Part shown: positions 1-64,000 of the stretch, one piece after another
How the letters are laid out: each line of letters opens with the position of its first letter
Position numbering within the stretch: the first letter of the stretch is position 1
Source of the DNA: an uncultured Candidatus Saccharibacteria bacterium
GTDB lineage: Bacteria > Patescibacteriota > Doudnabacteria > UBA920 > O2-02-FULL-48-8
Direction: 5' to 3'
NCBI GenBank assembly: GCA_964405805.1
Contig: CAYOPE010000001.1
Coordinates: forward strand, 4,898-68,897
Length of the DNA stretch: 64,000 nt
The notes under the pieces: model-generated
Told to the model about the DNA's origin: nothing
Seen by the model: the letters and a program-made list of their open reading frames with translations, nothing else
Databases searched by the model: none
Position numbers and translations under genes: made by a program

Positions 1-831
1 GAGCACAAAAAAATTCTCGGCATTGAAAACATTGATAAAGTTATAAATATTGATCAATCACCGATTGGCCGCACTCCGCGGTCCAACCCAGCGACTTACA
101 CTGGTGTCTTTACATATATCCGTGACCTGTTTGCCGCTACCCCGGAGGCGCGCATGCGCGGGTACAAGGCTGGCCGGTTTAGCTTTAATGTCAAAGGCGG
201 CAGATGTGAAGTTTGTGGCGGCGATGGTGTGATAAAAATCGAAATGCATTTTTTGCCAGACGTGTACGTGGCTTGTGAAGAATGTAAAGGCAAGCGCTAT
301 AACAAAGAAGCTCTCGATATCCACTACAAAGGCAAAAATATTTCTGAGGTTCTGGAGATGACAGTGGATGAAGCGCATGTTTTCTTCCGCGCCGTACCCC
401 TCATTGCTCGCAAACTCGAAACACTTTCATTAGTTGGATTGGGTTATATGCACCTGGGTCAGCAGGCAACTACTCTCTCTGGCGGAGAAGCGCAGCGTAT
501 CAAGTTAGCAACTGAGCTTGCTCGTGCTTCCACTGGTCGCACACTCTATATTCTCGATGAACCAACAACTGGTTTGCATTTTGATGACGTAAAAAGATTG
601 ATGGGAGTTTTGTCGCGCTTGGTGGAGAAAGGAAACACAGTGCTAGTCATCGAACACAATCTCGATGTCATCAAGTCTGCGGACTGGGTAATTGACCTTG
701 GGCCTGAAGGTGGCAACAAAGGCGGCGAAGTGGTGGCAGTAGGCACTCCTGAGGAAGTAGCAAAGGTGAAGAGATCTTATACTGGTCAATATTTGGCTAA
801 GGTTTTAAAGTCATCAAAGATAAAAGCATAA
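1..831 (+). CDS. uvrA: Excinuclease ABC subunit A, C-terminal part (5' end outside window)
   Basis: Frame 1 is open from nt 1. Translation carries the UvrA C-terminal zinc finger (CEVCGGDGV...CEECKGKRY), ABC signature LSGGEAQR and Walker [11 protein letters not shown]. Confidence 0.9.
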
Positions 832-840
832 TTTTCTGTT

Positions 841-868
841 GTCACTTTTTTGGCAGCAAAAAAGTGAC
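841..868 (+). terminator. Perfect 11-bp-stem hairpin just after the uvrA stop
   Basis: gtcactttttt-ggcagc-aaaaaagtgac palindrome 10 nt after the stop codon. Confidence 0.45.
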
Positions 869-1089
869 AGAAAAAACTGGCGACACGGCAAAAATTATCC
901 AGAATTCTTAGCTCGCTTGTTCTCACATGCGGTTCAGAAATTGCCTAATCGGCAATTTTTCACCGCCACTGCTCGCGTCGAATTCTGACAAAATTTTTGC
1001 AAGTGTCGCGAAGCTCGAAAACCATCTTTATTCAACATTGACAAATGAGCTCAATTTTGTCATTTTAATATGACCATTAACCGAACTTT

Positions 1090-2448
1090 GTGTTTGATTT
1101 AAGACCTCGGAAACCAAATCTAAAGTACTCAGACAAACTGGCGAAAACTTTGAAGCAGCCCGTAGTACCGGCTTTGAAAGAAGACGAAACAACAGAGGTT
1201 GTTCCAGTTGAGCGAGTCAACCAAACTCAGAAAATTGTTGCTGAGAGCAAATTTAAAACTGAATTAGAAAAAGGTGCAAGCCTTTCAATTGTCAATTTGG
1301 TTCAGAGCTTGATTGATCTGGCTTACAGTCTGCATGTTTCAGACATCCACATTGATCCAGAGCTGGATGCAGTGCGCACCAGGTTTCGTATCGATGGCGT
1401 GCTGCAGGATGCTTCCGTTCTTCCAAAAAATATTCATGCCGAAGTCATTAGTCGTATAAAAATTTTGGCAGGCTTGCGCACTGATGAGCATCAGGTCGCG
1501 CAGGATGGCAGATTTCATATTCAGCTGACTTCTGGCTCAGCTGATGTCCGCGTCTCGATTGCACCGACTTATTATGGTGAAAACGCTGTGTTGCGACTGC
1601 TTTCTGATTCAGCAGAAGAATTCACTTTAGAAAGTCTCGGATTTAGCATTCCGAATCAGACGAAGATCATCAATGCCATTCGCAAACCTTATGGCATGAT
1701 TCTGGCCACAGGCCCGACAGGTAGTGGTAAGACCACGACTCTCTATACTTTGGTCAAGATGCTGAATACAAAAGAGACCTCCATCATCACGGTGGAAGAT
1801 CCGATCGAGTATGCCATCTCTGGCATCAATCAGATAGGCGTGAATAACCGCACTGGTCTAACTTTTGCCAATGGCCTGCGCTCGATTTTGCGTCAGGATC
1901 CGAATATAATTATGGTAGGGGAAATTCGTGACGCGGAAACTGCGGGGATTGCGGTAAATACGGCGCTCACTGGCCACTTATTGCTCTCGACTTTGCATAC
2001 TAACGATGCAGCCACGACTTTGCCCAGACTCCTGGACATGAAAATCGAACCATACTTGATTGCCTCTACTGTAAATGTGGCAATCGGCCAGCGACTAGTG
2101 CGCAAAATTTGCGAGCACTGCAAGCTACGCAAAAAATTGACCACCACTGAATCGCGAAGCTTTGCCGAAGTCCTGCCCATGAAAAAATTTCCAGCCAATG
2201 TCATGGTTTATCAGGGCCAAGGCTGCGAAGAATGTAATTTTTCCGGCTACAGAGGACGAATCGGCATTCACGAAGTGCTGGTGGTGGACAATCCGATTCG
2301 TGAAGCAGTGCTACGTAAAGCTTCTTCTGCAGAACTACGCGATATCGCGATTAGTTCTGGTATGACGACTATGGTCGAGGATGGCTTGGAAAAAGTTTTT
2401 AAGGGTGTGACTACGATTGCCGAAATTTTAAGAATGCTTCATGAATAG
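1090..2448 (+). CDS. pilB: Type IV pilus assembly ATPase (PilB/GspE family)
   Basis: Walker A GPTGSGKTTT, GspE-type Asp/His boxes and a C-terminal tetracysteine CEHC...CEEC. First gene of the pilus operon. Confidence 0.9.
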   Translation: MFDLRPRKPNLKYSDKLAKTLKQPVVPALKEDETTEVVPVERVNQTQKIVAESKFKTELEKGASLSIVNLVQSLIDLAYSLHVSDIHIDPELDAVRTRFRIDGVLQDASVLPKNIHAEVISRIKILAGLRTDEHQVAQDGRFHIQLTSGSADVRVSIAPTYYGENAVLRLLSDSAEEFTLESLGFSIPNQTKIINAIRKPYGMILATGPTGSGKTTTLYTLVKMLNTKETSIITVEDPIEYAISGINQIGVNNRTGLTFANGLRSILRQDPNIIMVGEIRDAETAGIAVNTALTGHLLLSTLHTNDAATTLPRLLDMKIEPYLIASTVNVAIGQRLVRKICEHCKLRKKLTTTESRSFAEVLPMKKFPANVMVYQGQGCEECNFSGYRGRIGIHEVLVVDNPIREAVLRKASSAELRDIAISSGMTTMVEDGLEKVFKGVTTIAEILRMLHE

Positions 2449-3487
2449 AATTACGCTGAAAGATCAGATAATTTTTGTTAAGCGCTTAGCTTTGATTGTC
2501 CGATCCGGAACCCCGCTCCTGCAAGGCTTGCAAATGCTCAACAGTCAAGCCGGCTCGAAAAAAATGGGCAAAATTTTGCCGCAAGTAATATATGATGTGG
2601 AGCATGGACAATATTTGGCAGTTGCGTTGGGCAGATTTAGAAAAATTTTCGGTGAATTTGCTATTAACATCATTGAAATCGGTGAAGTTTCAGGGACACT
2701 GCCGGAAAATCTGGATTATCTGGCAGAAGAACTCAAAAAGAAACAAACTTTGCGCCGCAAAGTCATCGGCGCTATGGTTTATCCGGTATTCATGGTCATT
2801 TCGACTTTTGGCGTCACGATTTTATTGACGATTTATTTGTTTCCGAAAATTTTACCAATTTTTAAGAGTGTGAATTTCAGTTTGCCCATTACTACACGTC
2901 TCCTGATTTTTATCAGCACCCTACTGATCAATCACGGCACGCTTTTTTTGATTCTGGCCATGCTTTTAGTCATCGTTTTTCTGCTGCTCATGAGAATTCC
3001 GCCTGTGAAATATTTGTATCAGAGAATTATGCTTTCTGTACCAGTGCTCGGTAACCTCGTTCAGACTTATAACCTGGCCAATATTTGTCGCACCCTCGGT
3101 CTGCTGCTAAAAAGTAATGTCGCGATCGTGCGCACGACCAAAATTACTTCACGCACGACCAATAATTTGGTTTATCAAACTCATTTGGGCGAGATAGCGG
3201 AGACACTTACTAAAGGCGGCCAGATTTCTGACTATATTCAAATGCATACACAGGTATTTCCGACGATTCTCACGCAAATGGTGACTATTGGTGAGCGCAC
3301 AGGAAACCTCAGTCACACTTTTTTGTACCTGGCCGACATGTATGAAGCTGAAGTGGATGAAACCACGAAAAATTTGTCCACGATTTTAGAGCCTATACTT
3401 CTGGTCCTCATGGGACTTATGGTAGGCTTTGTGGCGATTTCTATAATTACACCGATTTATGGCCTCACGCAGAGACTACACCCGTAA
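2441..3487 (+). CDS. pilC: Type IV pilus inner-membrane platform protein (PilC/GspF family)
   Basis: Two GspF-like repeats with TM segments. 8-nt overlap with the pilB stop. Confidence 0.85.
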   Translation: MNRITLKDQIIFVKRLALIVRSGTPLLQGLQMLNSQAGSKKMGKILPQVIYDVEHGQYLAVALGRFRKIFGEFAINIIEIGEVSGTLPENLDYLAEELKKKQTLRRKVIGAMVYPVFMVISTFGVTILLTIYLFPKILPIFKSVNFSLPITTRLLIFISTLLINHGTLFLILAMLLVIVFLLLMRIPPVKYLYQRIMLSVPVLGNLVQTYNLANICRTLGLLLKSNVAIVRTTKITSRTTNNLVYQTHLGEIAETLTKGGQISDYIQMHTQVFPTILTQMVTIGERTGNLSHTFLYLADMYEAEVDETTKNLSTILEPILLVLMGLMVGFVAISIITPIYGLTQRLHP

Positions 3488-3953
3488 AAATGCAAATGGA
3501 TTCACATTAGTTGAAGTCCTGATTAGCATAGGAATTTTGGGTTTGATTGCCGGTCTCGGTCTTTTTATTAGTTTTGATGTGTATCGACATGGCACTTTCC
3601 ACTCTGAACAAGGCGAGATTGTCAGCATTTTACAAAAAGCCAGAAGTCAGTCCATAAATAATATTGATCAAGTAAGACACGGGGTGCATTTTCAATCCAA
3701 TCCTTTAACTTACATTTTATTTGAATGCCCGTCAGGCACTCCACAATGCTCAAGCTATACTGCAAGTAGTTCAGATGTCTCTGTGACTGCTTCCAATAAC
3801 GTTTCTGTCACCAGTACTTTGCCCATGGATATAATTTTTTCGCAGCTAAGTGGGGATTGTATCAGCTGCGTGAGCGCGCAAACCCTAACTGTGAACAATG
3901 GGCCGAGCACCAACAGCATTACTATTAACAGCGAAGGGCGGATTGATGATTAG
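3459..3953 (+). CDS. Prepilin-type N-terminal cleavage/methylation domain protein (minor pilin-like)
   Basis: N-terminus ...KNANG|FTLVEVLISIGILGLIAG has the class III signal peptide motif G-FTLxE. Overlaps the pilC 3' end; leader is unusually long (14 aa). Confidence 0.6.
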   Translation: MASRRDYTRKNANGFTLVEVLISIGILGLIAGLGLFISFDVYRHGTFHSEQGEIVSILQKARSQSINNIDQVRHGVHFQSNPLTYILFECPSGTPQCSSYTASSSDVSVTASNNVSVTSTLPMDIIFSQLSGDCISCVSAQTLTVNNGPSTNSITINSEGRIDD

Positions 3954-5388
3954 AAATTCTGAAGACGGTGTGGCGACACTAGAAATTTTGATTGCTATGA
4001 CTATCATCATCTTGGCTGTGTCAGCCGTGATCGTCGTAGTGTTTAGTGGTCAGTCGTTTTCTGTTGACTCGCAAACTGATCAAGACGCACTCTATAAAAA
4101 CCAAACTTTACTTGAGACCGCGCGAGCCAATGCTTCAAAATCAGTGAGTTTAGTTTCTAGTCAAACTATTTCTGATCCGTTTTATTCTGGCAATCTTTCT
4201 GCTTCGGATCTAAATGTGGACGTGAGCAAACTGGTGAGCACAGCGCTGAACTGGCATACAGATGTCAGGACCCAGGCCATGGCTTCGGAGACAATTGTGG
4301 TGGATCTGAAAGCGGCACTGGGCAGCAGTGGCTGTAGTAATACGGTATCATCTGGCTGGTCCAATCCTACAATTTTAAATCCTTCGCATACGATTGATAT
4401 TGATCCGGATACATTGACGGGTATGACCTATGCTAACAATGTCGTTTATATTACCGGCAATCATTCTTCTGCGAGCAAGGACGATTTTTATACAGTAGAT
4501 GCATCTGATCCAACTTGGCCGAAGCTATATCCGAACGGACATCTAAACACGGGTCCTGGATTGGCAGCGGTCGTGGTTGCTGGGCATTACGCTTATGTAG
4601 CGAATACGAGCACCACAGCCCAGCTGCAGGTGATAGACGTCACAGATCCAGCTAATCCAGTTTATCTGTCCAGTGCCAACAGACAAGTTGCCAGTACGCA
4701 TTCGAGTGTGGGCAATTCTATTTATTATTACAAAAATACCGTGTATTTAGGGCTCACAGCCCATGGCTCAGAACCGCAGTTTGCGATTTTTGACGTAACG
4801 ACTCCGACGAATCCCATAGCAAAAGGAACATATAACCAAATCGGTCATGATGTAAATTCGATCCGAGTTAAAGACGATTACGCTTATGTTGCCAGCCCAG
4901 CTAATGAGAATATGACAATTTTAAATATTAGCAATCCGAATAGTCCGACCAGGGTCGGTGGTTTTACTCCGACGGCGCTGCCAGACAGTAATGGTGTCGG
5001 TTCAAATTACGGCGAGAGTCTATTTGTGACTGGTAACACAGCGTACCTCGGCAGAACTTATGGCACGAATGAATTTTATGTACTCAATGTAAGTACTCCA
5101 GGAAATGTTTCGGTTTCCAATAGCGCTGACTTTGGAAGCGGGAATCAAACCAGTATTAACGGAGTTATCGTTAGATCGAATTTGGTATTTACTACTACCA
5201 ATTCTGTGTTTCAAGTGCGTCAGCTATCGAATCTTAGTAGCGTATTTGGCTCTTTGACATTATCAAGCACTTCTCCTACAGGTGATTTTAATTGTAATGG
5301 TAATGTTCTGTATGTGGGAGTGCTCGGACCGAGTGGTACAAGCGGCCATGATGTCCTAAAAATTATCGGTCCAGGAGCAGGCCCATGA
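3946..5388 (+). CDS. Large pilin-like protein with LVIVD-type beta-propeller repeats (putative pilus-associated adhesin)
   Basis: Start MIRNSEDGVATLEILIAMTIIIL... is pseudopilin-like (GxxTLEI + hydrophobic helix). Body holds >=5 repeats of YAYVA(N/S)...L.V.DV(S/T).P..P (LVIVD repeat pattern). ATG overlaps the previous stop. Confidence 0.65.
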   Translation: MIRNSEDGVATLEILIAMTIIILAVSAVIVVVFSGQSFSVDSQTDQDALYKNQTLLETARANASKSVSLVSSQTISDPFYSGNLSASDLNVDVSKLVSTALNWHTDVRTQAMASETIVVDLKAALGSSGCSNTVSSGWSNPTILNPSHTIDIDPDTLTGMTYANNVVYITGNHSSASKDDFYTVDASDPTWPKLYPNGHLNTGPGLAAVVVAGHYAYVANTSTTAQLQVIDVTDPANPVYLSSANRQVASTHSSVGNSIYYYKNTVYLGLTAHGSEPQFAIFDVTTPTNPIAKGTYNQIGHDVNSIRVKDDYAYVASPANENMTILNISNPNSPTRVGGFTPTALPDSNGVGSNYGESLFVTGNTAYLGRTYGTNEFYVLNVSTPGNVSVSNSADFGSGNQTSINGVIVRSNLVFTTTNSVFQVRQLSNLSSVFGSLTLSSTSPTGDFNCNGNVLYVGVLGPSGTSGHDVLKIIGPGAGP

Positions 5389-5879
5389 TTGATCAAAGAA
5401 AACAACAAGGTTTTACATTACTAGAGACCGTGGTTTATCTCGGTTTGTTTGCCATAGTCATTGGCGGCGGTATGATTGCCACGTATGAGATCATTCAAAG
5501 TTCAGGCAAGGTGAGTAATCAGGCCATGGTATCAGAAGAGGCGAATTTTTTGCTGTCAAAAATTAATTGGGGGCTATCTGGCGCTACTGCCATTAGCATT
5601 CCATCTTCCACGACATTAGTAGCGACGAAAATCATCAATTCGATTTCCACGAATTTAACTTTTACTCTTTCTGGGAGCAATTTAACCCTGCAACGCGGCG
5701 CCAATACCGCTCAAATCCTAAATTCTAGTAATGTCACAGTGTCGAATTTAAATTTTACAAATATTCCAGCAAGTGGCGGCATTCCGCAAGGTGTTACTAT
5801 GAGTCTCACGATAACTTCGCGAGGATCTGGTGGCGTAGTTAGCCGCGATTTTTCTACTACTAAATATTTACGTCAATGA
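5385..5879 (+). CDS. Prepilin-type N-terminal domain protein (pseudopilin)
   Basis: MIDQRKQQG|FTLLETVVYLGLFAIVIGG; 4-nt overlap with the upstream gene. Confidence 0.6.
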   Translation: MIDQRKQQGFTLLETVVYLGLFAIVIGGGMIATYEIIQSSGKVSNQAMVSEEANFLLSKINWGLSGATAISIPSSTTLVATKIINSISTNLTFTLSGSNLTLQRGANTAQILNSSNVTVSNLNFTNIPASGGIPQGVTMSLTITSRGSGGVVSRDFSTTKYLRQ

Positions 5880-6262
5880 AACAAGAAGGATTTGTCGCAT
5901 TAATTTCTGCCATTGTGATTTCTGTCCTACTTTTAGCCATTACTTTTAGCGTGGGCTTTTCGTATTTCTTTGCGCGATTTAATGTCTTAGATTCTGAATC
6001 CAAACAGCGGAGTCTAGGCTTGGCAGAAGCGTGTCTGGACCAAGGCACTCTAGATCTAATAACTAACACTACTGTGACAAGCCCAGTCACAGTCGGCTCG
6101 GAGCAATGTACCATCGTCTCAGCTGTCTTGGCTAGCAACCAGAACACGGTTGTGGCTACAGCTGTAGTCAACCGCGCTTACACCACAGTAAAAATGGTTA
6201 GTAACGCGACCACTGCTGCGATTATTTCTTGGAAAGAATGTGAAAATACTAGTACTTGCTAA
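5876..6262 (+). CDS. Pilin-like small protein (hydrophobic N-terminal helix after a Gly)
   Basis: MKQEG|FVALISAIVISVLLLAITFS; translationally coupled within the pilus operon. Confidence 0.5.
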   Translation: MKQEGFVALISAIVISVLLLAITFSVGFSYFFARFNVLDSESKQRSLGLAEACLDQGTLDLITNTTVTSPVTVGSEQCTIVSAVLASNQNTVVATAVVNRAYTTVKMVSNATTAAIISWKECENTSTC

Positions 6263-6310
6263 GCGTGTCCAAAGCTGCTATAAATATAATCACTAATTAA
6301 TCAAGGATTT

Positions 6311-6799
6311 ATGTTTAAAAACTTTAAGAAATCCCAAAACGGGTTCACCCTGATTGAAATCTTGGTGGTCATGGGGATCATTGCTGTTTTGGCTGCAATT
6401 GTCGTAATTGCTATCAACCCAGCTAGACAGTTTGCGCAAGCCAGAAACACGCAGCGATCCAGTGATATCAATACCATATTGAATGCCATCGGACAAAACG
6501 TAGCAGACAATAAAGGTACGCTAACTTGCGCGAGTATTGTGACTGCCATACCAGTTTCTCCAACTGCAGCAAACGATATTGGTACTGGAGGAGTCGCAGA
6601 TGTAAACTTGAGCTGTCTTACGCCAACGTACATTGCTGGCGGAGTTCCTATGGATCCTTCAGGCGGAACCGCTGGAGACACTAAGTACACGATCCAGCAG
6701 GATACGGTAGCCAATGGTTCGAGATATATAGTATGTGCACCTAATTCGGCGGAAACTGCAATCGTTCCAACTCCAGCAGTCCTCTGTGTTACTCGTTAA
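6311..6799 (+). CDS. pilA: Type IV pilin (likely major pilin, PilA-like)
   Basis: MFKNFKKSQNG|FTLIEILVVMGIIAVLAAIVVIAINPARQ is a canonical type IVa pilin N-terminus. Last gene before a strong terminator. Confidence 0.75.
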   Translation: MFKNFKKSQNGFTLIEILVVMGIIAVLAAIVVIAINPARQFAQARNTQRSSDINTILNAIGQNVADNKGTLTCASIVTAIPVSPTAANDIGTGGVADVNLSCLTPTYIAGGVPMDPSGGTAGDTKYTIQQDTVANGSRYIVCAPNSAETAIVPTPAVLCVTR

Positions 6800-6810
6800 C
6801 CTGAATTCCC

Positions 6811-6841
6811 AAAACCGCCTTTACACAAGGGCGGTTTTTTG
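6811..6841 (+). terminator. Rho-independent terminator of the pilus operon
   Basis: aaaaccgcc-tttacacaa-gggcggtttttt. Confidence 0.7.
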
Positions 6842-6909
6842 TTAAACTTACTATTATGAAAATTTCGAAAGCCCAAAACAACTGGCACCGTAACCAACTC
6901 TGCTTTGTA

Positions 6910-6993
6910 GAGGTTGGTTAGATTTGTATTGATTTATATTTTACCAACCCCTGCAAAGCAGGGGTTTTTTCTTTGGTGAAAAAAGGAGGAACG
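6910..6993 (+). promoter_or_regulatory. Leader module A: GAGGTTGGTTAG box, CCCCTGC-loop-GCAGGGG hairpin + U-run, then AAGGAGGA RBS
   Basis: The same three-part layout recurs at 8232-8320 upstream of a different operon. TTGGTT-N16-TATATT could be a promoter; the hairpin 6948-6964 is followed by TTTTTT. Confidence 0.4.
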
Positions 6994-7752
6994 ATGACGA
7001 GAGCGCCGCGAAGATTTGTCGTACTGGGCGAGAATGATTGGCGAGGCCAGCCATCAGTTGCATATGGAGTCGTCAGACGACTGGCTTACGAGCAGCGTCG
7101 AGCGTCGCATGGATCTACTTATATAAGAGTATTTTTGTTTGACGTTGGTCGCAGAGGTGATCCTTGGGGAGGGCTAGGGCTTGAGGTCAATGGTCAGGTA
7201 TATCGATTTGGCGCAGGAGTAAATCGTTGGCCTGAATATCACAATGGATACGGCGAGCTGACAGAAGTAGGAAAGATGGCTTTAGCTAGTGGAGTCCCGG
7301 GATTTCTCAAAATGGGTTGCGACTGGCGATGGGTGCAGGATGAGCTTGATCTTACGCACCTGTTTACCCAAGGTCAAATAAATCAAGTCGCACTGAACTA
7401 TGCTGATTTGATGAATGAACTTCTACCGACTCCACGTTTTCAGGCCTGGATTTGGTCTAAGCGACTGGGCACAGAGCTTCTGCCGGGTCACTACAACTGC
7501 ACGACTTTCATTCTAGATCAGTTCCGGAAAGTGGGTAGACCGTTGTCGCAACAGAAAACTCCGCTACCGGCATTTGATGCCCTTCTTCAGTTGAGTAAGG
7601 ACCAGGATCAGGACTTACACGCTTTACTCGCAAAGCAAGAGTCTGAGTTAATGGCCTCGCTATTAGTTTTCGATCCTTACTTAGACTGGGGATTGATTGC
7701 CAAGTTCCAATTAGCCTTACCCCGCAACCTAAGTTTGTCGAGTTTGGTTTAG
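6994..7752 (+). CDS. Hypothetical protein (higher GC than backbone)
   Basis: ATG at 6994 follows RBS AAGGAGGA. 253-aa ORF with ~50% GC; no family recognised. Confidence 0.6.
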   Translation: MTRAPRRFVVLGENDWRGQPSVAYGVVRRLAYEQRRASHGSTYIRVFLFDVGRRGDPWGGLGLEVNGQVYRFGAGVNRWPEYHNGYGELTEVGKMALASGVPGFLKMGCDWRWVQDELDLTHLFTQGQINQVALNYADLMNELLPTPRFQAWIWSKRLGTELLPGHYNCTTFILDQFRKVGRPLSQQKTPLPAFDALLQLSKDQDQDLHALLAKQESELMASLLVFDPYLDWGLIAKFQLALPRNLSLSSLV

Positions 7753-7755
7753 ACT

Positions 7756-7788
7756 CAGGACCAAGATACAAAATCTTGGTCCTTTTTA
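7756..7788 (+). terminator. Rho-independent terminator
   Basis: caggaccaagat-acaaa-atcttggtcct-ttttt. Confidence 0.65.
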
Positions 7789-7793
7789 TAGCC

Positions 7794-7838
7794 TTGACAC
7801 AACAAGGAATATAGTATATCATGCTAGCACGTTAGCAT
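7794..7838 (+). promoter_or_regulatory. Putative sigma70-type promoter (TTGACA-N17-TATCAT) overlapped by CTAG-core palindrome CATGCTAGCACGTTAGCAT
   Basis: Seen directly upstream of the yerC-like gene. The palindrome has 6-bp arms ATGCTA/TAGCAT and a GCTAGC core, similar to the CTAG-containing TrpR operator. Confidence 0.5.
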
Positions 7839-7865
7839 AAGGCCCTTAAAACCCCAGTAAACCCT

Positions 7866-8159
7866 ATGGAATCGAGTAAATGGCAAAATCAGGATACGAC
7901 CAAGCTGTTTGAGGCTGTTTTAAAGCTTCGGACAGTGGACGAGTGCGAGGATTTATTTCGCGATCTGCTGACCTTGGCTGAGATTCGGGAGATGAGCATG
8001 AGGTTTAAAGTAGCTCGGATGCTGGATAAAGGAAACAAGTCATATCTTACTATTGCGAAAGAAGCCAAAATTACTACTGCGACCATTACCCGTATCGCTC
8101 ATTGGTTTAGGCACGGGATGGGAGGGTATAAGTTAGTTATCGATCGTTTAAAAAATTAA
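7866..8159 (+). CDS. yerC: TrpR-like DNA-binding protein, YerC/YecD family
   Basis: LFEAVLKLRTVDECEDLFRDLLTLAEIREMSMRFKVARML...SYLTIAKEAKITTATITRIAHW matches the YerC/YecD TrpR-related HTH family. Confidence 0.8.
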   Translation: MESSKWQNQDTTKLFEAVLKLRTVDECEDLFRDLLTLAEIREMSMRFKVARMLDKGNKSYLTIAKEAKITTATITRIAHWFRHGMGGYKLVIDRLKN

Positions 8160-8178
8160 TTATTTTGATTTATATTAC

Positions 8179-8190
8179 CATGCTAGCATG
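8179..8190. promoter_or_regulatory. Perfect 12-bp palindrome CATGCTAGCATG (second copy of the yerC-associated operator-like site)
   Basis: Shares CATGCTAGCA with the site at 7820-7830. Lies between the yerC stop and the downstream leader module B. Confidence 0.45.
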
Positions 8191-8231
8191 TTATAACAGA
8201 CAATTAGTGAATCATACCAGCCCCTCACTTG

Positions 8232-8320
8232 GAGAGGTTGGTTAGGTATGCTTTTGAATTAAAAGTCTTCCTCATCAGCCCCTGCAAGCAAGCAGGGGTT
8301 TTTCGTTGAAGGAGGAGAGC
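8232..8320 (+). promoter_or_regulatory. Leader module B: GAGAGGTTGGTTAG box, CCCCTGCAAGCAAGCAGGGG hairpin + U-run, GAAGGAGGAG RBS
   Basis: Same architecture as module A (6910-6993). Confidence 0.4.
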
Positions 8321-8506
8321 ATGTTCCAAATGCATGATGGGGGGACAGACGTTGATCCGAAAAAGTACCGAAAGGAAGAATACAGAAATCCGAAGAAACC
8401 GGTAAAAGAATGGCCGGACCATTGGACCCAAGAACAAGAGGATTTTGCTTGGTCTCCTTGTGACTGGGATTCTGATCCTGACGATGGCGAACCAAATGCG
8501 CATTAG
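8321..8506 (+). CDS. Small acidic hypothetical protein
   Basis: ATG 8 nt after GGAGGAG. 61 aa, Asp/Glu/Trp-rich. First ORF of a three-gene GC-rich operon. Confidence 0.4.
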   Translation: MFQMHDGGTDVDPKKYRKEEYRNPKKPVKEWPDHWTQEQEDFAWSPCDWDSDPDDGEPNAH

Positions 8507-8517
8507 GAGGAGGGAGA

Positions 8518-9057
8518 ATGAAAGCGATTGGGTTACCTGAAGGCGGTGGACATGGCAAGGTCCGTGGAAATTTCGTTGTTTATCACAACATCGAAGGCCT
8601 AATCGAAGATCTGTTGCCGGTTTATCTGAAGGATATTTTTCGAAAGAAATATCCAAAACCAAACTGGCGCGGGTTTCAAGAAGCCGAAAAACGTCGAATC
8701 AATCAGAAGGCCAAGGAAATAATCTCAGGTCTTGTCTCCATCAGTTGGCCGTTTAACCATTGGAGCACTGGTGAGCGACAGTTGCCTGACATAAAAATTC
8801 AACTGCCGGGCAAAGGCCTAGCTTCCTTGGAGCGATCCATTCGCATGGCCGTTCGACAAACTCGACGCCGAGAATGGCAGGAAGAAAGTGCAAGATATCG
8901 GCGTTGGGCCAAAGATTTACCTGGTGAGCTACGGCGCATTAGAAAGGAGTACCAAGCGGAATTGTCAGCAATCCGCAAAGAAGGTCAAGTGAAGTTGTCA
9001 ATCCAGGTTCCGTACGTAGGTCCTGCAACTCATTCAGATTGGTACAGTCGACACTAG
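8518..9057 (+). CDS. Hypothetical protein with Arg-rich C-terminal helix
   Basis: RBS GGAGGAGGGAG precedes ATG. 179 aa, no recognisable family. Confidence 0.55.
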   Translation: MKAIGLPEGGGHGKVRGNFVVYHNIEGLIEDLLPVYLKDIFRKKYPKPNWRGFQEAEKRRINQKAKEIISGLVSISWPFNHWSTGERQLPDIKIQLPGKGLASLERSIRMAVRQTRRREWQEESARYRRWAKDLPGELRRIRKEYQAELSAIRKEGQVKLSIQVPYVGPATHSDWYSRH

Positions 9058-9066
9058 GAGGTAGCG

Positions 9067-9606
9067 ATGATTCGAAAGATTCAGATTGGTGTCATGGGAA
9101 GCGCAGCAGATTTGGGTTACACCGAAGCTGTGGCCAAGCTCGCTGAAGAAATCGGCAGGGAAGTGGCGCTGGCGGGTTGCACGCTAGTGTTCGGTGCTGA
9201 GAAAGACTGCGACTCACTCTCCACAGCGGCTGGCCGTGGTGCGCGTTCCGCCGGAGGTCTGACAGTTGGCATCACTTACGGCAAGGGTTTGGCAGTGTTC
9301 GATGATGCTGATATCATCATTGCCACTGGACTCGAGCGCGGCGGTGGCCGGGAATTCGTGTTGGCTCTTTCGTGCGATGCGATCATCGCCATCAGCGGTG
9401 GCAGTGGCACTCTCACCGAAATGGTGATCGCGTATCAAGCCAACATCCCGGTCATCGGCATCTACGGCTGCGGCGGCTGGAGTCAGAAGATGTTCGGGGA
9501 GGCGTTTGATACCCGCCGACCACATCTAGCAATTCGGGGTGCTACCAAAGCGAGGCAAGCGGTGGAGTTGGCATTGGCTGCAATTCAAGCAGCAGTAAAG
9601 ATTTAG
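9067..9606 (+). CDS. LOG/TIGR00725-like Rossmann-fold nucleotide-binding protein (SLOG superfamily)
   Basis: RBS AGGAGG precedes ATG. Contains GIYGCGG, ...AIISGGSGTLTEMVIAY (PGGxGTxxE-like LOG motif) and an N-terminal IGVMGSA glycine loop. Confidence 0.65.
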   Translation: MIRKIQIGVMGSAADLGYTEAVAKLAEEIGREVALAGCTLVFGAEKDCDSLSTAAGRGARSAGGLTVGITYGKGLAVFDDADIIIATGLERGGGREFVLALSCDAIIAISGGSGTLTEMVIAYQANIPVIGIYGCGGWSQKMFGEAFDTRRPHLAIRGATKARQAVELALAAIQAAVKI

Positions 9607-9615
9607 ATTCATTGA

Positions 9616-9650
9616 GATCAGGAGAGCGCGAGCTCTTCTGATCTTTTCGT
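9616..9650 (+). terminator. Rho-independent terminator
   Basis: gatcaggagagc-gcga-gctcttctgatc followed by ttttcgttt. Confidence 0.7.
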
Positions 9651-9805
9651 TTGCCTTGACAATGATATTTAAAAGTAATCCAAGAAGAGTATCATAAAAG
9701 TATACAGATCAGCCAAAACAATCTAGGGTCCGGCTGAGTAAGTCACCCTAGTGGCAGATAGATAGGGAGGGAGTGTCTAAATTCGTTTTCAGAAGGAGGG
9801 ATAGC

Positions 9806-10540
9806 GTGAGACAGTTGTTTGAAAATGTCGCGTCTCGTCCAGCACACGTGGGGCCGAGGAAAGCCTGGATCATCTCGGTCACCACTGTCATCTACGCAGC
9901 GATCGGCGGAGCATTGCTCATCGCTCCGTTGTGGGCGACGAATGTTCTACCCGCCGTCGACAAGGTGCTCGAGTGGGAGGCCCCGCCGAAGCCTCCGGTG
10001 CCGGTCAAGATCAAACGACCGGACAGGCCGAAGAAGGACCCGAAGTCGGGTGGAACCACGTCGAACGATCCGGAGCCACGAGTGCCGACGAAGCCTCCGG
10101 ACGACATCAAACCAGAGCCGCCCGGACCACGACCTGGCCCTCCCGGACCCGGACCGGATCCCTGTCCTGGGTGTCTGGAAGTCGATGTACCGAGAGGACC
10201 GATACCCGAGCCACCACCGCCACCCAAGCCACCGGATCCGCCGAAGCCGGAACCGCCGACGCGGCTACCGCCCAGTGTTAGGCAGCCGGTGAAGATCGCC
10301 GATGTACTGCCAATCTATCCGGATGGAGCGAAGAATGCGCGTGTGCAGGGCGTGGTCATTCTCGAAGCCGTGATCAGCTCGGACGGCAGGGTACAGGATG
10401 TCAAAGTCCTGCGTTCGATCCCGCTGCTCGACAGGGCTGCGATGGATGCAGTTCGGCAGTGGCGGTACACGCCCACACTCCTCAACGGCGTACCAGTGTC
10501 AGTGATCATCACGGTCACGCTCAACTTTACCCTGCAGTAG
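9806..10540 (+). CDS. TonB family protein (N-terminal TM anchor, Pro-rich spacer, TonB C-terminal domain)
   Basis: GTG at 9806 follows AGGAGG. Spacer ...KPPVPVKIKRPDRPKKDP...PEPPPPPKPPDPPKPEPP; C-terminal ...VQGVVILEAVISSDGRVQDVKVLRS...AMDAVRQWRYTP. ~62% GC. Confidence 0.7.
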   Translation: MRQLFENVASRPAHVGPRKAWIISVTTVIYAAIGGALLIAPLWATNVLPAVDKVLEWEAPPKPPVPVKIKRPDRPKKDPKSGGTTSNDPEPRVPTKPPDDIKPEPPGPRPGPPGPGPDPCPGCLEVDVPRGPIPEPPPPPKPPDPPKPEPPTRLPPSVRQPVKIADVLPIYPDGAKNARVQGVVILEAVISSDGRVQDVKVLRSIPLLDRAAMDAVRQWRYTPTLLNGVPVSVIITVTLNFTLQ

Positions 10541-10625
10541 TAAGCAGGGGTCTGCCCGAGGCTCGCTCGCATCTGTGCGACGAGCCCCGGAATTTTTTGC
10601 ACAAAAAAACTGGCCTGTCTGGCCA
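10530..10625. terminator. Cluster of three GC-rich hairpins (bidirectional terminator region)
   Basis: ccctgcagtagtaagcagggg (spans the TonB stop), ggctcgctcgcatctgtgcgacgagcc + TTTTTT, and ctggcctgtctggccag + TTTT. Confidence 0.55.
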
Positions 10626-10635
10626 GCTTTTGAGA

Positions 10636-10881
10636 TTATTGTTTGATATGAAGAGCTTCTTTGATTTGATGCACGTCTTTTTCGAGTTTACCCACACGCT
10701 CAGTGACATCGAGTTTTTCGATGAGGAAATCCTGTTGTGCCTGAAAACCGTCATTGACAATTCGGGCCAATTCATCAACAGCATTTCTAATATCATCTTT
10801 AGTGGACAAAGCCTCTAAATCTTGCTTTGTTGCAAAGGGCTTTAGAGCTTTATCTAAGTATTCTTTAGTTAATTCTGACAT
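10636..10881 (-). CDS. Small coiled-coil hypothetical protein
   Basis: 81-aa ORF with AT-rich backbone composition and heptad-like pattern; no family assigned. Confidence 0.5.
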   Translation of the reverse strand: MSELTKEYLDKALKPFATKQDLEALSTKDDIRNAVDELARIVNDGFQAQQDFLIEKLDVTERVGKLEKDVHQIKEALHIKQ

Positions 10882-10961
10882 GTGTTTGCTTTCTTGCCGC
10901 CATTACTAGTGGTCATATTATTCTAAAACCGCAGAAAAAGTTTGTCAAAGGTAAAAAGAAA

Positions 10962-10998
10962 AGCCGCACCCTGCTGAAAGACAGCAAGGGTGCGGCGT
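10962..10998 (-). terminator. Long hairpin with T-run on the minus strand
   Basis: gccgcaccctgctg-aaaga-cagcaagggtgcggc. On the minus strand it is followed by TTTTCTTTTT, downstream of the 11028-11525 gene. Confidence 0.55.
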
Positions 10999-11027
10999 TT
11001 TCGCGCGGGGTGCGGTTGGCACCGTCG

Positions 11028-11525
11028 TTATTCGGAGTGGCCGTGATTCGGCTCGGGCGAGGGTTTCACGCCCGGAGCGTTAACGCGGTGCTTCTCGCCG
11101 CGAATGTTCACGGGATCGAGTTCGAGCAGGCTCACCTGCATTCCGTCGACCTTGATCTTGTCATCCAGCGCGAGGACAACGAACAGCTGGCATTCCTGAT
11201 CGCTATAGAGATACGTTTCGATCAGCTCGCGGTAGATATCACGGACGGCGCCCAGGGCTCGCTTGAAGTCCTGTCCCGAGCGGCTGTCGTTGACGGAAAC
11301 CTTACTGAGCGTCACTTCGACGCCCCAGGCCCCGGCCCTGTCAGAAGTCGGGATACTGAGATCCGTCATCTGGACATAGTGAGTTGCCGGTCCATAGGAA
11401 GCACGATCGACGTGCAGATGCGGAACCGCGACTCCCTCGCGGAATGCGTCTGCGACGTACGAGCTGTCGAGAGCCACGAGGAAATCCTCGGGCATGCTGG
11501 CCGTTGCAACCGCCTTCAGTTTCAC
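11028..11525 (-). CDS. Hypothetical protein (GC-rich)
   Basis: GTG start 5 nt after AAGGAGG on the minus strand. The opposite-strand ORF lacks an RBS. No family recognised. Confidence 0.6.
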   Translation of the reverse strand: MKLKAVATASMPEDFLVALDSSYVADAFREGVAVPHLHVDRASYGPATHYVQMTDLSIPTSDRAGAWGVEVTLSKVSVNDSRSGQDFKRALGAVRDIYRELIETYLYSDQECQLFVVLALDDKIKVDGMQVSLLELDPVNIRGEKHRVNAPGVKPSPEPNHGHSE

Positions 11526-11667
11526 GATAGCCTCCTTCACAAATGACGCGCGCCTTGTTCAGGCGGCTGCCTAAGATCCAGACACGGTTCGTCGTGCTGG
11601 TAGGACAGTCAATTATAGCTAAATCGGGGTCAGGGGTCAAGGGTAGCTTGAGCCACCTCTCTGTCTC

Positions 11668-11708
11668 CGCCGAAGGCGGAGACATCTCTCCTGGAAGGAG
11701 AGAAATAA
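11668..11708. repeat. Two adjacent short GC hairpins of the CTCC-loop-GGAG family
   Basis: tctccgcc-gaa-ggcggaga and tctctcc-tggaa-ggagaga. The latter recurs almost identically at 26416-26434. Confidence 0.5.
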
Positions 11709-11722
11709 TCGGAAAGTTACTA

Positions 11723-11749
11723 TTGGCACTTGACAGAGGGGAGTGCTAA
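11723..11749. promoter_or_regulatory. CIRCE operator 1 (HrcA binding site)
   Basis: TTGGCACTT-gacagaggg-GAGTGCTAA matches the CIRCE consensus TTAGCACTC-N9-GAGTGCTAA. Confidence 0.9.
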
Positions 11750-11769
11750 TAGTAATATTGAATATACGG

Positions 11770-11796
11770 TTAGCACTCAAAGGCTAAGAGTGCCAG
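11770..11796. promoter_or_regulatory. CIRCE operator 2
   Basis: TTAGCACTC-aaaggctaa-GAGTGCCAG. Confidence 0.9.
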
Positions 11797-11856
11797 TTTT
11801 ACCCCTCATCTGCCCTTCGGGCATCTTCTCCCGCAAGGGGAGAAGAAATAAAGAAT

Positions 11857-12585
11857 ATGGACATTAGACAACAGAAAATTTTAGCGGCAATAGTTAAAGA
11901 ATACTCAGAATCTGCCAATCCTGTAGGATCGAAAGAACTCGTAGATAAATACCACTTCTCTGAGTCCTCAGCTACGATCAGAAATGAGATGGCGAGTCTG
12001 GAGAAAGCAGGGTTTATCATGCAGCCGCACAAATCAGCAGGAAGAGTACCGACTGATAAAGGTTATCGGTACTTTGTAAATGAGCTGATGCGGAGATTTG
12101 AATTGTCAGAAAAAGAGCGCCGAGCGCTGAGGGGCGAGTTGATGAAATTGCAGTCTGCCCATGAGCAGCTAGGCAAATCTATCTCAGGTTTGCTTGCTCA
12201 AGTGTCTGGCCAAGCTGCGTTTGCACTGCTTCCCAATCAATCTTCTGCTACCGGGCTTTCTCATATTATCGGTGACCCAGAGTTTAGTGATCCGAAAACT
12301 ATGAAGCAAGTGGCGCAGGTTCTGGAAAATATTGATAAGTTAGGGCTGAGGGGCGAGGGTAGAGGAGTGAGCGCGGAAGCTATTATTGGCGCTGAGTCCA
12401 AGCTCCCTGTGCCGAAGAATTTAAGTTTAGTTGTCTCAAATGTGAAGATGAAAGATGGCAAGAAAGGTGTCATCGGCATCATCGGCCCGAAACGCATGAG
12501 CTATGCGAAGAACATGTCTTTGATTAGCTATTTAGCGAAATTGATTTCCGGGACTGCGATGTTGTTTTTGATAATTAAGGTTTAG
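11857..12585 (+). CDS. hrcA: Heat-inducible transcription repressor HrcA
   Basis: N-terminal winged helix ...QQKILAAIVKEYSESANPVGSKELVDKYHFSESSATIRNEMASLEKAGFI... First gene downstream of the CIRCE pair. Confidence 0.88.
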   Translation: MDIRQQKILAAIVKEYSESANPVGSKELVDKYHFSESSATIRNEMASLEKAGFIMQPHKSAGRVPTDKGYRYFVNELMRRFELSEKERRALRGELMKLQSAHEQLGKSISGLLAQVSGQAAFALLPNQSSATGLSHIIGDPEFSDPKTMKQVAQVLENIDKLGLRGEGRGVSAEAIIGAESKLPVPKNLSLVVSNVKMKDGKKGVIGIIGPKRMSYAKNMSLISYLAKLISGTAMLFLIIKV

Positions 12586-12672
12586 GATTCCTCCCCTAGA
12601 ATAGGGGAGGTTAGGAGGGGTAGATTCCAGGATCTACCACCCCCAGCCCCTCCTATTCTAGGAAGGGAGAAA
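12586..12672. repeat. 85-nt imperfect-palindromic GC-rich element R1 (supplies the SD for grpE)
   Basis: ggattcctcccctagaataggggaggttaggaggggtagattccaggatctaccacccccagcccctcctattctaggaagggaga. Near-identical copy at 62939-63021; partial copy at 26135-26172. Confidence 0.85.
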
Positions 12673-12679
12673 CTACAAC

Positions 12680-13147
12680 ATGCCAGACGAAATGACCTCC
12701 CCCAGCCCCTCCTTAAAAGGAGGGGAGGAACTCACAAACGAAGAACTGCTCAATAACTGGAAGCGAACAGCGGCGGATTTTGAAAATTTTAAAAAGCGCC
12801 GAGAGAGCGAGACGAAAGAATTGATTGATTATGCCAAAGAAATGACTATGCTGCGTCTCATGCCCAGCTTACAGAGCCTTGAGCAAGTGCTGAAGTATGC
12901 ACCTGACGATGAAAAGTATAAAGACTGGATCGCGGGACTCAAGGCGACTGTCATGCAGCTTGAGAAAACCATGGAAGAGCTGGGCGTGGTGAAGATTCGG
13001 ACCGTGGGCGAGCAGTTTGACCCCACTCATCACGAAGCAGTCGAAGAAAAAGAAGGCGAAAGCGGAAAAATTTTATCCGAAGTGCAGCCAGGATTTAAGT
13101 TAAATAATAAAGTAATTATCCCGGCCAAGGTGATTGTCGGAAAATAA
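12680..13147 (+). CDS. grpE: Nucleotide exchange factor GrpE
   Basis: ...AADFENFKKRRESETKE... and a C-terminal beta domain; between hrcA and dnaK. Confidence 0.88.
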   Translation: MPDEMTSPSPSLKGGEELTNEELLNNWKRTAADFENFKKRRESETKELIDYAKEMTMLRLMPSLQSLEQVLKYAPDDEKYKDWIAGLKATVMQLEKTMEELGVVKIRTVGEQFDPTHHEAVEEKEGESGKILSEVQPGFKLNNKVIIPAKVIVGK

Positions 13148-13223
13148 AACGGACCACGAGACTGTCTGACAGACAACCTCATGGTCCCAGGATCCGGCGC
13201 AGCCAAGAGCGCTTGCGAGGTTT

Positions 13224-13358
13224 CTAGTTACGCCACGACTCGATGGAGTTGATCTCTTCCTGCGATTTGCCGAAGTAGCGAATGTGCTCCCAGAGTAATA
13301 GCAAGTAGAGCAGAGCACCAAGGAAATAGAGGCCGAAGTCCGGCTTGCGAATCTTCAT
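13224..13358 (-). CDS. Possible small membrane protein encoded antisense between grpE and dnaK
   Basis: MKIRKPDFGLYFLGALLYLLLLWEHIRYFGK... with GGAGG 5 nt upstream of ATG on the minus strand. Local GC is higher than the backbone. Low confidence. Confidence 0.3.
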   Translation of the reverse strand: MKIRKPDFGLYFLGALLYLLLLWEHIRYFGKSQEEINSIESWRN

Positions 13359-13457
13359 CAGCTCCTCCGCATTGTTGATTGAACCAAGTTTACACTCATA
13401 ACTTGATTGAGTCAATAATAAAGACCCGGTCATTCGACCGGGCAGGAAGGAATATTT

Positions 13458-15308
13458 ATGCCAAAAATTATAGGAATTGACTTGGGTACATCAAACTCAG
13501 CCGCTTCAGTGATGGAAGCAGGTAAGCCTGTGATCATCCCTTCAGCAGAAGGCCAGACCATGGCTGGAAAAGCTTTTCCATCTTATGTCGCCTTCACGAA
13601 AGATAACCAGCTTCTAGTAGGCGAGCCAGCTCGTCGCCAGGCTGTGACCAATCCTGATGGCACATCGTTTGAATTCAAACGCAAAATGGGTCAGAATTTT
13701 AAATATAAACTTGGCGGCAAAGAATATGCGCCAGAGCAGCTCTCTGCTTTCTTACTTCAGAAAATTAAAAAAGACGCGGAAGCATATCTCGGCGAGCCAG
13801 TGAGCAAGGCTGTGATCACTGTGCCTGCGTATTTCGACGATTCGCAGAGACAAGCTACCAAGAATGCCGGCGAGATTGCAGGCCTGGAAGTCGTGCGTGT
13901 GATCAATGAGCCCACTGCAGCGGCATTTGCCTATGGACTTGATAAATCTGGCAAGGATCAGAAGATTTTGGTATTCGACTTGGGTGGTGGCACGCTGGAT
14001 GTGACGATCATGGACTTCGGCGAGCATGAAGGTCAGGCAACTTTTGAAGTTCTCTCGACTTCAGGGGACACGCAGCTTGGCGGAAAGGACATGGACCAGG
14101 CTTTGATTGATTTTGTGGTCTCGGAATTTAAGCGCGAGACTGGCCTGGATCTCACTAATGACAAAATGGCCATGAATCGAGTACGTGAAGCAGTCGAGAA
14201 AGCGAAGATCGAGCTTTCTACCACTCTGGAAACTGATTTGAACCTGCCGTTTATCTCAGCTGATGCTGGTGGACCGAAACATTTGAATCTGAAACTCACT
14301 CGAGCCAAACTCGAGGAACTCGTAAAGCCGATTGTGGCGCGCATGAAGCATCCAGTAGAGCAGGCTCTGACTGATGCCAAGCTCACACCATCTGATATTG
14401 CCAAGATAATTTTGATCGGCGGTCCAACTCGCATGCCAGTGGTTCAGAAATTTGTGGAAGACTACATCGGCAAGCAGGTAGAGCGCGGCATTGACCCTAT
14501 GGAAGCAGTGGCTAAGGGCGCTGCGGTGCAGGCTGGTGTTCTCTCCGGTGATGTCCAAGGCAAAGAAATTCTTTTGCTGGATGTCACGCCTCTGACTTTG
14601 GGCCTGGAAACCTTGGGCGGTGTTGCTACACCATTGATTGAGCGCAACACCACGATCCCAACTTCCAAGTCGCAGACTTTTTCTACTGCTGCTGACAACC
14701 AAACCTCAGTTGAAATCAATGTGGTCCAAGGCGAACGGCCATTTGTCCATGACAACAAGTCACTTGGCAGATTCCACCTGGATGGAATTCCACCAGCTCC
14801 TCGCGGCGTGCCGCAAGTCGAAGTAACATTTGATATAGATGCGAACGGAATCCTCAAAGTTACAGCGAAAGACAAAGCCACAGGCAAATCTCAGAACATC
14901 ACCATCACTGGATCCAGCAATTTGTCCAAAGAAGAAGTGGAGCGCATGAAAAAAGAAGCTGAAGCGCACGCAGAAGAGGATCGAAAGAACAAAGAAGTCG
15001 TCGAGACTCGTAACCAAGCAGATACTTTGATTTCTGTGTCTGAAAAAACCCTGAAAGATGCAGGTGATAAAGTCGCGGAGGCTGATCGCAAAGATGTGGA
15101 AGTGAAAATCCAGGCTTTGAAAGATGTAAAAGATAAACCAGAGCTGGATGCCATCAAAAAGGCGATGGATGAGCTCTCAGCTGCGATCCAGAAAGTGGGT
15201 GCTGCTATGTATCAAAGTCAGGGTTCAGGGGACAGGGGGCAGGGGGCAGATGCAAGCCCTAAACAAGAAGGGCCAGTGGATGCTGAAGTAGTTGACGAGA
15301 AAAAATAA
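13458..15308 (+). CDS. dnaK: Chaperone DnaK (Hsp70)
   Basis: [18 protein letters not shown] and VILVGGPTRMP-type motifs; 616 aa. Confidence 0.97.
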
Positions 15309-15317
15309 TTAATCGGC

Positions 15318-15395
15318 TACGAAGTACGAAATGGGTACGAAAATACGAAAGGTTATCTCTGTTCGTACTTTCGTAAAGATTCGTAATTTCGTAGA
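15318..15395. repeat. TACGAAA inverted-repeat element, copy 1
   Basis: gtacgaaaatacgaaa...gttcgtactttcgta...attcgtaatttcgtaga. Second copy at 50157-50225. Confidence 0.7.
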
Positions 15396-15403
15396 TAAAT
15401 CCC

Positions 15404-15706
15404 ATGGATAACGAAAAGCAGAATATCAATATTAAGGTCACGGATGAGGTGCTCAAAGGCGCTTACTCAAATCTCGTCTTTGCCTCACATACCAAAGAAG
15501 AATTTATCCTCGACTTTGTCAGTGTCTTCGGCCCACAGGGCGTAGAAGTGGCGAAAATCATCACCAGTCCCGGGCATTTCAAGCGAATTGTCGCGGCCAT
15601 GCAGGACAACCTCAAGCGCTATGAGGAACAATTTGGTAAAATAGAGGTACAGGCACCAGGTAATCAATCTCAAAACACTTCCGAATCTTCGAAATTCGGG
15701 TTCTAA
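15404..15706 (+). CDS. Small hypothetical protein (possibly DUF3467-like)
   Basis: ...GAYSNLVFASHTKEEFILDFVSVFGP... resembles the DUF3467 core as I recall it; the family call is tentative. Confidence 0.45.
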   Translation: MDNEKQNINIKVTDEVLKGAYSNLVFASHTKEEFILDFVSVFGPQGVEVAKIITSPGHFKRIVAAMQDNLKRYEEQFGKIEVQAPGNQSQNTSESSKFGF

Positions 15707-15716
15707 ACCAAAATAA

Positions 15717-16502
15717 ATGGATTCACAATTACTGAAAAGAGTAATGTTGGCATTTTTAGCAGTAGCATGCTTTGCCTTTGCCTGGCAGACGCTTGCTACT
15801 GCTTTAAACCATTATTCAGACTTGTCAGTTTGGATCGCACCAGTGGTGCTGGCTTCACTAGGAAGTGTGTTTCTCTCGCTTCTGGCCATCGTGGGCAGTA
15901 GTAAATGGTTTTTCGTCAGCACGAATCTCGCGGTACTACTCTGTTATGTCGCACTCATGCCTAAAAATTTATATGTAGTAGCTGGGGGCGCTATGTTTTT
16001 CTGTCTAAGCTTTCTGTTTGAGCAGCGCGTGAAGTCTGACGAAAAAAGTCGCGCAGATTTTTCGCTTCACAGAGTCCTGCGCAGTAGTGTTTATGTGATT
16101 CTTTACGCTTTACTGCTTATGATTGGCTTTAATATCTACGCTAGAGCAGCTATTAGTCTTGAAAAAGATCCTAAGCACTTCTATGATCGAGTCGGATACT
16201 ATGCCTCCATCGAACTCGAGCATGTGCCGAGCAACCTAGTCGGACTAAATCCGAAAGATCCGCTGATCAAGGACGCTGTCGCAGGCTTGGTCTCTGAAAC
16301 TTTACAGAAACAAGCCTCGAATTATCAGAAATTTTTACCAGTAGCGTTTGCACTACTAGCAGTAGCATTGCTTCGGACGATTGGAATCATATTTATCTGG
16401 CTGACCATGCTATTTGCTCAGATAATTTTTCGATTTTTATTATTCATCAAATTTTTCCGCATCGAACCTGTGCAGGTTGAGGTCCGTAAGCTCCAGATTT
16501 AA
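15717..16502 (+). CDS. Hypothetical polytopic membrane protein
   Basis: Six or more hydrophobic segments; lies between dnaK and dnaJ. Confidence 0.55.
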   Translation: MDSQLLKRVMLAFLAVACFAFAWQTLATALNHYSDLSVWIAPVVLASLGSVFLSLLAIVGSSKWFFVSTNLAVLLCYVALMPKNLYVVAGGAMFFCLSFLFEQRVKSDEKSRADFSLHRVLRSSVYVILYALLLMIGFNIYARAAISLEKDPKHFYDRVGYYASIELEHVPSNLVGLNPKDPLIKDAVAGLVSETLQKQASNYQKFLPVAFALLAVALLRTIGIIFIWLTMLFAQIIFRFLLFIKFFRIEPVQVEVRKLQI

Positions 16503-16504
16503 CT

Positions 16505-17614
16505 ATGGCAAATGATTATTATCAAACTTTAGGCGTGTCGAAAACTGCCAATGCTGACGAGATCAAGCGGGCGTATCGGAAATTGGCGCACGAGCATCAT
16601 CCGGATAAAAACAAAGGCGATGAAGCTAAGTTTAAAGAGATAAACGAAGCGTATCAGGTGCTGTCCAATCCAGATAAGCGCTCGCAGTATGATCGGTTTG
16701 GTGCAGCAGGTTTTTCCGCCGGAGGCGGACCAGCCTCTGGCTGGAATCCGCAGGATTTTGCAGGTTTTAATGTTGATTTCGAAGACGCGTTCGATATTTT
16801 TTCTGACATGTTTGGCGGAGGCGGTCGAAGAACAAGACGCGAGAGAGGCGTGGACCTCGAAATGGAACTCAATCTTACTTTTGATGAAGCAGTTTTTGGT
16901 GTCGAGAAAGAATTGACTCTGGAAAAAACTGATGCTTGCGAGCACTGCAAAGGATCAGGCGCAGAAGTCGGCAGCAAAATTTCCACTTGCCCGAAATGTC
17001 ATGGCCAGGGACAAATCCGAGTTACTCGCAGGACTATCCTAGGACAGATGCAAACAGTCACGACCTGTGATAAGTGCGATGGATCCGGAAAAGTTCCAGA
17101 AAAAGCTTGTCCGGTCTGTAATGGAAGCGGGCAGAAGAGACGAGTCAAGACTTTGACAGTAAAAATTCCAGCTGGAGTGGAAAATGGCCAGCGTATTAGG
17201 ATTGCAAACGAAGGCGAAGTGGGCTACAAAGGTTCAAATTTTGGCGATTTGTATTTGCGCTTGCATGTCTCTGGCAAAAAAGGCTTTAAGCGTGAGGGTG
17301 CCGATATTTATTCTGAAAGCGGCATCAGTTTTTACCAGGCTGCACTGGGGACTACTATTGATGTGCAGACGGTTGACGGCATTATCAAGATGAAAGTCCC
17401 AGCAGGCACGCAATCAGAGAAAGTTTTCCGCCTGAAAGGCAAAGGAGCTCCAGTTCTGAATAGTTCTGGTCGAGGAGACCATTTTGTCACAGTTCACGTC
17501 ATCACACCCACGAAACTTACCAAGAAAGAAAAAGATTTATTTAAAAAACTCGCTGACGAATCCGGCGAGTCAGTAGAAGTCGACGAAGGCTTCTGGAGTA
17601 GATTTACATCGTGA
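16505..17614 (+). CDS. dnaJ: Chaperone DnaJ
   Basis: J domain with HPD (EHHPDKN), Gly-rich linker and four CxxCxGxG zinc repeats. Confidence 0.95.
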   Translation: MANDYYQTLGVSKTANADEIKRAYRKLAHEHHPDKNKGDEAKFKEINEAYQVLSNPDKRSQYDRFGAAGFSAGGGPASGWNPQDFAGFNVDFEDAFDIFSDMFGGGGRRTRRERGVDLEMELNLTFDEAVFGVEKELTLEKTDACEHCKGSGAEVGSKISTCPKCHGQGQIRVTRRTILGQMQTVTTCDKCDGSGKVPEKACPVCNGSGQKRRVKTLTVKIPAGVENGQRIRIANEGEVGYKGSNFGDLYLRLHVSGKKGFKREGADIYSESGISFYQAALGTTIDVQTVDGIIKMKVPAGTQSEKVFRLKGKGAPVLNSSGRGDHFVTVHVITPTKLTKKEKDLFKKLADESGESVEVDEGFWSRFTS

Positions 17615-18122
17615 GCAAATATATAAAAGGAGTGCTAGGTCTTTATTTGATTTTGTTGCCAATTCTTTTTATTTATGATCGGCAAGTTTTTCGCTTTGGA
17701 TTTTTAGGGACAGACACCAAAGCTTTTTTATTTTCGCAGTTACAATTTTGGTTTTTTATTTAGGTTTGAAATTTTTTCGAATCCAAAATTCGATCAATCT
17801 AAATATTAAAATTATAATTTACGCAATTTTTATTGCGATTGCTGAGGAAGCGATATTCCGAGGAGCGATTCAAGGATATTTACAGACCGAAATGAATATA
17901 GTCAGCGCTATCCTGCTTTCAGCCTTAATTTTTGGACTGGCGCATTTATTTAATGGGGCCAAAGGTTTAACTATTCAAAAATGGAACTGGCGACTCGTGG
18001 GTTTAACTTTTTTGGCAGGTATCCCTTTAGGATTGCTATTTGCATTCACTCAGAGTTTACTGTTACCCGCAATATTACATACGATTTTTATCGTTGGAAT
18101 AAAAAATTTTTCGAGTATATAA
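17611..18122 (+). pseudogene. CPBP (CAAX/Abi) family intramembrane metalloprotease, apparently frameshifted
   Basis: The C-terminal 124-aa ORF (frame 3) has EEAIFRG and FGLAHLFNG motifs. A hydrophobic N-terminal segment VSKYIKGVLGLYLILLPILF... sits in frame 1 upstream. The frames are separated by poly-T tracts around 17727-17760. Confidence 0.5.
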
Positions 18123-18123
18123 A

Positions 18124-18165
18124 AAAATCGGCTGGTCTTGGAATTTGCAGTCTTCCAAAACCAGC
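18124..18165 (-). terminator. 40-nt hairpin terminator, copy 1 of 3 identical copies
   Basis: aaaatcggctggtcttggaatttgcagtcttccaaaaccagc. On the minus strand it is a stem-loop followed by GATTTTT; downstream of the 18191-18958 gene. Confidence 0.65.
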
Positions 18166-18190
18166 GGACAATCAGCTGTGCCGCAGCCGA

Positions 18191-18958
18191 TTAGTGAGTC
18201 CCAGGCGACTTCGTTTTCGGTATTCGACCGCCGAGTTCGAGAATGTGTCCCGCTTGTTCAGTGGTCAATCCGAGGACTGAAGGTTTGAGCTGCTCTGTGG
18301 TCAGCCATTTGTATAGATTTTGAAATGCGTAAGAGAACCTTGCGAGGAGCGTCACGTCATCATTGTTGGTGCTTTTTTCTTCTTGAAGCCAGGCTTGGTA
18401 GGTTTCTGGACCCTTTTTGGCTGCTTCGACCAGCCTGATTTCTTTGAGCTCTTCGTCGTCCGCGATATTCCATTCTCTCTTCAAGTCAACCTGAAGCTCT
18501 TTTTTCAGTTCTTCGATCCTATAGGACAGGTCGCTGTTGCTTTGGGTCCACAGAGGAATCGGATTGTCGTAGCTGAATGCTTCTCGAGGCTCAAACGTGC
18601 AGTGAACGAAGTCCTCATACCTGTCGGCGTATCTCATCCTGATCGTCAACTTTTCGAGTAGAGTTCCACCGTTTTTTTTCCGAAGCCCATTCAGTTCTTG
18701 AGCCGTGGTTTTGAGACTTTCGAACAGGGTCTTGTCTTCGTTCGTTTTTTGTACGAGCACGGACGTCGCGGCATAGCGATCGAAGTACGAACAGATGCTC
18801 TCGCTGAGCGGTTCGGTTCGGACATTCTGTAGAAAGATTGCCAGCCGCGCGATCATCTGCTCACGTTCTTTGTCTTTTCCCTGCGCCGAGGTTGGCACGG
18901 CAGCGAACCCGACGAACAACAGAACCAGCGCGATCAGTCCGATCAGTCGTTTCGTCAT
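18191..18958 (-). CDS. Secreted hypothetical protein, paralog 1 (signal peptide MTKRLIGLIALVLLFVGFAAVPTSAQ)
   Basis: Signal peptide plus a 229-aa mature part. Shares a conserved ICSYFDRY / FCSYYERW motif with the neighbouring paralog. Confidence 0.7.
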   Translation of the reverse strand: MTKRLIGLIALVLLFVGFAAVPTSAQGKDKEREQMIARLAIFLQNVRTEPLSESICSYFDRYAATSVLVQKTNEDKTLFESLKTTAQELNGLRKKNGGTLLEKLTIRMRYADRYEDFVHCTFEPREAFSYDNPIPLWTQSNSDLSYRIEELKKELQVDLKREWNIADDEELKEIRLVEAAKKGPETYQAWLQEEKSTNNDDVTLLARFSYAFQNLYKWLTTEQLKPSVLGLTTEQAGHILELGGRIPKTKSPGTH

Positions 18959-19015
18959 GTCATCCTCCCTTCGGATGTGCAGGAGTTATAGCATGAAGAC
19001 GATGCTTTGGTCAAT
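18881..19015 (-). repeat. 5' module, copy 1: ~137 nt identical to 19722-19857
   Basis: Identical sequence covers the signal-peptide coding region, RBS (GGAGGATGACATG in reverse complement) and ~57 nt of 5' UTR. Confidence 0.85.
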
Positions 19016-19016
19016 A

Positions 19017-19059
19017 AAAATCGGCTGGTCTTGGAATTTGCAGTCTTCCAAAACCAGCC
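19017..19059 (-). terminator. 40-nt hairpin terminator, copy 2
   Basis: Identical to 18124-18165; downstream of the 19074-19799 gene. Confidence 0.65.
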
Positions 19060-19073
19060 GTTGCTGCCTGCTT

Positions 19074-19799
19074 CTATGAGCTGGGTTTTCTGAATCCTGG
19101 CGCGGGCATGCTGTGACATTCCATGATTCGCTCAAGTTCCTGCGGTTTCAATGACCAGATCGATGGCGAAACTTGAAAGCGATGATCAGTCATCAGATAC
19201 CAGATCCAGAATGATTCTTTGCAACCTTTTTCGCCTGACTTCCACTGGTTGCGCACGTTCTGAATGTCTTTTATAGACTGCTGGTACAGGTGATCGTTCA
19301 CTTCTTCGATTGACGGAATGTCTTTTGACGAGTAGCTAAGAGCGCTTTCTTTTATCAGGCGATTGAGTAGCAGCGCTACCTCGTACACATTGTCTGTGTA
19401 CAAGGAAAGATCTTCCACGGTTCCTGGTGAAAGTGGCGTTTGAAATCTGCACGTGATCGGGAGGCCATATCCGTACAGTTCGCGTGGTAGTTTTTTGGCC
19501 AATTCACTAGCGGCTGTGCGCTTTGCCAATTCTGCACCGAGATCAGAAACTCCCACGCTTTTCTGCAATTCCTGGTTGAGATTGAGACGGTCGAACAGAA
19601 CCTCGGCTGCTCGCCATCGTTCGTAATAGCTGCAGAATTCGTTGGTTAGGGGTTGCAGTTCCAGGTTCGCGACGATGTTTTTGAGATACGCCACTTGATC
19701 GAACTTCTCTCCGTTACAGCATTGCGCCGAGGTTGGCACGGCAGCGAACCCGACGAACAACAGAACCAGCGCGATCAGTCCGATCAGTCGTTTCGTCAT
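19074..19799 (-). CDS. Secreted hypothetical protein, paralog 2 (identical signal peptide, divergent mature part)
   Basis: The first 26 aa and upstream DNA are identical to paralog 1; the mature 215 aa have diverged. Confidence 0.7.
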   Translation of the reverse strand: MTKRLIGLIALVLLFVGFAAVPTSAQCCNGEKFDQVAYLKNIVANLELQPLTNEFCSYYERWRAAEVLFDRLNLNQELQKSVGVSDLGAELAKRTAASELAKKLPRELYGYGLPITCRFQTPLSPGTVEDLSLYTDNVYEVALLLNRLIKESALSYSSKDIPSIEEVNDHLYQQSIKDIQNVRNQWKSGEKGCKESFWIWYLMTDHRFQVSPSIWSLKPQELERIMECHSMPAPGFRKPSS

Positions 19800-19876
19800 G
19801 TCATCCTCCCTTCGGATGTGCAGGAGTTATAGCATGAAGACGATACTTTGGTCAAAATTTAATTATAAGCTATAAT

Positions 19877-20526
19877 TGTGGAGGGCGCCCCTCCACATAT
19901 GCAATATCGAGATTATAAACAATTTTTTGAAGGCGGAGTTTATCATATTTATAGTCGCGGCCATAACAAAATGGCAGTTTTTCGAGATACTGAAGACTAT
20001 AAATTTTTCCTGCAGCGCCTAGCGGAAATATTAAGCCTTAAGCCTTCTAAAAGCAGATGGCTGAGACCTTTGCCTAAGGGTTCGTTTACGATTTTATGCT
20101 ATTGCCTGATGCCGAACCATTTCCATTTTATAATTCAGCAAGAAACCAAGCTTCCGGTTTCTAAAATAATAGGGAAGTTGTTGACTAGCTACGGGATTTA
20201 TTTTAATAAAAAGTACCAGCAAGTCGGAACAATATTTCAGGATAGATTTATGTCTAAAGAAATTAATAATGATGAGTATTTAGTTCCTTTATCTGCATAC
20301 ATTCATAAGAATCACGCTAAATTTCTTTCTTGGAGATTTTCCAGTTTGGATGACTATATTAAAGGCGACAAAGAACTAATCGTTGACTCGACTTTGATAC
20401 TAAGTATGTTCAACAAAGATCGTCATCGATATTATAAATACATAAAAAGTTATAATAAAACTAAGGAAGATTTGATTACGGATTTAAAATTCGACGAATA
20501 AACGATGTGGAGGGCGCCCCTCCACA
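19877..20526 (+). mobile_element. REP-flanked RAYT (IS200/IS605-like Y1 transposase) unit
   Basis: Identical 21-bp perfect palindromes TGTGGAGGGCGCCCCTCCACA at 19877-19897 and 20506-20526 bracket the transposase gene. Confidence 0.75.
19899..20501 (+). CDS. REP-associated tyrosine transposase (RAYT / IS200-like TnpA)
   Basis: HuH motif LMPNHFHFII and catalytic Tyr in SAYIHKNH (YIHxNP-like); ~200 aa. Confidence 0.8.
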   Translation: MQYRDYKQFFEGGVYHIYSRGHNKMAVFRDTEDYKFFLQRLAEILSLKPSKSRWLRPLPKGSFTILCYCLMPNHFHFIIQQETKLPVSKIIGKLLTSYGIYFNKKYQQVGTIFQDRFMSKEINNDEYLVPLSAYIHKNHAKFLSWRFSSLDDYIKGDKELIVDSTLILSMFNKDRHRYYKYIKSYNKTKEDLITDLKFDE

Positions 20527-20528
20527 TA

Positions 20529-20572
20529 AAAAATCGGCTGGTCTTGGAATTTGCAGTCTTCCAAAACCAGCC
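20529..20572 (-). repeat. 40-nt hairpin element, copy 3 (abuts the 3' REP)
   Basis: Identical to copies at 18124 and 19017. Confidence 0.6.
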
Positions 20573-20782
20573 GTGGTCAGCCAGAAATTTGAGCGTCCTA
20601 CGTTCGGATTCGTTCGAGCTTTCGCTGCCCTCGCCTGAGAGGTTGATCAAGATTGCTCAAGAGGTGGGTGGGCAGTTCGACAGGCTTGCCGCCGTTTTTG
20701 AATACAAGCCTGCCGTCTCGCCACTCCAATTCTTTCCCTGGGTGGCGCATCTGAGCCCAACGCACCGCGAAGTTGCGGTCTC

Positions 20783-21081
20783 TCATTCAGTCCTCCATGG
20801 CAGGCATCGCATCCAGGCAGCCTGTGGAATTTCGACCCGAACATCCGGGTGTTCTTCGAGGAAGAGCTTCAGGCTTTCGGGAAGAAGCCCTCCTCGCAGG
20901 CGCTCGCCAATGGCTGCGGGTGTGACGTCGCGCAGCAGAATTCCGATCATGGCTTCGAGGCCATGGATTCGCCGCACGTCACAGTCGCACTTTTCGTCGT
21001 GACATTTGTGCGTGATGCTTGTCGCCATTTCACCTCGGATCGCAGACACCACGGCCAGATCGCTTGCAGTGTAGAACATCG
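20783..21081 (-). CDS. Hypothetical protein in GC-rich segment
   Basis: ATG (MFYTASD...) 8 nt after AAGGAGG on the minus strand. Contains HKCHDEKCDC. Confidence 0.4.
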
Positions 21082-21324
21082 CTCCGTTCCTCCTTTGTAC
21101 CAAAAAAGCCGCCTTCTTTCGAAGGCGGCTTAAGATTGGCAAATAAAGTTATCTATGCCAAAAAGTCACCTTCGGCTGAAGGCTTCTTGGCTTTCTTGCT
21201 TTGTGACAGAATTAAATTCATAGATAACGTAAAGATATGTTAGAGGAATTGGTAAGGATTGTCAAACACAGAGTGGGTGGAAACGTCACGCGAACGTGGC
21301 GTCTCCACCCGTATCTGCTCTGCA

Positions 21325-21639
21325 TTACTCAGGTGACCGATACGGGAAGTGTGTTTTGTGCGTCCAGTTGCTGCCCATGGTCTTTTTGTAGAGCAACACG
21401 CCTGTGCCCCACTCAGTGACGAAGACGTCGCTTCGGTACTGCTTACCATCGAAGCAGCCGATCTCCCAGGTCAGCGGCGGGTAGAGTTCGCCGCCGCCGA
21501 TCGGTCGATCCTCGCGACTGCTGTCCACGCACACCACGCGGATCCCATGTTCCTTGAACACGATCTCGTTCGGCGCTGCCAACACCCAGAGAAGGAAACC
21601 AATGAGCGCCACGAGCATTGCTTTCTTCAGAATTTCCAT
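21325..21639 (-). CDS. Hypothetical small secreted protein in GC-rich segment
   Basis: MEILKKAMLVALIGFLLWVLAAP is signal-peptide-like; RBS GAGGTG. Confidence 0.4.
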   Translation of the reverse strand: MEILKKAMLVALIGFLLWVLAAPNEIVFKEHGIRVVCVDSSREDRPIGGGELYPPLTWEIGCFDGKQYRSDVFVTEWGTGVLLYKKTMGSNWTHKTHFPYRSPE

Positions 21640-21830
21640 CGCGCACCTCGCAGAAGAGTTGTAAACTACAGAGCATCTGTTTCCGAGCAATTTCGCCAGG
21701 AATTTGGCAAGTTTGCTACAGACGCAGATAACTATAGTTGATTCTAAATTATCTACTTTCTGGGACTTTTGTCAAATGCCGAGATCTTGAAAAAAATCCC
21801 AAAATCTGTATAATACCTAGGCCCTTATGA

Positions 21831-21905
21831 GGGTGCGTAGCTCAGTGGTAGAGCACCTGCCTTTTAAGCAGAGGGTCGCGCGTTCGATCCGCGCCGCACC
21901 CACCA
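21831..21905 (+). tRNA. tRNA-Lys (anticodon UUU as read)
   Basis: 75-nt cloverleaf: acceptor GGGTGCG/CGCACCC, D-arm GCTCAGTGGTAGAGC, anticodon loop CUUUUAA, T-arm GCGCG-TTCGATC-CGCGC, 3' CCA. Confidence 0.8.
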
Positions 21906-21911
21906 AGAATC

Positions 21912-22385
21912 ATGAATGACGAATCATATTTTTTACGACGAATAATTCAGCCAGGACTTCTGGGGCTCATGGACGGCTCAGTCTCAACCCTTGCCCCATT
22001 GTTTGCTGCTGCCTTTGCCACGCGAAACCCGCATGTGGCTTTTTTGATCGGCACATCTGCTGCCACTGGCGCTGCTATTTCTATGGCCTTTGCCGAAGGC
22101 TTGTCTGACAGTGGGGAGCTCACAGGGCGAGGACAACCAGTCATGCGTGGCTCGATCACGGGCCTGATGACTTTTTTTGGTGGCATTCTTCACACATTAC
22201 CATTTTTACTTCGCGATTTGCATGAGGCATTGTATCTTGCATATTTTATAGTTGGCATTGAGCTGATCTGCATTGCATTTATCCGATACCGATACATGAA
22301 AATGAATTTTTGGTGGTCCATGGTGCAGGTGGTGGTCGGCGGGGTACTAGTTTTTCTGGCAGGTTTCTTGATCGGGAGTAGCTAA
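21912..22385 (+). CDS. VIT1/CCC1 family membrane protein
   Basis: Gly/Ala-rich TM helices ...LMDGSVSTLAPLFAAAFA... typical of the VIT family. Confidence 0.6.
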   Translation: MNDESYFLRRIIQPGLLGLMDGSVSTLAPLFAAAFATRNPHVAFLIGTSAATGAAISMAFAEGLSDSGELTGRGQPVMRGSITGLMTFFGGILHTLPFLLRDLHEALYLAYFIVGIELICIAFIRYRYMKMNFWWSMVQVVVGGVLVFLAGFLIGSS

Positions 22386-23068
22386 TGCTGGAAAGACTTC
22401 AAAAATACATTTCCCAGGCAGGGATAGCCTCGCGCAGACACGCTGAGGAGCTGATTGTGGCTGGAAAAGTTAAGGTTAATGGCCAAGTTGTAAAGCAACT
22501 TGGGACCAAAGTTGATCCTGCGAAAGATCAGGTAGAAGTTGAAGGCAAAAAAATTCGTTTGCAGAAGCTGGTTTACCTTATGATGAACAAGCCGAAGCGG
22601 ACTATGACTACCAGGCACGATCCGCGGGCGCGAAAAACCGTGTTTGAATTGCTGCCACCGAACCTCCGAAACGTGGTCTGGCCAGTGGGCCGACTCGACT
22701 TTGATACCGAAGGACTTTTGCTGTTTACAAACGACGGTGATCTGACACAGATGTTGACTCATCCGTCCAATGAACACGAAAAAGAATACGAAGTTGAGCT
22801 AGACAAAGAATTATCTCCTGGGCGAATTGAGAAGATCGAAACCGGCATGATGATTGATGGCAAAAAAACTGCGCCGAGTACCATTCGTACGAATGGTACT
22901 ACAGTGTATATCACGATTCATGAGGGCATGAATCGGCAGGTCAGGAAAATGTTTGGCAGCCTCGGCTACTCGGTTCGAAACCTCAGGCGCATCCGAATTG
23001 GCAAATTAAAACTGAATGATTTACAATTAGGGCAGTACAAAATTATTGACAGAAAGGATATAATTTAA
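22385..23068 (+). CDS. rRNA pseudouridine synthase (RsuA/RluB family)
   Basis: S4 domain ...ASRRHAEELIVAGKVKVNG... and catalytic VWPVGRLDFDTEGLLLFTNDGDL. Confidence 0.85.
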   Translation: MLERLQKYISQAGIASRRHAEELIVAGKVKVNGQVVKQLGTKVDPAKDQVEVEGKKIRLQKLVYLMMNKPKRTMTTRHDPRARKTVFELLPPNLRNVVWPVGRLDFDTEGLLLFTNDGDLTQMLTHPSNEHEKEYEVELDKELSPGRIEKIETGMMIDGKKTAPSTIRTNGTTVYITIHEGMNRQVRKMFGSLGYSVRNLRRIRIGKLKLNDLQLGQYKIIDRKDII

Positions 23069-23382
23069 TGCCAGAAGGTGAATTTCATGAACGAAGAGAA
23101 GATACATACGATTTGGAATCGGCCAAGCAACACCTGCTCGATATGTATGCGAGACTGGCACCGTTTATAAAGATGGATGAGGAGAAAAACAAAGAGGCTA
23201 GGATGGTGATAAAGGATTTAGAGAAAGTCACAAGCACTCTGGACATTAAGGCAAGATTTGAAAAGATGAAAACACTGCTTCCAGAACTTGAGCAAAGACA
23301 AATGTCCGAAGAAGATCTAAAAGTTCTTGAGGATAATTTAGCAACTCTAGACCGTCTGAGAAAAAAAGCTTCCGGGAAGTAA
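23068..23382 (+). CDS. Hypothetical coiled-coil protein
   Basis: 104-aa ORF translationally coupled to the upstream gene. Confidence 0.45.
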   Translation: MPEGEFHERREDTYDLESAKQHLLDMYARLAPFIKMDEEKNKEARMVIKDLEKVTSTLDIKARFEKMKTLLPELEQRQMSEEDLKVLEDNLATLDRLRKKASGK

Positions 23383-23388
23383 CTTGTA

Positions 23389-24630
23389 ATGCGGAAACAA
23401 ACAACACAAGAAAAAAAACAGATAGTAATACTCGGTGGCGGGTTCGCTGGCGTGCGAGCGGCTTTAGATTTGGATGATTACCTGCATGATGATGAAAATT
23501 ACGAAATCATTCTCATCGATCGGAAAGATTATCAGTGCTATCACGCTGGCCTCTACGAAGCAGCTACCACAGAGCATACTTTAGTAGCTGCGCGCAAAGT
23601 CAAACGGACTGTGGCCATTCCTTTTAGCGATATTTTTCCTCACACGAAAGTGAAAGTCTATAAAGCATATATTGAGCGGATCGATACAGTCAGTGGTAAG
23701 GTCGTGACTGATTCAAAAATTATACCTTATGATTACCTGGTCGTAGCTATGGGTAGCATGGCGGATTTTTATGATATTCCGAATCTCGACAAGTATGGCT
23801 ATACCCTGAAAAATTTGGAAGATGCGATCATGATTCGTAATCGGATCGAGGATTTGGTCATGAAAAATGATCAAGGGCAAATAATTATCGGCGGCGGCGG
23901 GTTTGCTGGAGTAGAATTCGCTTCAGAACTTCATAATTTGCTCAAGCATGAATGCCGAGATCATCAGAAAGACCCGAGCAAGTTTAAAATATTGATTGTC
24001 GAAGGTGGCACGAATTTTCTTCCCGGCCTTTCTGAGAAAGTTTCAGGCATGGTAGCAAGCAGAATGGCAGAGATGGGAGTGGAATCCAAGTTTAGCAGCC
24101 TGATCACTGAAGTAGGGAGTGATTTTGTCATGTTGAACATGAAAGATCGGATGCCTGCTGATCTACTGATCTGGACCGGGGGAGTCAGGTCGTGCGTCCT
24201 GCCAGTCGACTGTGCGCTCGAGCATGATAAAAAAGACCGGACCCTGACTTTGCCATCACTAAACCTGGGTCATTGCACAAATATTTTTATTATCGGCGAC
24301 AATCTCTGCATGGTGGATCCAATGACGAAAAAAATGGTGCCGCAAACTGCCCAGGAAGCAGTTCACCAGGGCAAACTAGCGGCGAAAAATATTTATCGCA
24401 TGATAAAAAACAAAACTCTACTGCCGTATCATCCGACTAGCTTGCGTTATGTCATTCCTGTGGGCGGCAAATTTGCCATCATGTATAGCCCGAACCTGAT
24501 CATTTCTGGCTTCTGGGGCTGGGTGATTCGTAAGGCTGCTGACCTGCGGTATTTCATGTCAGTTCTACCGATCTGGAAAGCTCTGGGCTACTGGCTGTTT
24601 GAAAATAATATTTTTATGAAAAATGATTAA
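23389..24630 (+). CDS. FAD/NAD(P)-binding oxidoreductase (type II NADH dehydrogenase-like)
   Basis: IVILGGGFAGV and a second IIIGGGGFAGVE dinucleotide-binding motif. Confidence 0.75.
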   Translation: MRKQTTQEKKQIVILGGGFAGVRAALDLDDYLHDDENYEIILIDRKDYQCYHAGLYEAATTEHTLVAARKVKRTVAIPFSDIFPHTKVKVYKAYIERIDTVSGKVVTDSKIIPYDYLVVAMGSMADFYDIPNLDKYGYTLKNLEDAIMIRNRIEDLVMKNDQGQIIIGGGGFAGVEFASELHNLLKHECRDHQKDPSKFKILIVEGGTNFLPGLSEKVSGMVASRMAEMGVESKFSSLITEVGSDFVMLNMKDRMPADLLIWTGGVRSCVLPVDCALEHDKKDRTLTLPSLNLGHCTNIFIIGDNLCMVDPMTKKMVPQTAQEAVHQGKLAAKNIYRMIKNKTLLPYHPTSLRYVIPVGGKFAIMYSPNLIISGFWGWVIRKAADLRYFMSVLPIWKALGYWLFENNIFMKND

Positions 24631-24636
24631 ATAATT

Positions 24637-25308
24637 ATGATATTTTCTCATTCAGTATTACCAATTTTAATTCTTTGGTTCGGAGTAGTGGTTTGGCATT
24701 TGATCAGATATCATACTTTCAAGTTCCATAAATTTAGATTTTCTGTAGGCAATCATTACTTAATGATGTCCAGTTTTGTCATAGGTTTACTACTTTATGC
24801 TTATGACATTCATTCGGTTAAGCCCATCATTATGTTTTTTGGATTTGCTTTGGCTGGAATCTCTGGTGTTATTTACGAAGAGTTGTTTGGTAAACATTTC
24901 TTACGAAGACGAGATCGAAAAGTCCACTGGTCTTGGTTTATTACGAGTTTTATCGGTTTAGTAATTTTAATTACCTGGTTTTTTTATTCCCGAGTGGGTA
25001 TTAATTCTATTTATGCCACTTCCATAGCATTTGTATGTATCGCAATATGTATAATTTTTATACGAAGAGATTTAATTTGGGATTCTCTACTAAGCGGAAT
25101 ATTAGTAGCATGTGTTATGTTATTAAGCTATCTAATTTTTTTAACGATTTTTCCTGAAGCGATAAAAAGATGGTGGTTTTTAAACAATATCAGTGGCATT
25201 TTGTTTTTAGGCATACCAATTGAGGAATTACTTTGGGCATTTTCCTGGGGACTCGTAGGCGGTCCAATCTACGAATTTATGGTGGGATTAAAATTTAAGA
25301 AGAGATAA
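24637..25308 (+). CDS. Hypothetical membrane protein
   Basis: Multiple TM helices; no family assigned. Confidence 0.5.
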   Translation: MIFSHSVLPILILWFGVVVWHLIRYHTFKFHKFRFSVGNHYLMMSSFVIGLLLYAYDIHSVKPIIMFFGFALAGISGVIYEELFGKHFLRRRDRKVHWSWFITSFIGLVILITWFFYSRVGINSIYATSIAFVCIAICIIFIRRDLIWDSLLSGILVACVMLLSYLIFLTIFPEAIKRWWFLNNISGILFLGIPIEELLWAFSWGLVGGPIYEFMVGLKFKKR

Positions 25309-25352
25309 ACCGGCCTTTTTTGTTTTGTCCAAATTTGATAGAATGAGTCACT

Positions 25353-26435
25353 ATGAACCGAGGTTTCTGGGATAAACTAAAAAAACCGATAATGGCTCTC
25401 GCGCCCATGGCGGATGTGACGGATGCGGTTTTCAGGCAGATAATCGCCAAGTACGGCAAGCCTGCCCGCCATGCCTCGGACGAGGCTCATCAACAAGGTG
25501 TGGCAGGCGGGCCTGACGTATTTTTTACAGAATTCGTGTCCACGGACGGGCTTATGTCAGAAGGACGCAAGCGATTGCTGGTGGATTTTTGGTATGGCGA
25601 AAACGAGCATCCGATAGTGGCGCAGATTTTCGGATCCGTACCAGAAAAATTTGAGCAAGTAGCGAAGATGATCGTGGAGCTGGGGTTTGACGGCGTGGAT
25701 ATAAACATGGGCTGCCCAGTAAAAAAAGTGCTCAATCAGAATTCCTGCTCAGCCCTGATCCGAACGCCGAAGCTGGCGCAAGAAATCGTGGAAGCGACCA
25801 AGCGCGGTGCTGGCAATCTGCCAGTATCCATAAAAACCCGAATTGGATTTAACAAAATTGACATTGAGAACTGGATCCCAACGCTTCTTCAGACGAAGCC
25901 AGCGGCACTGACTGTGCATTTGCGCACTGTGAAAGAAATGTCTTTGGTCCCAGCTCACTGGGAGCTCATGCCGAGGATTGTGGAGCTTGTAAATCAGCAG
26001 GCTCCGGAAGATCGCCCTCTGATTCTGGGCAATGGAGATGTGAAGACGGTGACAGAAGCCGAAGAAAAATGCGCGCAGACAGGTGCGGACGGGGTGATGA
26101 TAGGGCGAGGGATCTTTGGCAACCCGTGGCTTTTCTCCTCCCCTAGAATAGGGGAGGTTGGGAGGGGTAGAACCTATACTCCGTCAGTATCCGAAAAACT
26201 TCGAGTCATGATTGAGCACACGAAACTGTTTGAAGAGAAATTTAAAGGCTTAAAAAATTTTGACATCATGAAAAAGCACTACAAAGCCTATGTCAACGGC
26301 TTTGATGGCGCGAAGGAACTGCGCACGAAATTGATGGAAGCGAAAACGGCTGCTGAAGTAGAAAGTTTAGTTCAAGAATTTCTAGTTGCCACCTCTCTGC
26401 CGCTGCGCGGCATCTCTCCTGGGAGGAGAGAATAA
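25353..26435 (+). CDS. dus: tRNA-dihydrouridine synthase
   Basis: ALAPMADVTD...MGCP...IGRG motifs. Carries an in-frame 36-nt copy of the R1/R2 repeat (26135-26172, peptide SSPRIGEVGRGR). Confidence 0.88.
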   Translation: MNRGFWDKLKKPIMALAPMADVTDAVFRQIIAKYGKPARHASDEAHQQGVAGGPDVFFTEFVSTDGLMSEGRKRLLVDFWYGENEHPIVAQIFGSVPEKFEQVAKMIVELGFDGVDINMGCPVKKVLNQNSCSALIRTPKLAQEIVEATKRGAGNLPVSIKTRIGFNKIDIENWIPTLLQTKPAALTVHLRTVKEMSLVPAHWELMPRIVELVNQQAPEDRPLILGNGDVKTVTEAEEKCAQTGADGVMIGRGIFGNPWLFSSPRIGEVGRGRTYTPSVSEKLRVMIEHTKLFEEKFKGLKNFDIMKKHYKAYVNGFDGAKELRTKLMEAKTAAEVESLVQEFLVATSLPLRGISPGRRE

Positions 26436-26544
26436 TCTGAAAGTGACTATCGCAATGCTGAACTCGTTTCAGCATCTCAAATAAGATCCTGAAACCCGCC
26501 TGACCGGACGGGCAGGTAAATTCAGGATTGCTGGTTATGTGAGA

Positions 26545-26586
26545 CCTCCTCTTAATCTCCTCCTTAAAAGGAGGAGAGATAACTGC
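26545..26586. repeat. 42-nt GC-rich palindromic repeat, copy 1 (exact second copy at 58004-58045)
   Basis: cctcctcttaatctcctccttaaaaggaggagagataactgc; contains the hairpin ctcctcc-ttaaaa-ggaggag. Confidence 0.85.
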
Positions 26587-26650
26587 AGTTAAAAACCCCT
26601 CCCTGCCTGCCGGCAGGCAGGCTTTCAAGGAGGGGCAGGGGAGGTCTCTA
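26583..26650. repeat. gcagttaaa-CCCCTCC...AAGGAGGGG-N-AGGGGAGGT repeat, copy with internal palindrome insertion
   Basis: Related to 57604-57643; here interrupted by gcctgccggcaggc. Confidence 0.6.
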
Positions 26651-26833
26651 TGCCGCTTGGTCTAGGGGAGAATCTTCAAGCTGGGATTGGAGTTTTTCGT
26701 ATTCTAGATGTAGCTCTGCCAAATCTGCGCCGGTATTTTTTTCGCCTGCTTCAATACGAGAAATTTGCTGATGAAGCTCTTGCATTCTACTTTTTATTTG
26801 TTCGCGGTTGTAACCAATTTCAGGTGTAGCCAT
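26648..26833 (-). CDS. Possible small coiled-coil protein downstream of topA
   Basis: MATPEIGYNREQIKSRMQELHQQISRIEAGEK...; no clear RBS. Confidence 0.3.
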   Translation of the reverse strand: MATPEIGYNREQIKSRMQELHQQISRIEAGEKNTGADLAELHLEYEKLQSQLEDSPLDQAA

Positions 26834-26864
26834 GTTGTTTAGATTAATTATGTTTATTATATTC

Positions 26865-29096
26865 TTAAACTTTAGCTTCAGCAACCTCTCGCTCGTAGTC
26901 GCATTCTTTGTTACTGCACTTCAGTGTGCCGTTTTTGGTTTCCATGAGTAGGTCGCCGGACTTTGGGCACTTCTCACCAGTAGGCTTGCCATTCATGAGG
27001 AATTTACATTTCGGATACTTGGAACAAGAATAGAAAATGCCACGCTTGGATCGGCGTTCTACGAGTTCTCCTTCGCCGCAGGAAGGACAGGTAACTCCAG
27101 TTCCTTTTTGAATTTTTTTGATATTTTTACATTCTGGGTAACCGGAGCATCCGAGGAAAGATCCGAAACGTCCGAATTTGACCACCATGGGTCGGCCGCA
27201 GACATCGCAGATCTCGCCAGAGTTTTCGTCAATGATTTTCTGTTCTTCTGGCATGGGCCGAGTGTATTTGCACTCTGGATAATTGCTGCAAGCGATGAAT
27301 TTACCAAATCTACCGAATTTGATTTGCAACTGATGTCCTGAGAGCGGACATTTTTCGTCGAGAACTTCGACATGCTTTTCTACTTCTTTTTCTTTGGTCT
27401 TGAGATTGTCATGGAATGGGCCATAAAATTCGCGGATAACTGGTACCCACTTTTTATCGCCATTAGCAATTTCATCTAGCTGCTCTTCCATGCCTGCTGT
27501 AAATTGCAAATCCACAACTTTTGGGAAATGTTCGACTAAAATGTCATTGACGATAAAACCCATTTCAGTGGGATGGAATTTTTTATCAATTTTATTTACA
27601 TAATCGCGTTCTTGAATCGTGGTAATGGTTGGCGCGTAAGTAGAAGGACGACCGATACCATGTTCTTCCAGAGCTTTAATAAGTGAAGCATCAGTGTAGC
27701 GAGCTGGTGGCTGAGTGAAATGCTGCTTAGGAATAGTTTTGACGATTTTTGGCTTATCGCCTTTGGCTAATTCTGGCAGGAGTCCTTCCTCTTCAGCTTC
27801 TTCTTCATCAGTTCCTTCCAGATAAACTTTCATAAAGCCATCGAATTTGATGACTTGGCCTGTGGCGCGGAAAATATACTTTTTTGTTTGCCCTGGAATC
27901 TCGATGTCTACGCTTGTGGCATCAAAAACTGCTTCAGGCATTTGTGTGGCGATCGTGCGTTTCCAGATCAATTCATAAAGTCGCATCTGATTTTTGTCCA
28001 AATGCTCCTTCACGCTCTCTGGGTCGCGAGTCAGATCAGTTGGGCGCACAGCTTCGTGCGCTTCCTGCGCGTTTTTCTGCTTGGATGAGTATTTGCGAGG
28101 CTGGTCTAGTAAATATTCCTTACCATATTTTTCTAAAATCGCATCTTTGGCAGATCCCAGCGCTTGCTCCGAAAGATTAACTGAGTCCGTACGCATGTAA
28201 GTGATAAGCCCTGTTGACTCGCCATCACCCAGCTCCACGCCTTCGTAGAGCTGCTGGGCATACATCATGGTTTGCTTGGCAGAGAAGCCCAGTTTGCGTG
28301 CTGCTTCCTGCTGCAGAGTCGAGGTTGTGAAGGGAGCAGCTGGTGATCGGCGAACTTCTTTTTTCGTAACTTCTGTGACTTCTGCAGGTCTGTTGGCGAC
28401 GTCAGCAACGATTTTTTTTGCAGCTTCTTCGGTTTTGATAGCAAGCTTATCAACTGTTTTGCCATCAATTTTCGCCAGTCTGCCTAGGAAGTTTGAATCT
28501 TTATGAAAAGTAGTTTCAATGCTCCAGTATTCCTGGGGTTTGAATTTCTGAATTTCTCGCTCGCGTTCGACGATTAGTCGCACTGCCACTGATTGTACCC
28601 GACCAGCAGACAAGCCGCGTTTGACTTTTTTCCATAAGAAAGGCGAGAGCTCGTAGCCGACAAGTCTATCGAGCACGCGGCGGGCTTGCTGCGCATCTAC
28701 CAAATTGAGATCAAGCTCGCGCGGGTTTTCCAGAGCCTCTTGAATTGCAGTTTTCGTAATTTCGTGAAAAGCAATGCGTTTGAGTTCCTTTTTTTTCAAA
28801 TCCAAAGCAGAGATCAGGTGCCAGGCAATAGCCTCACCTTCGCGGTCCTCATCAGTTGCCAGAATTATCTCTGGTGCTTCTTTGGCAAGCTTCTTCAGTT
28901 CTGCCACTCGTTTCTTTGACTTCGGCGGTACTACATATGTCGGCTCGAAATCATGCTCAATATCTATGCCCATCTTGCTTGTCGGCAGGTCGCGGAGATG
29001 ACCGAAAGAAGCCTCGACTTTATACTTTCCATCGAGGAAGCGTGAGATAGTTTTGGCTTTAGTTGGAGACTCTACTATGACTAAAGATTTCGTCAT
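26865..29096 (-). CDS. topA: DNA topoisomerase I
   Basis: TOPRIM domain (IVESPTKAKTI), active-site region ...GLITYMRTDS... and four C-terminal C4 zinc ribbons. Confidence 0.95.
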   Translation of the reverse strand: MTKSLVIVESPTKAKTISRFLDGKYKVEASFGHLRDLPTSKMGIDIEHDFEPTYVVPPKSKKRVAELKKLAKEAPEIILATDEDREGEAIAWHLISALDLKKKELKRIAFHEITKTAIQEALENPRELDLNLVDAQQARRVLDRLVGYELSPFLWKKVKRGLSAGRVQSVAVRLIVEREREIQKFKPQEYWSIETTFHKDSNFLGRLAKIDGKTVDKLAIKTEEAAKKIVADVANRPAEVTEVTKKEVRRSPAAPFTTSTLQQEAARKLGFSAKQTMMYAQQLYEGVELGDGESTGLITYMRTDSVNLSEQALGSAKDAILEKYGKEYLLDQPRKYSSKQKNAQEAHEAVRPTDLTRDPESVKEHLDKNQMRLYELIWKRTIATQMPEAVFDATSVDIEIPGQTKKYIFRATGQVIKFDGFMKVYLEGTDEEEAEEEGLLPELAKGDKPKIVKTIPKQHFTQPPARYTDASLIKALEEHGIGRPSTYAPTITTIQERDYVNKIDKKFHPTEMGFIVNDILVEHFPKVVDLQFTAGMEEQLDEIANGDKKWVPVIREFYGPFHDNLKTKEKEVEKHVEVLDEKCPLSGHQLQIKFGRFGKFIACSNYPECKYTRPMPEEQKIIDENSGEICDVCGRPMVVKFGRFGSFLGCSGYPECKNIKKIQKGTGVTCPSCGEGELVERRSKRGIFYSCSKYPKCKFLMNGKPTGEKCPKSGDLLMETKNGTLKCSNKECDYEREVAEAKV

Positions 29097-29100
29097 AGTC

Positions 29101-30147
29101 CTAATTGTGATTGAAAATAATTGGATCTGTCAAGCCCATCTTCTTTAAAATCGCTGAAGTTTCATCAGGATTGGCCCATCGCGGGCAGCAGTAATCCTCA
29201 ATGATCACAGGCTTAAGCTCAATTTTTTGGATTTGATCTTTGTGATAACTTATTGAAAGCGTTAAACCCTCTTTTGTTTCCTGACTAAACATTTGGTCAA
29301 AGACAAAGTTACCGAGACTATAAAAAATCCATTTGCCTTGGTACTGCTCTACCGTCTGGATCCAGTGCGGATGCTCGCCGATGACCAGATCTGCCCCAGC
29401 ATCGATAGCGGTATGGGCAAATTTGATTTGCGCCTCAGTGGGCTTGCGAGTGTACTCAATGCCAGCGTGCATATTGACTATCACGATATTTGCGCCATGA
29501 CTTTTTAGCCCCAAAATATCTTGTTTCAGCTTTGATAGATCATTAAAGTTGCAAACTTCTGGGCTAGAACTTTTGCCACCATCATTGAGCGCTGTATAAG
29601 AGTAGGCGAGGAAACCGAATTTAGTATTATTTTTTGTGACGATTTGTCCATCATGACAGTCTGAGCCTGTGCCGATCGGCACAATGTTATTTTGGGCAAG
29701 TAAGTTTAGTGTAAAATCAATGCCTTTTTGGCCTTGGTCAAAAGCGTGATTGTTGGCAGTTGATAAAACATCCAGTCCGGCAAAGGTGAGACCTTGCACG
29801 GACTTAGGATCGGCATTGAAAACCAGGCTCCCGTCTACGAAGTGATGACCAGTATCATTAAATGGTGATTCGAGATTGGCAAAAGCAATGTCTGCGTTTT
29901 TAATAAAATCAGCAACTTTTTGAAACGGCAAAGTAAAGTCATTTGCTTCTGTCATTTTCCGGTCCACATTTCGAGAAAGCATGATGTCACCAGCGAAAAA
30001 CAAGGTTGTAGGTTTGAGGTTTGAGATGTGAGTAGTAGCGTGCCGATTCATCGGCTCACTGAGCTTGGATGGCATAAGAAAAAAGACACAAGCAGCAGCT
30101 GCAAGTAAAATAATTAAGACAAAAGTAATTCTAGCGGACTTTGACAT
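29101..30147 (-). CDS. CapA family protein (poly-gamma-glutamate synthesis / metallophosphatase-like)
   Basis: N-terminal TM, FAGDIMLSR...NLE...GEHPHW calcineurin-like motifs. Confidence 0.8.
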   Translation of the reverse strand: MSKSARITFVLIILLAAAACVFFLMPSKLSEPMNRHATTHISNLKPTTLFFAGDIMLSRNVDRKMTEANDFTLPFQKVADFIKNADIAFANLESPFNDTGHHFVDGSLVFNADPKSVQGLTFAGLDVLSTANNHAFDQGQKGIDFTLNLLAQNNIVPIGTGSDCHDGQIVTKNNTKFGFLAYSYTALNDGGKSSSPEVCNFNDLSKLKQDILGLKSHGANIVIVNMHAGIEYTRKPTEAQIKFAHTAIDAGADLVIGEHPHWIQTVEQYQGKWIFYSLGNFVFDQMFSQETKEGLTLSISYHKDQIQKIELKPVIIEDYCCPRWANPDETSAILKKMGLTDPIIFNHN

Positions 30148-31276
30148 AAATCCCTGCGCCTAAATTTTTCACGCGACCTTTCATCTCAAGCATGGTCAGA
30201 CTTGCATTCACAGTCTGCGCTGGCATGGAGACATTTTTAATCAGATCGTTAATGTGAATGCCGTCGCGATTGAGGTGAACTAAGATTTTTTCTTCTTCAG
30301 AAGTGGCCTCAGTGACTATTACCTGCTCAGTTTGAGCGGAATCAATATTTAATTCTTCTAGAATATCAAAAGCCGAATTGACTAGCTTAGCGCCTTTTTT
30401 GATGAGTTGATTGGTCCCTCTTGAGACTTCAGAAAAAATTGAACCTGGCACTGCAAACACTTCCCGATTTTGTTCGAGCGCAAAGTTTGCAGTAATCAGC
30501 GCTCCTGATTCAGCATCTGCTTCGATGACCAGAGTGCCAAGCGAGAGCCCTGAGATGATCCGGTTGCGGATCGGGAAGTTTTGCTTGATAGTACCAAAGC
30601 CCAGAGGGTATTCAGAGACCAGGCAGCCAGCTTCAATAATTTTTTGGGCAAGACTGTAGTTGGTGCGAGGAGAGATGCTGGCGTTGTCCAGGTCTGAAGC
30701 CAGGACTGCGATGGGCACTCCGTCATTTTCTACAGCAGAATTTAGTGCCACAGCATCTACTCCAAATGCAAGACCTGAAAAAATTGCCAAATTGCTATCC
30801 ACTAGGCCGGTCACAATCTCTTCTGTGGCCTGTTTTCCGTAATTCGTCATCTTGCGAGTGCCGACCACTCCAATGCCGAGTTTGTTAAGGGCCTTTTTGT
30901 CTCCTCTTATATATAATAGTGGGGGAGCAGCATGGATTTCTTTCAGTAGTTTGGGATATGTGCTTTCAGAAAAGAGGATTGTCTCGATCTGGCGCCGCGC
31001 CAGCTCGGCAAAAGATTGCTCTGGCTTGATTTTCGGTTTATTTGCTATAATTTGGTTAATAGTTTTTGCAGCTAGTCCGGCATCTATGTATTGGCCATCA
31101 CGGCCGATCCAAGCCTGATAAAAGCTGCCGAAATGATTAAACAGTTTCTGCATGCTCATAGCGCCGATCTCTGGAATGAGGTTGAAAGCGTTAGCAAAAA
31201 TTTTATCTTCTAGGTTCATATGTGTGAGGCCTGCCTCTACCTGTCGGTAGACAGGTGCCGGCAGGCAGGTTGACAT
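30131..31276 (-). CDS. dprA: DNA processing protein DprA (Smf)
   Basis: Rossmann-like core GIGVVGTRK...GVDAVALNSA... and a C-terminal winged helix. The dprA-topA linkage is conserved in many bacteria. Confidence 0.88.
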   Translation of the reverse strand: MSTCLPAPVYRQVEAGLTHMNLEDKIFANAFNLIPEIGAMSMQKLFNHFGSFYQAWIGRDGQYIDAGLAAKTINQIIANKPKIKPEQSFAELARRQIETILFSESTYPKLLKEIHAAPPLLYIRGDKKALNKLGIGVVGTRKMTNYGKQATEEIVTGLVDSNLAIFSGLAFGVDAVALNSAVENDGVPIAVLASDLDNASISPRTNYSLAQKIIEAGCLVSEYPLGFGTIKQNFPIRNRIISGLSLGTLVIEADAESGALITANFALEQNREVFAVPGSIFSEVSRGTNQLIKKGAKLVNSAFDILEELNIDSAQTEQVIVTEATSEEEKILVHLNRDGIHINDLIKNVSMPAQTVNASLTMLEMKGRVKNLGAGIYVKVR

Positions 31277-31504
31277 GGGGAGGTTTTTTTGTTAGAATTC
31301 AGAGTTCTTTACCAAATCATAGCATGTTTAGTGTTCTTGATCCTACCTGCAAGCGGCGAAAGTAGACAGCATCCCTCCTATTGTCTGCAAGTAACCACAA
31401 GTTGAGGCTGAAACGGTTTTCCGTTTTTGGTCTAGCGCTTCGTAGGTAGGGTTAAGATCGTTAAGAATTTTGCGGAGGAAACTTTTTTACCCATGGAGGT
31501 GGGT

Positions 31505-31726
31505 ATGGCCAAGGACGGCCCGTCGATTGGAAAAATGGCAGCATCGGCTCTGTGTCTCGCCATCTTCGTTTCTGCGACTGTGCGCGTCGTGGACAACCCG
31601 GCGATCAAGGAAGTGGTTTTTCACTCGGTGAAGCTGGCTCTGATCGGAGTCGGCCTGCTGAGCACTCTTGCCACTTGTTTTGTGGCCGTGGTGCTGGGTT
31701 GGCACTGGAACTCTGAAAGGAATTAG
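31505..31726 (+). CDS. Small two-TM hypothetical protein (GC-rich island)
   Basis: ATG 5 nt after GGAGGTG. MAKDGPSIGKMAASALCLAIFV...GVGLLSTLATCFVAVVLGW. Confidence 0.35.
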   Translation: MAKDGPSIGKMAASALCLAIFVSATVRVVDNPAIKEVVFHSVKLALIGVGLLSTLATCFVAVVLGWHWNSERN

Positions 31727-32019
31727 GAAATGGCAGAAAACCAATCCGACCTCAAGGTCGGTTCGCGGATAGATCCTGAAGTTGGAAGCTCCGGAGGTAC
31801 CGGAGCGCAGCATCGCGGACAACTAAATACGGAGTCGTCGGAATGATCACAAGAGGTCCTCGTCTCGTGAAGAGAAGCGAAGAGTCATCGCATCCTGCCG
31901 CGGCCCAGCAATCCATGCTCGCCGCACCCAACCCCGTTGAACCCCCGCAAGCCCTAACCCCGAAGACAGCGCAGGAAGCGAGAGTCGCTTTCGCGCAGCT
32001 GTTCAAATAGAGGTGAACC

Positions 32020-32238
32020 ATGATTGGAACACACTCTATTCGGGAAATCCCCAGACTCAAGCCGTTGGCTTCGGATTCTCCAATCCGGCTCCTCGAGAGC
32101 GACAAGCGGCTTACGATAAAGGAAGTCGACCATCTGATCGGCATTCTGCGGACAATGTCCGAGGCCGAGCTGCGACAAGTCCTACTCGTGTGTGAGCAGC
32201 GACTGGCCGCGGTGACTGGCACGAAGTTCCAGTCATAG
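32020..32238 (+). CDS. Small hypothetical protein (GC-rich island)
   Basis: RBS AGAGGTGA precedes ATG; 72 aa. Confidence 0.35.
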   Translation: MIGTHSIREIPRLKPLASDSPIRLLESDKRLTIKEVDHLIGILRTMSEAELRQVLLVCEQRLAAVTGTKFQS

Positions 32239-32594
32239 GCGGATCATGGCAATCAGAGAAGAGAAACGGAGATCGGATGGTTCGCTTCGCTCATCGATCG
32301 GTAGGCATAGAGCGAAGAGGCTGACCAATCTTCGAAAAACAGGCAACCGCGTTCCGGAGAAGAAGCCGCCATGGCTCGAGCGGCCGTACCAAACACCAGC
32401 CTTCGAGCCGCCTCGGCAGATCCTCCGTACAGACGACTGAAGACCACCTCCCACCCGCCCCGCACCCAGCCGGGGCAAGTACCGTCGAGACCGACGCACC
32501 TGCGTCAATCGACTGGTAGGCCGCAAGGCCACAAGAATTTGAAAAGACCCAGCGTTCGTATGCACGACGTTGGGTCTTTCTCATTTATAAATGC

Positions 32595-33134
32595 TTATCC
32601 GTTGAACTTTGACTGCGCAATGTCTAGTCCTTCAGTTTGGAGGATTTCGATAGCGGCTTTGGTTTTTTCGAGAACTTCTTTGACGATTTGTTCTTCGTCT
32701 GAAGAAAATTTTTGTAATACATAAGCATCGCCAGGCATTTGTCCACGCGTTTGAGGATTGTCGATCCCAAGTCTGATGCGGATGAAATCTTGAGTGCCTA
32801 ATTCATCAATTACTGATTGCACCCCGTTGTGGCCTGCGCCTGAAGCACTTTTTTGAATCCGGATAGCTGCAAGTGGCAGATCCAACTCATCATGAACTAC
32901 CACTAGCTCTGCGTCTGGATAAAATTTCAGAATTTCTTTCACAGCCTCACCTGATTTGTTCATAAAAGTTTGTGGTCTGGCTAAAATCACATCATCAAGC
33001 TTGATAAATTCACAATTATATTTGTTTTCCCACTTTTCGCCATTGGCCAGCAAGTCTAAACAGCGAAAACCCAGATTGTGTCTGGTGTTTTCGTATTGTT
33101 TTCCGGGATTACCAAGGCCTACTATGAGCATCAT
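32595..33134 (-). CDS. pth: Peptidyl-tRNA hydrolase
   Basis: MMLIVGLGNPGKQYENTRHNLGF... is a canonical Pth N-terminus. Confidence 0.9.
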   Translation of the reverse strand: MMLIVGLGNPGKQYENTRHNLGFRCLDLLANGEKWENKYNCEFIKLDDVILARPQTFMNKSGEAVKEILKFYPDAELVVVHDELDLPLAAIRIQKSASGAGHNGVQSVIDELGTQDFIRIRLGIDNPQTRGQMPGDAYVLQKFSSDEEQIVKEVLEKTKAAIEILQTEGLDIAQSKFNG

Positions 33135-34450
33135 ACTTTTCTAGCATATTTAATTTGTATGGGCGTGCCTTCAAAACCAAATTTGAGGCGGAATTGTTTT
33201 TCAAACCACTTTTTCCATGCCTCAGCGATGGCGGCTGGAAAATTTACGGTCATTTTAAAAGTCGGAGGGTTAGTCGCAATTTGTTTTAGGTTATAAATTT
33301 TTGGAGCTCTTTGGTCCTCAATCTTACCAGGCATGTGCTCAGTGATAATTTTTTCCAAAAATTGATCAAGGTCATCCTGGTCAGCTTGTTTTTGTGCCGC
33401 TTGCGCGGCACCCTGAGCAAATTTTAGCAGTAAATCCAGACCTTGAGAAGTCTTTGCTGAAGTAAACAGCACTGGCACAAACCACATTTGAGGCAGATAG
33501 TCGGGCAGGACATCGAGTAAGCGATCTTGATCGTCTTTTTTGACCTGATCGATTTTGTTTAGAAGTATAACCACTGCTTTACCAGCTTCGAGGATAGCTC
33601 TGGCAATGGTTTGATCCTGCACTGTGATCTCAGAAGTGGCATCAAGTACAAACAGGGCTACATCAGTTTGACTAATTGTCCTAATCGACTGGAAAGCAGC
33701 TGCGGCTTCCACATCGCTGTCCTGATCCCATTTCTTTTTGATACCAGCGGTATCGAGTAAAATAAATTTTTGTCCATTTGACTCGAAAGGAACCTCAACT
33801 GTTGATCTCGTGGTTCCGGCTTTGTCATGCACCAGGAGCCGTTCTTGTTTGAGCAGAGCATTGATCAGGGATGATTTGCCCACATTTGGTTTACCGACAA
33901 AGGCAATTTTAAGCCCTTGTTCGTTAGGTTTGAGGTTTGAGGTTTGAGGTTTGAGCCGCTTGACCACTTCGTCCAGGATGTCGCCAATGCCTGAGCCGTT
34001 GATGGAAGACATGAGATAAGGCTTGCCAAGGCCCAGTTTTTGGTATGCTTCACCAGCACTCAGTGTTTTGGCATTGCGCGTATCAATTTTATTTACTCCC
34101 AAAACCACTGGTTTGCCACTTTGCGAAAGTTGGGAAGCGATCTGCAGATCTTTGGAACTCGGTATAGTCTGACCATCAACGAGTAATAGGATGAGATCTG
34201 CTTCTTCTTTGGCGATCGCCGTTTGCTTCTGAACATTTTTCTCTAGTTCTGAGTCAGGACGATGGACAATTCCTGCTGTGTCGATGAGATAGAATGATAA
34301 ATCGTTCCAAGCAGTCAGCCCATACGCTCGATCTCTGGTTGTGCCGGCTTCCGGATATGTTAAAGCAGTCCTTCTTTCTAGGACTTTGTTAAAAAAAGTC
34401 GATTTGCCAGAATTGGGAAGCCCGATGATGGCGACGAGTGGAATTTTCAT
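33131..34450 (-). CDS. der: Ribosome-associated GTPase Der/EngA (tandem GTPase domains + KH-like)
   Basis: Two G1 motifs GLPNSGKST and GKPNVGKSS with DTAG motifs. Linker carries the gtttgagg x3 repeat. Confidence 0.9.
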   Translation of the reverse strand: MKIPLVAIIGLPNSGKSTFFNKVLERRTALTYPEAGTTRDRAYGLTAWNDLSFYLIDTAGIVHRPDSELEKNVQKQTAIAKEEADLILLLVDGQTIPSSKDLQIASQLSQSGKPVVLGVNKIDTRNAKTLSAGEAYQKLGLGKPYLMSSINGSGIGDILDEVVKRLKPQTSNLKPNEQGLKIAFVGKPNVGKSSLINALLKQERLLVHDKAGTTRSTVEVPFESNGQKFILLDTAGIKKKWDQDSDVEAAAAFQSIRTISQTDVALFVLDATSEITVQDQTIARAILEAGKAVVILLNKIDQVKKDDQDRLLDVLPDYLPQMWFVPVLFTSAKTSQGLDLLLKFAQGAAQAAQKQADQDDLDQFLEKIITEHMPGKIEDQRAPKIYNLKQIATNPPTFKMTVNFPAAIAEAWKKWFEKQFRLKFGFEGTPIQIKYARKV

Positions 34451-35847
34451 AATGCGTCTTTACCAAGTATGATTACAAAGTCAGCAAAGGAGCCAGAGTA
34501 CGGCACGTCTGAGACAGTGAAGTTATAATGAGACTTTAAATAATCCAAAGTTTTAGGTTTGGTGCCGTGAGAATTGTCATAAAGAATCGTTTGGCTATAG
34601 GGCACTTTGCCTTTGAAGCTCGTGAAATTCACAGTCAGACCAAGCTCTGAAAGTTTACTGAAAGTCGTGGCAGCCAGTCCGGTTTTGCTCGTGGAATTCT
34701 GTGCTTCGATGTCTGCATTTTCTTTTTTCAGTTTCGCCAGCTCAGGGGCCTTTACTAGAAATTCGTGGATATCGGTCAAGGTTTTTCCTTCACAAGGCTC
34801 AACTACATACATGCGTGTAGGTTCTTCTGATAAAGCAGGTTCTGCGACTTTAGTGGCAGTCGTGGCATGAGTTTGTAGATCGACTAAGCCTGCACAAATC
34901 AGATCATCTTGCGGCTCTAGCGAAAAAGAATAGATATTGTCACTACTGATCTGTTTGGCCAAATCAGCAAGCCTTTTGAGTTCATAAGGCTCAAGATTGG
35001 TTCGGAAATTTTCCGTAAAATCTTTGAGAAGATTATTAATCGTGGAAAGGCCGGTAAGATTTAGTTGTAGGATCTTGTTTTTCATAGCTACCAAGATTTT
35101 TTTCTGGCGCTCTGAGCGAGCAAAGTCTGATCCTTCGTTGTTTTCTTCAGAATGCCTGCTACGAGCAAAGATCAGAGCGGTCTTTCCGTCCATGTGCTGC
35201 GGGCCTTTCACAAATGTCACAGGCGCGAGATAACCAGTTGTATCATATGGATAGTCATTAGGGAAGGTCGCATCAGTAAAACTTCTATCTACTGTCACAT
35301 CCACACCGCCTAGATCGTTTACTGCTTGGACGAATCCTCTAAAGTCAATCACGGCATAATATGGAATCCGTAAGCCAGTAATTTTTTCTGCTACATCAAT
35401 CGCTGCATCTCCTGCAGTATTCGGATCATCGCGGAAGGCATAAGCGTAGGCAGCGTTAACTTTGTTGTACCCGTATTTGGGTAGCTCCAAGGCAAAGTCT
35501 CTTGGGATTGAAATTAATGTTACTTCATTTGATTTAGTATCAATACTTGCGACAATCATAGTGTCGGTGAGATGCTCACCCTGATGACCCGCCCCACCGA
35601 TACCAAGCAGTAGAACATTGACAGTGCCCTGAGATTCACCCACTAATTCTTTATCTGAACTTAAAAACAAGCTGCTTACACGAGTGAAGATATTTCCATT
35701 TTTACCAGTGAAAATTTTGTTGGTTCTACCGATCATGTTTAAAACGAACCAGGCGCCCATGCCAAGAACTAATAAAACTAGAGTTACTAGAATAACTTTT
35801 TTTTCGCATAGCCTACTAATTATACGTTTTTTAGCCCTTGTTTTCAA
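34447..35847 (-). CDS. LytR-CpsA-Psr (LCP) family cell-envelope protein
   Basis: N-terminal TM, then NVLLLGIGGAGHQGEHLTDTMIVASID...TLISIPRD LCP catalytic region. Confidence 0.85.
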   Translation of the reverse strand: MKTRAKKRIISRLCEKKVILVTLVLLVLGMGAWFVLNMIGRTNKIFTGKNGNIFTRVSSLFLSSDKELVGESQGTVNVLLLGIGGAGHQGEHLTDTMIVASIDTKSNEVTLISIPRDFALELPKYGYNKVNAAYAYAFRDDPNTAGDAAIDVAEKITGLRIPYYAVIDFRGFVQAVNDLGGVDVTVDRSFTDATFPNDYPYDTTGYLAPVTFVKGPQHMDGKTALIFARSRHSEENNEGSDFARSERQKKILVAMKNKILQLNLTGLSTINNLLKDFTENFRTNLEPYELKRLADLAKQISSDNIYSFSLEPQDDLICAGLVDLQTHATTATKVAEPALSEEPTRMYVVEPCEGKTLTDIHEFLVKAPELAKLKKENADIEAQNSTSKTGLAATTFSKLSELGLTVNFTSFKGKVPYSQTILYDNSHGTKPKTLDYLKSHYNFTVSDVPYSGSFADFVIILGKDAL

Positions 35848-35882
35848 TCCCGGATATCTGTTAAGCTAGTAAAGCACTTAAA

Positions 35883-35957
35883 AGGGCGGTTAGCTCAGCG
35901 GTAGAGCATTGCATTCACATTGCAGGGGCCACAGGTTCGAATCCTGTACCGCCCACC
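35883..35957 (+). tRNA. tRNA-Val (anticodon CAC as read)
   Basis: 75-nt cloverleaf: acceptor GGGCGGT/ACCGCCC, anticodon stem TTGCA/TGCAG with loop UUCACAU, T-loop TTCGAAT, 3' CCA. Confidence 0.8.
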
Positions 35958-35969
35958 AGGGAAATTTCT

Positions 35970-36599
35970 ATGATTGAACCAGAAAATCAAGATCGAAGTA
36001 ATAATGTTTTTGGAGGCTTTGCCTCAGGATTGCTTTTGCTTTGGGATTTTTTGAAAATTGTGATAATTGCCCTAGTTATCATCGTCCCGATTCGGTACTT
36101 TGTATTCCAGCCTTTCATCGTTTCTGGCTCTTCCATGGAACCCAATTTTCAAAACGGCCAATACCTGATTATCGATGAATTAACTTATAATTTTAAACAG
36201 CCGCAACGAGGACAGGTTGTGGTCATGCATTATCCACGTAACCCGAAAGAATTTTTTATCAAACGAATCGTCGGTTTACCTGGTGAGAAAATTCAGATTG
36301 ATAATGGCAAGGTTACAATTTATAACGATGAACATCCCCAAGGTGTTATCATTAGCGAGCCTTACCTACCAAATCAAGGTTTGACTTTTCCGCAAGATAC
36401 TTCAGTAGTGGGAGGAAATAAAATTTTGACTTTGGGATCGGACGAGTATTTTATGTTAGGCGACAACAGGCTTGCTTCTTCTGACTCCCGGACCTGGGGT
36501 GTTCTGGCGCGAAAGTATATGGTTGGAAGAGTTTGGCTAAGAGTTCTGCCAATTAGTGAATTTGGAGTGTTTAATCATTTACCAGCTTATAGCTTTTAG
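35970..36599 (+). CDS. lepB: Signal peptidase I
   Basis: S26 motifs VSGSSMEPN (Ser box), KRIVGLPGE (Lys box) and GDNRLASSDSR. Confidence 0.85.
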   Translation: MIEPENQDRSNNVFGGFASGLLLLWDFLKIVIIALVIIVPIRYFVFQPFIVSGSSMEPNFQNGQYLIIDELTYNFKQPQRGQVVVMHYPRNPKEFFIKRIVGLPGEKIQIDNGKVTIYNDEHPQGVIISEPYLPNQGLTFPQDTSVVGGNKILTLGSDEYFMLGDNRLASSDSRTWGVLARKYMVGRVWLRVLPISEFGVFNHLPAYSF

Positions 36600-36712
36600 T
36601 ATTAATAACGAAAAAAATTAGGTGCGCAGGTTGAATCCAGGGTTATATCAAGCAGTCCTCAACCGAGCACGAATTTTTTTCGAGAGGAGTAATAAGTCGA
36701 CCATAGCGTATT

Positions 36713-38032
36713 TTGCAAAGCAAAATTGCGAAGGTTCGACCAATTACGACAATGGGGCGGCCAAGAAAACTCACACCCACAATTGAAAAGGCGCCACCGA
36801 AATTAGCCGGAGCCAATGATTTACTACCAGAGCACCATCTGTCCTGGGAAGTGTTTTTAGAAAAATTGACTCATACCGCTCATAATTTCGGTTACAGCAA
36901 AATCGAAACTCCGATTTTCGAGGACGCTCGACTGTTTAGCTTCTGGTCACAGGGAAAAGACCAGCTTTTGACCACGCAAGATGCGAAGGGCGGTGCGATT
37001 GCGGCCAAGCCAACCAATATTTTTAGCTTGGTGCGTGCTTATCTCGAGTATCATTTTCCAGAGCGAGAAAAAGTCAGTAAGTGGTATTATCATTCGCCAG
37101 TCAACTGGGTCAGTCCCACGCACGAAATCAAACAAACTGAAGAGTATGGTTTTCAAGTTTTCGGCGCTTTTGCCCCGATCGCTGATGCTCAGATGATCAA
37201 TTTGTTGCAACGTTTATTTTCTGATCTGGGGCTGAAAAATTTGTCTTTAGAAATAAACAACATTGGCTGCATCGAGTGTCAGCCAGCTTATGCTGAGCAG
37301 CTGAAAAATTATTTTAAAGACAAAAAATACGATTTGTGTGAAAATTGTTTGGATTATCTAGAAAACAATCAGCCGCTTCAAATTTTGGCATGCACGAATT
37401 TATCTTGTCATACGGTAGCCTCAGAAGCTCCAACTTTGATTGATTTTTTGTGTGAAAATTGTCGTAAACATTTCATTGGAGTTTTGGAAGGTTTAGATGA
37501 ATTGGGTCTTGTGTACAATTTGAATCCGAAAGTGATCGGTAAACCGTGGTCTCGAAAAACTGTTTTCGAAATCCGATTTCGTGGCGAAACTGGCGATGCG
37601 GTGCTAGGCAGTGGCGGCCATGCGGACGATCTGATTCAAAGTTTGGGAGGACTACCGACTACAGCGCTAGGATTTTCTGGCACGATAGACATGATCATGT
37701 CTTCTTTCGAGCTGGCTAATGTCAAATTTAGTACCAAGCAGCAAGTCGATGTGTTTTTGGTCCCCCTAGGTGACCTAGCTGCGAAAAAAACTCTCAGATT
37801 GTTTACTGAGCTTTGGAATCAGAACATCATGGCTTCAGAATTTTCAGGACCGGGATCGATAAAAACTCAGCTGAAGCTAGCTGAATCGAACAAAGTTAGT
37901 ATTGCTTTGATCATTGGACAAAAAGAAGCACGGGAAGGTACTGTCATCCTCCGTGATGTCCGCTCAGGCATGCAGGAGCTGTTTACTTACGAGCGAATCA
38001 TTGAGGAAGTGAAGAAGCGGCTTGGCAAATAG
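36713..38032 (+). CDS. Histidyl-tRNA synthetase-like paralog with degenerate catalytic motifs and a Cys-rich insertion
   Basis: HisRS-like class II core (GYSKIETPIFE...; motif 3 reduced to GSGGHADDL) and an anticodon-binding-like C-terminus. Motif 2 Arg/Gln residues are absent. Insertion CIEC...CENC...C...C...CENC. The canonical hisS is at 56363. Confidence 0.65.
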   Translation: MQSKIAKVRPITTMGRPRKLTPTIEKAPPKLAGANDLLPEHHLSWEVFLEKLTHTAHNFGYSKIETPIFEDARLFSFWSQGKDQLLTTQDAKGGAIAAKPTNIFSLVRAYLEYHFPEREKVSKWYYHSPVNWVSPTHEIKQTEEYGFQVFGAFAPIADAQMINLLQRLFSDLGLKNLSLEINNIGCIECQPAYAEQLKNYFKDKKYDLCENCLDYLENNQPLQILACTNLSCHTVASEAPTLIDFLCENCRKHFIGVLEGLDELGLVYNLNPKVIGKPWSRKTVFEIRFRGETGDAVLGSGGHADDLIQSLGGLPTTALGFSGTIDMIMSSFELANVKFSTKQQVDVFLVPLGDLAAKKTLRLFTELWNQNIMASEFSGPGSIKTQLKLAESNKVSIALIIGQKEAREGTVILRDVRSGMQELFTYERIIEEVKKRLGK

Positions 38033-38065
38033 TCCAAAATGTGTTATATATAGTGTGAAAGAGAG

Positions 38066-38314
38066 GTGAGTTTTTTGGTAGAAGTGAAAAGAAAAGAGAA
38101 TGAATCGTTTGAATCCCTGCTTCGGCGCTTTAATCGCAAGATTCAGCAAAGCGGTGTTTTGGTTCGTGCTCGCAAGATCAGATTTTTCGTGCCGAGCAAG
38201 TCTCGAAATCTACTTCGTGAAGATGCGGCTCGTAGAGCTGTCAATCGCGAGAAGCGTGAAGAATTGAAAAAACTCGGCAAGCTGCCGACCAAAACCACAT
38301 TCAGGCGACGCTAG
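38066..38314 (+). CDS. rpsU: 30S ribosomal protein S21
   Basis: ...ENESFESLLRRFNRKIQQSGVLVRARKIRFF...KSR... is the bS21 pattern. Confidence 0.8.
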   Translation: MSFLVEVKRKENESFESLLRRFNRKIQQSGVLVRARKIRFFVPSKSRNLLREDAARRAVNREKREELKKLGKLPTKTTFRRR

Positions 38315-38351
38315 GTCGCTCGGATGACTGCAAAAAATGACGGTCTAAAAT

Positions 38352-38384
38352 TTACTAGGCATAAATTTTAGACCTAAGTCATCG
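38352..38384 (+). terminator. 12-bp-stem hairpin after rpsU
   Basis: ggtctaaaattt-actaggcat-aaattttagacc. Confidence 0.45.
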
Positions 38385-38458
38385 GCCTCGTTGCGGCGAA
38401 GCAACTTCGGCCTCTGAATTCATTTTTATGCAGCATCCTCGCTTAAGAAAAAAATTGT

Positions 38459-38896
38459 ATGCTTTTAGAACAAATTGATCAAGATCTCACGGCTGCTTTG
38501 AAAGCCAAAAATGAAGTTGTAGTCACATCGCTTCGCAATTTGAAGGCTGCGATAAAAAATTTGGAGTTGGAGAAAAATAAACCACTTACTGACGAAGATG
38601 TCTCAGGCGTGATGGCGAAGAAAGTTAAGCAGCACAAAGATTCGATCGAGAGTTTCAAAGCAGGCAATAGGCCTGACTTGGTAGCCATAGAAGAAGCACA
38701 AATGCAAGTACTTGTCGCTTACCTGCCGAAACAAATGGGTGAAGCTGAACTCACGGCGATTGTGAAAGAAGTTATCGCAAGTCTCAGCGCCCAAGCATCT
38801 GATTTCGGCAAAGTCATGAAAGAAGTAGTAGGTAAGGTCAAAGGCCGCGCAGACGGCAATATGATTTCTAAAATCGTCAAAGAAAATTTAAAATAA
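38459..38896 (+). CDS. GatB/YqeY domain protein
   Basis: ...LTAALKAKNEVVVTSLRNLKAAIKN... is the YqeY family pattern. Confidence 0.8.
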   Translation: MLLEQIDQDLTAALKAKNEVVVTSLRNLKAAIKNLELEKNKPLTDEDVSGVMAKKVKQHKDSIESFKAGNRPDLVAIEEAQMQVLVAYLPKQMGEAELTAIVKEVIASLSAQASDFGKVMKEVVGKVKGRADGNMISKIVKENLK

Positions 38897-38998
38897 ACCC
38901 CCACACCAAAGGGGAATGAATATTTGAAATATGTTTAAAAATAAAAAAATTAATATGCTCCCACGAATAAAGTTAGAGCATTTGGTGTGGGGGTAAAC

Positions 38999-40246
38999 AT
39001 GGCGCGCGAACAAATATTTGTGGGCCTCGATATCGGATCATCCATGATCCGAGTGGTGGTCGGAAAGCAAGAATCAGAGCTAGGCACACCTAGTATTATT
39101 GGCGTTGGCGAAGCCACCTCTGCTGGCATTCGTAGAGGCGTGATTGTCGACATTGACGAAGCCGTATCCTCGATCTCAGAAGCGCTAGAAAAAGCCGAAC
39201 GCATGACTGGACTGACTATCGACCATGCTGTGGTCTCTGTCGGAGGTGCGCAAATCACGTCCCAGGAAAGCCACGGCGTGATTGCTGTGGCTCGGGCTGA
39301 TGGGGAGATTACCGAAAACGATGTTGTGAGAGTCGTCGACGCTTCGCAAGCCATTTCCATTCCAGCAAATAGAGAAATTCTCCATGTCATCCCGAAAAAT
39401 TTCACAGTGGATGGTCAGACTGGAATCAAAGATCCAGTGGGCATGTCAGGAATTCGCCTGGAAGTCGACAGCCAGATCATTCAGGCCTCAGTGCCATTTA
39501 TAAAAAACCTGACCAAGTGCATCATGCAGGCAGGACTTGAGATTGATGACTTGGTTTTATCACCTCTTGCCGCTGCTCAAGCAGTTTTGAGTAAAAAGCA
39601 AAAAGAATTAGGCGTGGGATTAGTTGATCTCGGCGGCGGGACCACTGGTCTGATCGTTTTTGAAGAAGGCGATCTGGTTTCTTCCACGATTTTGCCAGTA
39701 GGCAGCATGCATATCACGAATGATTTAGCTATCGGCCTTCGCACTTCTGTGGATGCTGCGGAAAAAATCAAGCTCCAGTACGGCCAGGCCGAGATGCGGG
39801 AAGTGAAAAAAGATTTGGATGTGGATTTGGCCAAAATCGACAGGCAAGAAGAAGGAAAGGTGTCAGTTAAGCACATCGCTGAGATCATTGAGGCGCGTTT
39901 GGAAGAGACTTTTGAGCTTGTAAATAAAGAATTGAAGAAAATCAACAAAGACGGCCAGCTGCCAGCTGGAATTGTCTTGACAGGTGGTGGCGCAAAACTT
40001 CCCGGTGTGGTAGAATTAGCCAAAAAGCAGTTGCGTTTACCAGTAGTCAGTGGTCTTCCGGGTTCAGTGACTACTGTCATTGACCGAGTCGATGACCCAT
40101 CGTTTGCTACAGCAGTAGGTTTGGTCCTCTGGGCCAATGAATTTTTACTCGGCAGCAGTCGCACTGTAAATAAATTTGCTCGCAAGGTCCTAGAAAACGA
40201 TACAGTGAACAATTTACGGAAATGGTTTAAGAGTTTTCTCCCATGA
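38999..40246 (+). CDS. ftsA: Cell division protein FtsA
   Basis: Actin-fold motifs [15 protein letters not shown] and [17 protein letters not shown], plus a C-terminal amphipathic tail. Confidence 0.9.
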
Positions 40247-41385
40247 AATTAAGATCCCAACAAGTGAGTCCCAAAATTCAAACTTTTGCTCGAATTAAAG
40301 TTATCGGCGTGGGCGGCTCAGGCCACAATGCCATCCATCGCATGATGGAAACCGGTATTCATGGTGTGGAATTTGTCGCTATCAACACTGATGCACAAGC
40401 GCTTCACAATTCCGAAGCTGATTATAAAATTCATATCGGAAAAACTTTGACTCGTGGTCTTGGCGCTGGTATGAATCCAGACATTGGTCGTGCTGCAGCA
40501 GAAGAATCCAAAGATGAGATCCTAGATGTCATTCGGAACGCTGACATGGTCTTTATCACTTGTGGTCTTGGTGGTGGTACTGGTACTGGCGCTGCTCCAG
40601 TCGTGGCCGAGCTTGCGAAGAAGACTGGCATTCTGACCGTAGGTGTAGTCACCAGGCCATTTGCTTTTGAGGGTCTGAAGCGAAAAGAGATTGCTGAGAA
40701 GGGCCTAGATCAGCTCAAGCAGCATGTCGATACCATAATCGTCATTCCGAATGATCGAATTTTACAAATTATTGATAAAAAAACTTCGCTTCTTGATGCT
40801 TTCCGTACTGTGGATGATGTTCTGCACCAAGGTGTGGCTGGAATTTCGGATTTGATCACTACACCTGGCATGATCAATGTTGACTTTGCTGATGTGAAGG
40901 CAGTCATGCAGAATGCAGGCTCAGCACTTATGGGCATTGGCCGCGGCACTGGCGAAAATCGAGCCATGGATGCAGCCAGAGCAGCAATTGATTCGCCATT
41001 ACTCGAACTTTCTATTGACGGGGCACGTGGAGTCCTCTTTAACATCACTAGCGGCAAGGATTTGAGCATGTATGAGGTGGAAGAAGCCGCGAAATTTATT
41101 ACCAAATCAGTGGATCCAGATGCAAAAATTATTTTTGGCGCAGTTATCGACGATGAGATGGACGAAGAAGTGAAGATTACTGTGGTCGCCACAGGTTTTT
41201 CCGCCGGAGGCGGATCCGCCTATGGCGGAGATGATACATATAAACGACGGGAAGAACCCATGAAGACTGAAGTGAAGAAGCCGGTGTTTGCACCGAAAGT
41301 CATTGAAGAAGAACCAGAGCATCACGACACTTCAGATCAAGACGAACTCGAGATCCCAGCGTTTATACGAAAGAAGATTAAATAG
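40243..41385 (+). CDS. ftsZ: Cell division protein FtsZ
   Basis: Tubulin signature [14 protein letters not shown]-terminal conserved peptide [12 protein letters not shown]. Confidence 0.97.
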
Positions 41386-41469
41386 TCACGTATCACGTAA
41401 CAAAACCACGTTCAGGCGTGGTTTTTTGATTTTCGACTTTATGCTATGCTACGGCTAACATAAACACTC

Positions 41470-42135
41470 ATGGCCAAACAAAAACCAGGCCAGAGGAGGA
41501 AAATGAAGACTTATAGCAACGTCGTTCTTGTCGATCACCCAGTGGCGCATGATGCGCTACGGATTCTGCGCGACAAGAACACCGAGCCTGCTGCTTTTCG
41601 AGCAGCAGCGATGCGCATCAGCCTGATCCTGGCTGCAGAGGCTCTCCGGGAGGCTCCGACTGAAGAGAGAGTCGTGCAAACCCCGCTGGCGGAAGCAGCT
41701 GCTCAGAGCCTCAAAGACATCGTGGTCGTGCCAGTGTTGCGCGCAGGTCTCGGCATGCTCGACGCCGTCTTGCAGCTGGCGCCAAACGCCCACGTCGGTC
41801 ACATCGGATTGCAGCGAGACGAAGTGACGGCCGTGGCGTCGCAGTACTACCTGAAACTACCGCCAAATCTCGAGAGCTCTCTCGTTCTGCTGGTTGACCC
41901 CATGCTCGCCACCGGCGGCAGCGCTGTGGCAGCAGTTGATCTTCTGAAACTCGCAGGAGCCACGAACATCAGGATGATCTGCATCGTGGCGGCTCCTGAG
42001 GGCATCGCACTCATGACCGAGAAGCATTCGGATGTCACGATCTATACGCCTGCAGTGGACAGTCATCTGAACGACCAAAAGTACATCGTGCCGGGTCTCG
42101 GTGACTTCGGCGACCGACTCTACGGCACATTCTAG
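41470..42135 (+). CDS. upp: Uracil phosphoribosyltransferase (GC-rich island)
   Basis: PVLRAGLGM and VLLVDPMLATGGSAVAAVDLLK PRPP-binding motif, C-terminal YIVPGLGDFGDRLYGT. ~60% GC. Confidence 0.88.
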   Translation: MAKQKPGQRRKMKTYSNVVLVDHPVAHDALRILRDKNTEPAAFRAAAMRISLILAAEALREAPTEERVVQTPLAEAAAQSLKDIVVVPVLRAGLGMLDAVLQLAPNAHVGHIGLQRDEVTAVASQYYLKLPPNLESSLVLLVDPMLATGGSAVAAVDLLKLAGATNIRMICIVAAPEGIALMTEKHSDVTIYTPAVDSHLNDQKYIVPGLGDFGDRLYGTF

Positions 42136-42322
42136 AACTAAAAGCACAAGGGCCGATCAATAGTGGTCGGCTCGAGGAAGTGTGGTTCACAGCAGCCACG
42201 CTTTTCTTTTTGCTTTTTTTCTATTTTATAATTATAGTAACCGCAACGGAAACCTGTCTGCCGACAGGCAGGCGAAAGTTTTCAGGGTGCTATCAGCACC
42301 TTTACAGAAAGGTTGGAGGAAG

Positions 42323-43822
42323 ATGGACAAGCTTAACGCGGTCGAAGTTGGTCAGCATATGGCAAATATTGGCGTCATGGGTGATGCCTGCGGCGGAGTT
42401 CAGATCGACATCGCCGTGGCCTATCGTCAGACGCCGGAAGGACTGGTCGAAGGAACGACATGCGACCATGACTGCACGAACAACGAAGGCTGTGGCAATT
42501 ACGACTGCCCGGCTCACTACAGCGCTCCTGGAAACAGAGGTTTGAAAATCACGAGCATGGCGCCGGCTGATGTCATGCTGGACCGGATCACCAACGCTGT
42601 CTGGGGAGTACGCCGGGCCGTGGAGCGGTTTCTGGAAGTTGATTACCACGGCTTCTGTTACACGTCTGAGATTCGTGACGAAGTCGTGAAAGGTGTGATC
42701 GAGAGCCGGCTGCGCATGGGCAAGGTCATCGTGAATGTCTTTGGCGGCGAGCCGCTTCTCTACCCGCACTTCCTTCAGCTCGAAGGGGCGCTGATGGACC
42801 GCGGTTACACGTTGAACGTCACGACCACGGGGGACAAATGGCTCGATCCGAAGTTCGCCAAGGCCATGGAAGACATCGAGCCCACTGTGCTGGCATTGAG
42901 CCTGGATGATCTGACGATTCCGGAACTCCGGCGCCTCTCGAAGCTCACGCCCGAGCAGATCAAGCAGGAATGGAAAGCTCTCAGGGCGAAAAACCCCAAG
43001 CATGGGCAGGCGCTCAAAGCCCTCGAAGCCGTTTACGTCTTCGCGTACTACAAGGAACGTGGCGGCTATCCCAAGGGCAAGAAGCTCCTGGCCAACGCGG
43101 TGGTCCACAAAGGCAACCTGTCTCACATTCGCGACATGTTCGAGGTCGTGGCTGAAGTCGCTCCGGGGATCGTGTTCAATCCGTACGCAGGTCAGGCTGC
43201 GTTCGACCACGATGAAACAACCGGCCTGCGGCGTCGTGGAGAATTCGGCGCCGACGAAGTCCAGCAGTTCTCGGATTTCGTGGACTGGTCGATTTCGGAA
43301 AGCAAGCGGCCGGATGGTGTGATCGTCAAACGTTTGCCGCACTGGCTCCTGCATCGGGCAGCACTCGATGTTCACGAAGGTAAGACACGGGAGCAGTCCG
43401 ACGCCATCGCTGGGTGGAACTCCTGGCGCTGTCACAATCACGTGGGCGCGGGATTCTTCATGCAAGTCGGTCGATCACCGAAAGTGCGGATACCGAATCA
43501 GCCGCAGGTGATTTCGATTCAGGGCCTGCACGGAAAGACCGGCAGTAACGGCCAAGTCTATCCGGGCGGGCATCTGGGGTGCTTCTGGGATCCGACGACC
43601 GTAACCCAGGACGGACAGTACCACGACCAGATGGAGGTCATGGATTACCTGCACTACGGCATGAAATCTCTCGCGCAGAAGTCTGCTGATCCCTGTCCCG
43701 GATGCCGAATGCCGCGGCTTGACTCACTCCATCTCGTGATCCTCGAGGCAGGGATTCCGACTGACGATCCGACGCTGAAGAACCGGTATCTGAATCTGCG
43801 TCGAGAGCACGCCGGGTTCTAA
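42323..43822 (+). CDS. Hypothetical Cys-rich protein, possibly a divergent radical-SAM-type enzyme
   Basis: ATG after GGAGG. N-terminal cluster CDHDC-x5-C-x4-C, then VNVFGGEPLL (radical-SAM-like glycine motif) and LNVTTTGD ~22 aa later. C-terminal cysteines CPGC. The Cys spacing is not the canonical CX3CX2C. Confidence 0.45.
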   Translation: MDKLNAVEVGQHMANIGVMGDACGGVQIDIAVAYRQTPEGLVEGTTCDHDCTNNEGCGNYDCPAHYSAPGNRGLKITSMAPADVMLDRITNAVWGVRRAVERFLEVDYHGFCYTSEIRDEVVKGVIESRLRMGKVIVNVFGGEPLLYPHFLQLEGALMDRGYTLNVTTTGDKWLDPKFAKAMEDIEPTVLALSLDDLTIPELRRLSKLTPEQIKQEWKALRAKNPKHGQALKALEAVYVFAYYKERGGYPKGKKLLANAVVHKGNLSHIRDMFEVVAEVAPGIVFNPYAGQAAFDHDETTGLRRRGEFGADEVQQFSDFVDWSISESKRPDGVIVKRLPHWLLHRAALDVHEGKTREQSDAIAGWNSWRCHNHVGAGFFMQVGRSPKVRIPNQPQVISIQGLHGKTGSNGQVYPGGHLGCFWDPTTVTQDGQYHDQMEVMDYLHYGMKSLAQKSADPCPGCRMPRLDSLHLVILEAGIPTDDPTLKNRYLNLRREHAGF

Positions 43823-43852
43823 ACGTAAATGGAGGACGGATGAAGAGACTGG

Positions 43853-43890
43853 CGGGTGCGCGTAGCGATTACGCGCCCCGCCTTTTTTCA
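43853..43890 (+). terminator. GC-rich rho-independent terminator
   Basis: ggcgggtgcgcgtagcgattacgcgccccgcc-tttttt. Confidence 0.7.
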
Positions 43891-43958
43891 TTTGCTAGTT
43901 TTTGTTTGTGGACGCTATAATGCATAAGTCAACCGAGACTCCGAGTTGGAGTTCTCAC

Positions 43959-44456
43959 ATCAACGGAGGTTTGCCTATGTGTCCCGAAAGTCTCGCGCAT
44001 CTCGCACGAGGAACGGCCGAGGTCGGTGATCAAGTCGTCGCCAAGGACTTCAAGCACCAGGGCAGCAGTCACACGTTCACGATGTACGCGCGCACGGACA
44101 ACCCGACGTGTCCGGTCTGTCTGCCGAACGGCGCCACGATCTGCTTCAAGGATCCGTCGAGGCGGGTTCGCCGGCTCGCGGAAGTCACAGACGGTCCGGT
44201 CGTGGCCACACTCGCCAACGGCGCGTTCTACGAGAGCACGTTCGCATTCGCGAACGGCGCGACGGCCACGCTGTCGGAGATCCGCGGTGCGGTCTTCAAC
44301 GTCATTCCCGCCATCGCCACGAGCGACGAGATCAACGAGGAGGCGCGGCGCATCTTCACTGAACTCAGCCCGGAACTCGATCCGGTGCTCGCTCAGGCCG
44401 CGGCGACGGCACGCATCGCCCGAACCCAGTCGCGCGGCCAGACGGTCGCGGCGTAG
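43959..44456 (+). CDS. Hypothetical protein (GC-rich island)
   Basis: ATG 8 nt after GGAGG. The alternative frame 44026-44820 is Arg/Ser low-complexity and judged spurious. Confidence 0.5.
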   Translation: MNGGLPMCPESLAHLARGTAEVGDQVVAKDFKHQGSSHTFTMYARTDNPTCPVCLPNGATICFKDPSRRVRRLAEVTDGPVVATLANGAFYESTFAFANGATATLSEIRGAVFNVIPAIATSDEINEEARRIFTELSPELDPVLAQAAATARIARTQSRGQTVAA

Positions 44457-44620
44457 CACGTCGCGTTCGACGCCGACACAACCAAGCGACGCAGGAAGCG
44501 TCGGGGCGGTTCACCACCAGGTGATCCGCTCTTTTCATTTGTCAGAAAATGCATGCGTTTGGTATCCTATAGTATCAAGCGCAGGGCTTGGTAATGTTTT
44601 CAGTCTGAAACGGAGGAGAG

Positions 44621-46102
44621 ATGATCCCAAGATATACGAATTCTCGGATCCAGGCTATCTGGTCGGATCAGAACAAGACCAGGCTCTGGGATTGCAGCGA
44701 ACTCGCTGCGGTCCAGGCTTCGGAAGAGCTTGGCGAATTTCCTGCCGGCGTGTATCAGAAGATTGCCGCATCGCTCGCAGCACATCCTGTGGATCTCGAG
44801 TGGTGGCTTGCGAAAGATAAAGAAATCCATCACGACCTCAATGCCTACCTCGAAGAGCGGCTGCGGTTCATCGTCAAGAACCTACAGATCTACTTTCATC
44901 GCTACATGACCTCGTTCGACACGGAGGAGCCGGCGTTCGGCCGAATGCTTCGTGACTCAGTCGACGTGGTACTCGAAATGTGTGCTGAACTCGATCTGAT
45001 TCTGGCTTCGCTGGCGCGCAGATACCAGTACACGGTCATGATCGGACGCAGTCATCAGCAAGGCGGCGATCTGCAGACTTTCGGCAAAAGGGTCTGCACG
45101 TGGCTACGAGATCTTCGTACTGCCGCCCAGATTCTGGGCGATGTATCGGTCGATCTCAAGTACTCGAAGATGTCAGGGGCCATGGGTAACTATGGTCTGT
45201 TCAAACCAGAAGTCGAGCGCCGAGCACTCGCGATTCTCGGCTTCGAGCCGTACGTCGGTGCCACACAGATTATGCCGCGGGTGCTTTACGTGCCAGTGGC
45301 TGCTGCGCTTTCGGGTTTGGTCTCGACTATTTCGAAAATCGGCAATGACATCCGCCTCGGCGCGCGCAGTCCGAAGCCCATCTGCCAGGAACCGTTCAAG
45401 AAAAAACAGAAGGGTTCGTCGGCCATGCCGCACAAGAAGAATCCGATTCGCTGCGAACAGCTGGAAGGCATGGCCAGGGTTGCCCGTGGCTTCCTATCGA
45501 TGAACGCCGAAAACGTGCAGACTGACGAGGAGCGCGCCATCGAACAGTCCTCAGTGGAACGAATCGCATGGCCGGACCTGTTTCATGTCACTTGTCAGGC
45601 TCTGGATGTGCTGACCCAGGTCACGTCCGGGTTGAAAGTCTATCCCGATAACATGCTCTGGGAACTCGTCCAATCGCGTGGTTGCTACGCGGCGTCACAG
45701 GCCAAAGAAGTCCTAAAGACCATGGGCGAGGAGCTGTGGAATGACGCTGAGGAGCCGTACCGAATAGTCCAACTGGCTGCGTTCAACGTCTTTGAACCCA
45801 GCCAGAAAGCAAAGCGCATGCGCGAATTCCCGGAAACCTCGTTTGCTTTCGCCGAAAATTTCCTGATGGCGCCACACTCGTTCGAAACCGAGTGTGTCAC
45901 CATCCAGGAGGTGATCGTGCGCGGGCGGCTGCGGGTATCTGATGAGCTCGACGCGGACGAAGCAGTGGTGCAGCGCTGGAATCGCATTCTGGATTCGATT
46001 TTCGCGGACGAACGGAATCGCGACCAGTGGACGGAAATTTTTCGTCCAGCAGTACTTCTGGCTCACGAGTCCGCGATCTTCGCAGCGCTCTTGGGCGAGT
46101 AG
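44621..46102 (+). CDS. purB: Adenylosuccinate lyase (fumarate lyase family)
   Basis: N-terminus MIPRYTNSRIQAIWSDQNK... and the fumarate-lyase signature GSSAMPHKKNP. Confidence 0.85.
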   Translation: MIPRYTNSRIQAIWSDQNKTRLWDCSELAAVQASEELGEFPAGVYQKIAASLAAHPVDLEWWLAKDKEIHHDLNAYLEERLRFIVKNLQIYFHRYMTSFDTEEPAFGRMLRDSVDVVLEMCAELDLILASLARRYQYTVMIGRSHQQGGDLQTFGKRVCTWLRDLRTAAQILGDVSVDLKYSKMSGAMGNYGLFKPEVERRALAILGFEPYVGATQIMPRVLYVPVAAALSGLVSTISKIGNDIRLGARSPKPICQEPFKKKQKGSSAMPHKKNPIRCEQLEGMARVARGFLSMNAENVQTDEERAIEQSSVERIAWPDLFHVTCQALDVLTQVTSGLKVYPDNMLWELVQSRGCYAASQAKEVLKTMGEELWNDAEEPYRIVQLAAFNVFEPSQKAKRMREFPETSFAFAENFLMAPHSFETECVTIQEVIVRGRLRVSDELDADEAVVQRWNRILDSIFADERNRDQWTEIFRPAVLLAHESAIFAALLGE

Positions 46103-46201
46103 AATTCGGGTTTTGAGTTCGGGCGGGTTGCGCTTGCAGCCCGCCCTTTTTCTATAGTATGATGTCCTATCTAGTTCCCTTCGTTCTGAGAGGAGGATTG
46201 T

Positions 46202-46798
46202 GTGACCGAAGCTGTGATCTTTGACTGCTGCGAAGTACTCTTAACCGGAGTTAAGGGTTGCTACGAGCAGTTCGGAAAACTGCTCGGAACCGATCCTGCG
46301 ACTGTGAAGTCTCGCCTCATGTGCGACATGGCTATGCGTCTGTTTTCCGGCCAGGCCACAGAAGAGGAGTATTGGACTGATGTCATCCGGCGTTCAGGCT
46401 GGACTCACGATAGTAAAGTCTTGGGCAAGCAGCTGCGCCGAAGCTTTCGAGAGATCCCAGGTACACGCAATCTCATCCGAGCCATGCGACGACAGGGATA
46501 CAAAACCGGTCTGCTTTCAGTGCACGCCCGCGAGTGGGTCGAGTACTGTCAGAGGCGCTTTCGTCATCACTGTCTGTTTGATGTGGTGCACTACTCGTAC
46601 CAGTTCCAACCGTCCAAACCGCATCCAGAATCGTTTGTGAATCTGGCTGCGGCACTGGGCGTCAGTATCACCAACTGCGTGGTCGTGGATGACCGCGCTG
46701 AAAATATCATTGCGGCCAGGACCCTGGGTGCCCAAGGGGTGATTTTCGAAACTGCTGAGCAGACAGAAGCAGAACTGTTTTCCCTGCTCAGACTCTAA
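46202..46798 (+). CDS. HAD-superfamily hydrolase-like protein
   Basis: GTG after GAGGAGG. AVIFDCCEVLL (motif I-like, second Asp replaced) and VVVDDRAENI (motif IV). Confidence 0.55.
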   Translation: MTEAVIFDCCEVLLTGVKGCYEQFGKLLGTDPATVKSRLMCDMAMRLFSGQATEEEYWTDVIRRSGWTHDSKVLGKQLRRSFREIPGTRNLIRAMRRQGYKTGLLSVHAREWVEYCQRRFRHHCLFDVVHYSYQFQPSKPHPESFVNLAAALGVSITNCVVVDDRAENIIAARTLGAQGVIFETAEQTEAELFSLLRL

Positions 46799-46815
46799 CT
46801 GACGAGGAGTGTGAC

Positions 46816-48114
46816 ATGACGACTAAGTTTGTTCGAGGCGAGAAGGTGGCCGAAGGCAAGACCAAGGTGATTTACGCAGACGAGAACGACCCGACCGGCG
46901 CCATCGTCTTTTCCAAGGACGATCTGACAGCCGGCGACGGCAAGCGGCACGAGGTCTTCGATGGCTTCGGCGCACTGTCGAATCTGACGACGATCAACAC
47001 ATTCAGCCTGCTCCGCGCCTGCGGCATCCCGGTGGCGTTTCGCGAGAAGATCGATGACAGGACGCTCTCAGCGGATCTGACAGACATGATTCCGCTCGAA
47101 GTGGTGACGCGTCGCGAGGCGCACGGCTCGTTCCTCAAGCGCCATCCGTACCTGAAGCGCGACCACTACTTCCCGCGCCTCGTCTTCGAGCTGTTCCTGA
47201 AGACATCGGGAAAGAAGTGGAAGGAACACAATCTGCTCTGCGACGATCCTTACATGGACTACACGTCGCGACAGGAGCAGGGTTTGGTCGGGTTGTTCTT
47301 GCCCGATCAGCCCCTCTGGTCGCAGCCTTCACCTATGCATGTGGTGAACAGTTCTGAGATCGAAGGGTTTGAGCGCCTGCAGGAGATCGAGGAGATCACC
47401 AGAAAGGTCACCCTCGTCCTGGACAAGGCGCTGCAGATGGTCGGGATCAGGTTCGCGGACATGAAGATCGAGTTCGGAATCACGAAAGATGGCCGACTCG
47501 TGGTCTCAGACGTGATCGACAGTTCGTCGTGGCGGATCGTGGGACCGGACGGGAAGTACATCGACAAACAGCTGTTTCGAGACGGAGCCGAGGTTCCAGT
47601 CATGGCGCAGGTTTTCGCCCGAGGGCTCGAGATCACAAGCCGGTTTCAGGTGCCACCGAAGCAGCAGATCGTCATCTGGACCGGCTCACCGAAGGACGAG
47701 GTCTCGAAGTTCAAAGAGTGGTTGGAGAGTCATCCTCTGCCAATCCAAGTCGTGTATGTGGCCCTGTCCGCGCACAAGCAGCCTGTCCTGGCCGTTCAGA
47801 AGCTCCAGCAGCTCGTGCAGATGACGCCGGACACAGTGGTGGTGGCGTTCATCGGCCGATCCAACGGCGCCGGCCCCACGCTCTCCGGTGCAGTCAGTGT
47901 GCCTGTCCTGACTGTGCCGGCGGACTTCCAGAAAATGCCGGAAGATGTCTGGTCGAGTTTGCGCACACCGAGTGACGTGCCAGTCTCGACCATGCTGGAA
48001 CCCGGGAATGCCCTGCTTCAGGCGGTCCAGATCTTGGCGATGCGCAATCCGCAGCTATATATGGAGCTGCGTCATCGACAGGAAGATCGCCTGAGCAACT
48101 TCGCGCTGCTGTAG
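46816..48114 (+). CDS. purC: Bifunctional PurC-PurE fusion (SAICAR synthetase N-terminal, AIR carboxylase/PurE-like C-terminal)
   Basis: N-terminal ...GEKVAEGKTKVIYADENDP...VFSKDDLTAGDG... is PurC-like. The C-terminal 150 aa (LSAHKQP, GRSNGAGPTLSG, VPVLTVP, NALLQAVQILA) parallel PurE motifs (SAHRTP, AGGAAHLPG, VPVIGVP). Confidence 0.7.
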   Translation: MTTKFVRGEKVAEGKTKVIYADENDPTGAIVFSKDDLTAGDGKRHEVFDGFGALSNLTTINTFSLLRACGIPVAFREKIDDRTLSADLTDMIPLEVVTRREAHGSFLKRHPYLKRDHYFPRLVFELFLKTSGKKWKEHNLLCDDPYMDYTSRQEQGLVGLFLPDQPLWSQPSPMHVVNSSEIEGFERLQEIEEITRKVTLVLDKALQMVGIRFADMKIEFGITKDGRLVVSDVIDSSSWRIVGPDGKYIDKQLFRDGAEVPVMAQVFARGLEITSRFQVPPKQQIVIWTGSPKDEVSKFKEWLESHPLPIQVVYVALSAHKQPVLAVQKLQQLVQMTPDTVVVAFIGRSNGAGPTLSGAVSVPVLTVPADFQKMPEDVWSSLRTPSDVPVSTMLEPGNALLQAVQILAMRNPQLYMELRHRQEDRLSNFALL

Positions 48115-48204
48115 AGCAGTTCGACGACGGGCGCGCGAAAGTCACGGGCGGGGGCGATTGTTTATCAGGTTCTTCTGAACCTGACAAGCTTCGCTCCCGA
48201 TTTT

Positions 48205-49365
48205 TTATTTTGTTTCTACGAGATCCCACACATATTTCGCGGCGTTGATGGGTTTGCCGATGAGGGGATCGTGGTGAAGCTGGATGAATGGCGCGCCATT
48301 GCACTCAATGATCCCGCATTTTTGCTCTTTGTAAGATTTAGTGATGTCAGGAATGATAAAATCAAAGCCGAGAATTGATACATCCAGAAGCTGGCCAGCT
48401 TTCGCCAGCATCTCTTTCGTCTCTGGATGTGTCTCATCAGTGCAGTCATAAGAAGTGCCGCCATAATTGACGCCAATTTTTTCAGAAAGTGCCACAGTCT
48501 GATCTTTGGCCAAAATTAAATCCATACCGAGACTATTGCGCTGCATGAAATACGGATTGACTTTTATCTCTTTTACTTTGTCCGGTCTCTGGGCATCTTT
48601 GATTTTGATGAGTTCTGCGATAGTGTGAATGCCATCACCAGTGACCTGAGGCGAGGAGCCGCCTAGGACTCCGACTAGTTTGCCTCCGATCACAGTACCA
48701 CGCTGCACATCGCCATAGAGATGTTCTTCGATGATAACCCAGTGGCAGACTTGCTTGGAAATTTTAAAAGCTTTTTCCAAATCGTCTTTGGTGTAGACCA
48801 TGGTCGTGGTGTGTCGGCCGCGGGAGCCAGCACGCGGCTTGACGATAAGAGGCTTTTCGAGGGCATCAAATGTTTTGAGGGCTTGAGATACTCTAGTAAA
48901 TGACCCACCAGCAGCCACAGGGAAGTGATATTCGAGTAATTTTTTCTTCAGAAGATATTTATCATCAATCCAAGTTAGGTTTGAGGTAGCGACTTTTTCT
49001 GATCTTGGCAGATTCATAAAATAATGCCAGCGGTTTTGGAGCTTTACTCGATACAGATCTATGGATTTGCCAAATGGCTTGAGTTCCTCGATCTGAAGTC
49101 CTCTGGCGAGCGCTTCTTCCCATAGGACACGCGCACGATCATAAGGAATATTTTTTATATCGCGATTGATTTGAATGAGTCCGAGTGGTTTCAGAACATG
49201 AAAAACAGAAATGCCGATCCATTCGCCAAGTTTGTCCATGATTTGGCCCAACCGACTCTGGACCAAGGTCCGCCTGATCGGGCTAAACAGAATATCTATG
49301 GATTCATAGAATTTGTGAGTCCTGTGCGGTATGGGGTTATTCCCACAGTAAAGGCAGGTTTGCAT
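48205..49365 (-). CDS. ATP-grasp domain protein (cyanophycin-synthetase-N-terminal-like / amino-acid ligase)
   Basis: ATP-grasp core (...KPRAGSRGRH..., GGTSYDCTDETHPE...ILGFDFIIPDITKS). Start placed at MQTCLYCGN because the upstream 78 nt of the longer ORF translate a palindromic repeat. Confidence 0.65.
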   Translation of the reverse strand: MQTCLYCGNNPIPHRTHKFYESIDILFSPIRRTLVQSRLGQIMDKLGEWIGISVFHVLKPLGLIQINRDIKNIPYDRARVLWEEALARGLQIEELKPFGKSIDLYRVKLQNRWHYFMNLPRSEKVATSNLTWIDDKYLLKKKLLEYHFPVAAGGSFTRVSQALKTFDALEKPLIVKPRAGSRGRHTTTMVYTKDDLEKAFKISKQVCHWVIIEEHLYGDVQRGTVIGGKLVGVLGGSSPQVTGDGIHTIAELIKIKDAQRPDKVKEIKVNPYFMQRNSLGMDLILAKDQTVALSEKIGVNYGGTSYDCTDETHPETKEMLAKAGQLLDVSILGFDFIIPDITKSYKEQKCGIIECNGAPFIQLHHDPLIGKPINAAKYVWDLVETK

Positions 49366-49402
49366 GAGTGAATTATACCCCTCACCCGGCGCTTCGCGCC
49401 AC

Positions 49403-49426
49403 CCTCTCCCGGAAGCGGGAGAGGGA
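49403..49426. repeat. Perfect hairpin ccctctccc-ggaa-gcgggagaggg (CTCC/GGAG hairpin family)
   Basis: Same family as 11668-11708, 55227-55248, 55631-55649 and others. Confidence 0.6.
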
Positions 49427-49566
49427 AAATCTGAATTTGACAAACTAAATTCTCAGAAGACACTTTTGTTGATAAGTTTTTCTAGATGTAGAGCGGTAAA
49501 GCAAAATCTATCGAAAAAGTGGGTTTTGACAGGTTTCTATATATAGCGATATATTAACTATGGTTA

Positions 49567-49582
49567 ACACAAGATATTGTGT
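49567..49582. promoter_or_regulatory. NrdR box
   Basis: ACACAAGATATTGTGT is a perfect 16-bp palindrome matching the NrdR-box consensus acaCwAtATaTwGtgt, ~130 nt upstream of nrdR. A degenerate partner (tatatagcgatatat) lies ~30 bp upstream. Confidence 0.6.
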
Positions 49583-49710
49583 TTCCGAAGGCTTAAGGCT
49601 TAGCCTGAGACAAAAAATCAAACAAAAAAGCTTAAGATTGGTTCATTTTACATAGTATCGAGAGGCTTGATGAAGCGTTTTCGCCTATTTTTTTTCGTTC
49701 TCAAAAATCC

Positions 49711-50154
49711 ATGCGTTGCCCTAATTGTTCGAATGAAGACACAAAAGTTTTAGACTCTCGCCCCATCTCTGATGGGATGGCTATTCGGAGGCGCCGGGAA
49801 TGTACGAAATGTGGGGCTAGGTTCTCCACTCACGAGGAAATGGAACTGCTGGATCTGACTGTGGTCAAGCGTGATGGCAGCACCCAGGCCTATATGAGAG
49901 AGAAAATCGAGAATGGGATCAGAAAAGCTTTTGAGAAAAGGCCTCTGAGCCACGATGATTTCCATGCTTTGATCGTCGGCATCGAGCAGGACATCCAGAA
50001 AACCGGAAAAAGTCAGGTCGCGACCAAAGAAATCGGCAACATCGTCATGAAGCGCATAAAAAGTCGGGATCAAGTCGCTTACATCCGGTTTGCAAGTGTG
50101 TATCGCAAGTTTGCAGACGTAGAAGAGTTTGTCAGAGAAGCAAAAAAACTATAA
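49711..50154 (+). CDS. nrdR: Transcriptional repressor NrdR
   Basis: Zn ribbon MRCPNCSNEDTKVLDSR...CTKCGARF followed by an ATP-cone. Confidence 0.9.
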   Translation: MRCPNCSNEDTKVLDSRPISDGMAIRRRRECTKCGARFSTHEEMELLDLTVVKRDGSTQAYMREKIENGIRKAFEKRPLSHDDFHALIVGIEQDIQKTGKSQVATKEIGNIVMKRIKSRDQVAYIRFASVYRKFADVEEFVREAKKL

Positions 50155-50156
50155 TC

Positions 50157-50225
50157 TACGAAATTACGAAATAGTACGAAAATACGAAATGTTCGTACTT
50201 TCGTAGAAAATTCGTACTTCGTAGA
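50157..50225. repeat. TACGAAA inverted-repeat element, copy 2
   Basis: gtacgaaaatacgaaatgttcgtactttcgtagaaaattcgtacttcgtaga, between nrdR and nrdJ; compare 15318-15395. Confidence 0.7.
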
Positions 50226-50254
50226 TAGTAACAAGAATTAACTAAGAACAAACC

Positions 50255-52909
50255 ATGCAACCAAAAGAAAACCTACAAGAAAGAAAAGTAAATGCACTCG
50301 CTGAGCTTGGCGAAAAGATTTTCCTCGATCGCTACGCCATTAAGGACGCGAAAAAGGAAAGTCTCAGTGTAGGTGATACTGCGGTGGTATGTGTGAACCT
50401 AAAAACCGGGCAGCGTGAGATCGGGGTACTGGAAAAAATCGACAGAGAAGCACGCGAAGTAGTAGTCAAGCTTCGTGATGGCACTCTCGAAACTCGATCT
50501 ATTGATCATGTGGACAAGCCATTGGAAACTATGCCAGAACAGATGTTTGAACGCATTGCCAAACACATTGCATCAGTTGAAAACACAGATGAATTGAAAC
50601 AAGAATGGGAAGGACGATTTCGCGAGCTCATGAATGACTGGAAATACGTGCCAGCAGGAAGAATTTTTACAGGCGCAGGCACTGGCCAGAATCTGACTTT
50701 TTATAATTGTTACGTCATACCTTCCCCGCGCGATTCGCGAGGTGGAATTTTCGAGACCCTGGGCCAAATGGCGGAAATCATGTCACGCGGCGGCGGGGTA
50801 GGAATCAATGTCTCGACACTGCGTCCTCGCTACGCTTATGTGAAAGGCGTGAATGGCCGTTCTTCTGGCTCTGTGTCCTGGGCATCACTTTATTCATTTG
50901 TCACTGGGCTCATTGAGCAGGGCGGATCCAGACGCGGAGCGCTGATGTTGATTTTAAACGTCTGGCATCCTGATGTCGTGGATTTTATCAATTCGAAAAA
51001 AGAAGCCGGCAAGATTACGAATGCGAATATTTCTGTAGGAATCACAGATGATTTCATGACTGCGGTGAAGAATGACCAGCCGTGGGATCTAGTTTTTCCA
51101 GACACTTCAGATCCGATGTACCGCGATCGCTGGGATGGAAACATCGGTCGCTGGAAGGAAATTGGTGGTAAAGTCATCAAGCACAAGACGGTTCGTGCCA
51201 AAGACATTTGGGAAAATATTATTTCCTCTGCATGGTCTTCTGCTGAGCCTGGCATGTATTTTATTGATCGAGCGAATTACTACTCCAATTCTCACTATTT
51301 CGCAGATCTGCCATGCACGAATCCTTGTGGCGAGCAGCCGCTGCCTGCCTGGGGCGTGTGTAACCTCGGTCACATCAACCTTGCCAAGCACGTGGATTAC
51401 AGTAAAAAAGATGTGGACTGGAATAAATTAAAGAGAACTGTGCAGGATGCAGTCAGATTTCAGGACAATGTCATTGATGCGACACCTTATTTCTTTGATG
51501 AAAATTATCAGCAGCAAATGAGTGAGCGCAGAGTTGGCATGGGCACGATTGGTCTTGCTGAAATGCTGATTCATTTGGGACTCCGTTATGGTTCTCCTCA
51601 AGGAGTTGAGTTTATCGATAAACTTTACCAGTTTATTTCTATCACAGCCTACGAAACTTCAGTTGATCTCGCTCGTGAAAAGGGTGCGTTTAGTAAATTC
51701 GAAGTTGATAAGTTTTTGCAATCAGGCTTCATGCAGCGAATGCCAGAATACATTCGCCATCTCGTGCGCCAATACGGAATTCGAAACGTAACTATTTTGA
51801 CACAAGCACCGACTGGGACTGTGGGAACAATGGTAGGAACATCCACAGGCATCGAGCCGTTCTTCTCTTGGACATATTTCAGAAAATCTCGACTCGGTGT
51901 GCATCAGGAGCACATCAAACTTGCCAAAGACTGGCTGGATGCGCATCCAGGCGAATCTCTGCCTGACTATTACGTCACAGCTATGGAACTGACTCCAGAA
52001 GAGCACGTGCGTGTGCAGGCTGCTGTGCAGCGCTGGACTGATAGCGCTATCTCAAAAACTGTAAATGCGCCAGAAAACTATACTGTGGAGCAAACTGCGA
52101 AACTCTATGAGTTGCTGTATGATTTGGGAGCTAAAGGCGGGACGATTTACAGAGATGGCTCACGTGATGAACAGATCTTGGCTGTAGATCATAAAAAATT
52201 GGGCAAAGATGCGGCTGAACAAGTGGAGAATGGTAAAGCTGTGATCAAACAGGAACAGCCTGTTCAACCAATACCAACTCCTGAACCTGCCCCAGCACCT
52301 CAAATGCCACCGCAGCCTCAGATGAACTCAATCCAACCCCGCAAGCGACCAGATGTCATGCAAGGATCGACTTATAAAGTCGCGACAGCTTATGGTAATC
52401 TTTATGTCACGGTCAATGAAGACGAGTATGGACCATTTGAAGTTTTCTCGCAGCTTGGCAAGGCTGGTGGCTTCTTCGGCGCTCAGACTGAAGCGATTTG
52501 TCGCATGATTTCTCTGGCACTGCGCTCAGGAATTAGTTTGCCTACAGTTGTCGAGCAGCTCAAAGGCATCCGCGGTCCGGATCCCATGTTCCACAATGGT
52601 GAGCGCATTTTGTCGCTCCCAGATGCGATTGCAAATGTCCTAGAAAATCACATTAAGCGCGGACAGAAAGAACTCCAGCTGGATTTTTCAAAGATAGAAA
52701 AGTCTTCCTTCGCTAAAGCTTCGGAGGACAAGCAACCCGTCTTTCAAGCAGTAACCAAAGAAGTTCATTCTACCGGTTCCGCGTTTGTCACCACACAGAA
52801 GGCAGTTGCTGACTTTGGCGATGCGCCAGTGTGTATGGTTTGTAGCAACATGCTTCGCATGGCAGAAGGTTGCATGAAATGTGAGTACTGCGGGTGGAGT
52901 AAATGCTGA
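50255..52909 (+). CDS. nrdJ: Class II (adenosylcobalamin-dependent) ribonucleotide reductase
   Basis: Active-site NPCGEQPLPAWGVCNLGHINL and a C-terminal Cys-rich tail CMVCSN...CMKCEYCGWSKC; 884 aa. Confidence 0.88.
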   Translation: MQPKENLQERKVNALAELGEKIFLDRYAIKDAKKESLSVGDTAVVCVNLKTGQREIGVLEKIDREAREVVVKLRDGTLETRSIDHVDKPLETMPEQMFERIAKHIASVENTDELKQEWEGRFRELMNDWKYVPAGRIFTGAGTGQNLTFYNCYVIPSPRDSRGGIFETLGQMAEIMSRGGGVGINVSTLRPRYAYVKGVNGRSSGSVSWASLYSFVTGLIEQGGSRRGALMLILNVWHPDVVDFINSKKEAGKITNANISVGITDDFMTAVKNDQPWDLVFPDTSDPMYRDRWDGNIGRWKEIGGKVIKHKTVRAKDIWENIISSAWSSAEPGMYFIDRANYYSNSHYFADLPCTNPCGEQPLPAWGVCNLGHINLAKHVDYSKKDVDWNKLKRTVQDAVRFQDNVIDATPYFFDENYQQQMSERRVGMGTIGLAEMLIHLGLRYGSPQGVEFIDKLYQFISITAYETSVDLAREKGAFSKFEVDKFLQSGFMQRMPEYIRHLVRQYGIRNVTILTQAPTGTVGTMVGTSTGIEPFFSWTYFRKSRLGVHQEHIKLAKDWLDAHPGESLPDYYVTAMELTPEEHVRVQAAVQRWTDSAISKTVNAPENYTVEQTAKLYELLYDLGAKGGTIYRDGSRDEQILAVDHKKLGKDAAEQVENGKAVIKQEQPVQPIPTPEPAPAPQMPPQPQMNSIQPRKRPDVMQGSTYKVATAYGNLYVTVNEDEYGPFEVFSQLGKAGGFFGAQTEAICRMISLALRSGISLPTVVEQLKGIRGPDPMFHNGERILSLPDAIANVLENHIKRGQKELQLDFSKIEKSSFAKASEDKQPVFQAVTKEVHSTGSAFVTTQKAVADFGDAPVCMVCSNMLRMAEGCMKCEYCGWSKC

Positions 52910-53145
52910 TGGATTTTTTAGATGAACAGAAACAAGCTGGTCCAAGGGCTCCTAGTAAAGAGAGAAGAAGAGAGGAGCGACCAAAAAATAATCCTAAAGA
53001 AGATCTAGGCTACAGAATTAAAGGATTGGAAGCAGCAAAAATGGAGCCTGGTATGAGTCCGGCAGATCTAGCGGCACTGGATCGAAGCATTGAGGCGCTG
53101 AAAAAGAAACAAGCAGAAAAAAATCAACCGAAACAAGAAGATTAA
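52903..53145 (+). CDS. Small basic hypothetical protein, translationally coupled to nrdJ
   Basis: 80-aa Lys/Arg/Glu-rich ORF overlapping the nrdJ stop by 7 nt. Confidence 0.4.
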   Translation: MLMDFLDEQKQAGPRAPSKERRREERPKNNPKEDLGYRIKGLEAAKMEPGMSPADLAALDRSIEALKKKQAEKNQPKQED

Positions 53146-53148
53146 AAG

Positions 53149-53177
53149 ATGGGCGGTCCGCCGTCAGCGGACCGCCT
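53149..53177 (+). terminator. Rho-independent terminator
   Basis: ggcggtccgc-cgtca-gcggaccgcc followed by ttaaaaattt. Confidence 0.55.
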
Positions 53178-53186
53178 TAAAAATTT

Positions 53187-53639
53187 ATGGACTGTGTATT
53201 TTGTAAAATTGTTAGTGACGAGTTTGATTCCGCAAAGATCTGGGAAGATGAAAACTATCTGGCGATTTTGGACGTGAATCCCAATGTCCGAGGCATGACT
53301 TTAGTAATGCCCAAAAAGCATTTTGATTCTGATTTGTTTGATATGCCAGAGCAAGATTATAGTGATTTTTTGATTGCAACACGCAAAGTAGCTAAGCTTT
53401 TAGAAAAAAGTCTAGAAGTAAAGCGGGTTGCTCTTGTACTTGAAGGCATGGGTATCAATCATTTGCACGCAAAGTTGTATCCCTTGCATGGTCTTGATGA
53501 AAAATTCCAAGAGATGTGGGCGAGGGACCGTGTGTACTTTGATAAATACGAAGGCTATATCACGACGCAACTTGGTCCCAAGAAAGAATTGGCTGAACTA
53601 AAGCAATTAGCCGAAGAGATTAAGAAAAATGTCGGCTAA
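53187..53639 (+). CDS. HIT family protein
   Basis: MDCVFCKIV... and histidine triad region INHLHAKL. Confidence 0.75.
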   Translation: MDCVFCKIVSDEFDSAKIWEDENYLAILDVNPNVRGMTLVMPKKHFDSDLFDMPEQDYSDFLIATRKVAKLLEKSLEVKRVALVLEGMGINHLHAKLYPLHGLDEKFQEMWARDRVYFDKYEGYITTQLGPKKELAELKQLAEEIKKNVG

Positions 53640-54162
53640 AAAAGGTTTAACCATAATTTACATTGGCGATGGGAAGGGGAAGACCTCTGCGGCGGCGGGG
53701 TTGGCTGTGCGCGCTGCGGGCACAGGATTTAAAGTTTTGTATTTGCAGTTTGTGAAAGGCGACTGGCCGAGCGGTGAGCGAGAAGTTCTGTCGAAACTGA
53801 AAAATGTGGAAGCGAAACTCATGGGCAGAGGATTTGTAGGAATCCTCGGAGATCGTAAACCGATTGAGGAACATATAAAAGCTGCGAAGAATGCGATGAA
53901 AGAGTCGATCAAAGCTCTGAAATCAAAAAAGTATGATCTGGTGATCCTGGATGAAGCGATTTCCGCCATTGAATCTGATTTGCTGACTATTGCTGATGTG
54001 GAAAAAATTATCAAATCCAAGCCAGCCGAAGTTCATCTATGCCTCACAGGCCACAAGCGGATAAAAAAATTGATTGACTTGGCAGATCTGGTCACAGAGA
54101 TGAAGATGATTAAGCACCCATACTATCAGGGGATACTAGCACAACGAGGCATTGACTATTGA
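53629..54162 (+). CDS. cobO: Cob(I)alamin adenosyltransferase (CobO/CobA/BtuR family)
   Basis: GLTIIYIGDGKGKTSAAAGLAVRAAGTGFKVLYLQFVKG is the family P-loop region. Confidence 0.8.
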   Translation: MSAKKGLTIIYIGDGKGKTSAAAGLAVRAAGTGFKVLYLQFVKGDWPSGEREVLSKLKNVEAKLMGRGFVGILGDRKPIEEHIKAAKNAMKESIKALKSKKYDLVILDEAISAIESDLLTIADVEKIIKSKPAEVHLCLTGHKRIKKLIDLADLVTEMKMIKHPYYQGILAQRGIDY

Positions 54163-54205
54163 TAATACTCTGCTAATATTTGGGGGCGCTTAATTTAATA
54201 AATCT

Positions 54206-54661
54206 ATGACAAACCTAGGCAGAAAGATTGAAATATTTATAATCGTGGTCATTATTGCGGTGATTGGCATTGTCTACGCGTTTAGAAAGCCAGCGATTGC
54301 ACCGACCACAAACACAGAACCGAGCCAAAATACTCAGCAACAAGAAGAACAGCCAGTCTCGTCAGGCATGCCAGTGCCGGGAAGTGACGTGCAAGACAAA
54401 GTCGTGGTCACGGCTAATGTCATTGAGTACCGAGGAGTGGATGGGAAAAACGCTCTTGAGCTTCTGCAAGCTTCGCATCGCGTGGACCTAAAGCATTATT
54501 CTTTTGGGGACTTAGTCACAGGAATTGATGGAATTACTCCTGACGCTAGTCACTTCTGGGCTCTCTACGTGAACGGTCAATTTTCCCAAGTCGGTGCATC
54601 TGCTTATATCACGAAATCTTCTGACACGATCAGATGGCAAATAGATGAGGTAAAAAATTAG
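54206..54661 (+). CDS. Membrane-anchored DUF4430-like protein (putative corrinoid-binding, transcobalamin-like)
   Basis: N-terminal TM, Gln-rich linker, ~90-aa C-terminal domain. The family call rests on my recollection of the DUF4430 pattern plus the B12 gene context. Confidence 0.45.
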   Translation: MTNLGRKIEIFIIVVIIAVIGIVYAFRKPAIAPTTNTEPSQNTQQQEEQPVSSGMPVPGSDVQDKVVVTANVIEYRGVDGKNALELLQASHRVDLKHYSFGDLVTGIDGITPDASHFWALYVNGQFSQVGASAYITKSSDTIRWQIDEVKN

Positions 54662-54727
54662 TAATTAATCTGCGCAATGCTGAACTTGATTCAGCATCTC
54701 AAATAGAGATCCTGACTTTCGTCAGGA

Positions 54728-55264
54728 TTGCGTATCGGCAATATGGCTTATTTCTTAGTTTTTTTTGGGGCACTACTTAGAGTCATTCCACATGCGGCGA
54801 ATTTCGTGCCTATTGGCGCTATCGCTCTTTTTGGCGGTGTGTATCTCAGAAAGCGTGAAGCGCTTGTGCTGCCGCTTGCTGCCATGATTTTGTCAGATAT
54901 TTTTATTGGCTTTGATTCGCTCGAGTCGAGATTGACTATTTACGGATGTTTTTTGCTCAGTGGTTTGATCGGACTGACGATTCGTAACCACAAAAGTATT
55001 TGGACAGTAGTCGGCGGAAGCTTGCTTGGCTCGACGTTATTTTATTTGATCACAAACTTTGTCTGGGTTTATTCTACAAAAATGTATCCGCACACCTGGG
55101 CAGGCCAAATGGCGTCTTACACCAATGCCTTACCGTTTTTCCGAAACACAGTCATGAGTGATTTGTTTTACGTCGGAGTTTTGTTTGGAAGCTATGAATT
55201 AGTTAGACATTTTCAAAATAAAACTTCCCTCTCCTTTGAAGGAGAGGGATCGAGGGAGAGGTAG
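54728..55264 (+). CDS. Small polytopic membrane protein, possibly an ECF-transporter S-component-like (CbrT-like) protein
   Basis: ~6 TM helices in 178 aa, adjacent to cobO and DUF4430. The 3' end overlaps a GGAG hairpin repeat. Confidence 0.4.
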   Translation: MRIGNMAYFLVFFGALLRVIPHAANFVPIGAIALFGGVYLRKREALVLPLAAMILSDIFIGFDSLESRLTIYGCFLLSGLIGLTIRNHKSIWTVVGGSLLGSTLFYLITNFVWVYSTKMYPHTWAGQMASYTNALPFFRNTVMSDLFYVGVLFGSYELVRHFQNKTSLSFEGEGSRER

Positions 55265-55267
55265 ATT

Positions 55268-55612
55268 ATGGTCAAATTGTCTCGAGTTATGGTGGCTCGT
55301 AGTAAAGATTTAAGATCGAGGCAAACTCAGTGGGAAGAGATTCTCTGGGACCATTTAAGAGCTAATCATTTTGCCGTTAAGTTTAAAAGACAAGTAGTAA
55401 TTGGCGCATATATTTTCGATTTTGGCGCCAAAAGAAAAAAGTTATTGATAGAACTAGATGGAGCCGGGCATCGCGGTAAGGGAAAGATTGCAGATGAAGA
55501 AAAGATAAAATATGCCCTATCAAGAGGTTTTACTGTTCTGAAGTTTTGGAACAGTGAGATTGAAAGATCGCTAGATAAGGTTTTAGAAGAAATTTTTCAA
55601 AAGATACAGTAG
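55268..55612 (+). CDS. DUF559 (Vsr-like endonuclease fold) protein, paralog 1
   Basis: ...FKRQVVIGAYIFDFGAKRKKLLIELDGAGHRGK...GFTVLKFWNSEI matches the DUF559 pattern. Confidence 0.8.
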   Translation: MVKLSRVMVARSKDLRSRQTQWEEILWDHLRANHFAVKFKRQVVIGAYIFDFGAKRKKLLIELDGAGHRGKGKIADEEKIKYALSRGFTVLKFWNSEIERSLDKVLEEIFQKIQ

Positions 55613-55675
55613 CACCCTCTCTCCCAACCTCTCTCCCTGAAAGGGAGAGAGGAGTTCTAAACGGTAGATATTTTT

Positions 55676-55894
55676 ATGATCATAAAAGTTCATGTAAGAA
55701 CCCATGCCCACGAAGAGAAGATTGAAGAGGTGGGCGTGGATGAGTATAAACTCTGGACCACAGCGATCCCTGAGAATGGCGAGGCCAATGAGGCTGTGAT
55801 CGACATGCTGGCGGATTTTTTTGATACTTCGCCTTCGAAGATCAGGATAATTTCTGGAAACAAAAGCACGCATAAGTTGATAGAAATCGAGTAA
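55676..55894 (+). CDS. DUF167 (YggU family) protein
   Basis: ...KLWTTAIPENGEANEAVIDMLADFF...SGNKSTHKLIEI is the UPF0235 pattern. Confidence 0.7.
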   Translation: MIIKVHVRTHAHEEKIEEVGVDEYKLWTTAIPENGEANEAVIDMLADFFDTSPSKIRIISGNKSTHKLIEIE

Positions 55895-55958
55895 GCTCCC
55901 GTTGACTGGGAGCTGTTTTTTTGCTATGCTGATTGGCCACAAAGGCAGGAGGATTTCC

Positions 55959-56240
55959 ATGGCTCAGATTTCGGCAAAGGTCAGGGCGCAGGACAGTCCG
56001 GAAACGGCCCGCACGGTGTTGGACGAGCTCGAGGGCACGATGCGATTGTATCGATCGATGACCCTTACCGTGCTGGGCAGGATTTCTCTGGTGATGGCCG
56101 GAGAGATCCACCGAGAAACAGCGGATCGACTCGCGGAGAAAGGGAACGACCCAGTGGTGATTACCCGGATCGAGTCGCTCGACCACTTGCTCGTGACAGT
56201 CCGGTGCAGCGCCGCGGAAGTGACGCTGCTCAAGGAGTAA
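55959..56240 (+). CDS. Hypothetical protein in a small GC-rich cassette
   Basis: ATG after GGCAGGAGGAT; followed by GC-rich terminator 56272-56304. Confidence 0.45.
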   Translation: MAQISAKVRAQDSPETARTVLDELEGTMRLYRSMTLTVLGRISLVMAGEIHRETADRLAEKGNDPVVITRIESLDHLLVTVRCSAAEVTLLKE

Positions 56241-56271
56241 CCAACAAGCTCGATTCGTCGGCTCGACTTCA

Positions 56272-56304
56272 CAGGCGGGGGCGCGTGTCGCTCCCGCCTT
56301 TTTT
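56272..56304 (+). terminator. GC-rich rho-independent terminator
   Basis: ggcgggggcgcgtgtcgctcccgcc-tttttttatt. Confidence 0.7.
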
Positions 56305-56362
56305 TATTGTCAAAAAACTGGTAAACTTAAAGAGATCCTAAAACAAGTTCAGGATTACGAAT

Positions 56363-57601
56363 ATGGCAAAAGAAATACCTCAGGTACTCAAGGGCTTTCG
56401 GGACTATCTGCCGCAGGAGCAGGCTGCTCGAAAGAAAATAATTGCGAAAATCTCTGAAGCTTTCGAGCGTTTCGGGTTTTTGCCTTTGGATACGCCAGCT
56501 CTGGAGCCATACGAATTATTTAAAGGCAAAATCGGCGAAGACGAAAAATTAATTTATAAATTTCAAGATCTCGGTGATCGTGAAGTAGCGTTGCGCTATG
56601 ATTTAACAGTCCCACTAGTGCGCGTGGTTTCTGAGTATCAGGATTTGCCGAAACCGTTTAAACGATACCAGATCGCCAATGTCTGGCGCGCTGACAAACC
56701 ACAAAAGGGAAGATACCGAGAATTCACGCAGTGCGACATAGATATCGTGGGCAGTAACTCGAAAATCGCAGACGCGGAAATCATCGCAGCTATGCTTGCG
56801 GCCTACAATAGTCTGGAGATGGGAAATTTTACTGTAAAAGTCAATGACCGCGAGCTAGTAAATCAGGTTTTAAGTGGGCTTGATGTGCCCAAAGAAAAAG
56901 TGGCTGGGTTTATCCGCATCATGGATAAGGTTGCTAAGATTGGTGAAGAGAAAGCATCAGCTATGCTGGTCGAAGCTGGATTTGAAAAAGAAATTCTGAA
57001 GAAATACTCGGAAGCTTGGGAAAGTTCTAGCAAATCATACTTCGACCAATTGCAAAAGCTACTTAGTGGCATGGGCGTGCCGAATATAGTTTTCGATAAA
57101 TACCTCATGCGCGGACAAGACTACTACACTGGCATCATTTTCGAATTTGAAATGAAAGAAAAACCAGAATTTGGCTCGCTCGGCGGCGGCGGTAGGTATG
57201 ATAAAATGTTTGGTCAGGTCACTGGCACTGACATGCCGGCAGTGGGAGGATCGATCGGCTTTGATCGGATGTTTGCGGCCCTTCAGGAAATGGGAGTGAT
57301 CGCCCCTCAGACTGCTGCTGAAGTGATTGTCTTTAATTTGGATGAAAAATTGACTGCAGAATATCTAAATATCGTAACCAATCTTCGAAACGCAGGAATC
57401 GATACTGAATTTTATTATGATGCCGTGAAAATTGATAAGCAATTTAAATATGCAGAGAGCAAAAACATGCAGGTCGCAGTGATCTTTGGCGAAAAAGAAG
57501 CAGGAATGCGCAAAGTCAACCTGAAAAATTTGCAAGAAAAAGAACAGCGGACCGTGGACATGGATGATTTGGTGACAGAAGTGAAGAGCATGCTCTGGTA
57601 A
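56363..57601 (+). CDS. hisS: Histidine--tRNA ligase (canonical)
   Basis: Motif 1/2/3 intact (...RYDLTVPLVR..., RYQIANVWRADKPQKGRYREFTQCD, GGGGRYD) and an anticodon-binding domain. Confidence 0.95.
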   Translation: MAKEIPQVLKGFRDYLPQEQAARKKIIAKISEAFERFGFLPLDTPALEPYELFKGKIGEDEKLIYKFQDLGDREVALRYDLTVPLVRVVSEYQDLPKPFKRYQIANVWRADKPQKGRYREFTQCDIDIVGSNSKIADAEIIAAMLAAYNSLEMGNFTVKVNDRELVNQVLSGLDVPKEKVAGFIRIMDKVAKIGEEKASAMLVEAGFEKEILKKYSEAWESSSKSYFDQLQKLLSGMGVPNIVFDKYLMRGQDYYTGIIFEFEMKEKPEFGSLGGGGRYDKMFGQVTGTDMPAVGGSIGFDRMFAALQEMGVIAPQTAAEVIVFNLDEKLTAEYLNIVTNLRNAGIDTEFYYDAVKIDKQFKYAESKNMQVAVIFGEKEAGMRKVNLKNLQEKEQRTVDMDDLVTEVKSMLW

Positions 57602-57650
57602 CCCGCAGTTAAACCCCTCCTTTTAAGGAGGGGTAGGGGAGGTAGAGTTT

Positions 57651-58058
57651 ATGCATCGTACAATAGGTTTTCGAAAAACTATCCCGATCAGAAGACAGCT
57701 CCGCAGAAACCTCACTGCTCCTGAAAAAGTATTCTGGGAACAAATTGCAAACCGACAGTTTCAAGACCTAAAGTTTGTAAAACAACATGGTATCGGTCCC
57801 TATATCGTAGACTTTTGTTGCCGAGCTTTAATGCTGATTATAGAAATAGATGGCGATAGTCATGCTACAAACTTTGGGATATCTCAAGACAAAGTCAGAA
57901 CCGGATATTTAGAAAACCTAGGCTACAAGATTATTCGCTATAATAACCACGATGTCATCAATAACCTCGATGGAGTGTTCCAAGATCTGAAAAGCAAAAC
58001 CGACCTCCTCTTAATCTCCTCCTTAAAAGGAGGAGAGATAACTGCGCGGGAGTCCTAA
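57651..58058 (+). CDS. DUF559 (Vsr-like endonuclease fold) protein, paralog 2
   Basis: ...KFVKQHGIGPYIVDFCCRALMLIIEIDGDSH...GYKIIRYNNHDV. The C-terminal 14 codons translate the 42-nt repeat (58004-58045). Confidence 0.8.
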   Translation: MHRTIGFRKTIPIRRQLRRNLTAPEKVFWEQIANRQFQDLKFVKQHGIGPYIVDFCCRALMLIIEIDGDSHATNFGISQDKVRTGYLENLGYKIIRYNNHDVINNLDGVFQDLKSKTDLLLISSLKGGEITARES

Positions 58059-58059
58059 T

Positions 58060-59544
58060 ATGAATCTAACCAAATCCAAAATTTTTTTGATCCTTTGCTT
58101 GGGCTTCATTGTGGGCATTGCGATCGGGCGATTCATAAGTTATCAAATCATGGCTGTGTGTGCCATGATTTTTATAATTGTTGCCACAGTCAATTGGCCA
58201 AATAGAATTGCTGCGGTTGTGGGAATAGCCGGGCTTGTTTTATTGCTCGGCGCTGTTAGATTTAAGACGAATTTCGCGCAGAATGATCTTGCGGCATATT
58301 ATAACCAGAAAGCCGAAGTGATTGGTGTGATCAGTGAAGAACCAGACGAACGGTCAGACAAAGTTTATCTGACTTTGGGCGATCTTGAGATCAATGGAGC
58401 GAAAAAACAGTCGAAAATTTTGCTAACTGTGAATTTGTATCCCAAATACGAGTATGGCCAGAAGCTGAAGTTCACAGCCAAGATCACTGAGCCAAAAGAA
58501 TATACAGATTTTTCCTACAAAAATTATTTATCGCGCTTTGGCATTGACGCAGTCGTGTATTTGCCGAAAATCGAAGTTGTGGACGGCCAGTTTGGTAATT
58601 CTATCAAGCTTGGCATCTTGCGTTTGAAGCAGAAATTTGTGAAAGCCCTCGGCAATGTCCTACCAGAACCACAGAACGCATTTCTTGGCGGCTTGCTTTT
58701 GGGAGCCAAAAGGCAAATCCCGAAAGAGCTGTCAGATCAATTTAGTAAAACAGGCACGTCACATATTGTCGCTATCTCTGGCTACAACATCACGATCATT
58801 GCCGGCGGCATCGAATGGCTACTGGCTTGGTTTGGCGTGCGAAAAAGGATTTCATTTGGCATTGCGATCATAGCGATCGTCGGCTTTGTAGTTATGACTG
58901 GCGCTTCTGCTTCTGCGGTGCGCGCGGGCATCATGGGCATTTTACTTTTACTGTCTCTGAATGTCGGCAGAGTAAGTGTGGCAGCGAATGCATTAGCATT
59001 TACCGCAGTGGTCATGCTTCTGATCAATCCGCAAATTCTGGCTTTTGATGTGGGCTTTCAGTTGTCATTTGCTGCGCTGATAGGAATTATCTATTTAGTG
59101 CCACTGATTGAACCGTATTTTTTGTGGCTGCCAAATTTTCTAAGCGCTCGGCAATATTTTTTAGCGACTCTCGCTGCCCAAATTTTTACTTTGCCGATCC
59201 TGGTCTATAATTTCGGCCAGCTTTCACTCGTCTCACTGCTCCCAAACATTCTAGTCCTACCCACAGTGCCAGCTGCCATGCTGTTTGGATTTATCACGGG
59301 ACTCATGGCTATGATTTGGGCCAAGCTTGCGTACTGGGCAGCCGGGATTACGTGGTTGATCCTGACTTACATTCTGAAAGTTATTGGATTTTTTGCGCAT
59401 CTGTCATTTGCCTCAGTCTCGATTCACGTCAATTTTTGGTGGGTCGTCTGTTATTACTTGCTTTTGAGTCTAATTTTTGTTAAACTTAGTAGGCAAAAGG
59501 AGGCCGACGCGCTAGCGTTGGCAAAACACGAAAATGAGTTTTAA
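58060..59544 (+). CDS. comEC: ComEC/Rec2 family DNA internalization channel (no C-terminal beta-lactamase domain)
   Basis: Competence domain ...[16 protein letters not shown]... with 10+ TM segments. Confidence 0.85.
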
Positions 59545-60184
59545 TAAAATTTTAACAGGATTGATAGTTATCGGTGTCGTGGTCGCTGGCTACTTCTATT
59601 TTAAGACCAACAAAGTCCAAATGCCGAATCCTCAGACCTTAACTACAAATAATCAAGAAACTACCACAGAAAATAATCCGCCAGCGAATCCGAACGCGCC
59701 TGTGGCTGTGTTTGATGTCAAAGATTTCGGCACTTTCGAAATCACACTCAATGCCAAAGCCGCACCGAAGACTGTAGCGAATTTCGTCAAGCTTGCGCAG
59801 CAAGGATTTTACAATGGCCTGACTTTTCATCGTATTGTCGAAGGTTTCATGATCCAGGGCGGGGACCCGAAAGGTGATGGCACTGGCGGACCTGGCTACA
59901 CTGTGCCAGCTGAGATTGGACTCAAGCATACTCTTGGCGCGATCGCCATGGCGCGTACTGGTGATCAGGTCAATCCGACCAAAGCTTCTTCTGGCAGTCA
60001 ATTTTATATCACACTTGCTCCGCAGCCGAGTCTGGATGGTCAGTACACTGTGTTTGGCTATGTCACTTCTGGCATGGAAGTAGTCTCGAAGATCGGCCTG
60101 ACCCCTACTGATGTCAGTCCGCAAACCGGCGAACAGTCGACTCCGATTACTCCTGTGATAATTAATAAGATTACGATTAAATAG
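59534..60184 (+). CDS. ppiB: Peptidyl-prolyl cis-trans isomerase, cyclophilin type
   Basis: [15 protein letters not shown]...GGPGY is the cyclophilin signature; N-terminal TM anchor. Confidence 0.9.
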
Positions 60185-60187
60185 CTC

Positions 60188-61255
60188 ATGGATAAAACTG
60201 AATTTCCGATTTTTAAGACCAAGATTGCTGGAGTTGATCAAAAATTCGATTTAAATAATGTTGCGAGCAGGAAAGAATATTTTCAAGCCAAGGTCGGCAC
60301 TGAGATTGCGAAACTAAAAAAGTTTTTGGACAAGACCGCCTTTGTTTCTTTTTTGATTGGTAAGAAAAATTCAGGAAAAGGCACGTATTCGAAGATGTTT
60401 AAGGAGATGGTGAATCCAGAGAAAGTGGGGCATCTGTCTGTGGGCGATTTGGTGCGCGATATTCATCAAGCTTTAGAAAGTACTCCGGAAGCCAAAGAAA
60501 AATTACTCGAATTTCTGAAAGATAATTATCGGGGCTTTCATAATTTGGAGGAAATTTTGGATTTGATCTCAGGCCGAAGCCAATCAACTCTCATTTCTTC
60601 AGAGTTAATTTTGGCTTTAATCAAATACGAAATTGGCAAGCGGCCGAAGCAAGCACTATTTATCGATGGCTTCCCTCGAGCTTTTGACCAAATCAGCTAC
60701 TCTTTATTTTTAAAAGAAATTATTGGTTACACTCACGAACCAGATTTTTTGGCTTTTATTAGTGTGGCCAATTCTGTGATAGATGAACGCATAAAATACC
60801 GCGTGATTTGTCCGATTTGTAAAACTCCTCGCAATACTAAATTGCTGGCCACACACAAAGCAGGTTATGATGAGAAAACTAAAGAATTTTATCTAATTTG
60901 CGATGATCATAACGAGCGCATGGTGCCCAAAGAAGGTGATGAACTAGGAATTGAGCCCATTCGCGAGAGATTAGAAGTGGATAATCAGATTTTCCAGCAA
61001 CTTTTGAAGCTCACTGGCGTGCCCAAAGTGTATCTTCGAAATTCGATCCCAGTAGCTGTGGCCAAAGAGTACGTGGATGATTATGAAATTACCCCAGAAT
61101 ACTATTATGAGAAAGACGCAGCCACAGGAGAGGTAAAAATTTTGCAGCGACCATGGACGATCAAAGATGACGATGGCGTGGAATCCTACAGTTTGCTACC
61201 ACAGGCCGTGGTAGTAGCTCTCATAAAGCAAACAGCACAGATCTTGGGTTTGTAA
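60188..61255 (+). CDS. Extended adenylate-kinase-like P-loop protein
   Basis: P-loop IGKKNSGKGT, LSVGDLVRD (AMP-binding-like) and an LID-like zinc knuckle CPICKTPRN...CDDHNERMVPKEGDE. 355 aa versus ~215 for canonical Adk. Confidence 0.45.
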   Translation: MDKTEFPIFKTKIAGVDQKFDLNNVASRKEYFQAKVGTEIAKLKKFLDKTAFVSFLIGKKNSGKGTYSKMFKEMVNPEKVGHLSVGDLVRDIHQALESTPEAKEKLLEFLKDNYRGFHNLEEILDLISGRSQSTLISSELILALIKYEIGKRPKQALFIDGFPRAFDQISYSLFLKEIIGYTHEPDFLAFISVANSVIDERIKYRVICPICKTPRNTKLLATHKAGYDEKTKEFYLICDDHNERMVPKEGDELGIEPIRERLEVDNQIFQQLLKLTGVPKVYLRNSIPVAVAKEYVDDYEITPEYYYEKDAATGEVKILQRPWTIKDDDGVESYSLLPQAVVVALIKQTAQILGL

Positions 61256-61352
61256 AATCTTGAGCAGTCCTGAGAAATCAGAGCTGTTTTTGTTTTGACA
61301 CAGGTTGCGTTTCGCGATAATATAAATAGCCGATTTCGGCAGGAGGATACCT

Positions 61353-61628
61353 ATGGCACGGATACAGCGAGACCCCCAGCGCAGCACGATCATCTTGGCG
61401 ACAGTTGTCGTCAAGGGTGGCAAGGGCCGACAGGCTGTGGCCTTCAACGTCGGGTCAGAAGACATCGAGAAAGCCAAGAAGGAACTCGCGGCCGCGGCTG
61501 ACGCGGACGGCAACATGCTCTGTCTCAGCGAAATTCCGATTTGGACCGGTGACGCGGTTGCCTCGTATCGTGAAGTCGTTGGTCGCTTGGTCACCAAGCA
61601 CGTCGTGGCCAAGCAGTCGGCCGCATAA
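61353..61628 (+). CDS. Hypothetical protein (GC-rich cassette gene 1)
   Basis: ATG after GGCAGGAGGAT, the same RBS context as 55959. Confidence 0.4.
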   Translation: MARIQRDPQRSTIILATVVVKGGKGRQAVAFNVGSEDIEKAKKELAAAADADGNMLCLSEIPIWTGDAVASYREVVGRLVTKHVVAKQSAA

Positions 61629-61641
61629 CGAAGGAGGTCTC

Positions 61642-61947
61642 ATGCACTTTGTGGCCATCGTGAGCTTCAATCTGCCGCACAGAACCGGGGTTGGAGTCAG
61701 TCACACCAAGGCTTTCCTGGCAGAAAGCCGTCCGATTGCGCAGTTCTTCGTCGAGCAGTTCGCCAGACTGCTTCGGGAAAAGGAGGGGTCAGTCACTCAT
61801 TTTTCTGTGGTCGGTGCTGTCCACGAGCTGATCCCTATCGACAGCACTACTGATGTGCCGGCTCTGGTCCAGAGAATTGTGGACGAGCTCGTGGAGGAAC
61901 GCCGGAAAGAGGTTGCGAGATCACGTCAGGAATACCTGCGCGACTGA
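61642..61947 (+). CDS. Hypothetical protein (GC-rich cassette gene 2)
   Basis: ATG after GAAGGAGG; ends before GC-rich terminator 61960-61996. Confidence 0.4.
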   Translation: MHFVAIVSFNLPHRTGVGVSHTKAFLAESRPIAQFFVEQFARLLREKEGSVTHFSVVGAVHELIPIDSTTDVPALVQRIVDELVEERRKEVARSRQEYLRD

Positions 61948-61959
61948 TACTCCGAGTTT

Positions 61960-61996
61960 CCAAGAGGCGGGACGCCTTGCGTCCCGCCCTTTTCTT
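61960..61996 (+). terminator. GC-rich rho-independent terminator
   Basis: ggcgggacgccttgcgtcccgcc-cttttcttttg. Confidence 0.7.
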
Positions 61997-62021
61997 TTGC
62001 CAATTTTGCTATAATAGACCC

Positions 62022-62939
62022 ATGCCTGAATTACCTGAGGTCGAAACCGTGGTTTCTGAACTGCGGTCGAAGCTGAGAAATAAGAAAATAAAAGAAGTCA
62101 GGGTGCTGCTGCCGAAAATGGTCGCAATCGGTCCGCATACTTTACCCAATCTGAGACGGACCGATTCGCAGACAGCAGCAGACTTTGCGCGGACACTGCG
62201 GAATCAGAAAATTTCTGGTGTTTCTCGTCGTGCTAAAATGATTATCATTGATCTTGCAGGTAAGTACGCCATCTTGGTCCATCTTAAGATGACGGGCCAA
62301 CTGATTTTTTTCGACAAAAAACATTTGGACAAGCAAATCAAGCTTTTGAATATTGAAAACACGAAAGCGGTCCACCTGCCTGCCAAGTCCACGCATGTAA
62401 TTTTTGATTTTGCGGATGGATCGAAACTTTTTTACAATGACTTTCGGCAGTTTGGGTATCTGAAATTGGTCACAGATAAAGAATTGTCACAGGTTTCGGA
62501 GCTGCAAGGCTATGGACCAGAGCCTTTGGCCGCAAATTTCACGTACGTGAAATTTGCTGAACTGCTGAAGAAGAGATCCAACGCGCTGATCAAGCCGTGG
62601 CTTATGGATCCCACGATCATCGCAGGCATCGGCAACATTTATTCTGACGAAATTCTGTATTTTGCCAAAGTCCGGCCAGACAGACGAGTGAAAAGTTTGT
62701 CTGGGACTGAGAAAAAATTGGTTTTCAAAGGCATAAAAAAGATTTTGCAGGATGCAGTAAATCATTACGGCTCATCAGTCGGGGACTTTGTCAGACCCTC
62801 AGGCGACTGGGGCACGTATGGTCTTCTTCATAAGGTTTACGGCCGCGCCGGGGAAAAGTGTAAAAGATGTGGTACTATAATAAAGAGCATGAAATTTAAT
62901 GGCAGGACGGGTTGCTACTGCCCGCGAGAACAGAGGTAG
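62022..62939 (+). CDS. mutM: Formamidopyrimidine-DNA glycosylase
   Basis: MPELPEVETVV N-terminus (catalytic Pro2/Glu3), H2TH region, C-terminal zinc finger CKRCG...CYCP. Confidence 0.9.
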   Translation: MPELPEVETVVSELRSKLRNKKIKEVRVLLPKMVAIGPHTLPNLRRTDSQTAADFARTLRNQKISGVSRRAKMIIIDLAGKYAILVHLKMTGQLIFFDKKHLDKQIKLLNIENTKAVHLPAKSTHVIFDFADGSKLFYNDFRQFGYLKLVTDKELSQVSELQGYGPEPLAANFTYVKFAELLKKRSNALIKPWLMDPTIIAGIGNIYSDEILYFAKVRPDRRVKSLSGTEKKLVFKGIKKILQDAVNHYGSSVGDFVRPSGDWGTYGLLHKVYGRAGEKCKRCGTIIKSMKFNGRTGCYCPREQR

Positions 62940-63021
62940 GTTCCTCCCCTAGAATAGGGGAGGTTAGGAGGGGTAGATTCCAGGATCTACCACCCCCAGC
63001 CCCTCCTATTCTAGGAGGGGA
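62939..63021. repeat. 85-nt palindromic GC-rich element R2 (supplies the SD for the 63031 ORF)
   Basis: Differs from R1 (12586-12672) at only 2-3 positions. Confidence 0.85.
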
Positions 63022-63030
63022 GAAAAAACC

Positions 63031-63375
63031 ATGCAAGATGATAAATGGGAAGCGCTAAAAGAAGAATTGAAACGCAAGTTCAAAGTCGAAGATCAGCACT
63101 TTGAAGATTTGATTACGTCCACTGCGGATGGGCCAGTTATTTCTGGCAAGGTCGAAGTGATTATCTTCGAAACTCCCATGGGTAAGATCAAACTTGTGCG
63201 TGAAAGCAAACCCGTGGTCCTGGGCAAAAAAGAATTCTACAGTCATCAGCAGGGAAAAGCCGCCAGGACTGAGTACCAATTTTCAGACACAGAATTTTCT
63301 CACAAGATCAAAGCATATAAATTAGATGATGAAGACGAATGGAAGGAGATGGATGCTGCAGCATTTGGAAATTAA
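63031..63375 (+). CDS. Hypothetical protein
   Basis: ATG 8 nt after GGAGGGGAGA, which is contributed by repeat R2. Confidence 0.5.
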   Translation: MQDDKWEALKEELKRKFKVEDQHFEDLITSTADGPVISGKVEVIIFETPMGKIKLVRESKPVVLGKKEFYSHQQGKAARTEYQFSDTEFSHKIKAYKLDDEDEWKEMDAAAFGN

Positions 63376-64000
63376 GGAAAATCAGAAACAAAAGTTAGCA
63401 GAGGCGATTGTTTCAACTCTAGTTTTTTTCAGTTTGTATAATTTACCTCTCTCTTCGCGTCGCGTTTTTGAACTACTGCTCGGAACTAGATCTACGCAAG
63501 CAGAAGTCGATGAGATGTTGAATTTTTTGGCAGTAAATAATCTCATTTTCACTCAGAATGGTTTGTTTGCGCTGAAAAAATGGGACGCAGCAGTATATAA
63601 TGCCAATCAACTAGAGCTCACGAAAAAATGGCAGAAGATTGATCGCTATTTTTCTTGGCTTGCGGTTCTACCATTTGTCCGCCAGATCTCAGTGATCAAT
63701 AGCTTGGCCCTAGGCACGGCTGACAGCGACTCAGACATTGATTTTTTGGTCATCACTAATCCTGGTCGGCTGTACTTTGTGCGATCAATCATCATTGTCC
63801 TGTTTCGCTTGCTCGGGGTTTACAAAACACGACAAAAAATCAAAGACAGATTTTGTTTTGGCTTTTTTGTCTCAGAGAGAAAACAAGATCTACACGAGCT
63901 ATTGTTGAAACCTCAAGATCCGTATTTGGTTTTCTGGCTGGCAAACATGCGACCGATACTTGGTCGGCAAGCATACGAGCACTTTATGCAAGAAAATGCT
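63353..64000 (+). CDS. Nucleotidyltransferase-domain protein (3' end outside window)
   Basis: ORF open to the window end; ...NSLALGTADSDSDIDFLVIT... is a minimal nucleotidyltransferase (GS-x9-DxD) motif. Confidence 0.5.
   Translation, partial: MLQHLEIKENQKQKLAEAIVSTLVFFSLYNLPLSSRRVFELLLGTRSTQAEVDEMLNFLAVNNLIFTQNGLFALKKWDAAVYNANQLELTKKWQKIDRYFSWLAVLPFVRQISVINSLALGTADSDSDIDFLVITNPGRLYFVRSIIIVLFRLLGVYKTRQKIKDRFCFGFFVSERKQDLHELLLKPQDPYLVFWLANMRPILGRQAYEHFMQENA

Follow-up and report, generated by a model that had tools for sequence, protein, structure and literature searches.

A probable gene-less miniature of DUF559 nuclease cassettes in two operon spacers of a Doudnabacteria genome

An 85-nt palindrome between stop and start codons

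The window, that is, the whole 64-kb stretch of DNA that was analysed, contains an hrcA-grpE operon followed by dnaK, and an fpg/mutM gene followed by an open reading frame termed ORF114. The spacers hrcA-grpE and fpg-ORF114 are each filled by a copy of the same palindrome, as follows.

11857 to 12585, + strand: hrcA, upstream of copy 1, with its stop 2 nt before the element
12588 to 12672, + strand: copy 1 of the palindrome (unit A, centre, unit B), filling the hrcA-grpE spacer
12588 to 12624, + strand: unit A of copy 1, TTCCTCCCCTAGAATAGGGGAGGTTAGGAGGGGTAGA
12625 to 12632, + strand: centre of copy 1, TTCCAGGA
12633 to 12672, + strand: unit B of copy 1, TCTACCACCCCCAGCCCCTCCTATTCTAGGAAGGGAGAAA
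12680 to 13147, + strand: grpE, downstream of copy 1
13458 to 15308: dnaK, after grpE
61977 to 62939, + strand: fpg/mutM, upstream of copy 2
62941 to 63025, + strand: copy 2 of the palindrome, filling the fpg-ORF114 spacer, with the same centre as copy 1
63031 to 63375, + strand: ORF114, downstream of copy 2

The hrcA, grpE and fpg/mutM genes were recognised with Pfam, a search that assigned ORF114 to no family. ORF114 and its gene order are kept in the related contigs examined, and those homologues of ORF114 that bear an organism name all belong to Doudnabacteria or Patescibacteria. The hrcA-grpE operon carries a CIRCE operator (11770-11796) for control by HrcA. A 1.7-kb Logan contig matching ORF114 breaks inside the element.

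A first-pass annotation of this DNA had described a palindrome placed before two start codons with a Shine-Dalgarno sequence (SD) within its 3' arm, an arrangement that was indeed observed at both grpE and ORF114. The 85-nt imperfect palindrome was confirmed at 12588-12672 and 62941-63025, and the near-identity of the copies was upheld, with a single difference rather than the two or three reported: they agree at 84 of 85 positions, the 8-nt centre TTCCAGGA included, and the sole mismatch is a G to A change in the 3' purine arm of copy 1. The TAG stop codon of the upstream gene (hrcA, 12585; fpg, 62939) is separated by 1-2 nt from the start of each copy, and the 3' end of the copy lies 7-9 nt from the ATG of the downstream gene (grpE, 12680; ORF114, 63031), the SD in the 3' arm being GGAGGGGAGA or GGAAGGGAGA. 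The core word CCCCAGCCCCTCC occurs four times in the window, as compared with 0.05 occurrences expected by chance. Each unit terminates in GGAGG(GG)AA and, since its 3' end is GGAGG, an insertion supplies an SD to the downstream gene while the CCTCC arm pairs with that same SD. The expectation that copies would always lie at position -8 of a start codon was not borne out, because only 9 of 51 distinct copies from public contigs, tallied with crude ORF calls, were found within 25 nt of a start codon on the same strand.

Unit A consists of a pyrimidine arm, a 3-nt loop, a purine arm, a second purine run mirroring the first, and TAGA. Unit B has the reverse-complement architecture: TCTACC and a pyrimidine run come first, then a hairpin of pyrimidine arm, loop and purine arm, and lastly AA. 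In every unit the third segment mirrors the adjacent arm (GGGGAGG-tta-GGAGGGG after CCTCCCC, and CCTCCCC-tag-CCCCTCC before GGAGGGG), which would match the rule for an intramolecular purine- or pyrimidine-motif triplex (H-DNA-type fold) within a single strand. Many units have a conserved GTAG/CTAC tag at their inner border (GGGGTAGA...TCTACC), located 3' of hairpin A and, as CTAC, 5' of hairpin B.

A search for the 21-nt hairpin of unit A matched 50 metagenome stretches and 4 MAG contigs, the majority from CPR bacteria, and the element family is spread across many CPR and groundwater contigs; a check for a viral origin gave no match of this hairpin in IMG/VR. Doublets formed by unit A, a centre and unit B, 80-118 nt in length, were present in about 20 distinct loci, and two of them from one MAG (L002 and L003) have a centre identical to each other and unlike that of the window. 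The family ends are conserved as TTCC...GGAA, and the element is oriented in the sense of the upstream gene in 23 cases versus 7. The stem of unit B (CCCCTCCT/AGGAGGGG) is invariant over 13 different loops, with a loop-closing pair that covaries as A-T, G-C or C-G. Sequence comparison thus indicates that the conserved entity is the local hairpins, and the long 85-nt hairpin was rejected as the selected structure because the B-unit loops vary freely and are not kept complementary to the A-unit loop. An integron attC-like site was also considered on account of the conserved arms and the variable centre, and was discarded for lack of a GTTRRRY core and of cassette arrays, the flanks being housekeeping genes. 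A CRISPR or other tandem array was rejected because the copies are dispersed.

DUF559 nuclease genes bracketed by the same ends

Further units of the family, some of them flanking genes for DUF559 nucleases, are located elsewhere in the window.

11803 to 11848, + strand: fourth-flavour B-type unit, CCCCTCATCTGCCCTTCGGGCATCTTCTCCCgcaagGGGAGAAGAA, immediately preceding the hrcA ATG
12696 to 12732, + strand: solo B-type unit of a second flavour, ACCTCCCCCAG plus hairpin CCCCTCCTtaaaAGGAGGGG plus AGG, located within grpE codons 6-18 (TSPSPSLKGGEEL)
26131 to 26175, + strand: solo unit A (5' half), in frame in dus (FSSPRIGEVGRGRT), encoding SSPRIGEVGRGR in the variable linker after the NPWLF motif
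26543 to 26650, + strand: gene-less B-then-A mosaic of flavour 2, its first 44 nt identical to 58002-58045
55224 to 55656, + strand: full-length cassette of flavour 3, with unit A TCCCTCTCCtttgaaGGAGAGGGAtcGAGGGAGAGGTAGATT, DUF559 ORF 55268-55612 and unit B CACCCTCTCTCCCAACCTCTCTCCctgaaagGGAGAGAGG
57607 to 58045, + strand: full-length cassette of flavour 2, with unit A ACCCCTCCTtttaAGGAGGGGTAGGGGAGGTAGAGTTT, DUF559 ORF 57651-58058 and unit B GACCTCCTCTTAATCTCCTCCTtaaaAGGAGGAGAGATAACTGC

The in-frame fragment inside dus that had been noted earlier is real, and spans 45 nt rather than 36, corresponding to the 5' half of the element; it adds about 12 residues as compared with the closest Dus homologues, as fits a plain insertion. 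The unit inside grpE leaves the protein length unchanged with respect to the GrpE of locus L004, and this fits a simple insertion poorly. In the mosaic at 26543-26650 the B part is joined via AACTGCAGTT to an A-type unit (CCCCTCC...GGAGGGGCAGGGGAGG).

Both DUF559 genes of the window (Pfam E = 3e-30) have an A-type unit upstream and a B-type unit downstream, and in the flavour-2 cassette the DUF559 domain ends near 57995, within ORF 57651-58058. No DUF559 gene of flavour 1 was found within the 64-kb window. Such a gene was found at two other loci, L014 and L028, where TTCCTCCCCTAGAATAGGGGAGGTTAGGTGGGGTAGAA is followed by a 119-aa DUF559 ORF and then by TTCTACCACCCCTAGCCCCTCCTATTCTAGGAGGGGAA; the L014 cassette has an intact DUF559 (Vsr-fold) endonuclease gene between the two end units of about 37 nt that make up the 85-mer. 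These loci provide the longer relative with the same ends and an encoded enzyme that is expected of a MITE, and the comparison of the sequences indicates that the 85-mer is an L014-type DUF559 cassette minus its gene. Thirteen further DUF559 loci were inspected and 11 of them have flanking units (L053, L056, L063, L070 of Nitrospira, L071 of Francisella, L072, L074 of Pseudanabaena, L075 of PCC 7002, L077 of Deinococcus, L078 of Sphingomonas and L079 of Neisseria); the Azospirillum locus (L076) has none, and at Escherichia coli ycjD they are partial. At L056 a truncated A/B remnant lies beside a full copy.

The orthologous fpg-ORF114 junctions show that the element is polymorphic. In the closest relative found (L064/L065), whose ORF114 is 90% identical to that of the window, the junction reads ...GAGCAGAAATAA and then directly ATGCAAGATGAC..., with a spacer of 0 nt as compared with 91 nt in the window; since the fpg stop directly abuts the ORF114 ATG, the site is empty. 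This presence/absence polymorphism at an orthologous site is what is expected of a MITE. The same junction is occupied by other sequences in L066-L069, and in L067-L069 these comprise a decayed DUF559 gene and a B-type unit; at L069 the decayed gene ends in the fourth-flavour module that lies upstream of hrcA in the window. No clear target-site duplication was recognised in the comparison of the filled and empty sites, whose flanks have diverged because the ORF114 of the relative is only 90% identical in amino acids.

The 85-nt palindrome is most probably (we put the probability at roughly 0.8) a non-autonomous, gene-less doublet of a hairpin unit of about 37 nt, MITE- or REPIN-like, which represents the ends of a DUF559 cassette. 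This agrees with the mobile MITE/REP-like origin offered by the first-pass annotation, to which the presence/absence polymorphism, the many copies elsewhere and the full-length DUF559-bearing form now lend support. In the full-length form the two units bracket an endonuclease gene of about 115-135 codons (DUF559, PF04480, Vsr-fold PD-(D/E)XK), and the comparison with the empty site shows the element to be an insertion, placed after one gene's stop codon and ahead of the following gene's start. The DUF559 nuclease would propagate or maintain the units through homing-like repair of a nick or break, or through transposition, and the built-in SD would allow the element to survive inside tight operons. 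Because both window copies share the same 8-nt centre, their sequences indicate that the miniature itself is copied within this genome. Several observations do not sit easily with the scheme: a Y1 (IS200-like) transposase, a possible alternative mobiliser, is encoded in the window as well, whereas a flavour-1 DUF559 gene is missing from it, the orientation bias of 23 to 7 would also suit an RNA-level role, the unit in grpE brings no change of length, no target-site duplication was defined, and the hrcA-grpE spacer of L004 contains the units in reverse order, B then A, for which a single insertion gives no explanation.

Predicted folding of the transcript and alternative readings

The RNA folds of the two copies had predicted energies of -52.1 and -55.9 kcal/mol (z = -4.9 and -4.7 versus shuffled sequences), the values varying from -49 to -56 kcal/mol with the flanks included. 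The SD is masked both in the long hairpin (-49 to -52 kcal/mol) and in a fold with three local hairpins (-41 to -47 kcal/mol), and for either copy the MFE and centroid structures both show it paired. The masking of the SD proposed previously is supported as a prediction, the SD being base-paired in every fold. Temperature-dependent partition functions gave costs for opening the SD at 30, 37 and 42 C of 12.2, 10.9 and 9.9 kcal/mol in copy 1 and of 11.4, 10.9 and 10.6 kcal/mol in copy 2, a probability of an open SD of 1e-9 to 1e-7 over 30-42 C, and a predicted melting above 80 C. The single difference between the copies is predicted to weaken the B hairpin upstream of grpE from -15.2 to -8.6 kcal/mol; in model bacteria grpE is an essential gene. 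At gathering thresholds, a search of the whole window against Rfam returned two tRNAs only, and at E <= 10 the region 12500-12800 contained no bacterial cis-regulator and only sub-threshold hairpins resembling miRNA precursors. An intrinsic terminator was rejected because no U-tract follows the stem, the post-stem sequences being GAAACUACAAC and GAAAAAACC.

With its SD closed, the downstream gene would be translated via ribosomes terminating 1-2 nt before the stem, or after RNase III cuts the stem of about 37 bp, in either case independently of temperature. An element of selfish origin might in this manner have been co-opted as a translational-coupling or mRNA-processing device tying downstream translation to upstream translation, a possibility that we take seriously while giving it clearly less than even odds. 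The 5' arm begins 1-2 nt past the upstream stop, and the terminating ribosome, or RNase III acting on the long stem, would unmask the SD. The geometry of six tightly packed copies (the two of the window, L002, L003, L036 and L004) fits this device, the only difference between the window copies weakens the predicted B hairpin before grpE, and the bias of 23 to 7 towards the sense of the upstream gene leaves room for a role at the RNA level. The empty site, where stop and start abut (TAAATG), implies that coupling predates the insertion. Nevertheless, the local B hairpin could mask the SD again once the 5' arm is unwound, and most family members elsewhere do not lie between stop and start codons.

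The palindrome might instead be an immobile scar, marking where a full cassette lost its DUF559 gene by deletion. Such decay in situ is seen at the same fpg-ORF114 junction in L069, the truncated remnant next to a full copy in L056 can be read in the same way, and hairpins have been described that outlast the homing endonuclease gene they accompanied (PMC2677866). However, the two unlinked copies of the window are 84/85 identical with the same centre, and L002 and L003 share a centre of their own; independent deletions are not expected to yield identical junctions, which makes the scar an unlikely explanation even if gene conversion between scars could produce them.

We consider it improbable that the units are REP/REPIN sequences moved by a RAYT-type Y1 transposase, for example that encoded at 19878-20501, with the DUF559 genes as mere neighbours or passengers. 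The Y1_Tnp gene of the window (PF01797, E = 1.7e-10) is flanked by palindromes TGTGGAGGGCGCCCCTCCACA containing GGAGGG/CCCTCC, and the doublet-hairpin architecture with GTAG/CTAC at the inner unit borders recalls REPINs. Those flanking hairpins, however, are purine-arm-first, have a different sequence and occur only twice in the window, and in more than 12 loci of at least six phyla the genes between units A and B are of the DUF559 and not of the Y1 type.

The least probable reading, and a very improbable one, is the RNA thermometer or structured leader put forward in the first-pass annotation, in which a host-selected hairpin hides the SD of grpE and ORF114 and heat shock frees it: grpE is a heat-shock gene, the SD in the 3' arm is paired in every predicted fold and related units precede hrcA (window), grpE (L004) and groES (L009/L044), but the helix is far too stable. 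Some 10-11 kcal/mol would be needed to open the SD, whether at 37 or at 42 C, and with a probability of opening of at most 1e-7 the SD is predicted to stay closed in the 30 versus 42 C comparison suggested earlier. In addition, no thermometer or leader family was matched in Rfam, the same element also stands before an unrelated gene, most family members do not adjoin a start codon, the operon has CIRCE/HrcA control, and the structure is not kept in the orthologous leaders at fpg-ORF114 (L064-L069, the site of the closest relative found being without the element) or at hrcA-grpE (L004). The likeness to RNA thermometers of the ROSE, fourU and cssA types lies in an SD paired in a hairpin upstream of a heat-shock gene; known thermometers are generally weak, mismatch-rich helices melting at 30-45 C, whereas the element has -49 to -56 kcal/mol and is predicted to remain closed to above 80 C.

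Related systems and significance

The closest analogues of the mobile doublet appear to be REPIN-RAYT systems and free-standing homing endonuclease genes with RBS-masking hairpins. As described for REPIN-RAYT/REP-BIME sequences of Pseudomonas and E. coli (PMC3337134, PMC3116915), those systems share with the present one units that are found singly, as inverted hairpin doublets of about 80-110 nt and as mosaics, a mostly extragenic location, a small single gene bracketed by the same units in inverted orientation, and a gene-less doublet that far outnumbers the gene. In contrast, the bracketed gene here encodes a DUF559 PD-(D/E)XK (Vsr-fold) nuclease rather than a Y1/HUH transposase, the arms are strictly polypyrimidine and then polypurine with an SD/anti-SD pair, and the units have a third mirror-repeat segment and are also found in frame inside genes. 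The polarity of the GTAG tag is presumably opposite to that of E. coli REP.

Free-standing homing endonuclease genes (phage mobE/seg type, and Vsr-like genes of fractured genes) likewise consist of a small nuclease gene that lies inside a host gene or between two of them and reads in their direction; an upstream hairpin masks the RBS, the 3' end keeps the start signal of the downstream host gene, and the hairpin persists after loss of the nuclease (PMC2677866). A precedent for a Vsr-fold catalytic domain exists: DUF559 has been classed together with Vsr and the homing endonuclease I-Bth0305I (PMC3424549). The same layout, with the nuclease between host genes, an RBS-masking hairpin 5' and the downstream start signal kept, was found in the window at 55224-55656 and 57607-58045 and in L063 (SelR-DUF559-NUDIX), L077 (paaD-DUF559-paaZ) and L078 (pntAA-DUF559-pntAB). 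Known homing endonuclease genes, unlike the element, have one cognate site, no matching inverted flanking units and no dispersed multi-copy miniatures, and the DUF559 proteins studied here (about 115-135 aa) differ from known homing endonucleases in having no separate DNA-binding module.

A third group comprises transcribed MITEs, namely Correia/NEMIS of Neisseria, ERIC/IRU and YPAL of enterobacteria, BOX/RUP/SPRITE of pneumococcus and the RPEs of Rickettsia. As is generally known (see also PMC2267715, PMC3049150), these are imperfect palindromes of about 80-150 nt in operon spacers that are co-transcribed and form long RNA hairpins able to alter mRNA processing or translation, and Rickettsia RPEs also lie in frame inside coding sequences. 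Their sequences are unrelated to the present element and they are not known to carry a by-design SD at each 3' end. The literature searched gave no DUF559 partner for transcribed intergenic MITEs, nor any link between palindromes, repeats or mobile elements and either DUF559 or ycjD.

At E. coli ycjD, a degenerate locus whose upstream side carries a different hairpin, a G-rich palindrome CCCCTCGCCCCTCTGGGGAGAGGGTTAGGGTGAGGGG lies 150 nt downstream; its pyrimidine arm, purine arm, TTA and second purine run follow one another as in an A-type unit. This palindrome was present in 5426 of 5426 E. coli genomes, with a median of 16 copies per genome. Its copy number and the BoxC consensus make this palindrome a candidate for E. 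coli BoxC. The copy number fits the listing of BoxC as a 56-bp repeat with 22-32 copies (PMC2267715). We propose, tentatively and with some doubt, that DUF559 proteins (PF04480), YcjD included, are the dedicated nucleases of an unrecognised, cross-phylum class of palindromic repeats, whose recognition structure is possibly not a plain hairpin. By analogy, such DUF559 repeat systems may be functional counterparts of REPIN-RAYT that use a Vsr-fold nuclease, with the present CPR element, and probably also BoxC of E. coli, among their miniatures.

The attractive story of a thermometer on grpE is thus replaced by a reading that has been tested. For genome annotation and assembly, the units yield spurious peptide extensions of the PSP...GEG type and in-frame insertions (grpE, dus and the C-termini of DUF559 proteins), and they break short-read assemblies. 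DUF559 proteins are annotated only as "endonuclease domain-containing" or misnamed "very-short-patch-repair endonuclease". The present results link DUF559/YcjD, a very large family without an assigned function, to a concrete DNA partner and, since hairpin-plus-mirror units flank DUF559 genes in CPR bacteria, Nitrospira, cyanobacteria, Deinococcus and several Proteobacteria, the function of the family becomes directly testable. They also hint at where orphan repeats like BoxC of E. coli may have come from. In the packed operons of this CPR genome, the SD at its 3' end means that the element can sit between stop and start codons, as would suit a selfish element built for tolerance.

A duplicated palindrome and its predicted folding

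The 85-nt imperfect palindrome is present twice in the window and, as a third, partial copy, inside dus (hrcA, grpE and fpg/mutM were identified from Pfam):

12588-12672, copy 1, between hrcA (stop 12585) and grpE (ATG 12680)
62941-63025, copy 2, between fpg/mutM (stop 62939) and a 114-aa ORF, ORF114 (ATG 63031)
26131-26175, partial copy (5' half, 45 nt), in frame, inside dus

Copies 1 and 2 are identical at 84 of 85 positions, the 8-nt centre TTCCAGGA included. A TAG codon lies 1-2 nt 5' of both and an ATG 7-9 nt 3' of both, and the 3' arm contains GGAAGGGAGA or GGAGGGGAGA. The near-identity of the copies, the excess of a core 13-mer in the window (4 matches against 0.05 expected), the stable predicted RNA fold (-52.1 and -55.9 kcal/mol, z about -4.8) and the partial copy in dus together bear out the first-pass annotation, which had described a palindrome before two start codons with the Shine-Dalgarno (SD) sequence in its 3' arm; its length for the dus piece, 36 nt, had to be corrected to the 45 nt of the 5' half.

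That annotation had also regarded the occlusion of a heat-shock ribosome-binding site as thermometer-like. Partition functions computed over 10-90 °C put the price of opening the SD at about 11 kcal/mol (37 °C) and about 10 kcal/mol (42 °C). By the same calculation, the SD is open in the physiological range with a probability of 1e-9 to 1e-7, and temperatures above about 80 °C are needed to melt the helix. The SD is also predicted to be masked when the RNA instead folds into three local hairpins (-40.7 and -47.3 kcal/mol versus -49.2 and -52.2 for the long hairpin). No Rfam family was matched at gathering thresholds, and below them only generic miRNA-like hairpins appeared. An RNA thermometer was therefore rejected, since the SD is masked but the computed helix stays closed at both 37 and 42 °C. 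The hrcA-grpE-dnaK operon seems to be under conventional HrcA control, because a CIRCE-like operator precedes hrcA (TTAGCACTC-N9-GAGTGCCAG, 11770-11796, with an extra GAGTGCTAA half-site at about 11742).

Other repeats are found in the same window. Besides the insertion of the 5' half, dus contains a 17-residue in-frame insertion (PARHASDEAHQQGVAGG, 25464-25514) encoded by the palindrome CCTGCCCGCCA...TGGCAGGCGGG and a C-terminal extension through the hairpin CTCTCCTgggAGGAGAG (26405-26435), recurring at 11685-11710, so that it has suffered three palindromic intrusions. Two mutually inverted TACGAA/TTCGTA blocks of about 80 nt lie after dnaK (15317-15397) and between nrdR (49711-50154) and an 884-aa ORF at 50255 (50154-50227). 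A 46-nt hairpin, AAAAATCGGCTGGTCTTGGAATTTGCAGTCTTCCAAAACCAGCCG, occurs three times (18123-18168, 19016-19061 and 20529-20574), and a 133-nt repeat twice (18882-19014 and 19723-19855), within two adjacent paralogous minus-strand ORFs, 18191-18958 and 19074-19799, neither of which has a Pfam match.

An inserted element and its family

ORF114 is conserved, still 3' of fpg, in the related contigs examined, and its homologues with an organism name all belong to Doudnabacteria or Patescibacteria. In the closest relative found (two loci, ORF114 90% identical), the fpg stop abuts the ORF114 start (...CAGAAATAA|ATGCAAGATGAC...), and the 91-nt spacer of the window is missing. The junction holds an unrelated 78-nt palindrome at another locus, and at three further loci a degenerate DUF559 gene (63 aa, PF04480), after which comes the hairpin module that the window has just 5' of the hrcA start codon (11803-11848). 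The empty site, the family elsewhere and a DUF559 cassette with the same ends uphold the mobile-element origin that had been proposed: the element is inserted DNA made of both ends of a DUF559 cassette. The insertion has no definable target-site duplication. The sole Logan contig with ORF114 (L080, 1-37) begins within the element, at CCCCAGCCCCTCC, which is where a short-read assembly interrupted by the repeat would be expected to start.

The 32-nt 5' module matched four Candidate Phyla Radiation (CPR) MAG contigs, from two Doudnabacteria and one Saccharibacteria, and its 21-nt hairpin CCTCCCCTAGAATAGGGGAGG matched 50 metagenome stretches, many from groundwater assemblies; IMG/VR gave no match to this hairpin. 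In aligned copies the ends are conserved and the centre is free, giving the consensus TTCCTCCCCTAGAATAGGGGAGG-TTAGG(A/T)GGGGTAGA - (4-72 nt) - TCTACC-N-CCCCTA(R)-CCCCTCCT-loop-AGGAGGGG-AA, in which unit A precedes and unit B follows the centre, with a total length of 80-118 nt. Every unit starts with a CCTCC arm and ends with the complementary GGAGG(GG)AA. The stem of unit B is invariant across 13 different loops, and its loop-closing pair covaries (A-T, G-C or C-G); the conserved structures are the local hairpins, not the 85-nt helix.

The order of the units also varies. The orthologous hrcA-grpE spacer of locus L004 (6040-6157) has B-y-A (y, linker) versus A-x-B in the window, and within grpE (codons 6-18) a B-type unit takes the place of sequence instead of adding to it. 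The B-y-A order was also observed at 26543-26650 of the window and at L009/L044, there 5' of groES, and its linker often has a CTGCAG-centred palindrome (AACTGCAGTT). In ten contigs (L013, L020, L024, L026, L033-L035, L042, L046 and L047), mostly from Hainich groundwater, the doublet is nested in an outer inverted repeat AGGACTTACGCG...CGCGTAAGTCCT with inner arms GGGGTATGGGTGAGGG...CCCTCACCCATACC, forming multi-layer palindromes of about 130-170 nt.

DUF559 cassettes with the same ends

At two loci (L014 and L028), an intact 119-aa DUF559 ORF is bracketed by the element's own unit A and unit B (...TTCCTCCCCTAGAATAGGGGAGGTTAGGTGGGGTAGAA-24 nt-ATG...TAG-g-TTCTACCACCCCTAGCCCCTCCTATTCTAGGAGGGGAA...), and the 85-mer of the window equals this cassette minus everything between TAGA and TCTA. 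The window itself has two DUF559 genes:

55268-55612, DUF559 gene, Pfam E = 3e-30
57651-58058, DUF559 gene, Pfam E = 3e-30

Each has its own sequence flavour of a common end architecture: 5', a pyrimidine-arm/purine-arm hairpin, a second purine run and TAGA(G)TT(T)ATG; 3', a pyrimidine run and then a hairpin. Homologues at L056 and L063 (63-65% identity) share this layout, and L056 also has, next to its full copy, a remnant that lacks the gene. In the full cassette, unit A has its second purine run 4-9 nt ahead of the DUF559 start codon, so that this run serves as the SD of the gene, and the following host gene has the purine arm of unit B at the position of an SD.

Distant DUF559 genes were sampled by exact-protein look-ups and by tblastn of plasmid and chromosome records:

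L070, Nitrospira lenta: unit A nearly identical to CPR unit A (TTCCTCCCCtttgtaaaGGGAGGccaGGTGGGGTAGAG)
L071 (Francisella opportunistica) and L072: B-y-A flanking the DUF559 gene on both sides
L074, Pseudanabaena plasmid: TTCCCCCCagaattGGGGGGctAGGGGGG and CCCCCCTAGCCCCCCaattctGGGGGGAA, with additional gene-less copies
L075, PCC 7002 pAQ6: units present
L077, Deinococcus: B 5' and A 3' of a gene that lies between paaD and paaZ
L078, Sphingomonas: only an A unit, 5' of a gene that lies between pntAA and pntAB
L079, Neisseria gonorrhoeae: A-type units at both sides of the gene

The Azospirillum gene (L076) has no flanking units. In E. coli K-12, the DUF559 gene ycjD (L073, NC_000913.3 1351000-1351840) ends in a B-like pyrimidine/purine hairpin unit; after the gene, part of its 3' end is repeated. 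A G-rich palindrome of A-type layout, CCCCTCGCCCCTCTGGGGAGAGGGTTAGGGTGAGGGG, about 150 nt downstream of ycjD, is probably an orphan BoxC repeat, with a median of 16 copies per genome in 5426/5426 complete E. coli genomes. This copy number fits BoxC as given in PMC2267715. The association of such units with DUF559 cassettes recurs across phyla; we found no description of it, and the literature searched contained no link between DUF559 or YcjD and repeats.

The third segment of each unit repeats the adjacent hairpin arm in mirror image and not directly (unit A, Y1 = CCTCCCC, R1 = GGGGAGG, R2 = GGAGGGG, e.g. GGGGAGG-tta-GGAGGGG; unit B, Y1' = CCTCCCC, Y2 = CCCCTCC, R2 = GGAGGGG). This rule was noted at 12590-12624, 55226-55264 and 57613-57645 of the window and at L055, L071 and L077-L079. 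The mirror match equalled or exceeded the direct match in all 14 representative units of differing sequence and was better in 10; permutation p per unit was 0.012-0.78, and the Fisher combination about 1e-4 for units that are not independent. An intramolecular triplex calls for precisely this arrangement, a mirror repeat adjoining its Watson-Crick partner, and we suggest, as a structural hypothesis only, that the units could fold in this way (A, G*G:C and A*A:T; B, C+*G:C and T*A:T).

Propagation and persistence between genes

The element may have a role selected by the host: 23 copies against 7 are oriented like the gene upstream of them, and chaperone genes come after 3 of about 10 start-adjacent copies (grpE twice, groES once), both counts being based on crude ORF calls and non-independent loci. 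It is also possible that a Y1 (IS200-like) transposase mobilizes the units: the window encodes a 207-aa IS200-like/RAYT-like Y1_Tnp (19878-20501, PF01797, E = 1.7e-10) flanked by palindromes TGTGGAGGGCGCCCCTCCACA. However, these hairpins have the opposite arm order and, in the window, are confined to the ends of the transposase gene, and it is DUF559 genes, not Y1 genes, that the A and B units adjoin. Copies of the palindrome (A/T)TGTGGAGGGCGCCCCTCCACAT mark the two ends of the Y1_Tnp gene, at 19877-19897 and 20505-20527, and the window has no others. That each copy is purely an in-situ deletion scar of a cassette is a weakened explanation, because centres are identical at unlinked loci. Centres are unlike from genome to genome; one is common to copies 1 and 2, and another to L002 and L003 of one MAG, so the miniature itself has been copied.

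The DUF559 nuclease is the natural candidate for the propagating enzyme. DUF559 has a Vsr-fold PD-(D/E)XK nuclease domain (closest solved structure 3HRL, E = 9e-14) and has been grouped with Vsr and the homing endonuclease I-Bth0305I (PMC3424549). Like free-standing homing endonuclease genes, DUF559 cassettes sit co-oriented within conserved operons; such insertions, in host-gene orientation (L077, L078, L063 and L056), were seen at paaD-paaZ, pntAA-pntAB, msrB-NUDIX and between pyruvate:ferredoxin oxidoreductase subunits. Free-standing homing endonuclease genes have hairpins that sequester the ribosome-binding site and remain after loss of the nuclease gene (PMC2677866), and the CCTCC arm would mask the SD in the same manner. 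As the stem begins 1-2 nt after the upstream stop codon, the SD would plausibly be exposed by the terminating ribosome or by RNase III action on the ~37-bp stem. With the G→A change in copy 1, the sole difference between the copies, the local B hairpin immediately 5' of grpE, a gene essential in model bacteria, weakens from -15.2 to -8.6 kcal/mol, and these modelled energies are compatible with selection to relieve SD masking. The element is a REPIN/MITE-like miniature that appears to have a DUF559 nuclease cassette as its autonomous partner, and the SD at its 3' end would let it persist between stop and start codons in compact operons.

Follow-up and report, generated by a model that had tools for sequence, protein, structure and literature searches.

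Two tandem genes for strongly diverged secreted proteins with a near-identical terminator, promoter and leader segment, probably homogenised by recombination

The window analysed here, a stretch of 64,000 nt (64 kb), contains two tandem genes for predicted secreted proteins that are nearly identical at their 5' ends and in their terminator hairpins, and strongly diverged in the mature parts between them. The best explanation overall, to which we assign a probability of roughly 0.7, is that gene 1 and gene 2 are two old, fast-evolving tandem paralogs whose segment of terminator, promoter and leader was homogenised by recombination.

Two tandem genes and their products

Both genes were taken from the list of open reading frames and lie on the minus strand. 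Gene 1 (18191..18958), the tandem member facing the CPBP/dnaJ side, encodes a protein of 255 aa (P0001), and gene 2 (19074..19799) encodes one of 241 aa (P0002); they matched the family profile with E values of 2e-85 and 3e-79, respectively. The list of reading frames and a repeat scan bore out the original prediction of two units for secreted proteins with shared ends.

The two products begin with the same residues, MTKRLIGLIALVLLFVGFAAVPTSAQ. A 26-aa Sec-type leader (18881-18958 in gene 1, 19722-19799 in gene 2) is followed by a mostly helical mature part of 229 aa in P0001 and a mature part of 215 aa in P0002, the lengths originally given. By inspection, the leader has a basic K3-R4, a 17-residue hydrophobic core and a T-S-A end followed by Q, and the signal peptide is probably cut after T-S-A, before Gln26. 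A lipobox is absent from both proteins, the leader ending in TSA-Q with no L-x-x-C box; P0002 has a Cys at +2/+3, after the Gln. No repeats internal to either gene were found in a repeat scan of 17000-23000.

The shared 5' module

The shared module was located by a repeat scan and compared base by base. Its copies, at 18882-19014 and 19723-19855 on the minus strand, are identical at 132 of 133 nt (99.2%; blastn within the window, E 6e-65). Near-identity of this segment thus stood, and the original figures of about 137 nt at 100% were slightly overstated, the module being 133 nt long with one mismatch. The identity tract starts exactly at TTGACC and ends two bases into the Gln26 codon (CAG in one gene, CAA in the other), so that its coding part consists of leader codons 1-25 and two bases of codon 26.

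In module 1, a -35 element TTGACC (19014-19009), a -10 element TATAAC (18990-18985), a Shine-Dalgarno sequence GGGAGG (18969-18964) and the ATG (18958) were recognised, corresponding in module 2 to 19855-19850, 19831-19826, 19810-19805 and 19799. The spacer between -35 and -10 is 18 nt long and ends in TG-C. This arrangement (TTGACC-18-TATAAC, with TG upstream) forms a putative sigma-70-like promoter, which a simple promoter consensus scan missed owing to the final C of the -10. A similar promoter lies upstream of the family homologs in the related loci L008 and L012.

No further copy of the module or of the hairpin described below was found in the 64-kb window or in the public collections scanned. 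Other reading frames with the same signal-peptide module, as suggested originally, were sought in metagenome_contigs with the leader patterns MTKRLIGL and FVGFAAVP, and no relative was found.

Terminator hairpins and the RAYT-like element

Three minus-strand hairpins were identified: H1 (18123-18168; -22.7 kcal/mol, z -5.3) as the putative terminator of gene 1, H2 (19016-19061; -26.2 kcal/mol, z -5.4) as that of gene 2, and H3 (20529-20574; -26.2 kcal/mol, z -6.3) behind the unrelated orf98/orf62 pair. A 36-nt core is identical in all three copies, where 0 matches are expected by chance. The identical 40-nt terminators originally described for the two units hold: H2 and H3 are 100% identical over 46 nt, and H1 matches across 43-44 nt.

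H1 is composed of a 13-bp main stem with 3 outer pairs past a 1-nt bulge, a 9-nt loop and U7. In the minus-strand RNA the hairpins (-22.7 to -26.2 kcal/mol, z -5.3 to -6.3) are directly followed by U5-U7, and at one position of the stem the minus strand has a G.U pair, the plus strand a C.A mismatch. By the criterion of a stable GC-containing stem-loop with a U tract, they are predicted intrinsic (Rho-independent) terminators. The simple terminator scan had a loop limit of 8 and missed the loop of 9. The core gave 0 matches as exact DNA in genome_contigs and, with a free loop, 0 matches in metagenome_contigs.

H2 is separated by a single base from the gene 1 -35 and forms with module 1 a contiguous repeat unit of 180 nt. 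The sequences on either side of H2 are not those found beside H1 and H3. H3 would abut module 2 once a RAYT-like Y1-transposase unit (19856..20528, plus strand, 33% GC), located between H3 and promoter 2, is removed.

This unit comprises an AT palindrome (19857-19876), two REP-like hairpins (19877-19899 and 20506-20528) and a reading frame (19899..20501). The frame passed the Pfam model Y1_Tnp (1.7e-10, 41.5 bits, cut-off 23) and reached 42.7 bits against NCBIfam REP_Tyr_transpos, under the cut-off of 80; an exact look-up found no identical product on record. The two palindromes flanking it have no other copies within the 64-kb window. A Y1_Tnp-family frame tightly bracketed by short GC-rich palindromes resembles REP/RAYT and IS200-like Y1 units, and the homologous L012 locus contains a similar palindrome. 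The terminator hairpin of the two genes differs from these palindromes in having another sequence and a U tract, and it is tied to the transposase by adjacency only. That the third hairpin abuts a RAYT-like element and that a CPBP (Rce1-like) frame is adjacent agrees with the original prediction.

Protein family and predicted structure

A profile search of 1.84 billion representatives placed the two proteins in an unannotated family of about 10 clusters. Besides the two, it returned 8 members matching over their full length of 220-262 aa, with E values from 3e-22 to 1.6e-4, and one short-stretch match in a protein of 1927 aa, P0008, which was left out of the family (P0001-P0007 and P0009-P0011). 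Word-index searches with the family alignments recovered at least 3-4 members; with a single protein they returned the protein itself and its paralog only, and an exact look-up found no identical product on record for P0001.

Residues C30, R35, A38, C94, P200 and S201 (mature P0001 numbering) are invariant in the alignment. Every member has, by inspection, a Sec-type leader ending in A-x-A-Q and the two invariant cysteines, which probably form a disulfide. The gene is single-copy in all 17 related loci recovered. We regard this as a rare, lineage-restricted and previously unannotated family of Sec-exported helical proteins of about 215-230 mature residues.

Structure prediction, as originally proposed, yielded a confident and mostly helical AF2 model of P0001 (pLDDT 84.8, pTM 0.79); the model obtained when AF2 was fed the two paralogs alone was unusable (pLDDT 46.7). 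Fold comparison of the confident model gave generic helical matches only, with no convincing structural relative, and PDB sequence profiles of solved structures gave 0 matches to either protein. Neither protein matched any toxin, peptidase, bacteriocin, defence or phage family in Pfam, NCBIfam, PADLOC or PHROGs, and tblastn against phage and plasmid collections returned no matches. From export and the helical fold only, a binding or scaffold protein of the envelope or extracellular space might be guessed as the biochemical role.

Divergence of the mature parts

Beyond the signal peptide, the bodies of the two genes are 39% identical in nucleotides, 29.5% at third positions and 23% in amino acids (codon alignment). 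The break in divergence falls at the last leader codon, with 132 of 133 nt identical on the module side. The original prediction held that only a short motif was retained in the mature parts; this goes too far, as the mature parts are homologous end to end and keep the residues invariant in the family. P0001 and P0002 were sisters in just 2% of NJ bootstrap replicates, in line with the identity matrix; resolution of the family tree is poor, the grouping of P0001 with P0003 reaching only 66% bootstrap.

Identical ends together with saturated bodies (29.5% at third positions as against 132/133) require recombination, as had been proposed from this same combination, in the form of gene conversion or unequal exchange.

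Genomic neighbourhood

The family gene is convergent with dnaJ in the window and in L001, L008 and L012. This convergence is absent from the P0010 loci L013-L016, and the remaining contigs are too short to tell. In L001, genes for DUF3467, a membrane protein and DnaJ are convergent with the family gene, and a tRNA-Lys-like end is present. The order in L012 is tRNA-Lys, a homolog of orf62, the family gene, a REP-like palindrome and the dnaJ 3' end; in L008 the dnaJ 3' end lies downstream of the family gene, the promoter of which resembles the module. A conserved set in relatives, which the original prediction had named as speaking against its reading, was found in part, in that the gene is single-copy, convergent with dnaJ and near tRNA-Lys in L001, L008 and L012. 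Ancestrally, the family is best explained as one gene in convergent orientation to dnaJ, close to tRNA-Lys.

The CPBP/Rce1-like frame (17611..18122, plus strand; Pfam Rce1-like, 1.8e-18) is split over two frames, is convergent with gene 1 and overlaps the dnaJ stop codon, an overlap that suggests coupling to dnaJ. It is missing from L001, L008 and L012, where dnaJ directly adjoins the family gene. On the other side, orf98 (21079..20783) and orf62 (20786..20598) span 20598..21079 on the minus strand with an ATGA overlap. orf62 is 52% identical to the frame just upstream of the L012 family gene, and an exact look-up found no identical product on record for it. The pair had no family matches and is conserved context outside the secreted family. 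The neighbouring membrane protein, used as a synteny probe in genome_contigs, retrieved no confirmed relative, and Rfam detected two tRNAs only in the window.

Discussion

In the explanation we prefer, the repeated DNA amounts to one 180-nt segment (hairpin, promoter, 5'UTR and signal-peptide codons) present twice, plus a third hairpin. Each copy would form its own transcription unit, with a promoter, a short leader, a strong GGGAGG ribosome site, a signal peptide and a strong terminator. Non-reciprocal homologous recombination would have made or kept the segment near-identical, while the mature parts diverged to saturation, and the RAYT-like element would have been inserted afterwards between hairpin 3 and promoter 2. 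As to the route, we lean tentatively, at somewhat under even odds, towards ongoing gene conversion, or unequal crossing-over, between tandem units that the hairpin repeats delimit; capture of a divergent allele through a crossover in the hairpin is a less likely course, to which we would give about one chance in four.

Several observations count against this explanation. The relatives are all single-copy, so an ancient duplication would require repeated loss. The bodies have lost the flanking homology on which gene conversion depends. With regard to the recombination route, no other strain or allele with the module or hairpin was found in public collections.

The tandem arrangement rests on one NCBI contig, the only one on which P0001 and P0002 occur, and an assembly chimera has therefore to be weighed: two strains, each with one body between the same hairpin and module, could have been joined by the assembler into an artificial tandem. 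The source is of the metagenome type, the 133-nt module exceeds many assembly k-mers, and the related loci all have a single copy. The contig finds backing over 15371-18151, where an independent assembly of run SRR12313479 (k=31) matched it at 100%; that assembly breaks at the hairpin, its Logan contig L018 ending 30 nt into H1, as expected at a repeat. However, the junction of gene 2 end, H2 and module 1 is a repeat of only 46 nt, shorter than the usual largest k and than a read, so that real reads would presumably be needed to form it; moreover, the flanks of H2 are unlike those of H1 and H3, and the module copies differ at one base. We consider a chimera improbable, at around one chance in ten.

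A somewhat less probable account is a programmed system of variation, in which hairpins and leader modules serve as recombination sites for swapping bodies in an antigenic-variation, integron-like or RAYT-driven manner. In its favour, identical hairpins delimit the units, a gene for a Y1 (HUH) transposase lies against hairpin 3, and the identity tract stops precisely where the leader gives way to the mature part. Conserved 5'UTR and signal-peptide regions (PMC2268961) or promoter sequences (PMC7002432) are also shared within known families of variable lipoproteins. In the vsp genes of M. bovis and vpma genes of M. agalactiae, clustered paralogs have highly conserved 5'UTR and signal-peptide codons and mature parts of little or no similarity (PMC2268961), as at this locus. 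Those systems, however, consist of 6-13 genes with repeated sequences for lipoproteins with an AAKC cleavage motif, and use site-specific inversion onto one active promoter by a dedicated recombinase, whereas here there is no lipobox, no invertase was found, the repeat scan gave no internal repeats and there are two copies only, in direct orientation. Each copy has its own putative promoter and terminator, and hence there is no silent copy to switch.

The Borrelia OspE/F-related (Erp) proteins are different secreted proteins whose genes have similar promoter sequences, the upstream homology box (PMC7002432), and the titles of cited papers mention shared OspE/OspF-like leader peptides. They are lipoproteins encoded on multicopy cp32 prophage plasmids, with mature proteins from different families, whereas the two proteins here belong to one family and are chromosomal, beside dnaJ. 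Integron cassette arrays have an IntI integrase with attI and promoterless cassettes ending in attC; the units here carry their own promoter-like module, and their hairpin is terminator-like with a U tract. Neither an invertase nor an integron integrase was present among the locus frames scanned, where the Y1 transposase is the sole recombinase-like gene, and the RAYT-like element carries its own, different palindromes. The lack of further hairpin or module copies and the single-copy, syntenic state of the family in relatives also argue against such a system.

Lower still we place the idea that the units are mobile or exchangeable cassettes, with divergent alleles of a host-facing secreted protein captured, stacked or dropped by recombination at hairpin and module, possibly assisted by the adjacent, hairpin-recognising Y1 transposase, in what is probably an episymbiotic, naturally competent groundwater bacterium. 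If true, it would mean population-level variation of a surface or secreted factor.

We regard as very unlikely a pair of bacteriocins or polymorphic toxins to which the neighbouring CPBP/Abi protein would confer immunity. Secretion of the two proteins and the adjacency of a CPBP-family frame speak for it, but no toxin, peptidase or bacteriocin domain was found with Pfam, NCBIfam, PADLOC, PHROGs or the PDB profile, fold comparison returned generic helical matches only, the CPBP frame has the split, dnaJ-overlapping and inconstant character described above, and the family occupies a conserved chromosomal position beside the chaperone operon. The original reading as polymorphic effectors, bacteriocin-like proteins or surface antigens accordingly finds no backing in these searches, in the missing lipobox or in the two direct copies.

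A recent tandem duplication with very fast divergence of the mature parts alone, without recombination, would fit the order hairpin-unit-hairpin-unit-hairpin, which is the expected product of unequal crossing-over between flanking hairpins, but is effectively refuted by synonymous-site saturation: third positions are at random level in the bodies as against 78 nearly unchanged leader-coding bases, a pattern that selection on the protein cannot explain, and the family tree does not place the paralogs as sisters.

For the homogenisation of old tandem paralogs by recombination, the lpl tandem paralog cluster of Staphylococcus aureus, which is maintained by homologous recombination (Tsuru and Kobayashi 2008, PMC2568036), is a comparable case, the 180-nt segment of hairpin, promoter and leader being a unit of the same type. 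Recombination in lpl takes place at a conserved mid-ORF region with variable 5' and 3' parts, whereas here the intergenic region and leader are conserved, the whole mature part is variable and there are two genes only. The recombination pattern has well-known precedents; it overturns no existing ideas and represents gene-family evolution of a known type rather than a new system.

The effect of the arrangement would be that the same signals transcribe, translate and export two very different protein variants, and the 133-nt direct repeats would expose gene 2 to deletion or amplification. Mosaic evolution in a two-gene family is seen very cleanly at this natural locus, with the boundary exactly at the predicted leader cleavage site: a 180-nt block was kept near-identical while the exported parts diverged beyond recognition at the DNA level. 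New is a secreted helical family with a confident predicted fold and without known relatives, beside the dnaK-dnaJ chaperone genes of a little-sampled lineage from groundwater, which to judge from the neighbours in related contigs is probably Patescibacteria/CPR. Should these bacteria rely on contact with a host, rapidly evolving secreted proteins of this kind would be candidates for the interface.

Shared flanks of the tandem genes

Two tandem secreted-protein genes lie on the minus strand, gene 1 at 18191..18958 (255 aa, P0001) and gene 2 at 19074..19799 (241 aa, P0002), and both ORFs start with MTKRLIGLIALVLLFVGFAAVPTSAQ. By repeat search and in-window blastn, 18882-19014 and 19723-19855 are direct repeats of 133 nt that differ at one position (99.2% identity, E 6e-65). 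The shared promoter, ribosome-binding and signal-peptide module of the original prediction was therefore retained, although its 100% identity and length of ~137 nt were not. In base-by-base comparison of both modules, the identity begins precisely at the TTGACC hexamer, which an 18-nt spacer separates from TATAAC; GGGAGG comes after a further 15 nt, and five bases later the ATG opens a run of 25 identical leader codons. The identity ends two bases into codon 26, a Gln codon that is CAG in one copy and CAA in the other. The last of the 78 leader-coding bases is the sole difference there.

Three 43–46-nt hairpin copies, where none is expected by chance, were found on the minus strand by repeat search: H1 (18123-18168) behind gene 1, H2 (19016-19061) behind gene 2 and H3 (20529-20574), which adjoins a transposase unit as predicted. 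Upstream of H3 are orf98 (21079..20783) and orf62 (20786..20598), small ORFs unrelated to the family and overlapping by ATGA; neither orf98 (98 aa) nor orf62 matched a family in Pfam, NCBIfam, PADLOC or PHROGs. Folding energies as minus-strand RNA were -22.7 (H1), -26.2 (H2) and -26.2 kcal/mol (H3), with z from -5.3 to -6.3. The stem has 15 bp in H2 and H3, and 13 bp in H1 plus three more pairs past a one-base bulge; all copies have a 9-nt loop followed by 5–7 U. The stable fold, the U tract and one stem position, paired as G.U in the minus-strand RNA but mismatched (C.A) on the opposite strand, fit a putative intrinsic terminator of the minus-strand genes. It was not called by the consensus terminator scan because the loop limit of the scan was 8. 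As H2 sits one base upstream of the gene 1 -35, the true repeat is a contiguous 180-nt segment of hairpin, promoter, 5'UTR and leader.

Divergence of the mature proteins

Codon-aligned, the mature-coding parts of the two genes share 39% nucleotide, 29.5% third-position and 23% protein identity, which is random-level similarity at synonymous sites. Since the leaders differ at one base, the two parts of each gene have different histories. Recent duplication with fast protein evolution was ruled out by synonymous-site saturation in the bodies versus near-unchanged leader codons.

Neither protein matched Pfam, NCBIfam, PADLOC or PHROGs, and searching 5.8 billion proteins by word index returned only P0001 and P0002 themselves. 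A profile of both mature parts, searched against 1.84 billion representatives, gave eight more full-length proteins (220–262 aa, E 3e-22 to 1.6e-4), each matching over its full length downstream of its own leader, and also P0008, a 1927-aa protein with many short matched stretches. Invariant in the ten-sequence alignment (mature P0001 numbering) are Cys30, Arg35, Ala38, Leu74, Cys94, Leu110, Pro200 and Ser201, and the leader ends in A-x-A-Q or a close variant in every member. Judged from these end-to-end matches and shared residues, P0001 and P0002 are homologous along their whole length, and the claim that only a short ICSYFDRY motif survives was discarded. AlphaFold2 with this alignment confidently predicted helices and one beta hairpin (pLDDT 84.8, pTM 0.79); fed the two paralogs alone, it gave a useless model. 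The family is new and uncharacterised.

The locus in related genomes

The family gene was single-copy in all 17 related loci fetched. On contig L001, DUF3467, membrane protein (36% identical to that of the window) and DnaJ (63–68%) genes are convergent with it, and the tRNA-Lys region is matched at the end of the contig. On L012, tRNA-Lys, in reverse orientation, is followed by a homolog of orf62 and a terminator, then by the family gene with a TTGACG-17-TATAAC promoter in front of it, and last by the palindrome ATGTGGAGGGGCATCCTCCACAT and the 3' end of dnaJ. L008, read from its translation, has the dnaJ 3' end downstream of the family gene, whose promoter, TTGACCCAAAGGATCGAACCATGATATAAA, resembles the window module. 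Going by the single copies and dnaJ adjacency in these contigs, the family gene is ancestrally a lone gene beside dnaJ in the lineage. Positional orthologs are 21–26% identical, against 63–68% for DnaJ, and the family therefore evolves fast. The extra paralog, the RAYT-like unit and a CPBP (Rce1-like) ORF are present in the window genome and absent from these relatives. In neighbour-joining bootstraps, P0001 and P0002 came out as sisters in 2% of replicates, and 66% paired P0001 with P0003, a profile-search match, so the second copy either is old or derives from an allele or lineage that had diverged.

The sources are groundwater, a GIY-YIG ORF next to gatB and a T4SS_pilin domain occur in related contigs, and the window has LCP, ComEC and type IV pilus genes. 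From these features we infer a probable Patescibacteria/CPR lineage.

The RAYT-like insertion and neighbouring regions

The only DNA between H3 and module 2 is a RAYT-like unit of ~672 bp (19856-20528; GC 33% vs 47% for the window), placed exactly between H3 and the gene 2 -35. Within it, an AT palindrome precedes a Y1-transposase ORF (19899..20501; Pfam Y1_Tnp 1.7e-10, NCBIfam RAYT model score below its cut-off) that has a palindrome with a 9-bp stem on either side. The two copies bracketing the ORF, TGTGGAGGGCGCCCCTCCACATA, are direct, and no further ones occur within the 64-kb window. Without the unit, H3 would adjoin module 2 just as H2 adjoins module 1, and the element is therefore a later insertion into the terminator/promoter junction. 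The L012 palindrome (1498-1520), on a short contig with no transposase, is related to that of the RAYT-like unit and lies between family gene and dnaJ, so a REP-like palindrome family seems common to the lineage.

The orf62 product is a basic 62-aa protein, 52% identical to the ORF at L012:302-487 in the equivalent position. A small ORF at 21325-21690 (probable start 21639, ~104 aa, GC3 0.73) encodes a hydrophobic segment at the N-terminus and has a strong terminator to itself (21106-21131); no homolog was seen among the fetched loci. GC3 in the minus-strand block 18191-21690, between dnaJ/CPBP and tRNA-Lys (21831-21905), is 0.54–0.73 vs 0.43–0.50 in dnaK, dnaJ, VIT1 and rluB. Between tRNA-Lys and the family gene, L001 has uppS and aspartate kinase and L012 only orf62. 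Given the GC3 shift and the differing gene content, the block looks like a variable region beside a tRNA gene.

The CPBP gene (17611-18122, GC 34%, AT-rich) is divided, around a T6 run, between the frames 17611..17763 and 17748..18122, which overlap, and it starts at a GTG that shares bases with the stop codon of dnaJ (GTGA). Its sequence is identical in an independent assembly (L018); the gene is a pseudogene, or else the frameshift is genuine. Elsewhere, a 31–33% GC stretch at 24600-25400 coincides with a 223-aa Lycopene_cyc-domain protein, and a 39-nt, 90% match of 41192-41229 to dnaJ (16707-16745) lies within ORF 40243..41385, which may encode another DnaJ-like zinc-finger protein.

Probable recombination and its significance

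We conclude that the 180-nt flank of two old paralogs was homogenised by non-reciprocal homologous recombination. The preferred route would be continuing gene conversion or unequal crossing-over among hairpin-bounded tandem units, with exchange tracts restricted to the sole homology left. Alternatively, a divergent allele may have been stacked by crossover within the hairpin; DNA uptake is conceivable, as ComEC and a type IV pilus ATPase are encoded in the window.

It is unlikely that the tandem was joined artificially from two strains during assembly. An independent k=31 assembly of SRR12313479 matches 15371-18151 exactly and ends 30 nt into H1, which shows no more than that the reads contain the hairpin as a repeat; at the H2 junction the repeat is only 46 nt long, so reads should support that junction. 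The divergence profile bears out recombination, in line with the gene conversion originally proposed; the functional reading as polymorphic effectors, bacteriocins or antigen variation found no support. A programmed cassette or antigenic-variation system is still less probable: there are just two copies, both direct and each under a promoter of its own; further hairpin or module copies were absent from the 64-kb window and the contig collections searched; and the RAYT palindromes differ from the cassette hairpin. A bacteriocin with CPBP as immunity protein is very improbable, both proteins lacking a toxin domain and the CPBP partner being non-conserved, frame-split and convergent.

In Mycoplasma vsp/vpma genes, 5'UTR and signal-peptide regions are likewise conserved and mature parts unrelated (PMC2268961), and Borrelia upstream-homology-box genes have promoter sequences in common (PMC7002432), as the window modules do. 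The S. aureus lpl cluster is the nearest precedent as to the unit of evolution, but its conserved part is the central ORF region rather than the flank. The locus falls outside all three systems, having no lipobox, no invertase among the locus ORFs scanned and no plasmid location, and the repeat scan reported nothing repeated inside either gene. The feature is real and shows a familiar type of evolutionary pattern, here in a family of secreted proteins that is new and uncharacterised. By either route, both protein variants would be driven by common signals, namely promoter, ribosome site, leader and terminator, and the 133-nt direct repeats render gene 2 deletable.

What the first reader, a model, noticed from the sequence alone, without database searches (positions are those of the whole stretch)
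19877..20526. Complete REP/RAYT unit: IS200-like Y1 transposase flanked by identical 21-bp perfect palindromes
TGTGGAGGGCGCCCCTCCACA occurs on both sides of a 200-aa ORF with HuH (NHFHF) and a YIHxN tyrosine motif, which is the hallmark of REP-associated tyrosine transposases. Its palindrome shares the GGAGGG/CCCTCC core with the other repeat families in the window, so this RAYT may be the enzyme that spreads them. It sits in an accessory island next to tRNA-Lys.
Basis: partly seen in the sequence, partly recalled or inferred. Interest (0 to 1): 0.55.

Follow-up and report, generated by a model that had tools for sequence, protein, structure and literature searches.

The report
Hairpin-flanked RAYT-like transposase cassette
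A 671-bp insert in a Candidatus Doudnabacteria (CPR) genome carries one HUH/tyrosine "RAYT-like" DNA nuclease gene bracketed by two identical DNA hairpins. It is an ordinary new member of a large known superfamily, and a duplicated "empty site" nearby shows the whole unit is an insertion.

Summary
TGTGGAGGGCGCCCCTCCACA occurs exactly twice in 64 kb, at 19877-19897 and 20506-20526, bracketing a 200-aa ORF (19899-20501) with intact HUH (NHFH) and Tyr (YIHKN) motifs. It is a 9-bp stem with a CGC loop, not a perfect palindrome.

The protein passes Pfam Y1_Tnp and misses NCBIfam's RAYT equivalog cutoff. Its high-confidence model is closest to E. coli TnpA_REP (4ER8), then ISDra2/IS608/IS200 transposases.

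The host is Candidatus Doudnabacteria. The five closest homologues examined (63-72% identity) carry the same TGTGGAGG/CCTCCACA stems on both sides although synonymous sites are saturated. Across the wider family, 22 of 68 loci have the same locus-specific hairpin on both sides, against 0.26 expected.

A paralogous intergenic module 841 bp upstream preserves the uninterrupted site. This delimits a 671-bp insert (19856-20526) with no target duplication, lying between a terminator and a promoter.

The hairpin is not shown to be repetitive in this genome. Related MAGs hold only 1-3 solo copies. The window's other GGAGGG/CCCTCC palindromes have the opposite arm polarity, so the idea that this enzyme spreads them is unsupported.

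Verdict: a new member of a known kind, a single-copy REPtron-like cassette of class-2 TnpA_Y1. Interest is modest.

The parts
19856..20526 (+). Whole inserted cassette (671 bp, boundary ambiguous by 1 nt), GC 0.347 against 0.47 for the rest of the window. No target-site duplication and no terminal inverted repeats other than the hairpins.
   Evidence: The empty-site paralogue 18882-19061 aligns to 19723-19855 plus 20529-20574.
19856..19876 (+). 21-nt AT-rich leader ending in TATAAT (19871-19876). Together with TGGTCA (19849-19854) in the host flank it forms the best sigma-70-like match in the region.
   Evidence: Promoter scan gives 10 of 12 matches with a 16-nt spacer. The leader is unique in the window. 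TATAAT lies at or within 5 nt before the left hairpin in 4 of the 5 closest relatives.
19877..19897 (+). Left hairpin TGTGGAGGG-cgc-CCCTCCACA. It ends 1 nt before the ATG, and its 5' arm contains GGAGG.
19899..20501 (+). 200-aa HUH/Y1 nuclease gene (TnpA_Y1 class 2, RAYT-like) with H74/H76 and Y134. The motif is Y-I-H-K-N-H, where the family has N-P.
20506..20526 (+). Right hairpin, identical 21-mer in the same orientation (10-bp stem 20505-20527), 4 nt after the stop codon. Its 3' end coincides with the insert boundary and with the end of nucleotide homology to relatives.
18882..19061 (-). Paralogous uninterrupted ('empty') site: the promoter/5'UTR/signal-peptide module D2 (18882-19014) directly abuts the terminator module D3 (19016-19061).
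19723..19855 (-). D2 copy to the left of the insert: the 5' end, 5' UTR and promoter of minus-strand gene B (19074-19799). It is 99% identical to 18882-19014. Read on the minus strand it carries TTGACC-N17-TATAAC.
   Evidence: plus direct reading of the sequence
20529..20574 (-). D3 copy to the right of the insert: a minus-strand intrinsic terminator (15-bp stem, -26.2 kcal/mol, followed by a U-tract), 100% identical to 19016-19061.
17612..22393 (.). Variable region between DnaJ and the RluB homologue that holds the cassette, the two paralogous secreted-protein genes, tRNA-Lys (21831-21905) and a VIT1-like gene.

Best explanation
The locus is a single-copy, REPtron-like cassette of the IS200/RAYT (TnpA_Y1) superfamily in a Candidatus Doudnabacteria genome. 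It encodes a 200-aa class-2 (RAYT-type) HUH/tyrosine single-strand DNA nuclease. The gene is bracketed by two copies of that enzyme's cognate DNA hairpin.

Inferred mechanism, by analogy with TnpA_REP and IS608/ISDra2 TnpA: when the hairpins extrude on single-stranded DNA, the enzyme binds them. It uses the His-x-His pair (H74, H76) to hold a divalent metal and Tyr134 to cut next to the hairpin, forming a 5'-phosphotyrosine link, and can then rejoin the strands.

In this genome the hairpin-to-hairpin unit plus a 21-nt promoter-bearing leader is a discrete 671-bp insertion. It sits in the few nucleotides between an intrinsic terminator and the -35 box of the neighbouring gene, and it has no target duplication. 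This is the footprint expected of HUH 'peel-and-paste' chemistry.

What is shown: the gene family and fold, intact catalytic motifs under purifying selection, hairpins that are conserved or co-vary with the gene across the family, the insertion boundaries, single-copy status in the data available, and different chromosomal positions in different lineages.

What is inferred: binding, cleavage positions, and that the enzyme itself moved the cassette.
For: - Family and fold: Pfam Y1_Tnp 41.6 bits, cutoff 23. HUH, Tyr134, Gln114 and the N-terminal RDYK are invariant in 38 homologues. The AF2 model has pLDDT 91.9. The best PDB match is 4ER8 TnpA_REP at E 1.8e-7, followed by the ISDra2, IS608 and IS200 transposases. 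A profile search of PDB sequences finds only 4ER8.
- Selection: pN is 0.16-0.20 against pS of 0.76-0.87 (saturated) versus five relatives.
- Hairpins in close relatives: the stems TGTGGAGG/CCTCCACA are retained on both sides of the gene in those five lineages while the loops vary.
- Hairpins family-wide: 22 of 68 loci carry the same perfect hairpin upstream and downstream, with a different sequence in each locus, against 0.26 expected when loci are mismatched.
- Insertion: D2 and D3 are contiguous at 18882-19061 and separated by 671 bp at 19855/20527.
- Unit limits: nucleotide homology to relatives runs from 19866-19877 (19842 for the most divergent relative) to 20526-20527, i.e. roughly hairpin to hairpin.
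- Copy number: the exact protein is on a single contig. There is no second homologue in the window. Homologue P0048 occupies one and the same context in all 24 contigs read.
- Position differs between lineages: the DnaJ-tRNALys interval (window, L108), next to TGT (L001, L109), and next to CysS (L002).
- Solo copies of the same hairpin exist in related MAGs, in tight intergenic spaces.
Against: - There is no biochemical evidence.
- Only 64 kb of the source genome could be examined, so genome-wide copy number of the hairpin is unknown.
- The protein scores below NCBIfam's RAYT cutoff.
- It has His instead of the nearly invariant Pro after the Tyr motif.
- The 21-nt leader inside the insert is not conserved in the relatives. 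In L108 a tRNA-Lys promoter copy abuts the left hairpin within 2 nt. The left end of the mobile unit is therefore uncertain, and the move may not have been a clean transposase event.
- The right boundary falls at the last base of the hairpin stem. From memory, in IS608 the right cleavage site lies about 10 nt beyond the hairpin.
- The near-identity of D2 and D3 may reflect gene conversion stopping at the heterology, so the insertion need not be recent.
- WIN and L108 both hold the gene in the DnaJ-tRNALys interval, with RAYT divergence (71%) about equal to DnaJ divergence (69%). This fits long vertical residence rather than recent mobility.
Confidence: 0.72

Rival explanations
1. It is a classical REP/RAYT system. 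A domesticated RAYT disseminates an abundant family of REP or REPIN elements through this genome, including the window's other GGAGGG/CCCTCC palindromes.
For: The gene is RAYT-like and flanked by its own palindrome. The hairpin starts with T-GTGG, which fits the GT[AG]G tag of canonical REPs (PMC6006769). A few solo copies exist in related MAGs. The window is rich in GGAGG-containing palindromes.
Against: - There are no further copies in 64 kb even at 3 mismatches or with relaxed arms.
- Related MAGs have only 1-3 solo copies, whereas RAYT groups 2 and 3 are associated with 57-140 occurrences of the flanking 16-mer (PMC5581495).
- The other palindromes have the opposite arm polarity and lack the TGTGG foot. 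They were absent from all 103 loci held when the search was run, 88 of which carry homologues.
- The NCBIfam RAYT equivalog cutoff is missed.
Confidence: 0.1
2. It is an autonomous IS200-type insertion sequence: a minimal tnpA-only IS of about 670 bp that is multi-copy and currently transposing.
For: - It is a discrete insertion with no target duplication.
- The subterminal hairpins are in the same orientation on one strand, as at IS200/IS605 ends.
- The left hairpin lies 21 nt inside the left boundary; from memory, the equivalent distance in IS608 is about 19 nt.
- Its size is close to that of IS200.
- Its GC is lower than the host's.
- Its position differs between lineages.
Against: - The protein is not class 1. 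It has Y---N(P) rather than Y---Q, is 200 aa rather than about 150, and has a C-terminal tail with the SS motif (PMC6006769 Table 1).
- The exact protein is on one contig only, and the nearest relative is 72% identical, so no near-identical copies are seen anywhere.
- Homologues sit at one fixed locus across many samples.
- Seven of the 22 loci with a shared hairpin have the two hairpins in inverted orientation.
Confidence: 0.12
3. The hairpins are RNA-level or transcriptional control elements of the gene, such as RBS or 5'-UTR occlusion on the left and a terminator or stabiliser on the right. On this view they are not DNA substrates, and the insertion arose by unrelated recombination.
For: The left hairpin contains GGAGG and ends 1 nt before the ATG. 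As RNA it folds at -15.7 kcal/mol. TATAAT directly precedes it. From memory, IS200 uses a 5' stem-loop to occlude its RBS. The scan flags the right hairpin as terminator-like on the minus strand.
Against: - The same sequence is kept on both sides of the gene, and the pair changes together from lineage to lineage. Independent regulatory hairpins have no reason to do that.
- Solo copies occur away from any homologue.
- Neither copy is followed by a T-run on the + strand.
- A start site a few nt downstream of TATAAT would fall inside the 5' arm, so the mRNA could not form the full hairpin (inference).
Confidence: 0.06

Closest known systems
E. coli TnpA_REP (RayT/YafM) and its REPtron; TnpA_Y1 subclass 2.2, Bertels group 2 (PDB 4ER8)
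   Same: HUH/Y1 fold; it is the best structural match and the only PDB sequence-profile match. It shares the Y---N(P)-type tyrosine motif, is a single-copy gene, and is flanked by cognate palindromes.
   Different: Identity is only 19%, and the NCBIfam equivalog cutoff is missed. E. coli REPs have an unpaired GTAG foot and a bulged stem and number in the hundreds. Here the stem is a perfect 9 bp with GTGG paired inside it, and copies are few. The flanking copies here are direct repeats rather than inverted REP pairs.
TnpA_Y1 subclass 2.1 (Bertels group 1 RAYTs; 'TIRYT' of Di Nocera et al.), PMC6006769 Table 1 and PMC3733652
   Same: The motif pattern matches: NH[YF]H (here NHFH), FQ in place of WQ/WE (here FQD), Y[IV]H.NP (family YIHxNP), a C-terminal extension with conserved Ser-Ser (S148 S149), and a length of about 200-240 aa.
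   Different: Subclass 2.1 genes are reported as not flanked by REP-like hairpins, or as flanked by long TIRs with a GGGGWSAS motif. This CPR family is flanked by short perfect hairpins. Assignment rests on motifs only; the published HMMs were not available.
Stenotrophomonas maltophilia group 3 REPtron (PMC8266576)
   Same: The REP is of nearly identical geometry: 23 nt, an 8-bp perfect palindrome and a 3-nt loop. That enzyme cuts at a CT dinucleotide outside the hairpin. A related Marinomonas enzyme also cuts at CA, and one of the two possible junction registers here ends in CA.
   Different: The S. maltophilia REP has an unpaired GTAG guide, is abundant, and belongs to a different protein subclass (2.5). 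No cleavage data exist for the present family.
IS200 / IS608 / ISDra2 (IS200/IS605 family, TnpA_Y1 class 1)
   Same: The element is bounded by subterminal hairpins on one strand, has no inverted terminal repeats and no target duplication, has a left boundary about 20 nt outside the left hairpin, and is about 0.7 kb like IS200. The fold is shared.
   Different: The protein class differs (Y---Q, about 150 aa). Those elements are multi-copy with near-identical copies and often carry tnpB. Their right cleavage site lies several nt beyond the hairpin (from memory), whereas here the boundary is at the end of the hairpin.

Membership tests
Y1_Tnp / HUH single-strand DNA transposase superfamily (Pfam PF01797) | Profile HMM score above the gathering cutoff | tested here: met
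   41.6 bits against 23, covering profile positions 40-121 of 121.
Y1_Tnp / HUH superfamily | His-hydrophobic-His motif and a single catalytic Tyr on the following helix, conserved in homologues | tested here: met
   N73 H74 F75 H76 and Y134 are invariant in 38 sequences.
Y1_Tnp / HUH superfamily | HUH fold (beta-sheet with helices, Tyr on a C-terminal helix) | tested here: met
   Model pLDDT 91.9. The Foldseek top 30 are all TnpA_REP, ISDra2, IS608 or IS200-type transposases, with E from 1.8e-7 to 7e-4.
TnpA_Y1 class 2 (RAYT / TnpA_REP type; Quentin et al. 2018) | Tyr motif Y-x-x-x-N-P, as opposed to Y-x-x-x-Q in IS200 class 1 | tested here: inconclusive
   The family consensus YIHxNP meets it. 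This protein has YIHKNH: N138 is kept and P139 is replaced by His, as also in P0010. It is clearly not the class 1 Q motif.
REP-associated tyrosine transposase, NCBIfam NF047646 (equivalog) | Score at or above the curated cutoff of 80 bits | tested here: not met
   42.9 bits. All 38 family members match the model but at sub-threshold significance, best E 1.1e-17.
RAYT / REPtron | Gene flanked on both sides by its own palindromic element | tested here: met
   Identical 21-mers lie 1 nt before the ATG and 4 nt after the stop. The same holds in the five closest relatives and in 22 of 68 family loci against 0.26 by chance.
RAYT / REPtron | The flanking palindrome is repetitive and dispersed in extragenic space of the same genome | tested here: inconclusive
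   There are no extra copies in the 64-kb window. The source genome was not hit in the scan of GTDB representative genomes. Related MAGs have 1-3 solo copies each, far below classical REP numbers.
RAYT / REPtron | Single copy per genome at a stable locus, without IS-like duplicates | tested here: met
   The exact protein is on 1 contig. There is one homologue in the window. P0048 is in one context in 24 contigs and P0011 in one context in 10. The whole source genome was not available.
Canonical REP | 5' GT[AG]G tetranucleotide at the foot of the hairpin | tested here: inconclusive
   GTGG is present at positions 2-5, but it is base-paired with CCAC inside the stem ('double foot'-like) rather than forming an unpaired foot. 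The foot is not conserved in the wider family, where GTGA, GTCA, ACAA and TGCA occur.
IS200/IS605 insertion sequences (TnpA_Y1 class 1) | Y---Q motif, core-only protein of about 150 aa, several near-identical copies per genome | tested here: not met
   The motif is Y---N, the protein is 200 aa with a C-terminal tail, and the nearest relative anywhere is 72% identical.
IS200/IS605 insertion sequences | Element ends marked by subterminal hairpins on the same strand, with no target-site duplication | tested here: met
   The hairpins are direct copies. The empty-site comparison shows a clean 671-bp insertion without duplication.
IS200/IS605 insertion sequences | Cleavage tetranucleotides complementary to guide tetranucleotides 5' of each hairpin | not testable with these tools
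   By eye, TCAA/TAAT on the left partly fits the IS608 pairing rule as I remember it, and CACA/ACGA on the right does not. The boundary is ambiguous by 1 nt and no cleavage data exist.
TnpA_Y1 subclass 2.1 (group 1 RAYT / TIRYT) | Motifs NH[YF]H, FQ, Y[IV]H.NP and a C-terminal SS-containing extension; no REP hairpins next to the gene | tested here: inconclusive
   The protein motifs fit (against PMC6006769 Table 1). The 'no flanking hairpins' trait does not fit. The published subclass HMMs were not available.

The most novel reading that the evidence does not exclude
In CPR bacteria, class-2 (RAYT-type) TnpA_Y1 genes might still behave as autonomous hairpin-bounded mini-transposons. The whole hairpin-gene-hairpin unit would move occasionally into terminator/promoter gaps of very compact genomes, leaving only a handful of solo hairpins. 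That would place them between IS200-type insertion sequences and fully domesticated RAYTs with large REP populations. Their end geometry would also be distinctive, with the right end at the last base of the hairpin and the left end about 21 nt outside it.
Probability: 0.2. Interest if true: 0.5.

Novelty: new member of a known kind. Interest (0 to 1): 0.3.

Why it matters
RAYT/REP systems have mostly been described in Proteobacteria, Cyanobacteria and Bacteroidetes. Two targeted searches of the held literature, one of them aimed at Patescibacteria, found no description of them in that group.

This locus adds three things. A large CPR-associated branch exists: 1761 clusters at 50% identity score E<=1e-30. 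It has the gene-plus-cognate-hairpin architecture. And there is one case where an internal empty site fixes the limits of the unit to within 1 nt.

The locus is therefore a convenient substrate for testing how class-2 TnpA_Y1 enzymes choose cleavage sites, and whether such genes can move themselves. It does not change the picture of what these systems are.

Tried and rejected
- Cross-phylum transfer. The low GC of the cassette (0.347 against 0.47) and the CPR best hits first suggested transfer from CPR into another phylum. This was rejected. DnaK in the window is 90-93% identical to Doudnabacteria DnaK, so the host is itself CPR. Low GC relative to flanks is a family-wide trait, seen in 29 of 30 loci.
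- Genome-wide count of the hairpin in the source genome.
- Single-sequence search of PDB sequences found nothing relevant. Only the profile search and the fold search did.
- Plasmid tblastn returned only distant hits (35% identity or less) annotated 'transposase', which were not informative for subclass assignment.
- Link to the other GGAGGG repeats. Their polarity is opposite, and none was found in the 103 loci held at that point.
- TATAAT directly upstream of the hairpin as a family-wide rule, or as evidence of promoter-targeted insertion. A -10-like hexamer close upstream of the hairpin was found in only 4 of 23 wider-family loci, so it is a trait of the TGTGGAGG subfamily only.
- IS608-style guide/cleavage pairing at the two boundaries. 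By eye the fit is partial on the left and absent on the right, so it was not used as evidence.
- D3 as a terminator. The simple scan did not flag it, but RNA folding shows a 15-bp stem followed by a U-tract.
- Rfam found only the two tRNAs in the window.
Full report
**1. The observation**

The 21-mer TGTGGAGGGCGCCCCTCCACA is present exactly twice in the 64-kb window, at 19877-19897 and 20506-20526, both in the + orientation. Allowing three mismatches adds nothing, and shuffles give 0.00 matches. Looser searches for either arm, or for GGAGG..CCTCC hairpins, also return only these two sites.

It is not a perfect palindrome. The three central bases (CGC) are not self-complementary, so it is a 9-bp stem with a 3-nt loop, and the two copies are direct repeats. 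As single-stranded DNA each folds at about -10 kcal/mol, with z between -3.3 and -4.4.

Between them lies a 200-aa ORF (ATG 19899, stop at 20499-20501) with MPNHFHF and SAYIHKNH. The left hairpin ends 1 nt before the ATG. The right one starts 4 nt after the stop.

**2. The protein**

- Pfam Y1_Tnp is matched above threshold (41.6 against 23 bits), over the part of the profile that holds the HUH and Tyr motifs.
- NCBIfam's REP-associated tyrosine transposase model is the only NCBIfam hit, but it scores well below its cutoff (42.9 against 80 bits).
- A database search found 719 homologues. The best are 63-72% identical, and those that carry names are from Candidatus Doudnabacteria and Paceibacterota.
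- In an alignment of 38 of them, N73-H74-F75-H76, Y134, N138, Q114 and an N-terminal R-D-Y-K are invariant.
- The window protein has His where the family has a nearly invariant Pro after the Tyr motif (YIHKNH against YIHxNP).
- An AlphaFold model built on this alignment is confident (pLDDT 91.9).
- Its best match among solved structures is E. coli TnpA_REP bound to a REP hairpin (4ER8, E 1.8e-7). The ISDra2, IS608 and IS200 transposases follow.
- The sequence profile finds only 4ER8 in the PDB (E 0.068).
- Against five relatives, non-synonymous differences are 0.16-0.20 per site while synonymous sites are saturated at 0.76-0.87. The gene is therefore under purifying selection.
- A profile search of 1.84 billion cluster representatives gives 1761 clusters at E<=1e-30 and 17,065 at E<=1e-10, so this is a large family.

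**3. The host**

DnaK in the window is 90-93% identical to DnaK of Candidatus Doudnabacteria, so the host is itself a CPR/Patescibacteria bacterium.

The cassette's GC (0.347) is well below the window's (0.47). The same is true of homologues in their own contigs: 29 of 30 are lower than their flanks, by a mean of 7 points. Low GC is therefore a family trait and not evidence of a recent foreign origin.

**4. The unit is an insertion**

Two tandem minus-strand genes (18191-18958 and 19074-19799) encode proteins that are 31% identical. They nevertheless share a 133-nt module covering the first 25 codons, the 5' UTR and the promoter (D2: 18882-19014 and 19723-19855, 99% identical).

The region also holds three copies of a 46-nt element, D3 (18123, 19016 and 20529; 96-100% identical). 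On the minus strand D3 folds into a 15-bp hairpin of -26.2 kcal/mol followed by a U-tract, i.e. an intrinsic terminator.

Upstream of the first gene, D2 and D3 are contiguous (...CTTTGGTCAA|TAAAAATCGG...). Upstream of the second gene they are separated by 671 bp, 19856-20526.

The boundary is ambiguous by one nucleotide. There is no target duplication. The only other difference is one extra A in a homopolymer run that also varies in the third D3 copy.

The insert consists of four parts:
- a 21-nt AT-rich leader ending in TATAAT;
- the left hairpin;
- the gene;
- the right hairpin, whose last base is the insert boundary.

Read on the minus strand, the insertion point lies in the 1-4 nt between the terminator's U-tract and the TTGACC -35 box of the neighbouring gene, so neither signal is disrupted. 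On the + strand the same nearly palindromic sequence (TGGTCA) together with the cassette's TATAAT gives the best promoter-like match in the region, 10 of 12.

Nucleotide homology between this cassette and those of four relatives begins at 19866-19877 in three of them (19842 in the most divergent, L109) and ends at 20526-20527. The conserved unit is therefore roughly hairpin to hairpin.

One caution on timing. Near-identity of D2 and D3 could be maintained by gene conversion that stops at the heterology. The insertion is therefore well delimited but not necessarily recent.

**5. The hairpins belong to the gene**

The five closest relatives examined (63-72% protein identity, from different contigs and samples) keep TGTGGAGG...CCTCCACA on both sides of the gene. 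Their loops differ (cgc, gcg, acgga, atgc, acgg), and synonymous sites are saturated.

In more distant homologues the hairpin sequence is different, but it is again the same on the two sides of each gene. Examples are TACAAAGGGcgcCCCTTTGTA, CCTGCAGGGCcagGCCCTGCAGG and TGCTACCGGGTacgACCCGGTAGCA.

Under a strict test (perfect stems of at least 7 bp, inner 7 bp identical), 22 of 68 loci qualify, against 0.26 when upstream and downstream regions of different loci are paired. Fourteen pairs are direct and seven inverted. Most of the shared hairpins listed have a purine-G-G, sometimes plus one more base, next to the loop.

This co-variation is the signature of a protein and its DNA site. Independent regulatory hairpins would not be expected to show it.

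**6. Is it repetitive?**

In the window it is not. The scan of GTDB representative genomes did not hit the source genome.

The pattern TGTGGAGGGNNNCCCTCCACA gave 13 stretches across 185,579 genomes:
- One Doudnabacteria MAG has the two copies flanking its homologue plus three solo copies. Two of these lie in tight gaps between genes, and one lies inside an ORF.
- A Yanofskybacteria MAG has one copy after its homologue, one beyond the adjacent region that I read as RNase P RNA (from its GAGGAAAGTCCGAGC motif), and one elsewhere.
- Another Patescibacteria MAG has two solo copies.
- A Chloroflexia MAG and a Spirillospora genome have two each.

Two or more hits in a genome of 1-11 Mb are far beyond chance for 18 specified bases. 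The numbers are nevertheless tiny beside classical REP families.

Homologues are single-copy and positionally stable within a species. P0048 is in one context in 24 contigs and P0011 in one context in 10.

Positions differ between lineages:
- between DnaJ and tRNA-Lys in the window and in L108;
- next to TGT in L001 and L109;
- next to CysS in L002.

The window and L108 share the DnaJ-tRNALys neighbourhood. Their RAYT divergence (71%) is about equal to their DnaJ divergence (69%), which fits long vertical residence there.

**7. The other GGAGGG repeats**

A census of perfect hairpins in the window (stem of at least 8 bp) lists 43. About fourteen have a CT-rich 5' arm and an AG-rich 3' arm, for example CCCCTCCTTaaAAGGAGGGG and CCTCCCCTAgaaTAGGGGAGG. 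Because they are palindromic, they read this way on either strand.

The cassette's hairpin stands apart from this group by its reverse polarity (GGAGGG..CCCTCC). The others lack the TGTGG/CCACA ends and were not found in any of the 103 loci held at that point, 88 of which carry homologues. Nothing links them to this enzyme.

**8. Mechanism**

This is inferred by homology with TnpA_REP and the IS608/ISDra2 transposases (PMC8266576, PMC6006769). The enzyme should recognise the folded hairpin on single-stranded DNA. It should cut a nearby site with Tyr134, with H74 and H76 holding the metal, and then religate.

The insertion footprint is compatible with this chemistry having moved the whole unit: no duplication, hairpins subterminal on one strand, the right end at the hairpin and the left end 21 nt outside it. 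It does not prove it. The leader is not conserved among relatives. In L108 a copy of the tRNA-Lys promoter is fused 2 nt from the left hairpin, so recombination has also shaped these loci.

**9. Comparison with known systems**

By the motif table of Quentin et al. (PMC6006769) the protein is TnpA_Y1 class 2. Its motifs are NHFH, FQ, YIHxNP and an SS-containing C-terminal tail. These are closest to subclass 2.1 (Bertels group 1, the 'TIRYT' of PMC3733652). That subclass is described as lacking REP-like hairpins, so this CPR family differs from it in that respect.

It is not an IS200-class transposase. The Tyr motif is Y---N rather than Y---Q, it is 200 aa long, and there are no duplicates. It does not reach the NCBIfam threshold for the E. 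coli-type RAYT.

The hairpin's geometry resembles the 23-nt REP of Stenotrophomonas (8-bp stem, 3-nt loop; PMC8266576), but the GTGG tag is paired inside the stem.

Two searches of the held literature, one of them aimed at the candidate phyla radiation, found no description of RAYT/REP systems in that group.

**10. Verdict**

The RAYT-like reading of the gene and its hairpins is right. The 'REP' (repetitive) part and the proposed link to the other repeats are not supported.

This is a new member of a known kind. Its one useful extra is an internal empty site that fixes the limits of the unit. Interest is modest (0.3).

Noticed in passing
window 11685-11703, 11824-11846, 12590-12610, 12706-12725, 26137-26157, 26413-26431, 26556-26577, 49402-49425, 55226-55249, 55628-55652, 57613-57634, 58015-58036, 62943-62963, 63000-63020: About 14 perfect intergenic hairpins share a CT-rich 5' arm and an AG-rich 3' arm (CCTCC..GGAGG type, resembling an anti-Shine-Dalgarno/Shine-Dalgarno pairing). 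Their polarity is opposite to that of the cassette's hairpin. Their function is unknown.
   Followed up: partly
window 12588-12672, 62941-63025 (99% identical), partial copy 26135-26175: An 85-nt repeat contains two small hairpins in inverted orientation inside a larger imperfect palindrome (REPIN-like). No homologue of it was found in the other loci fetched.
   Followed up: partly
window 15317-15397 and 50154-50227: Two imperfect palindromes of about 80 nt are built from TACGAA(A)/TTTCGTA units. One lies just after dnaK and the other just upstream of the ribonucleotide reductase gene (50255). They could be a shared operator or an RNA element.
   Followed up: no
window 18123-18168, 18882-19061, 19723-19855, 20529-20574: Tandem secreted-protein paralogues are 31% identical overall, yet they share a 99-100% identical promoter/signal-peptide module and terminator. 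This suggests gene conversion or modular exchange of intergenic cassettes.
   Followed up: partly
L108 1934-1966 and 3024-3056; window 21786-21814: In a related contig the 33-nt tRNA-Lys promoter (CTTGAAAAAAAYCGCAAAATCTGTATAATGAG) is duplicated. One copy is fused 2 nt upstream of the homologue's left hairpin and the other lies in front of tRNA-Lys. The window's tRNA-Lys promoter is 96.6% identical to it.
   Followed up: partly
L010 6825-7406: In a Yanofskybacteria MAG two copies of the same hairpin bracket a region that I read as the RNase P RNA gene, from its GAGGAAAGTCCGAGC motif on the minus strand. This region lies next to the homologue. There and in two further Yanofskybacteria loci (L015, L012) the hairpin sits just upstream of a promoter-like -10 motif, TGGTATAAT in L010 and L015.
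   Followed up: no
L009 6640-6709 and L017 970-1051 (Chloroflexia MAG OY969916.1); L013, L014 (Spirillospora CP192047.1): The same TGTGGAGGG..CCCTCCACA hairpin occurs outside CPR. In the 11-Mb Chloroflexia genome it forms doublets with a second, similar hairpin about 30 nt upstream, and no homologue of the gene was seen within 8 kb. Copy numbers there are unknown, because only exact stems were searched.
   Followed up: no
loci L022-L102 (upstream and downstream hairpins listed): Most of the shared flanking hairpins listed for the family have purine-G-G, sometimes plus one base, next to the loop, with the complementary CCY opposite. The outer stem varies between lineages. This may mark a common recognition determinant plus a variable specificity part.
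   Followed up: no
L019 3554-3574: One solo copy of the hairpin in the Doudnabacteria MAG lies inside a 577-aa ORF (2386-4119, minus strand). It could be an in-frame intragenic insertion of the kind reported for REPs. The reading frame and the reality of the ORF were not checked.
   Followed up: no
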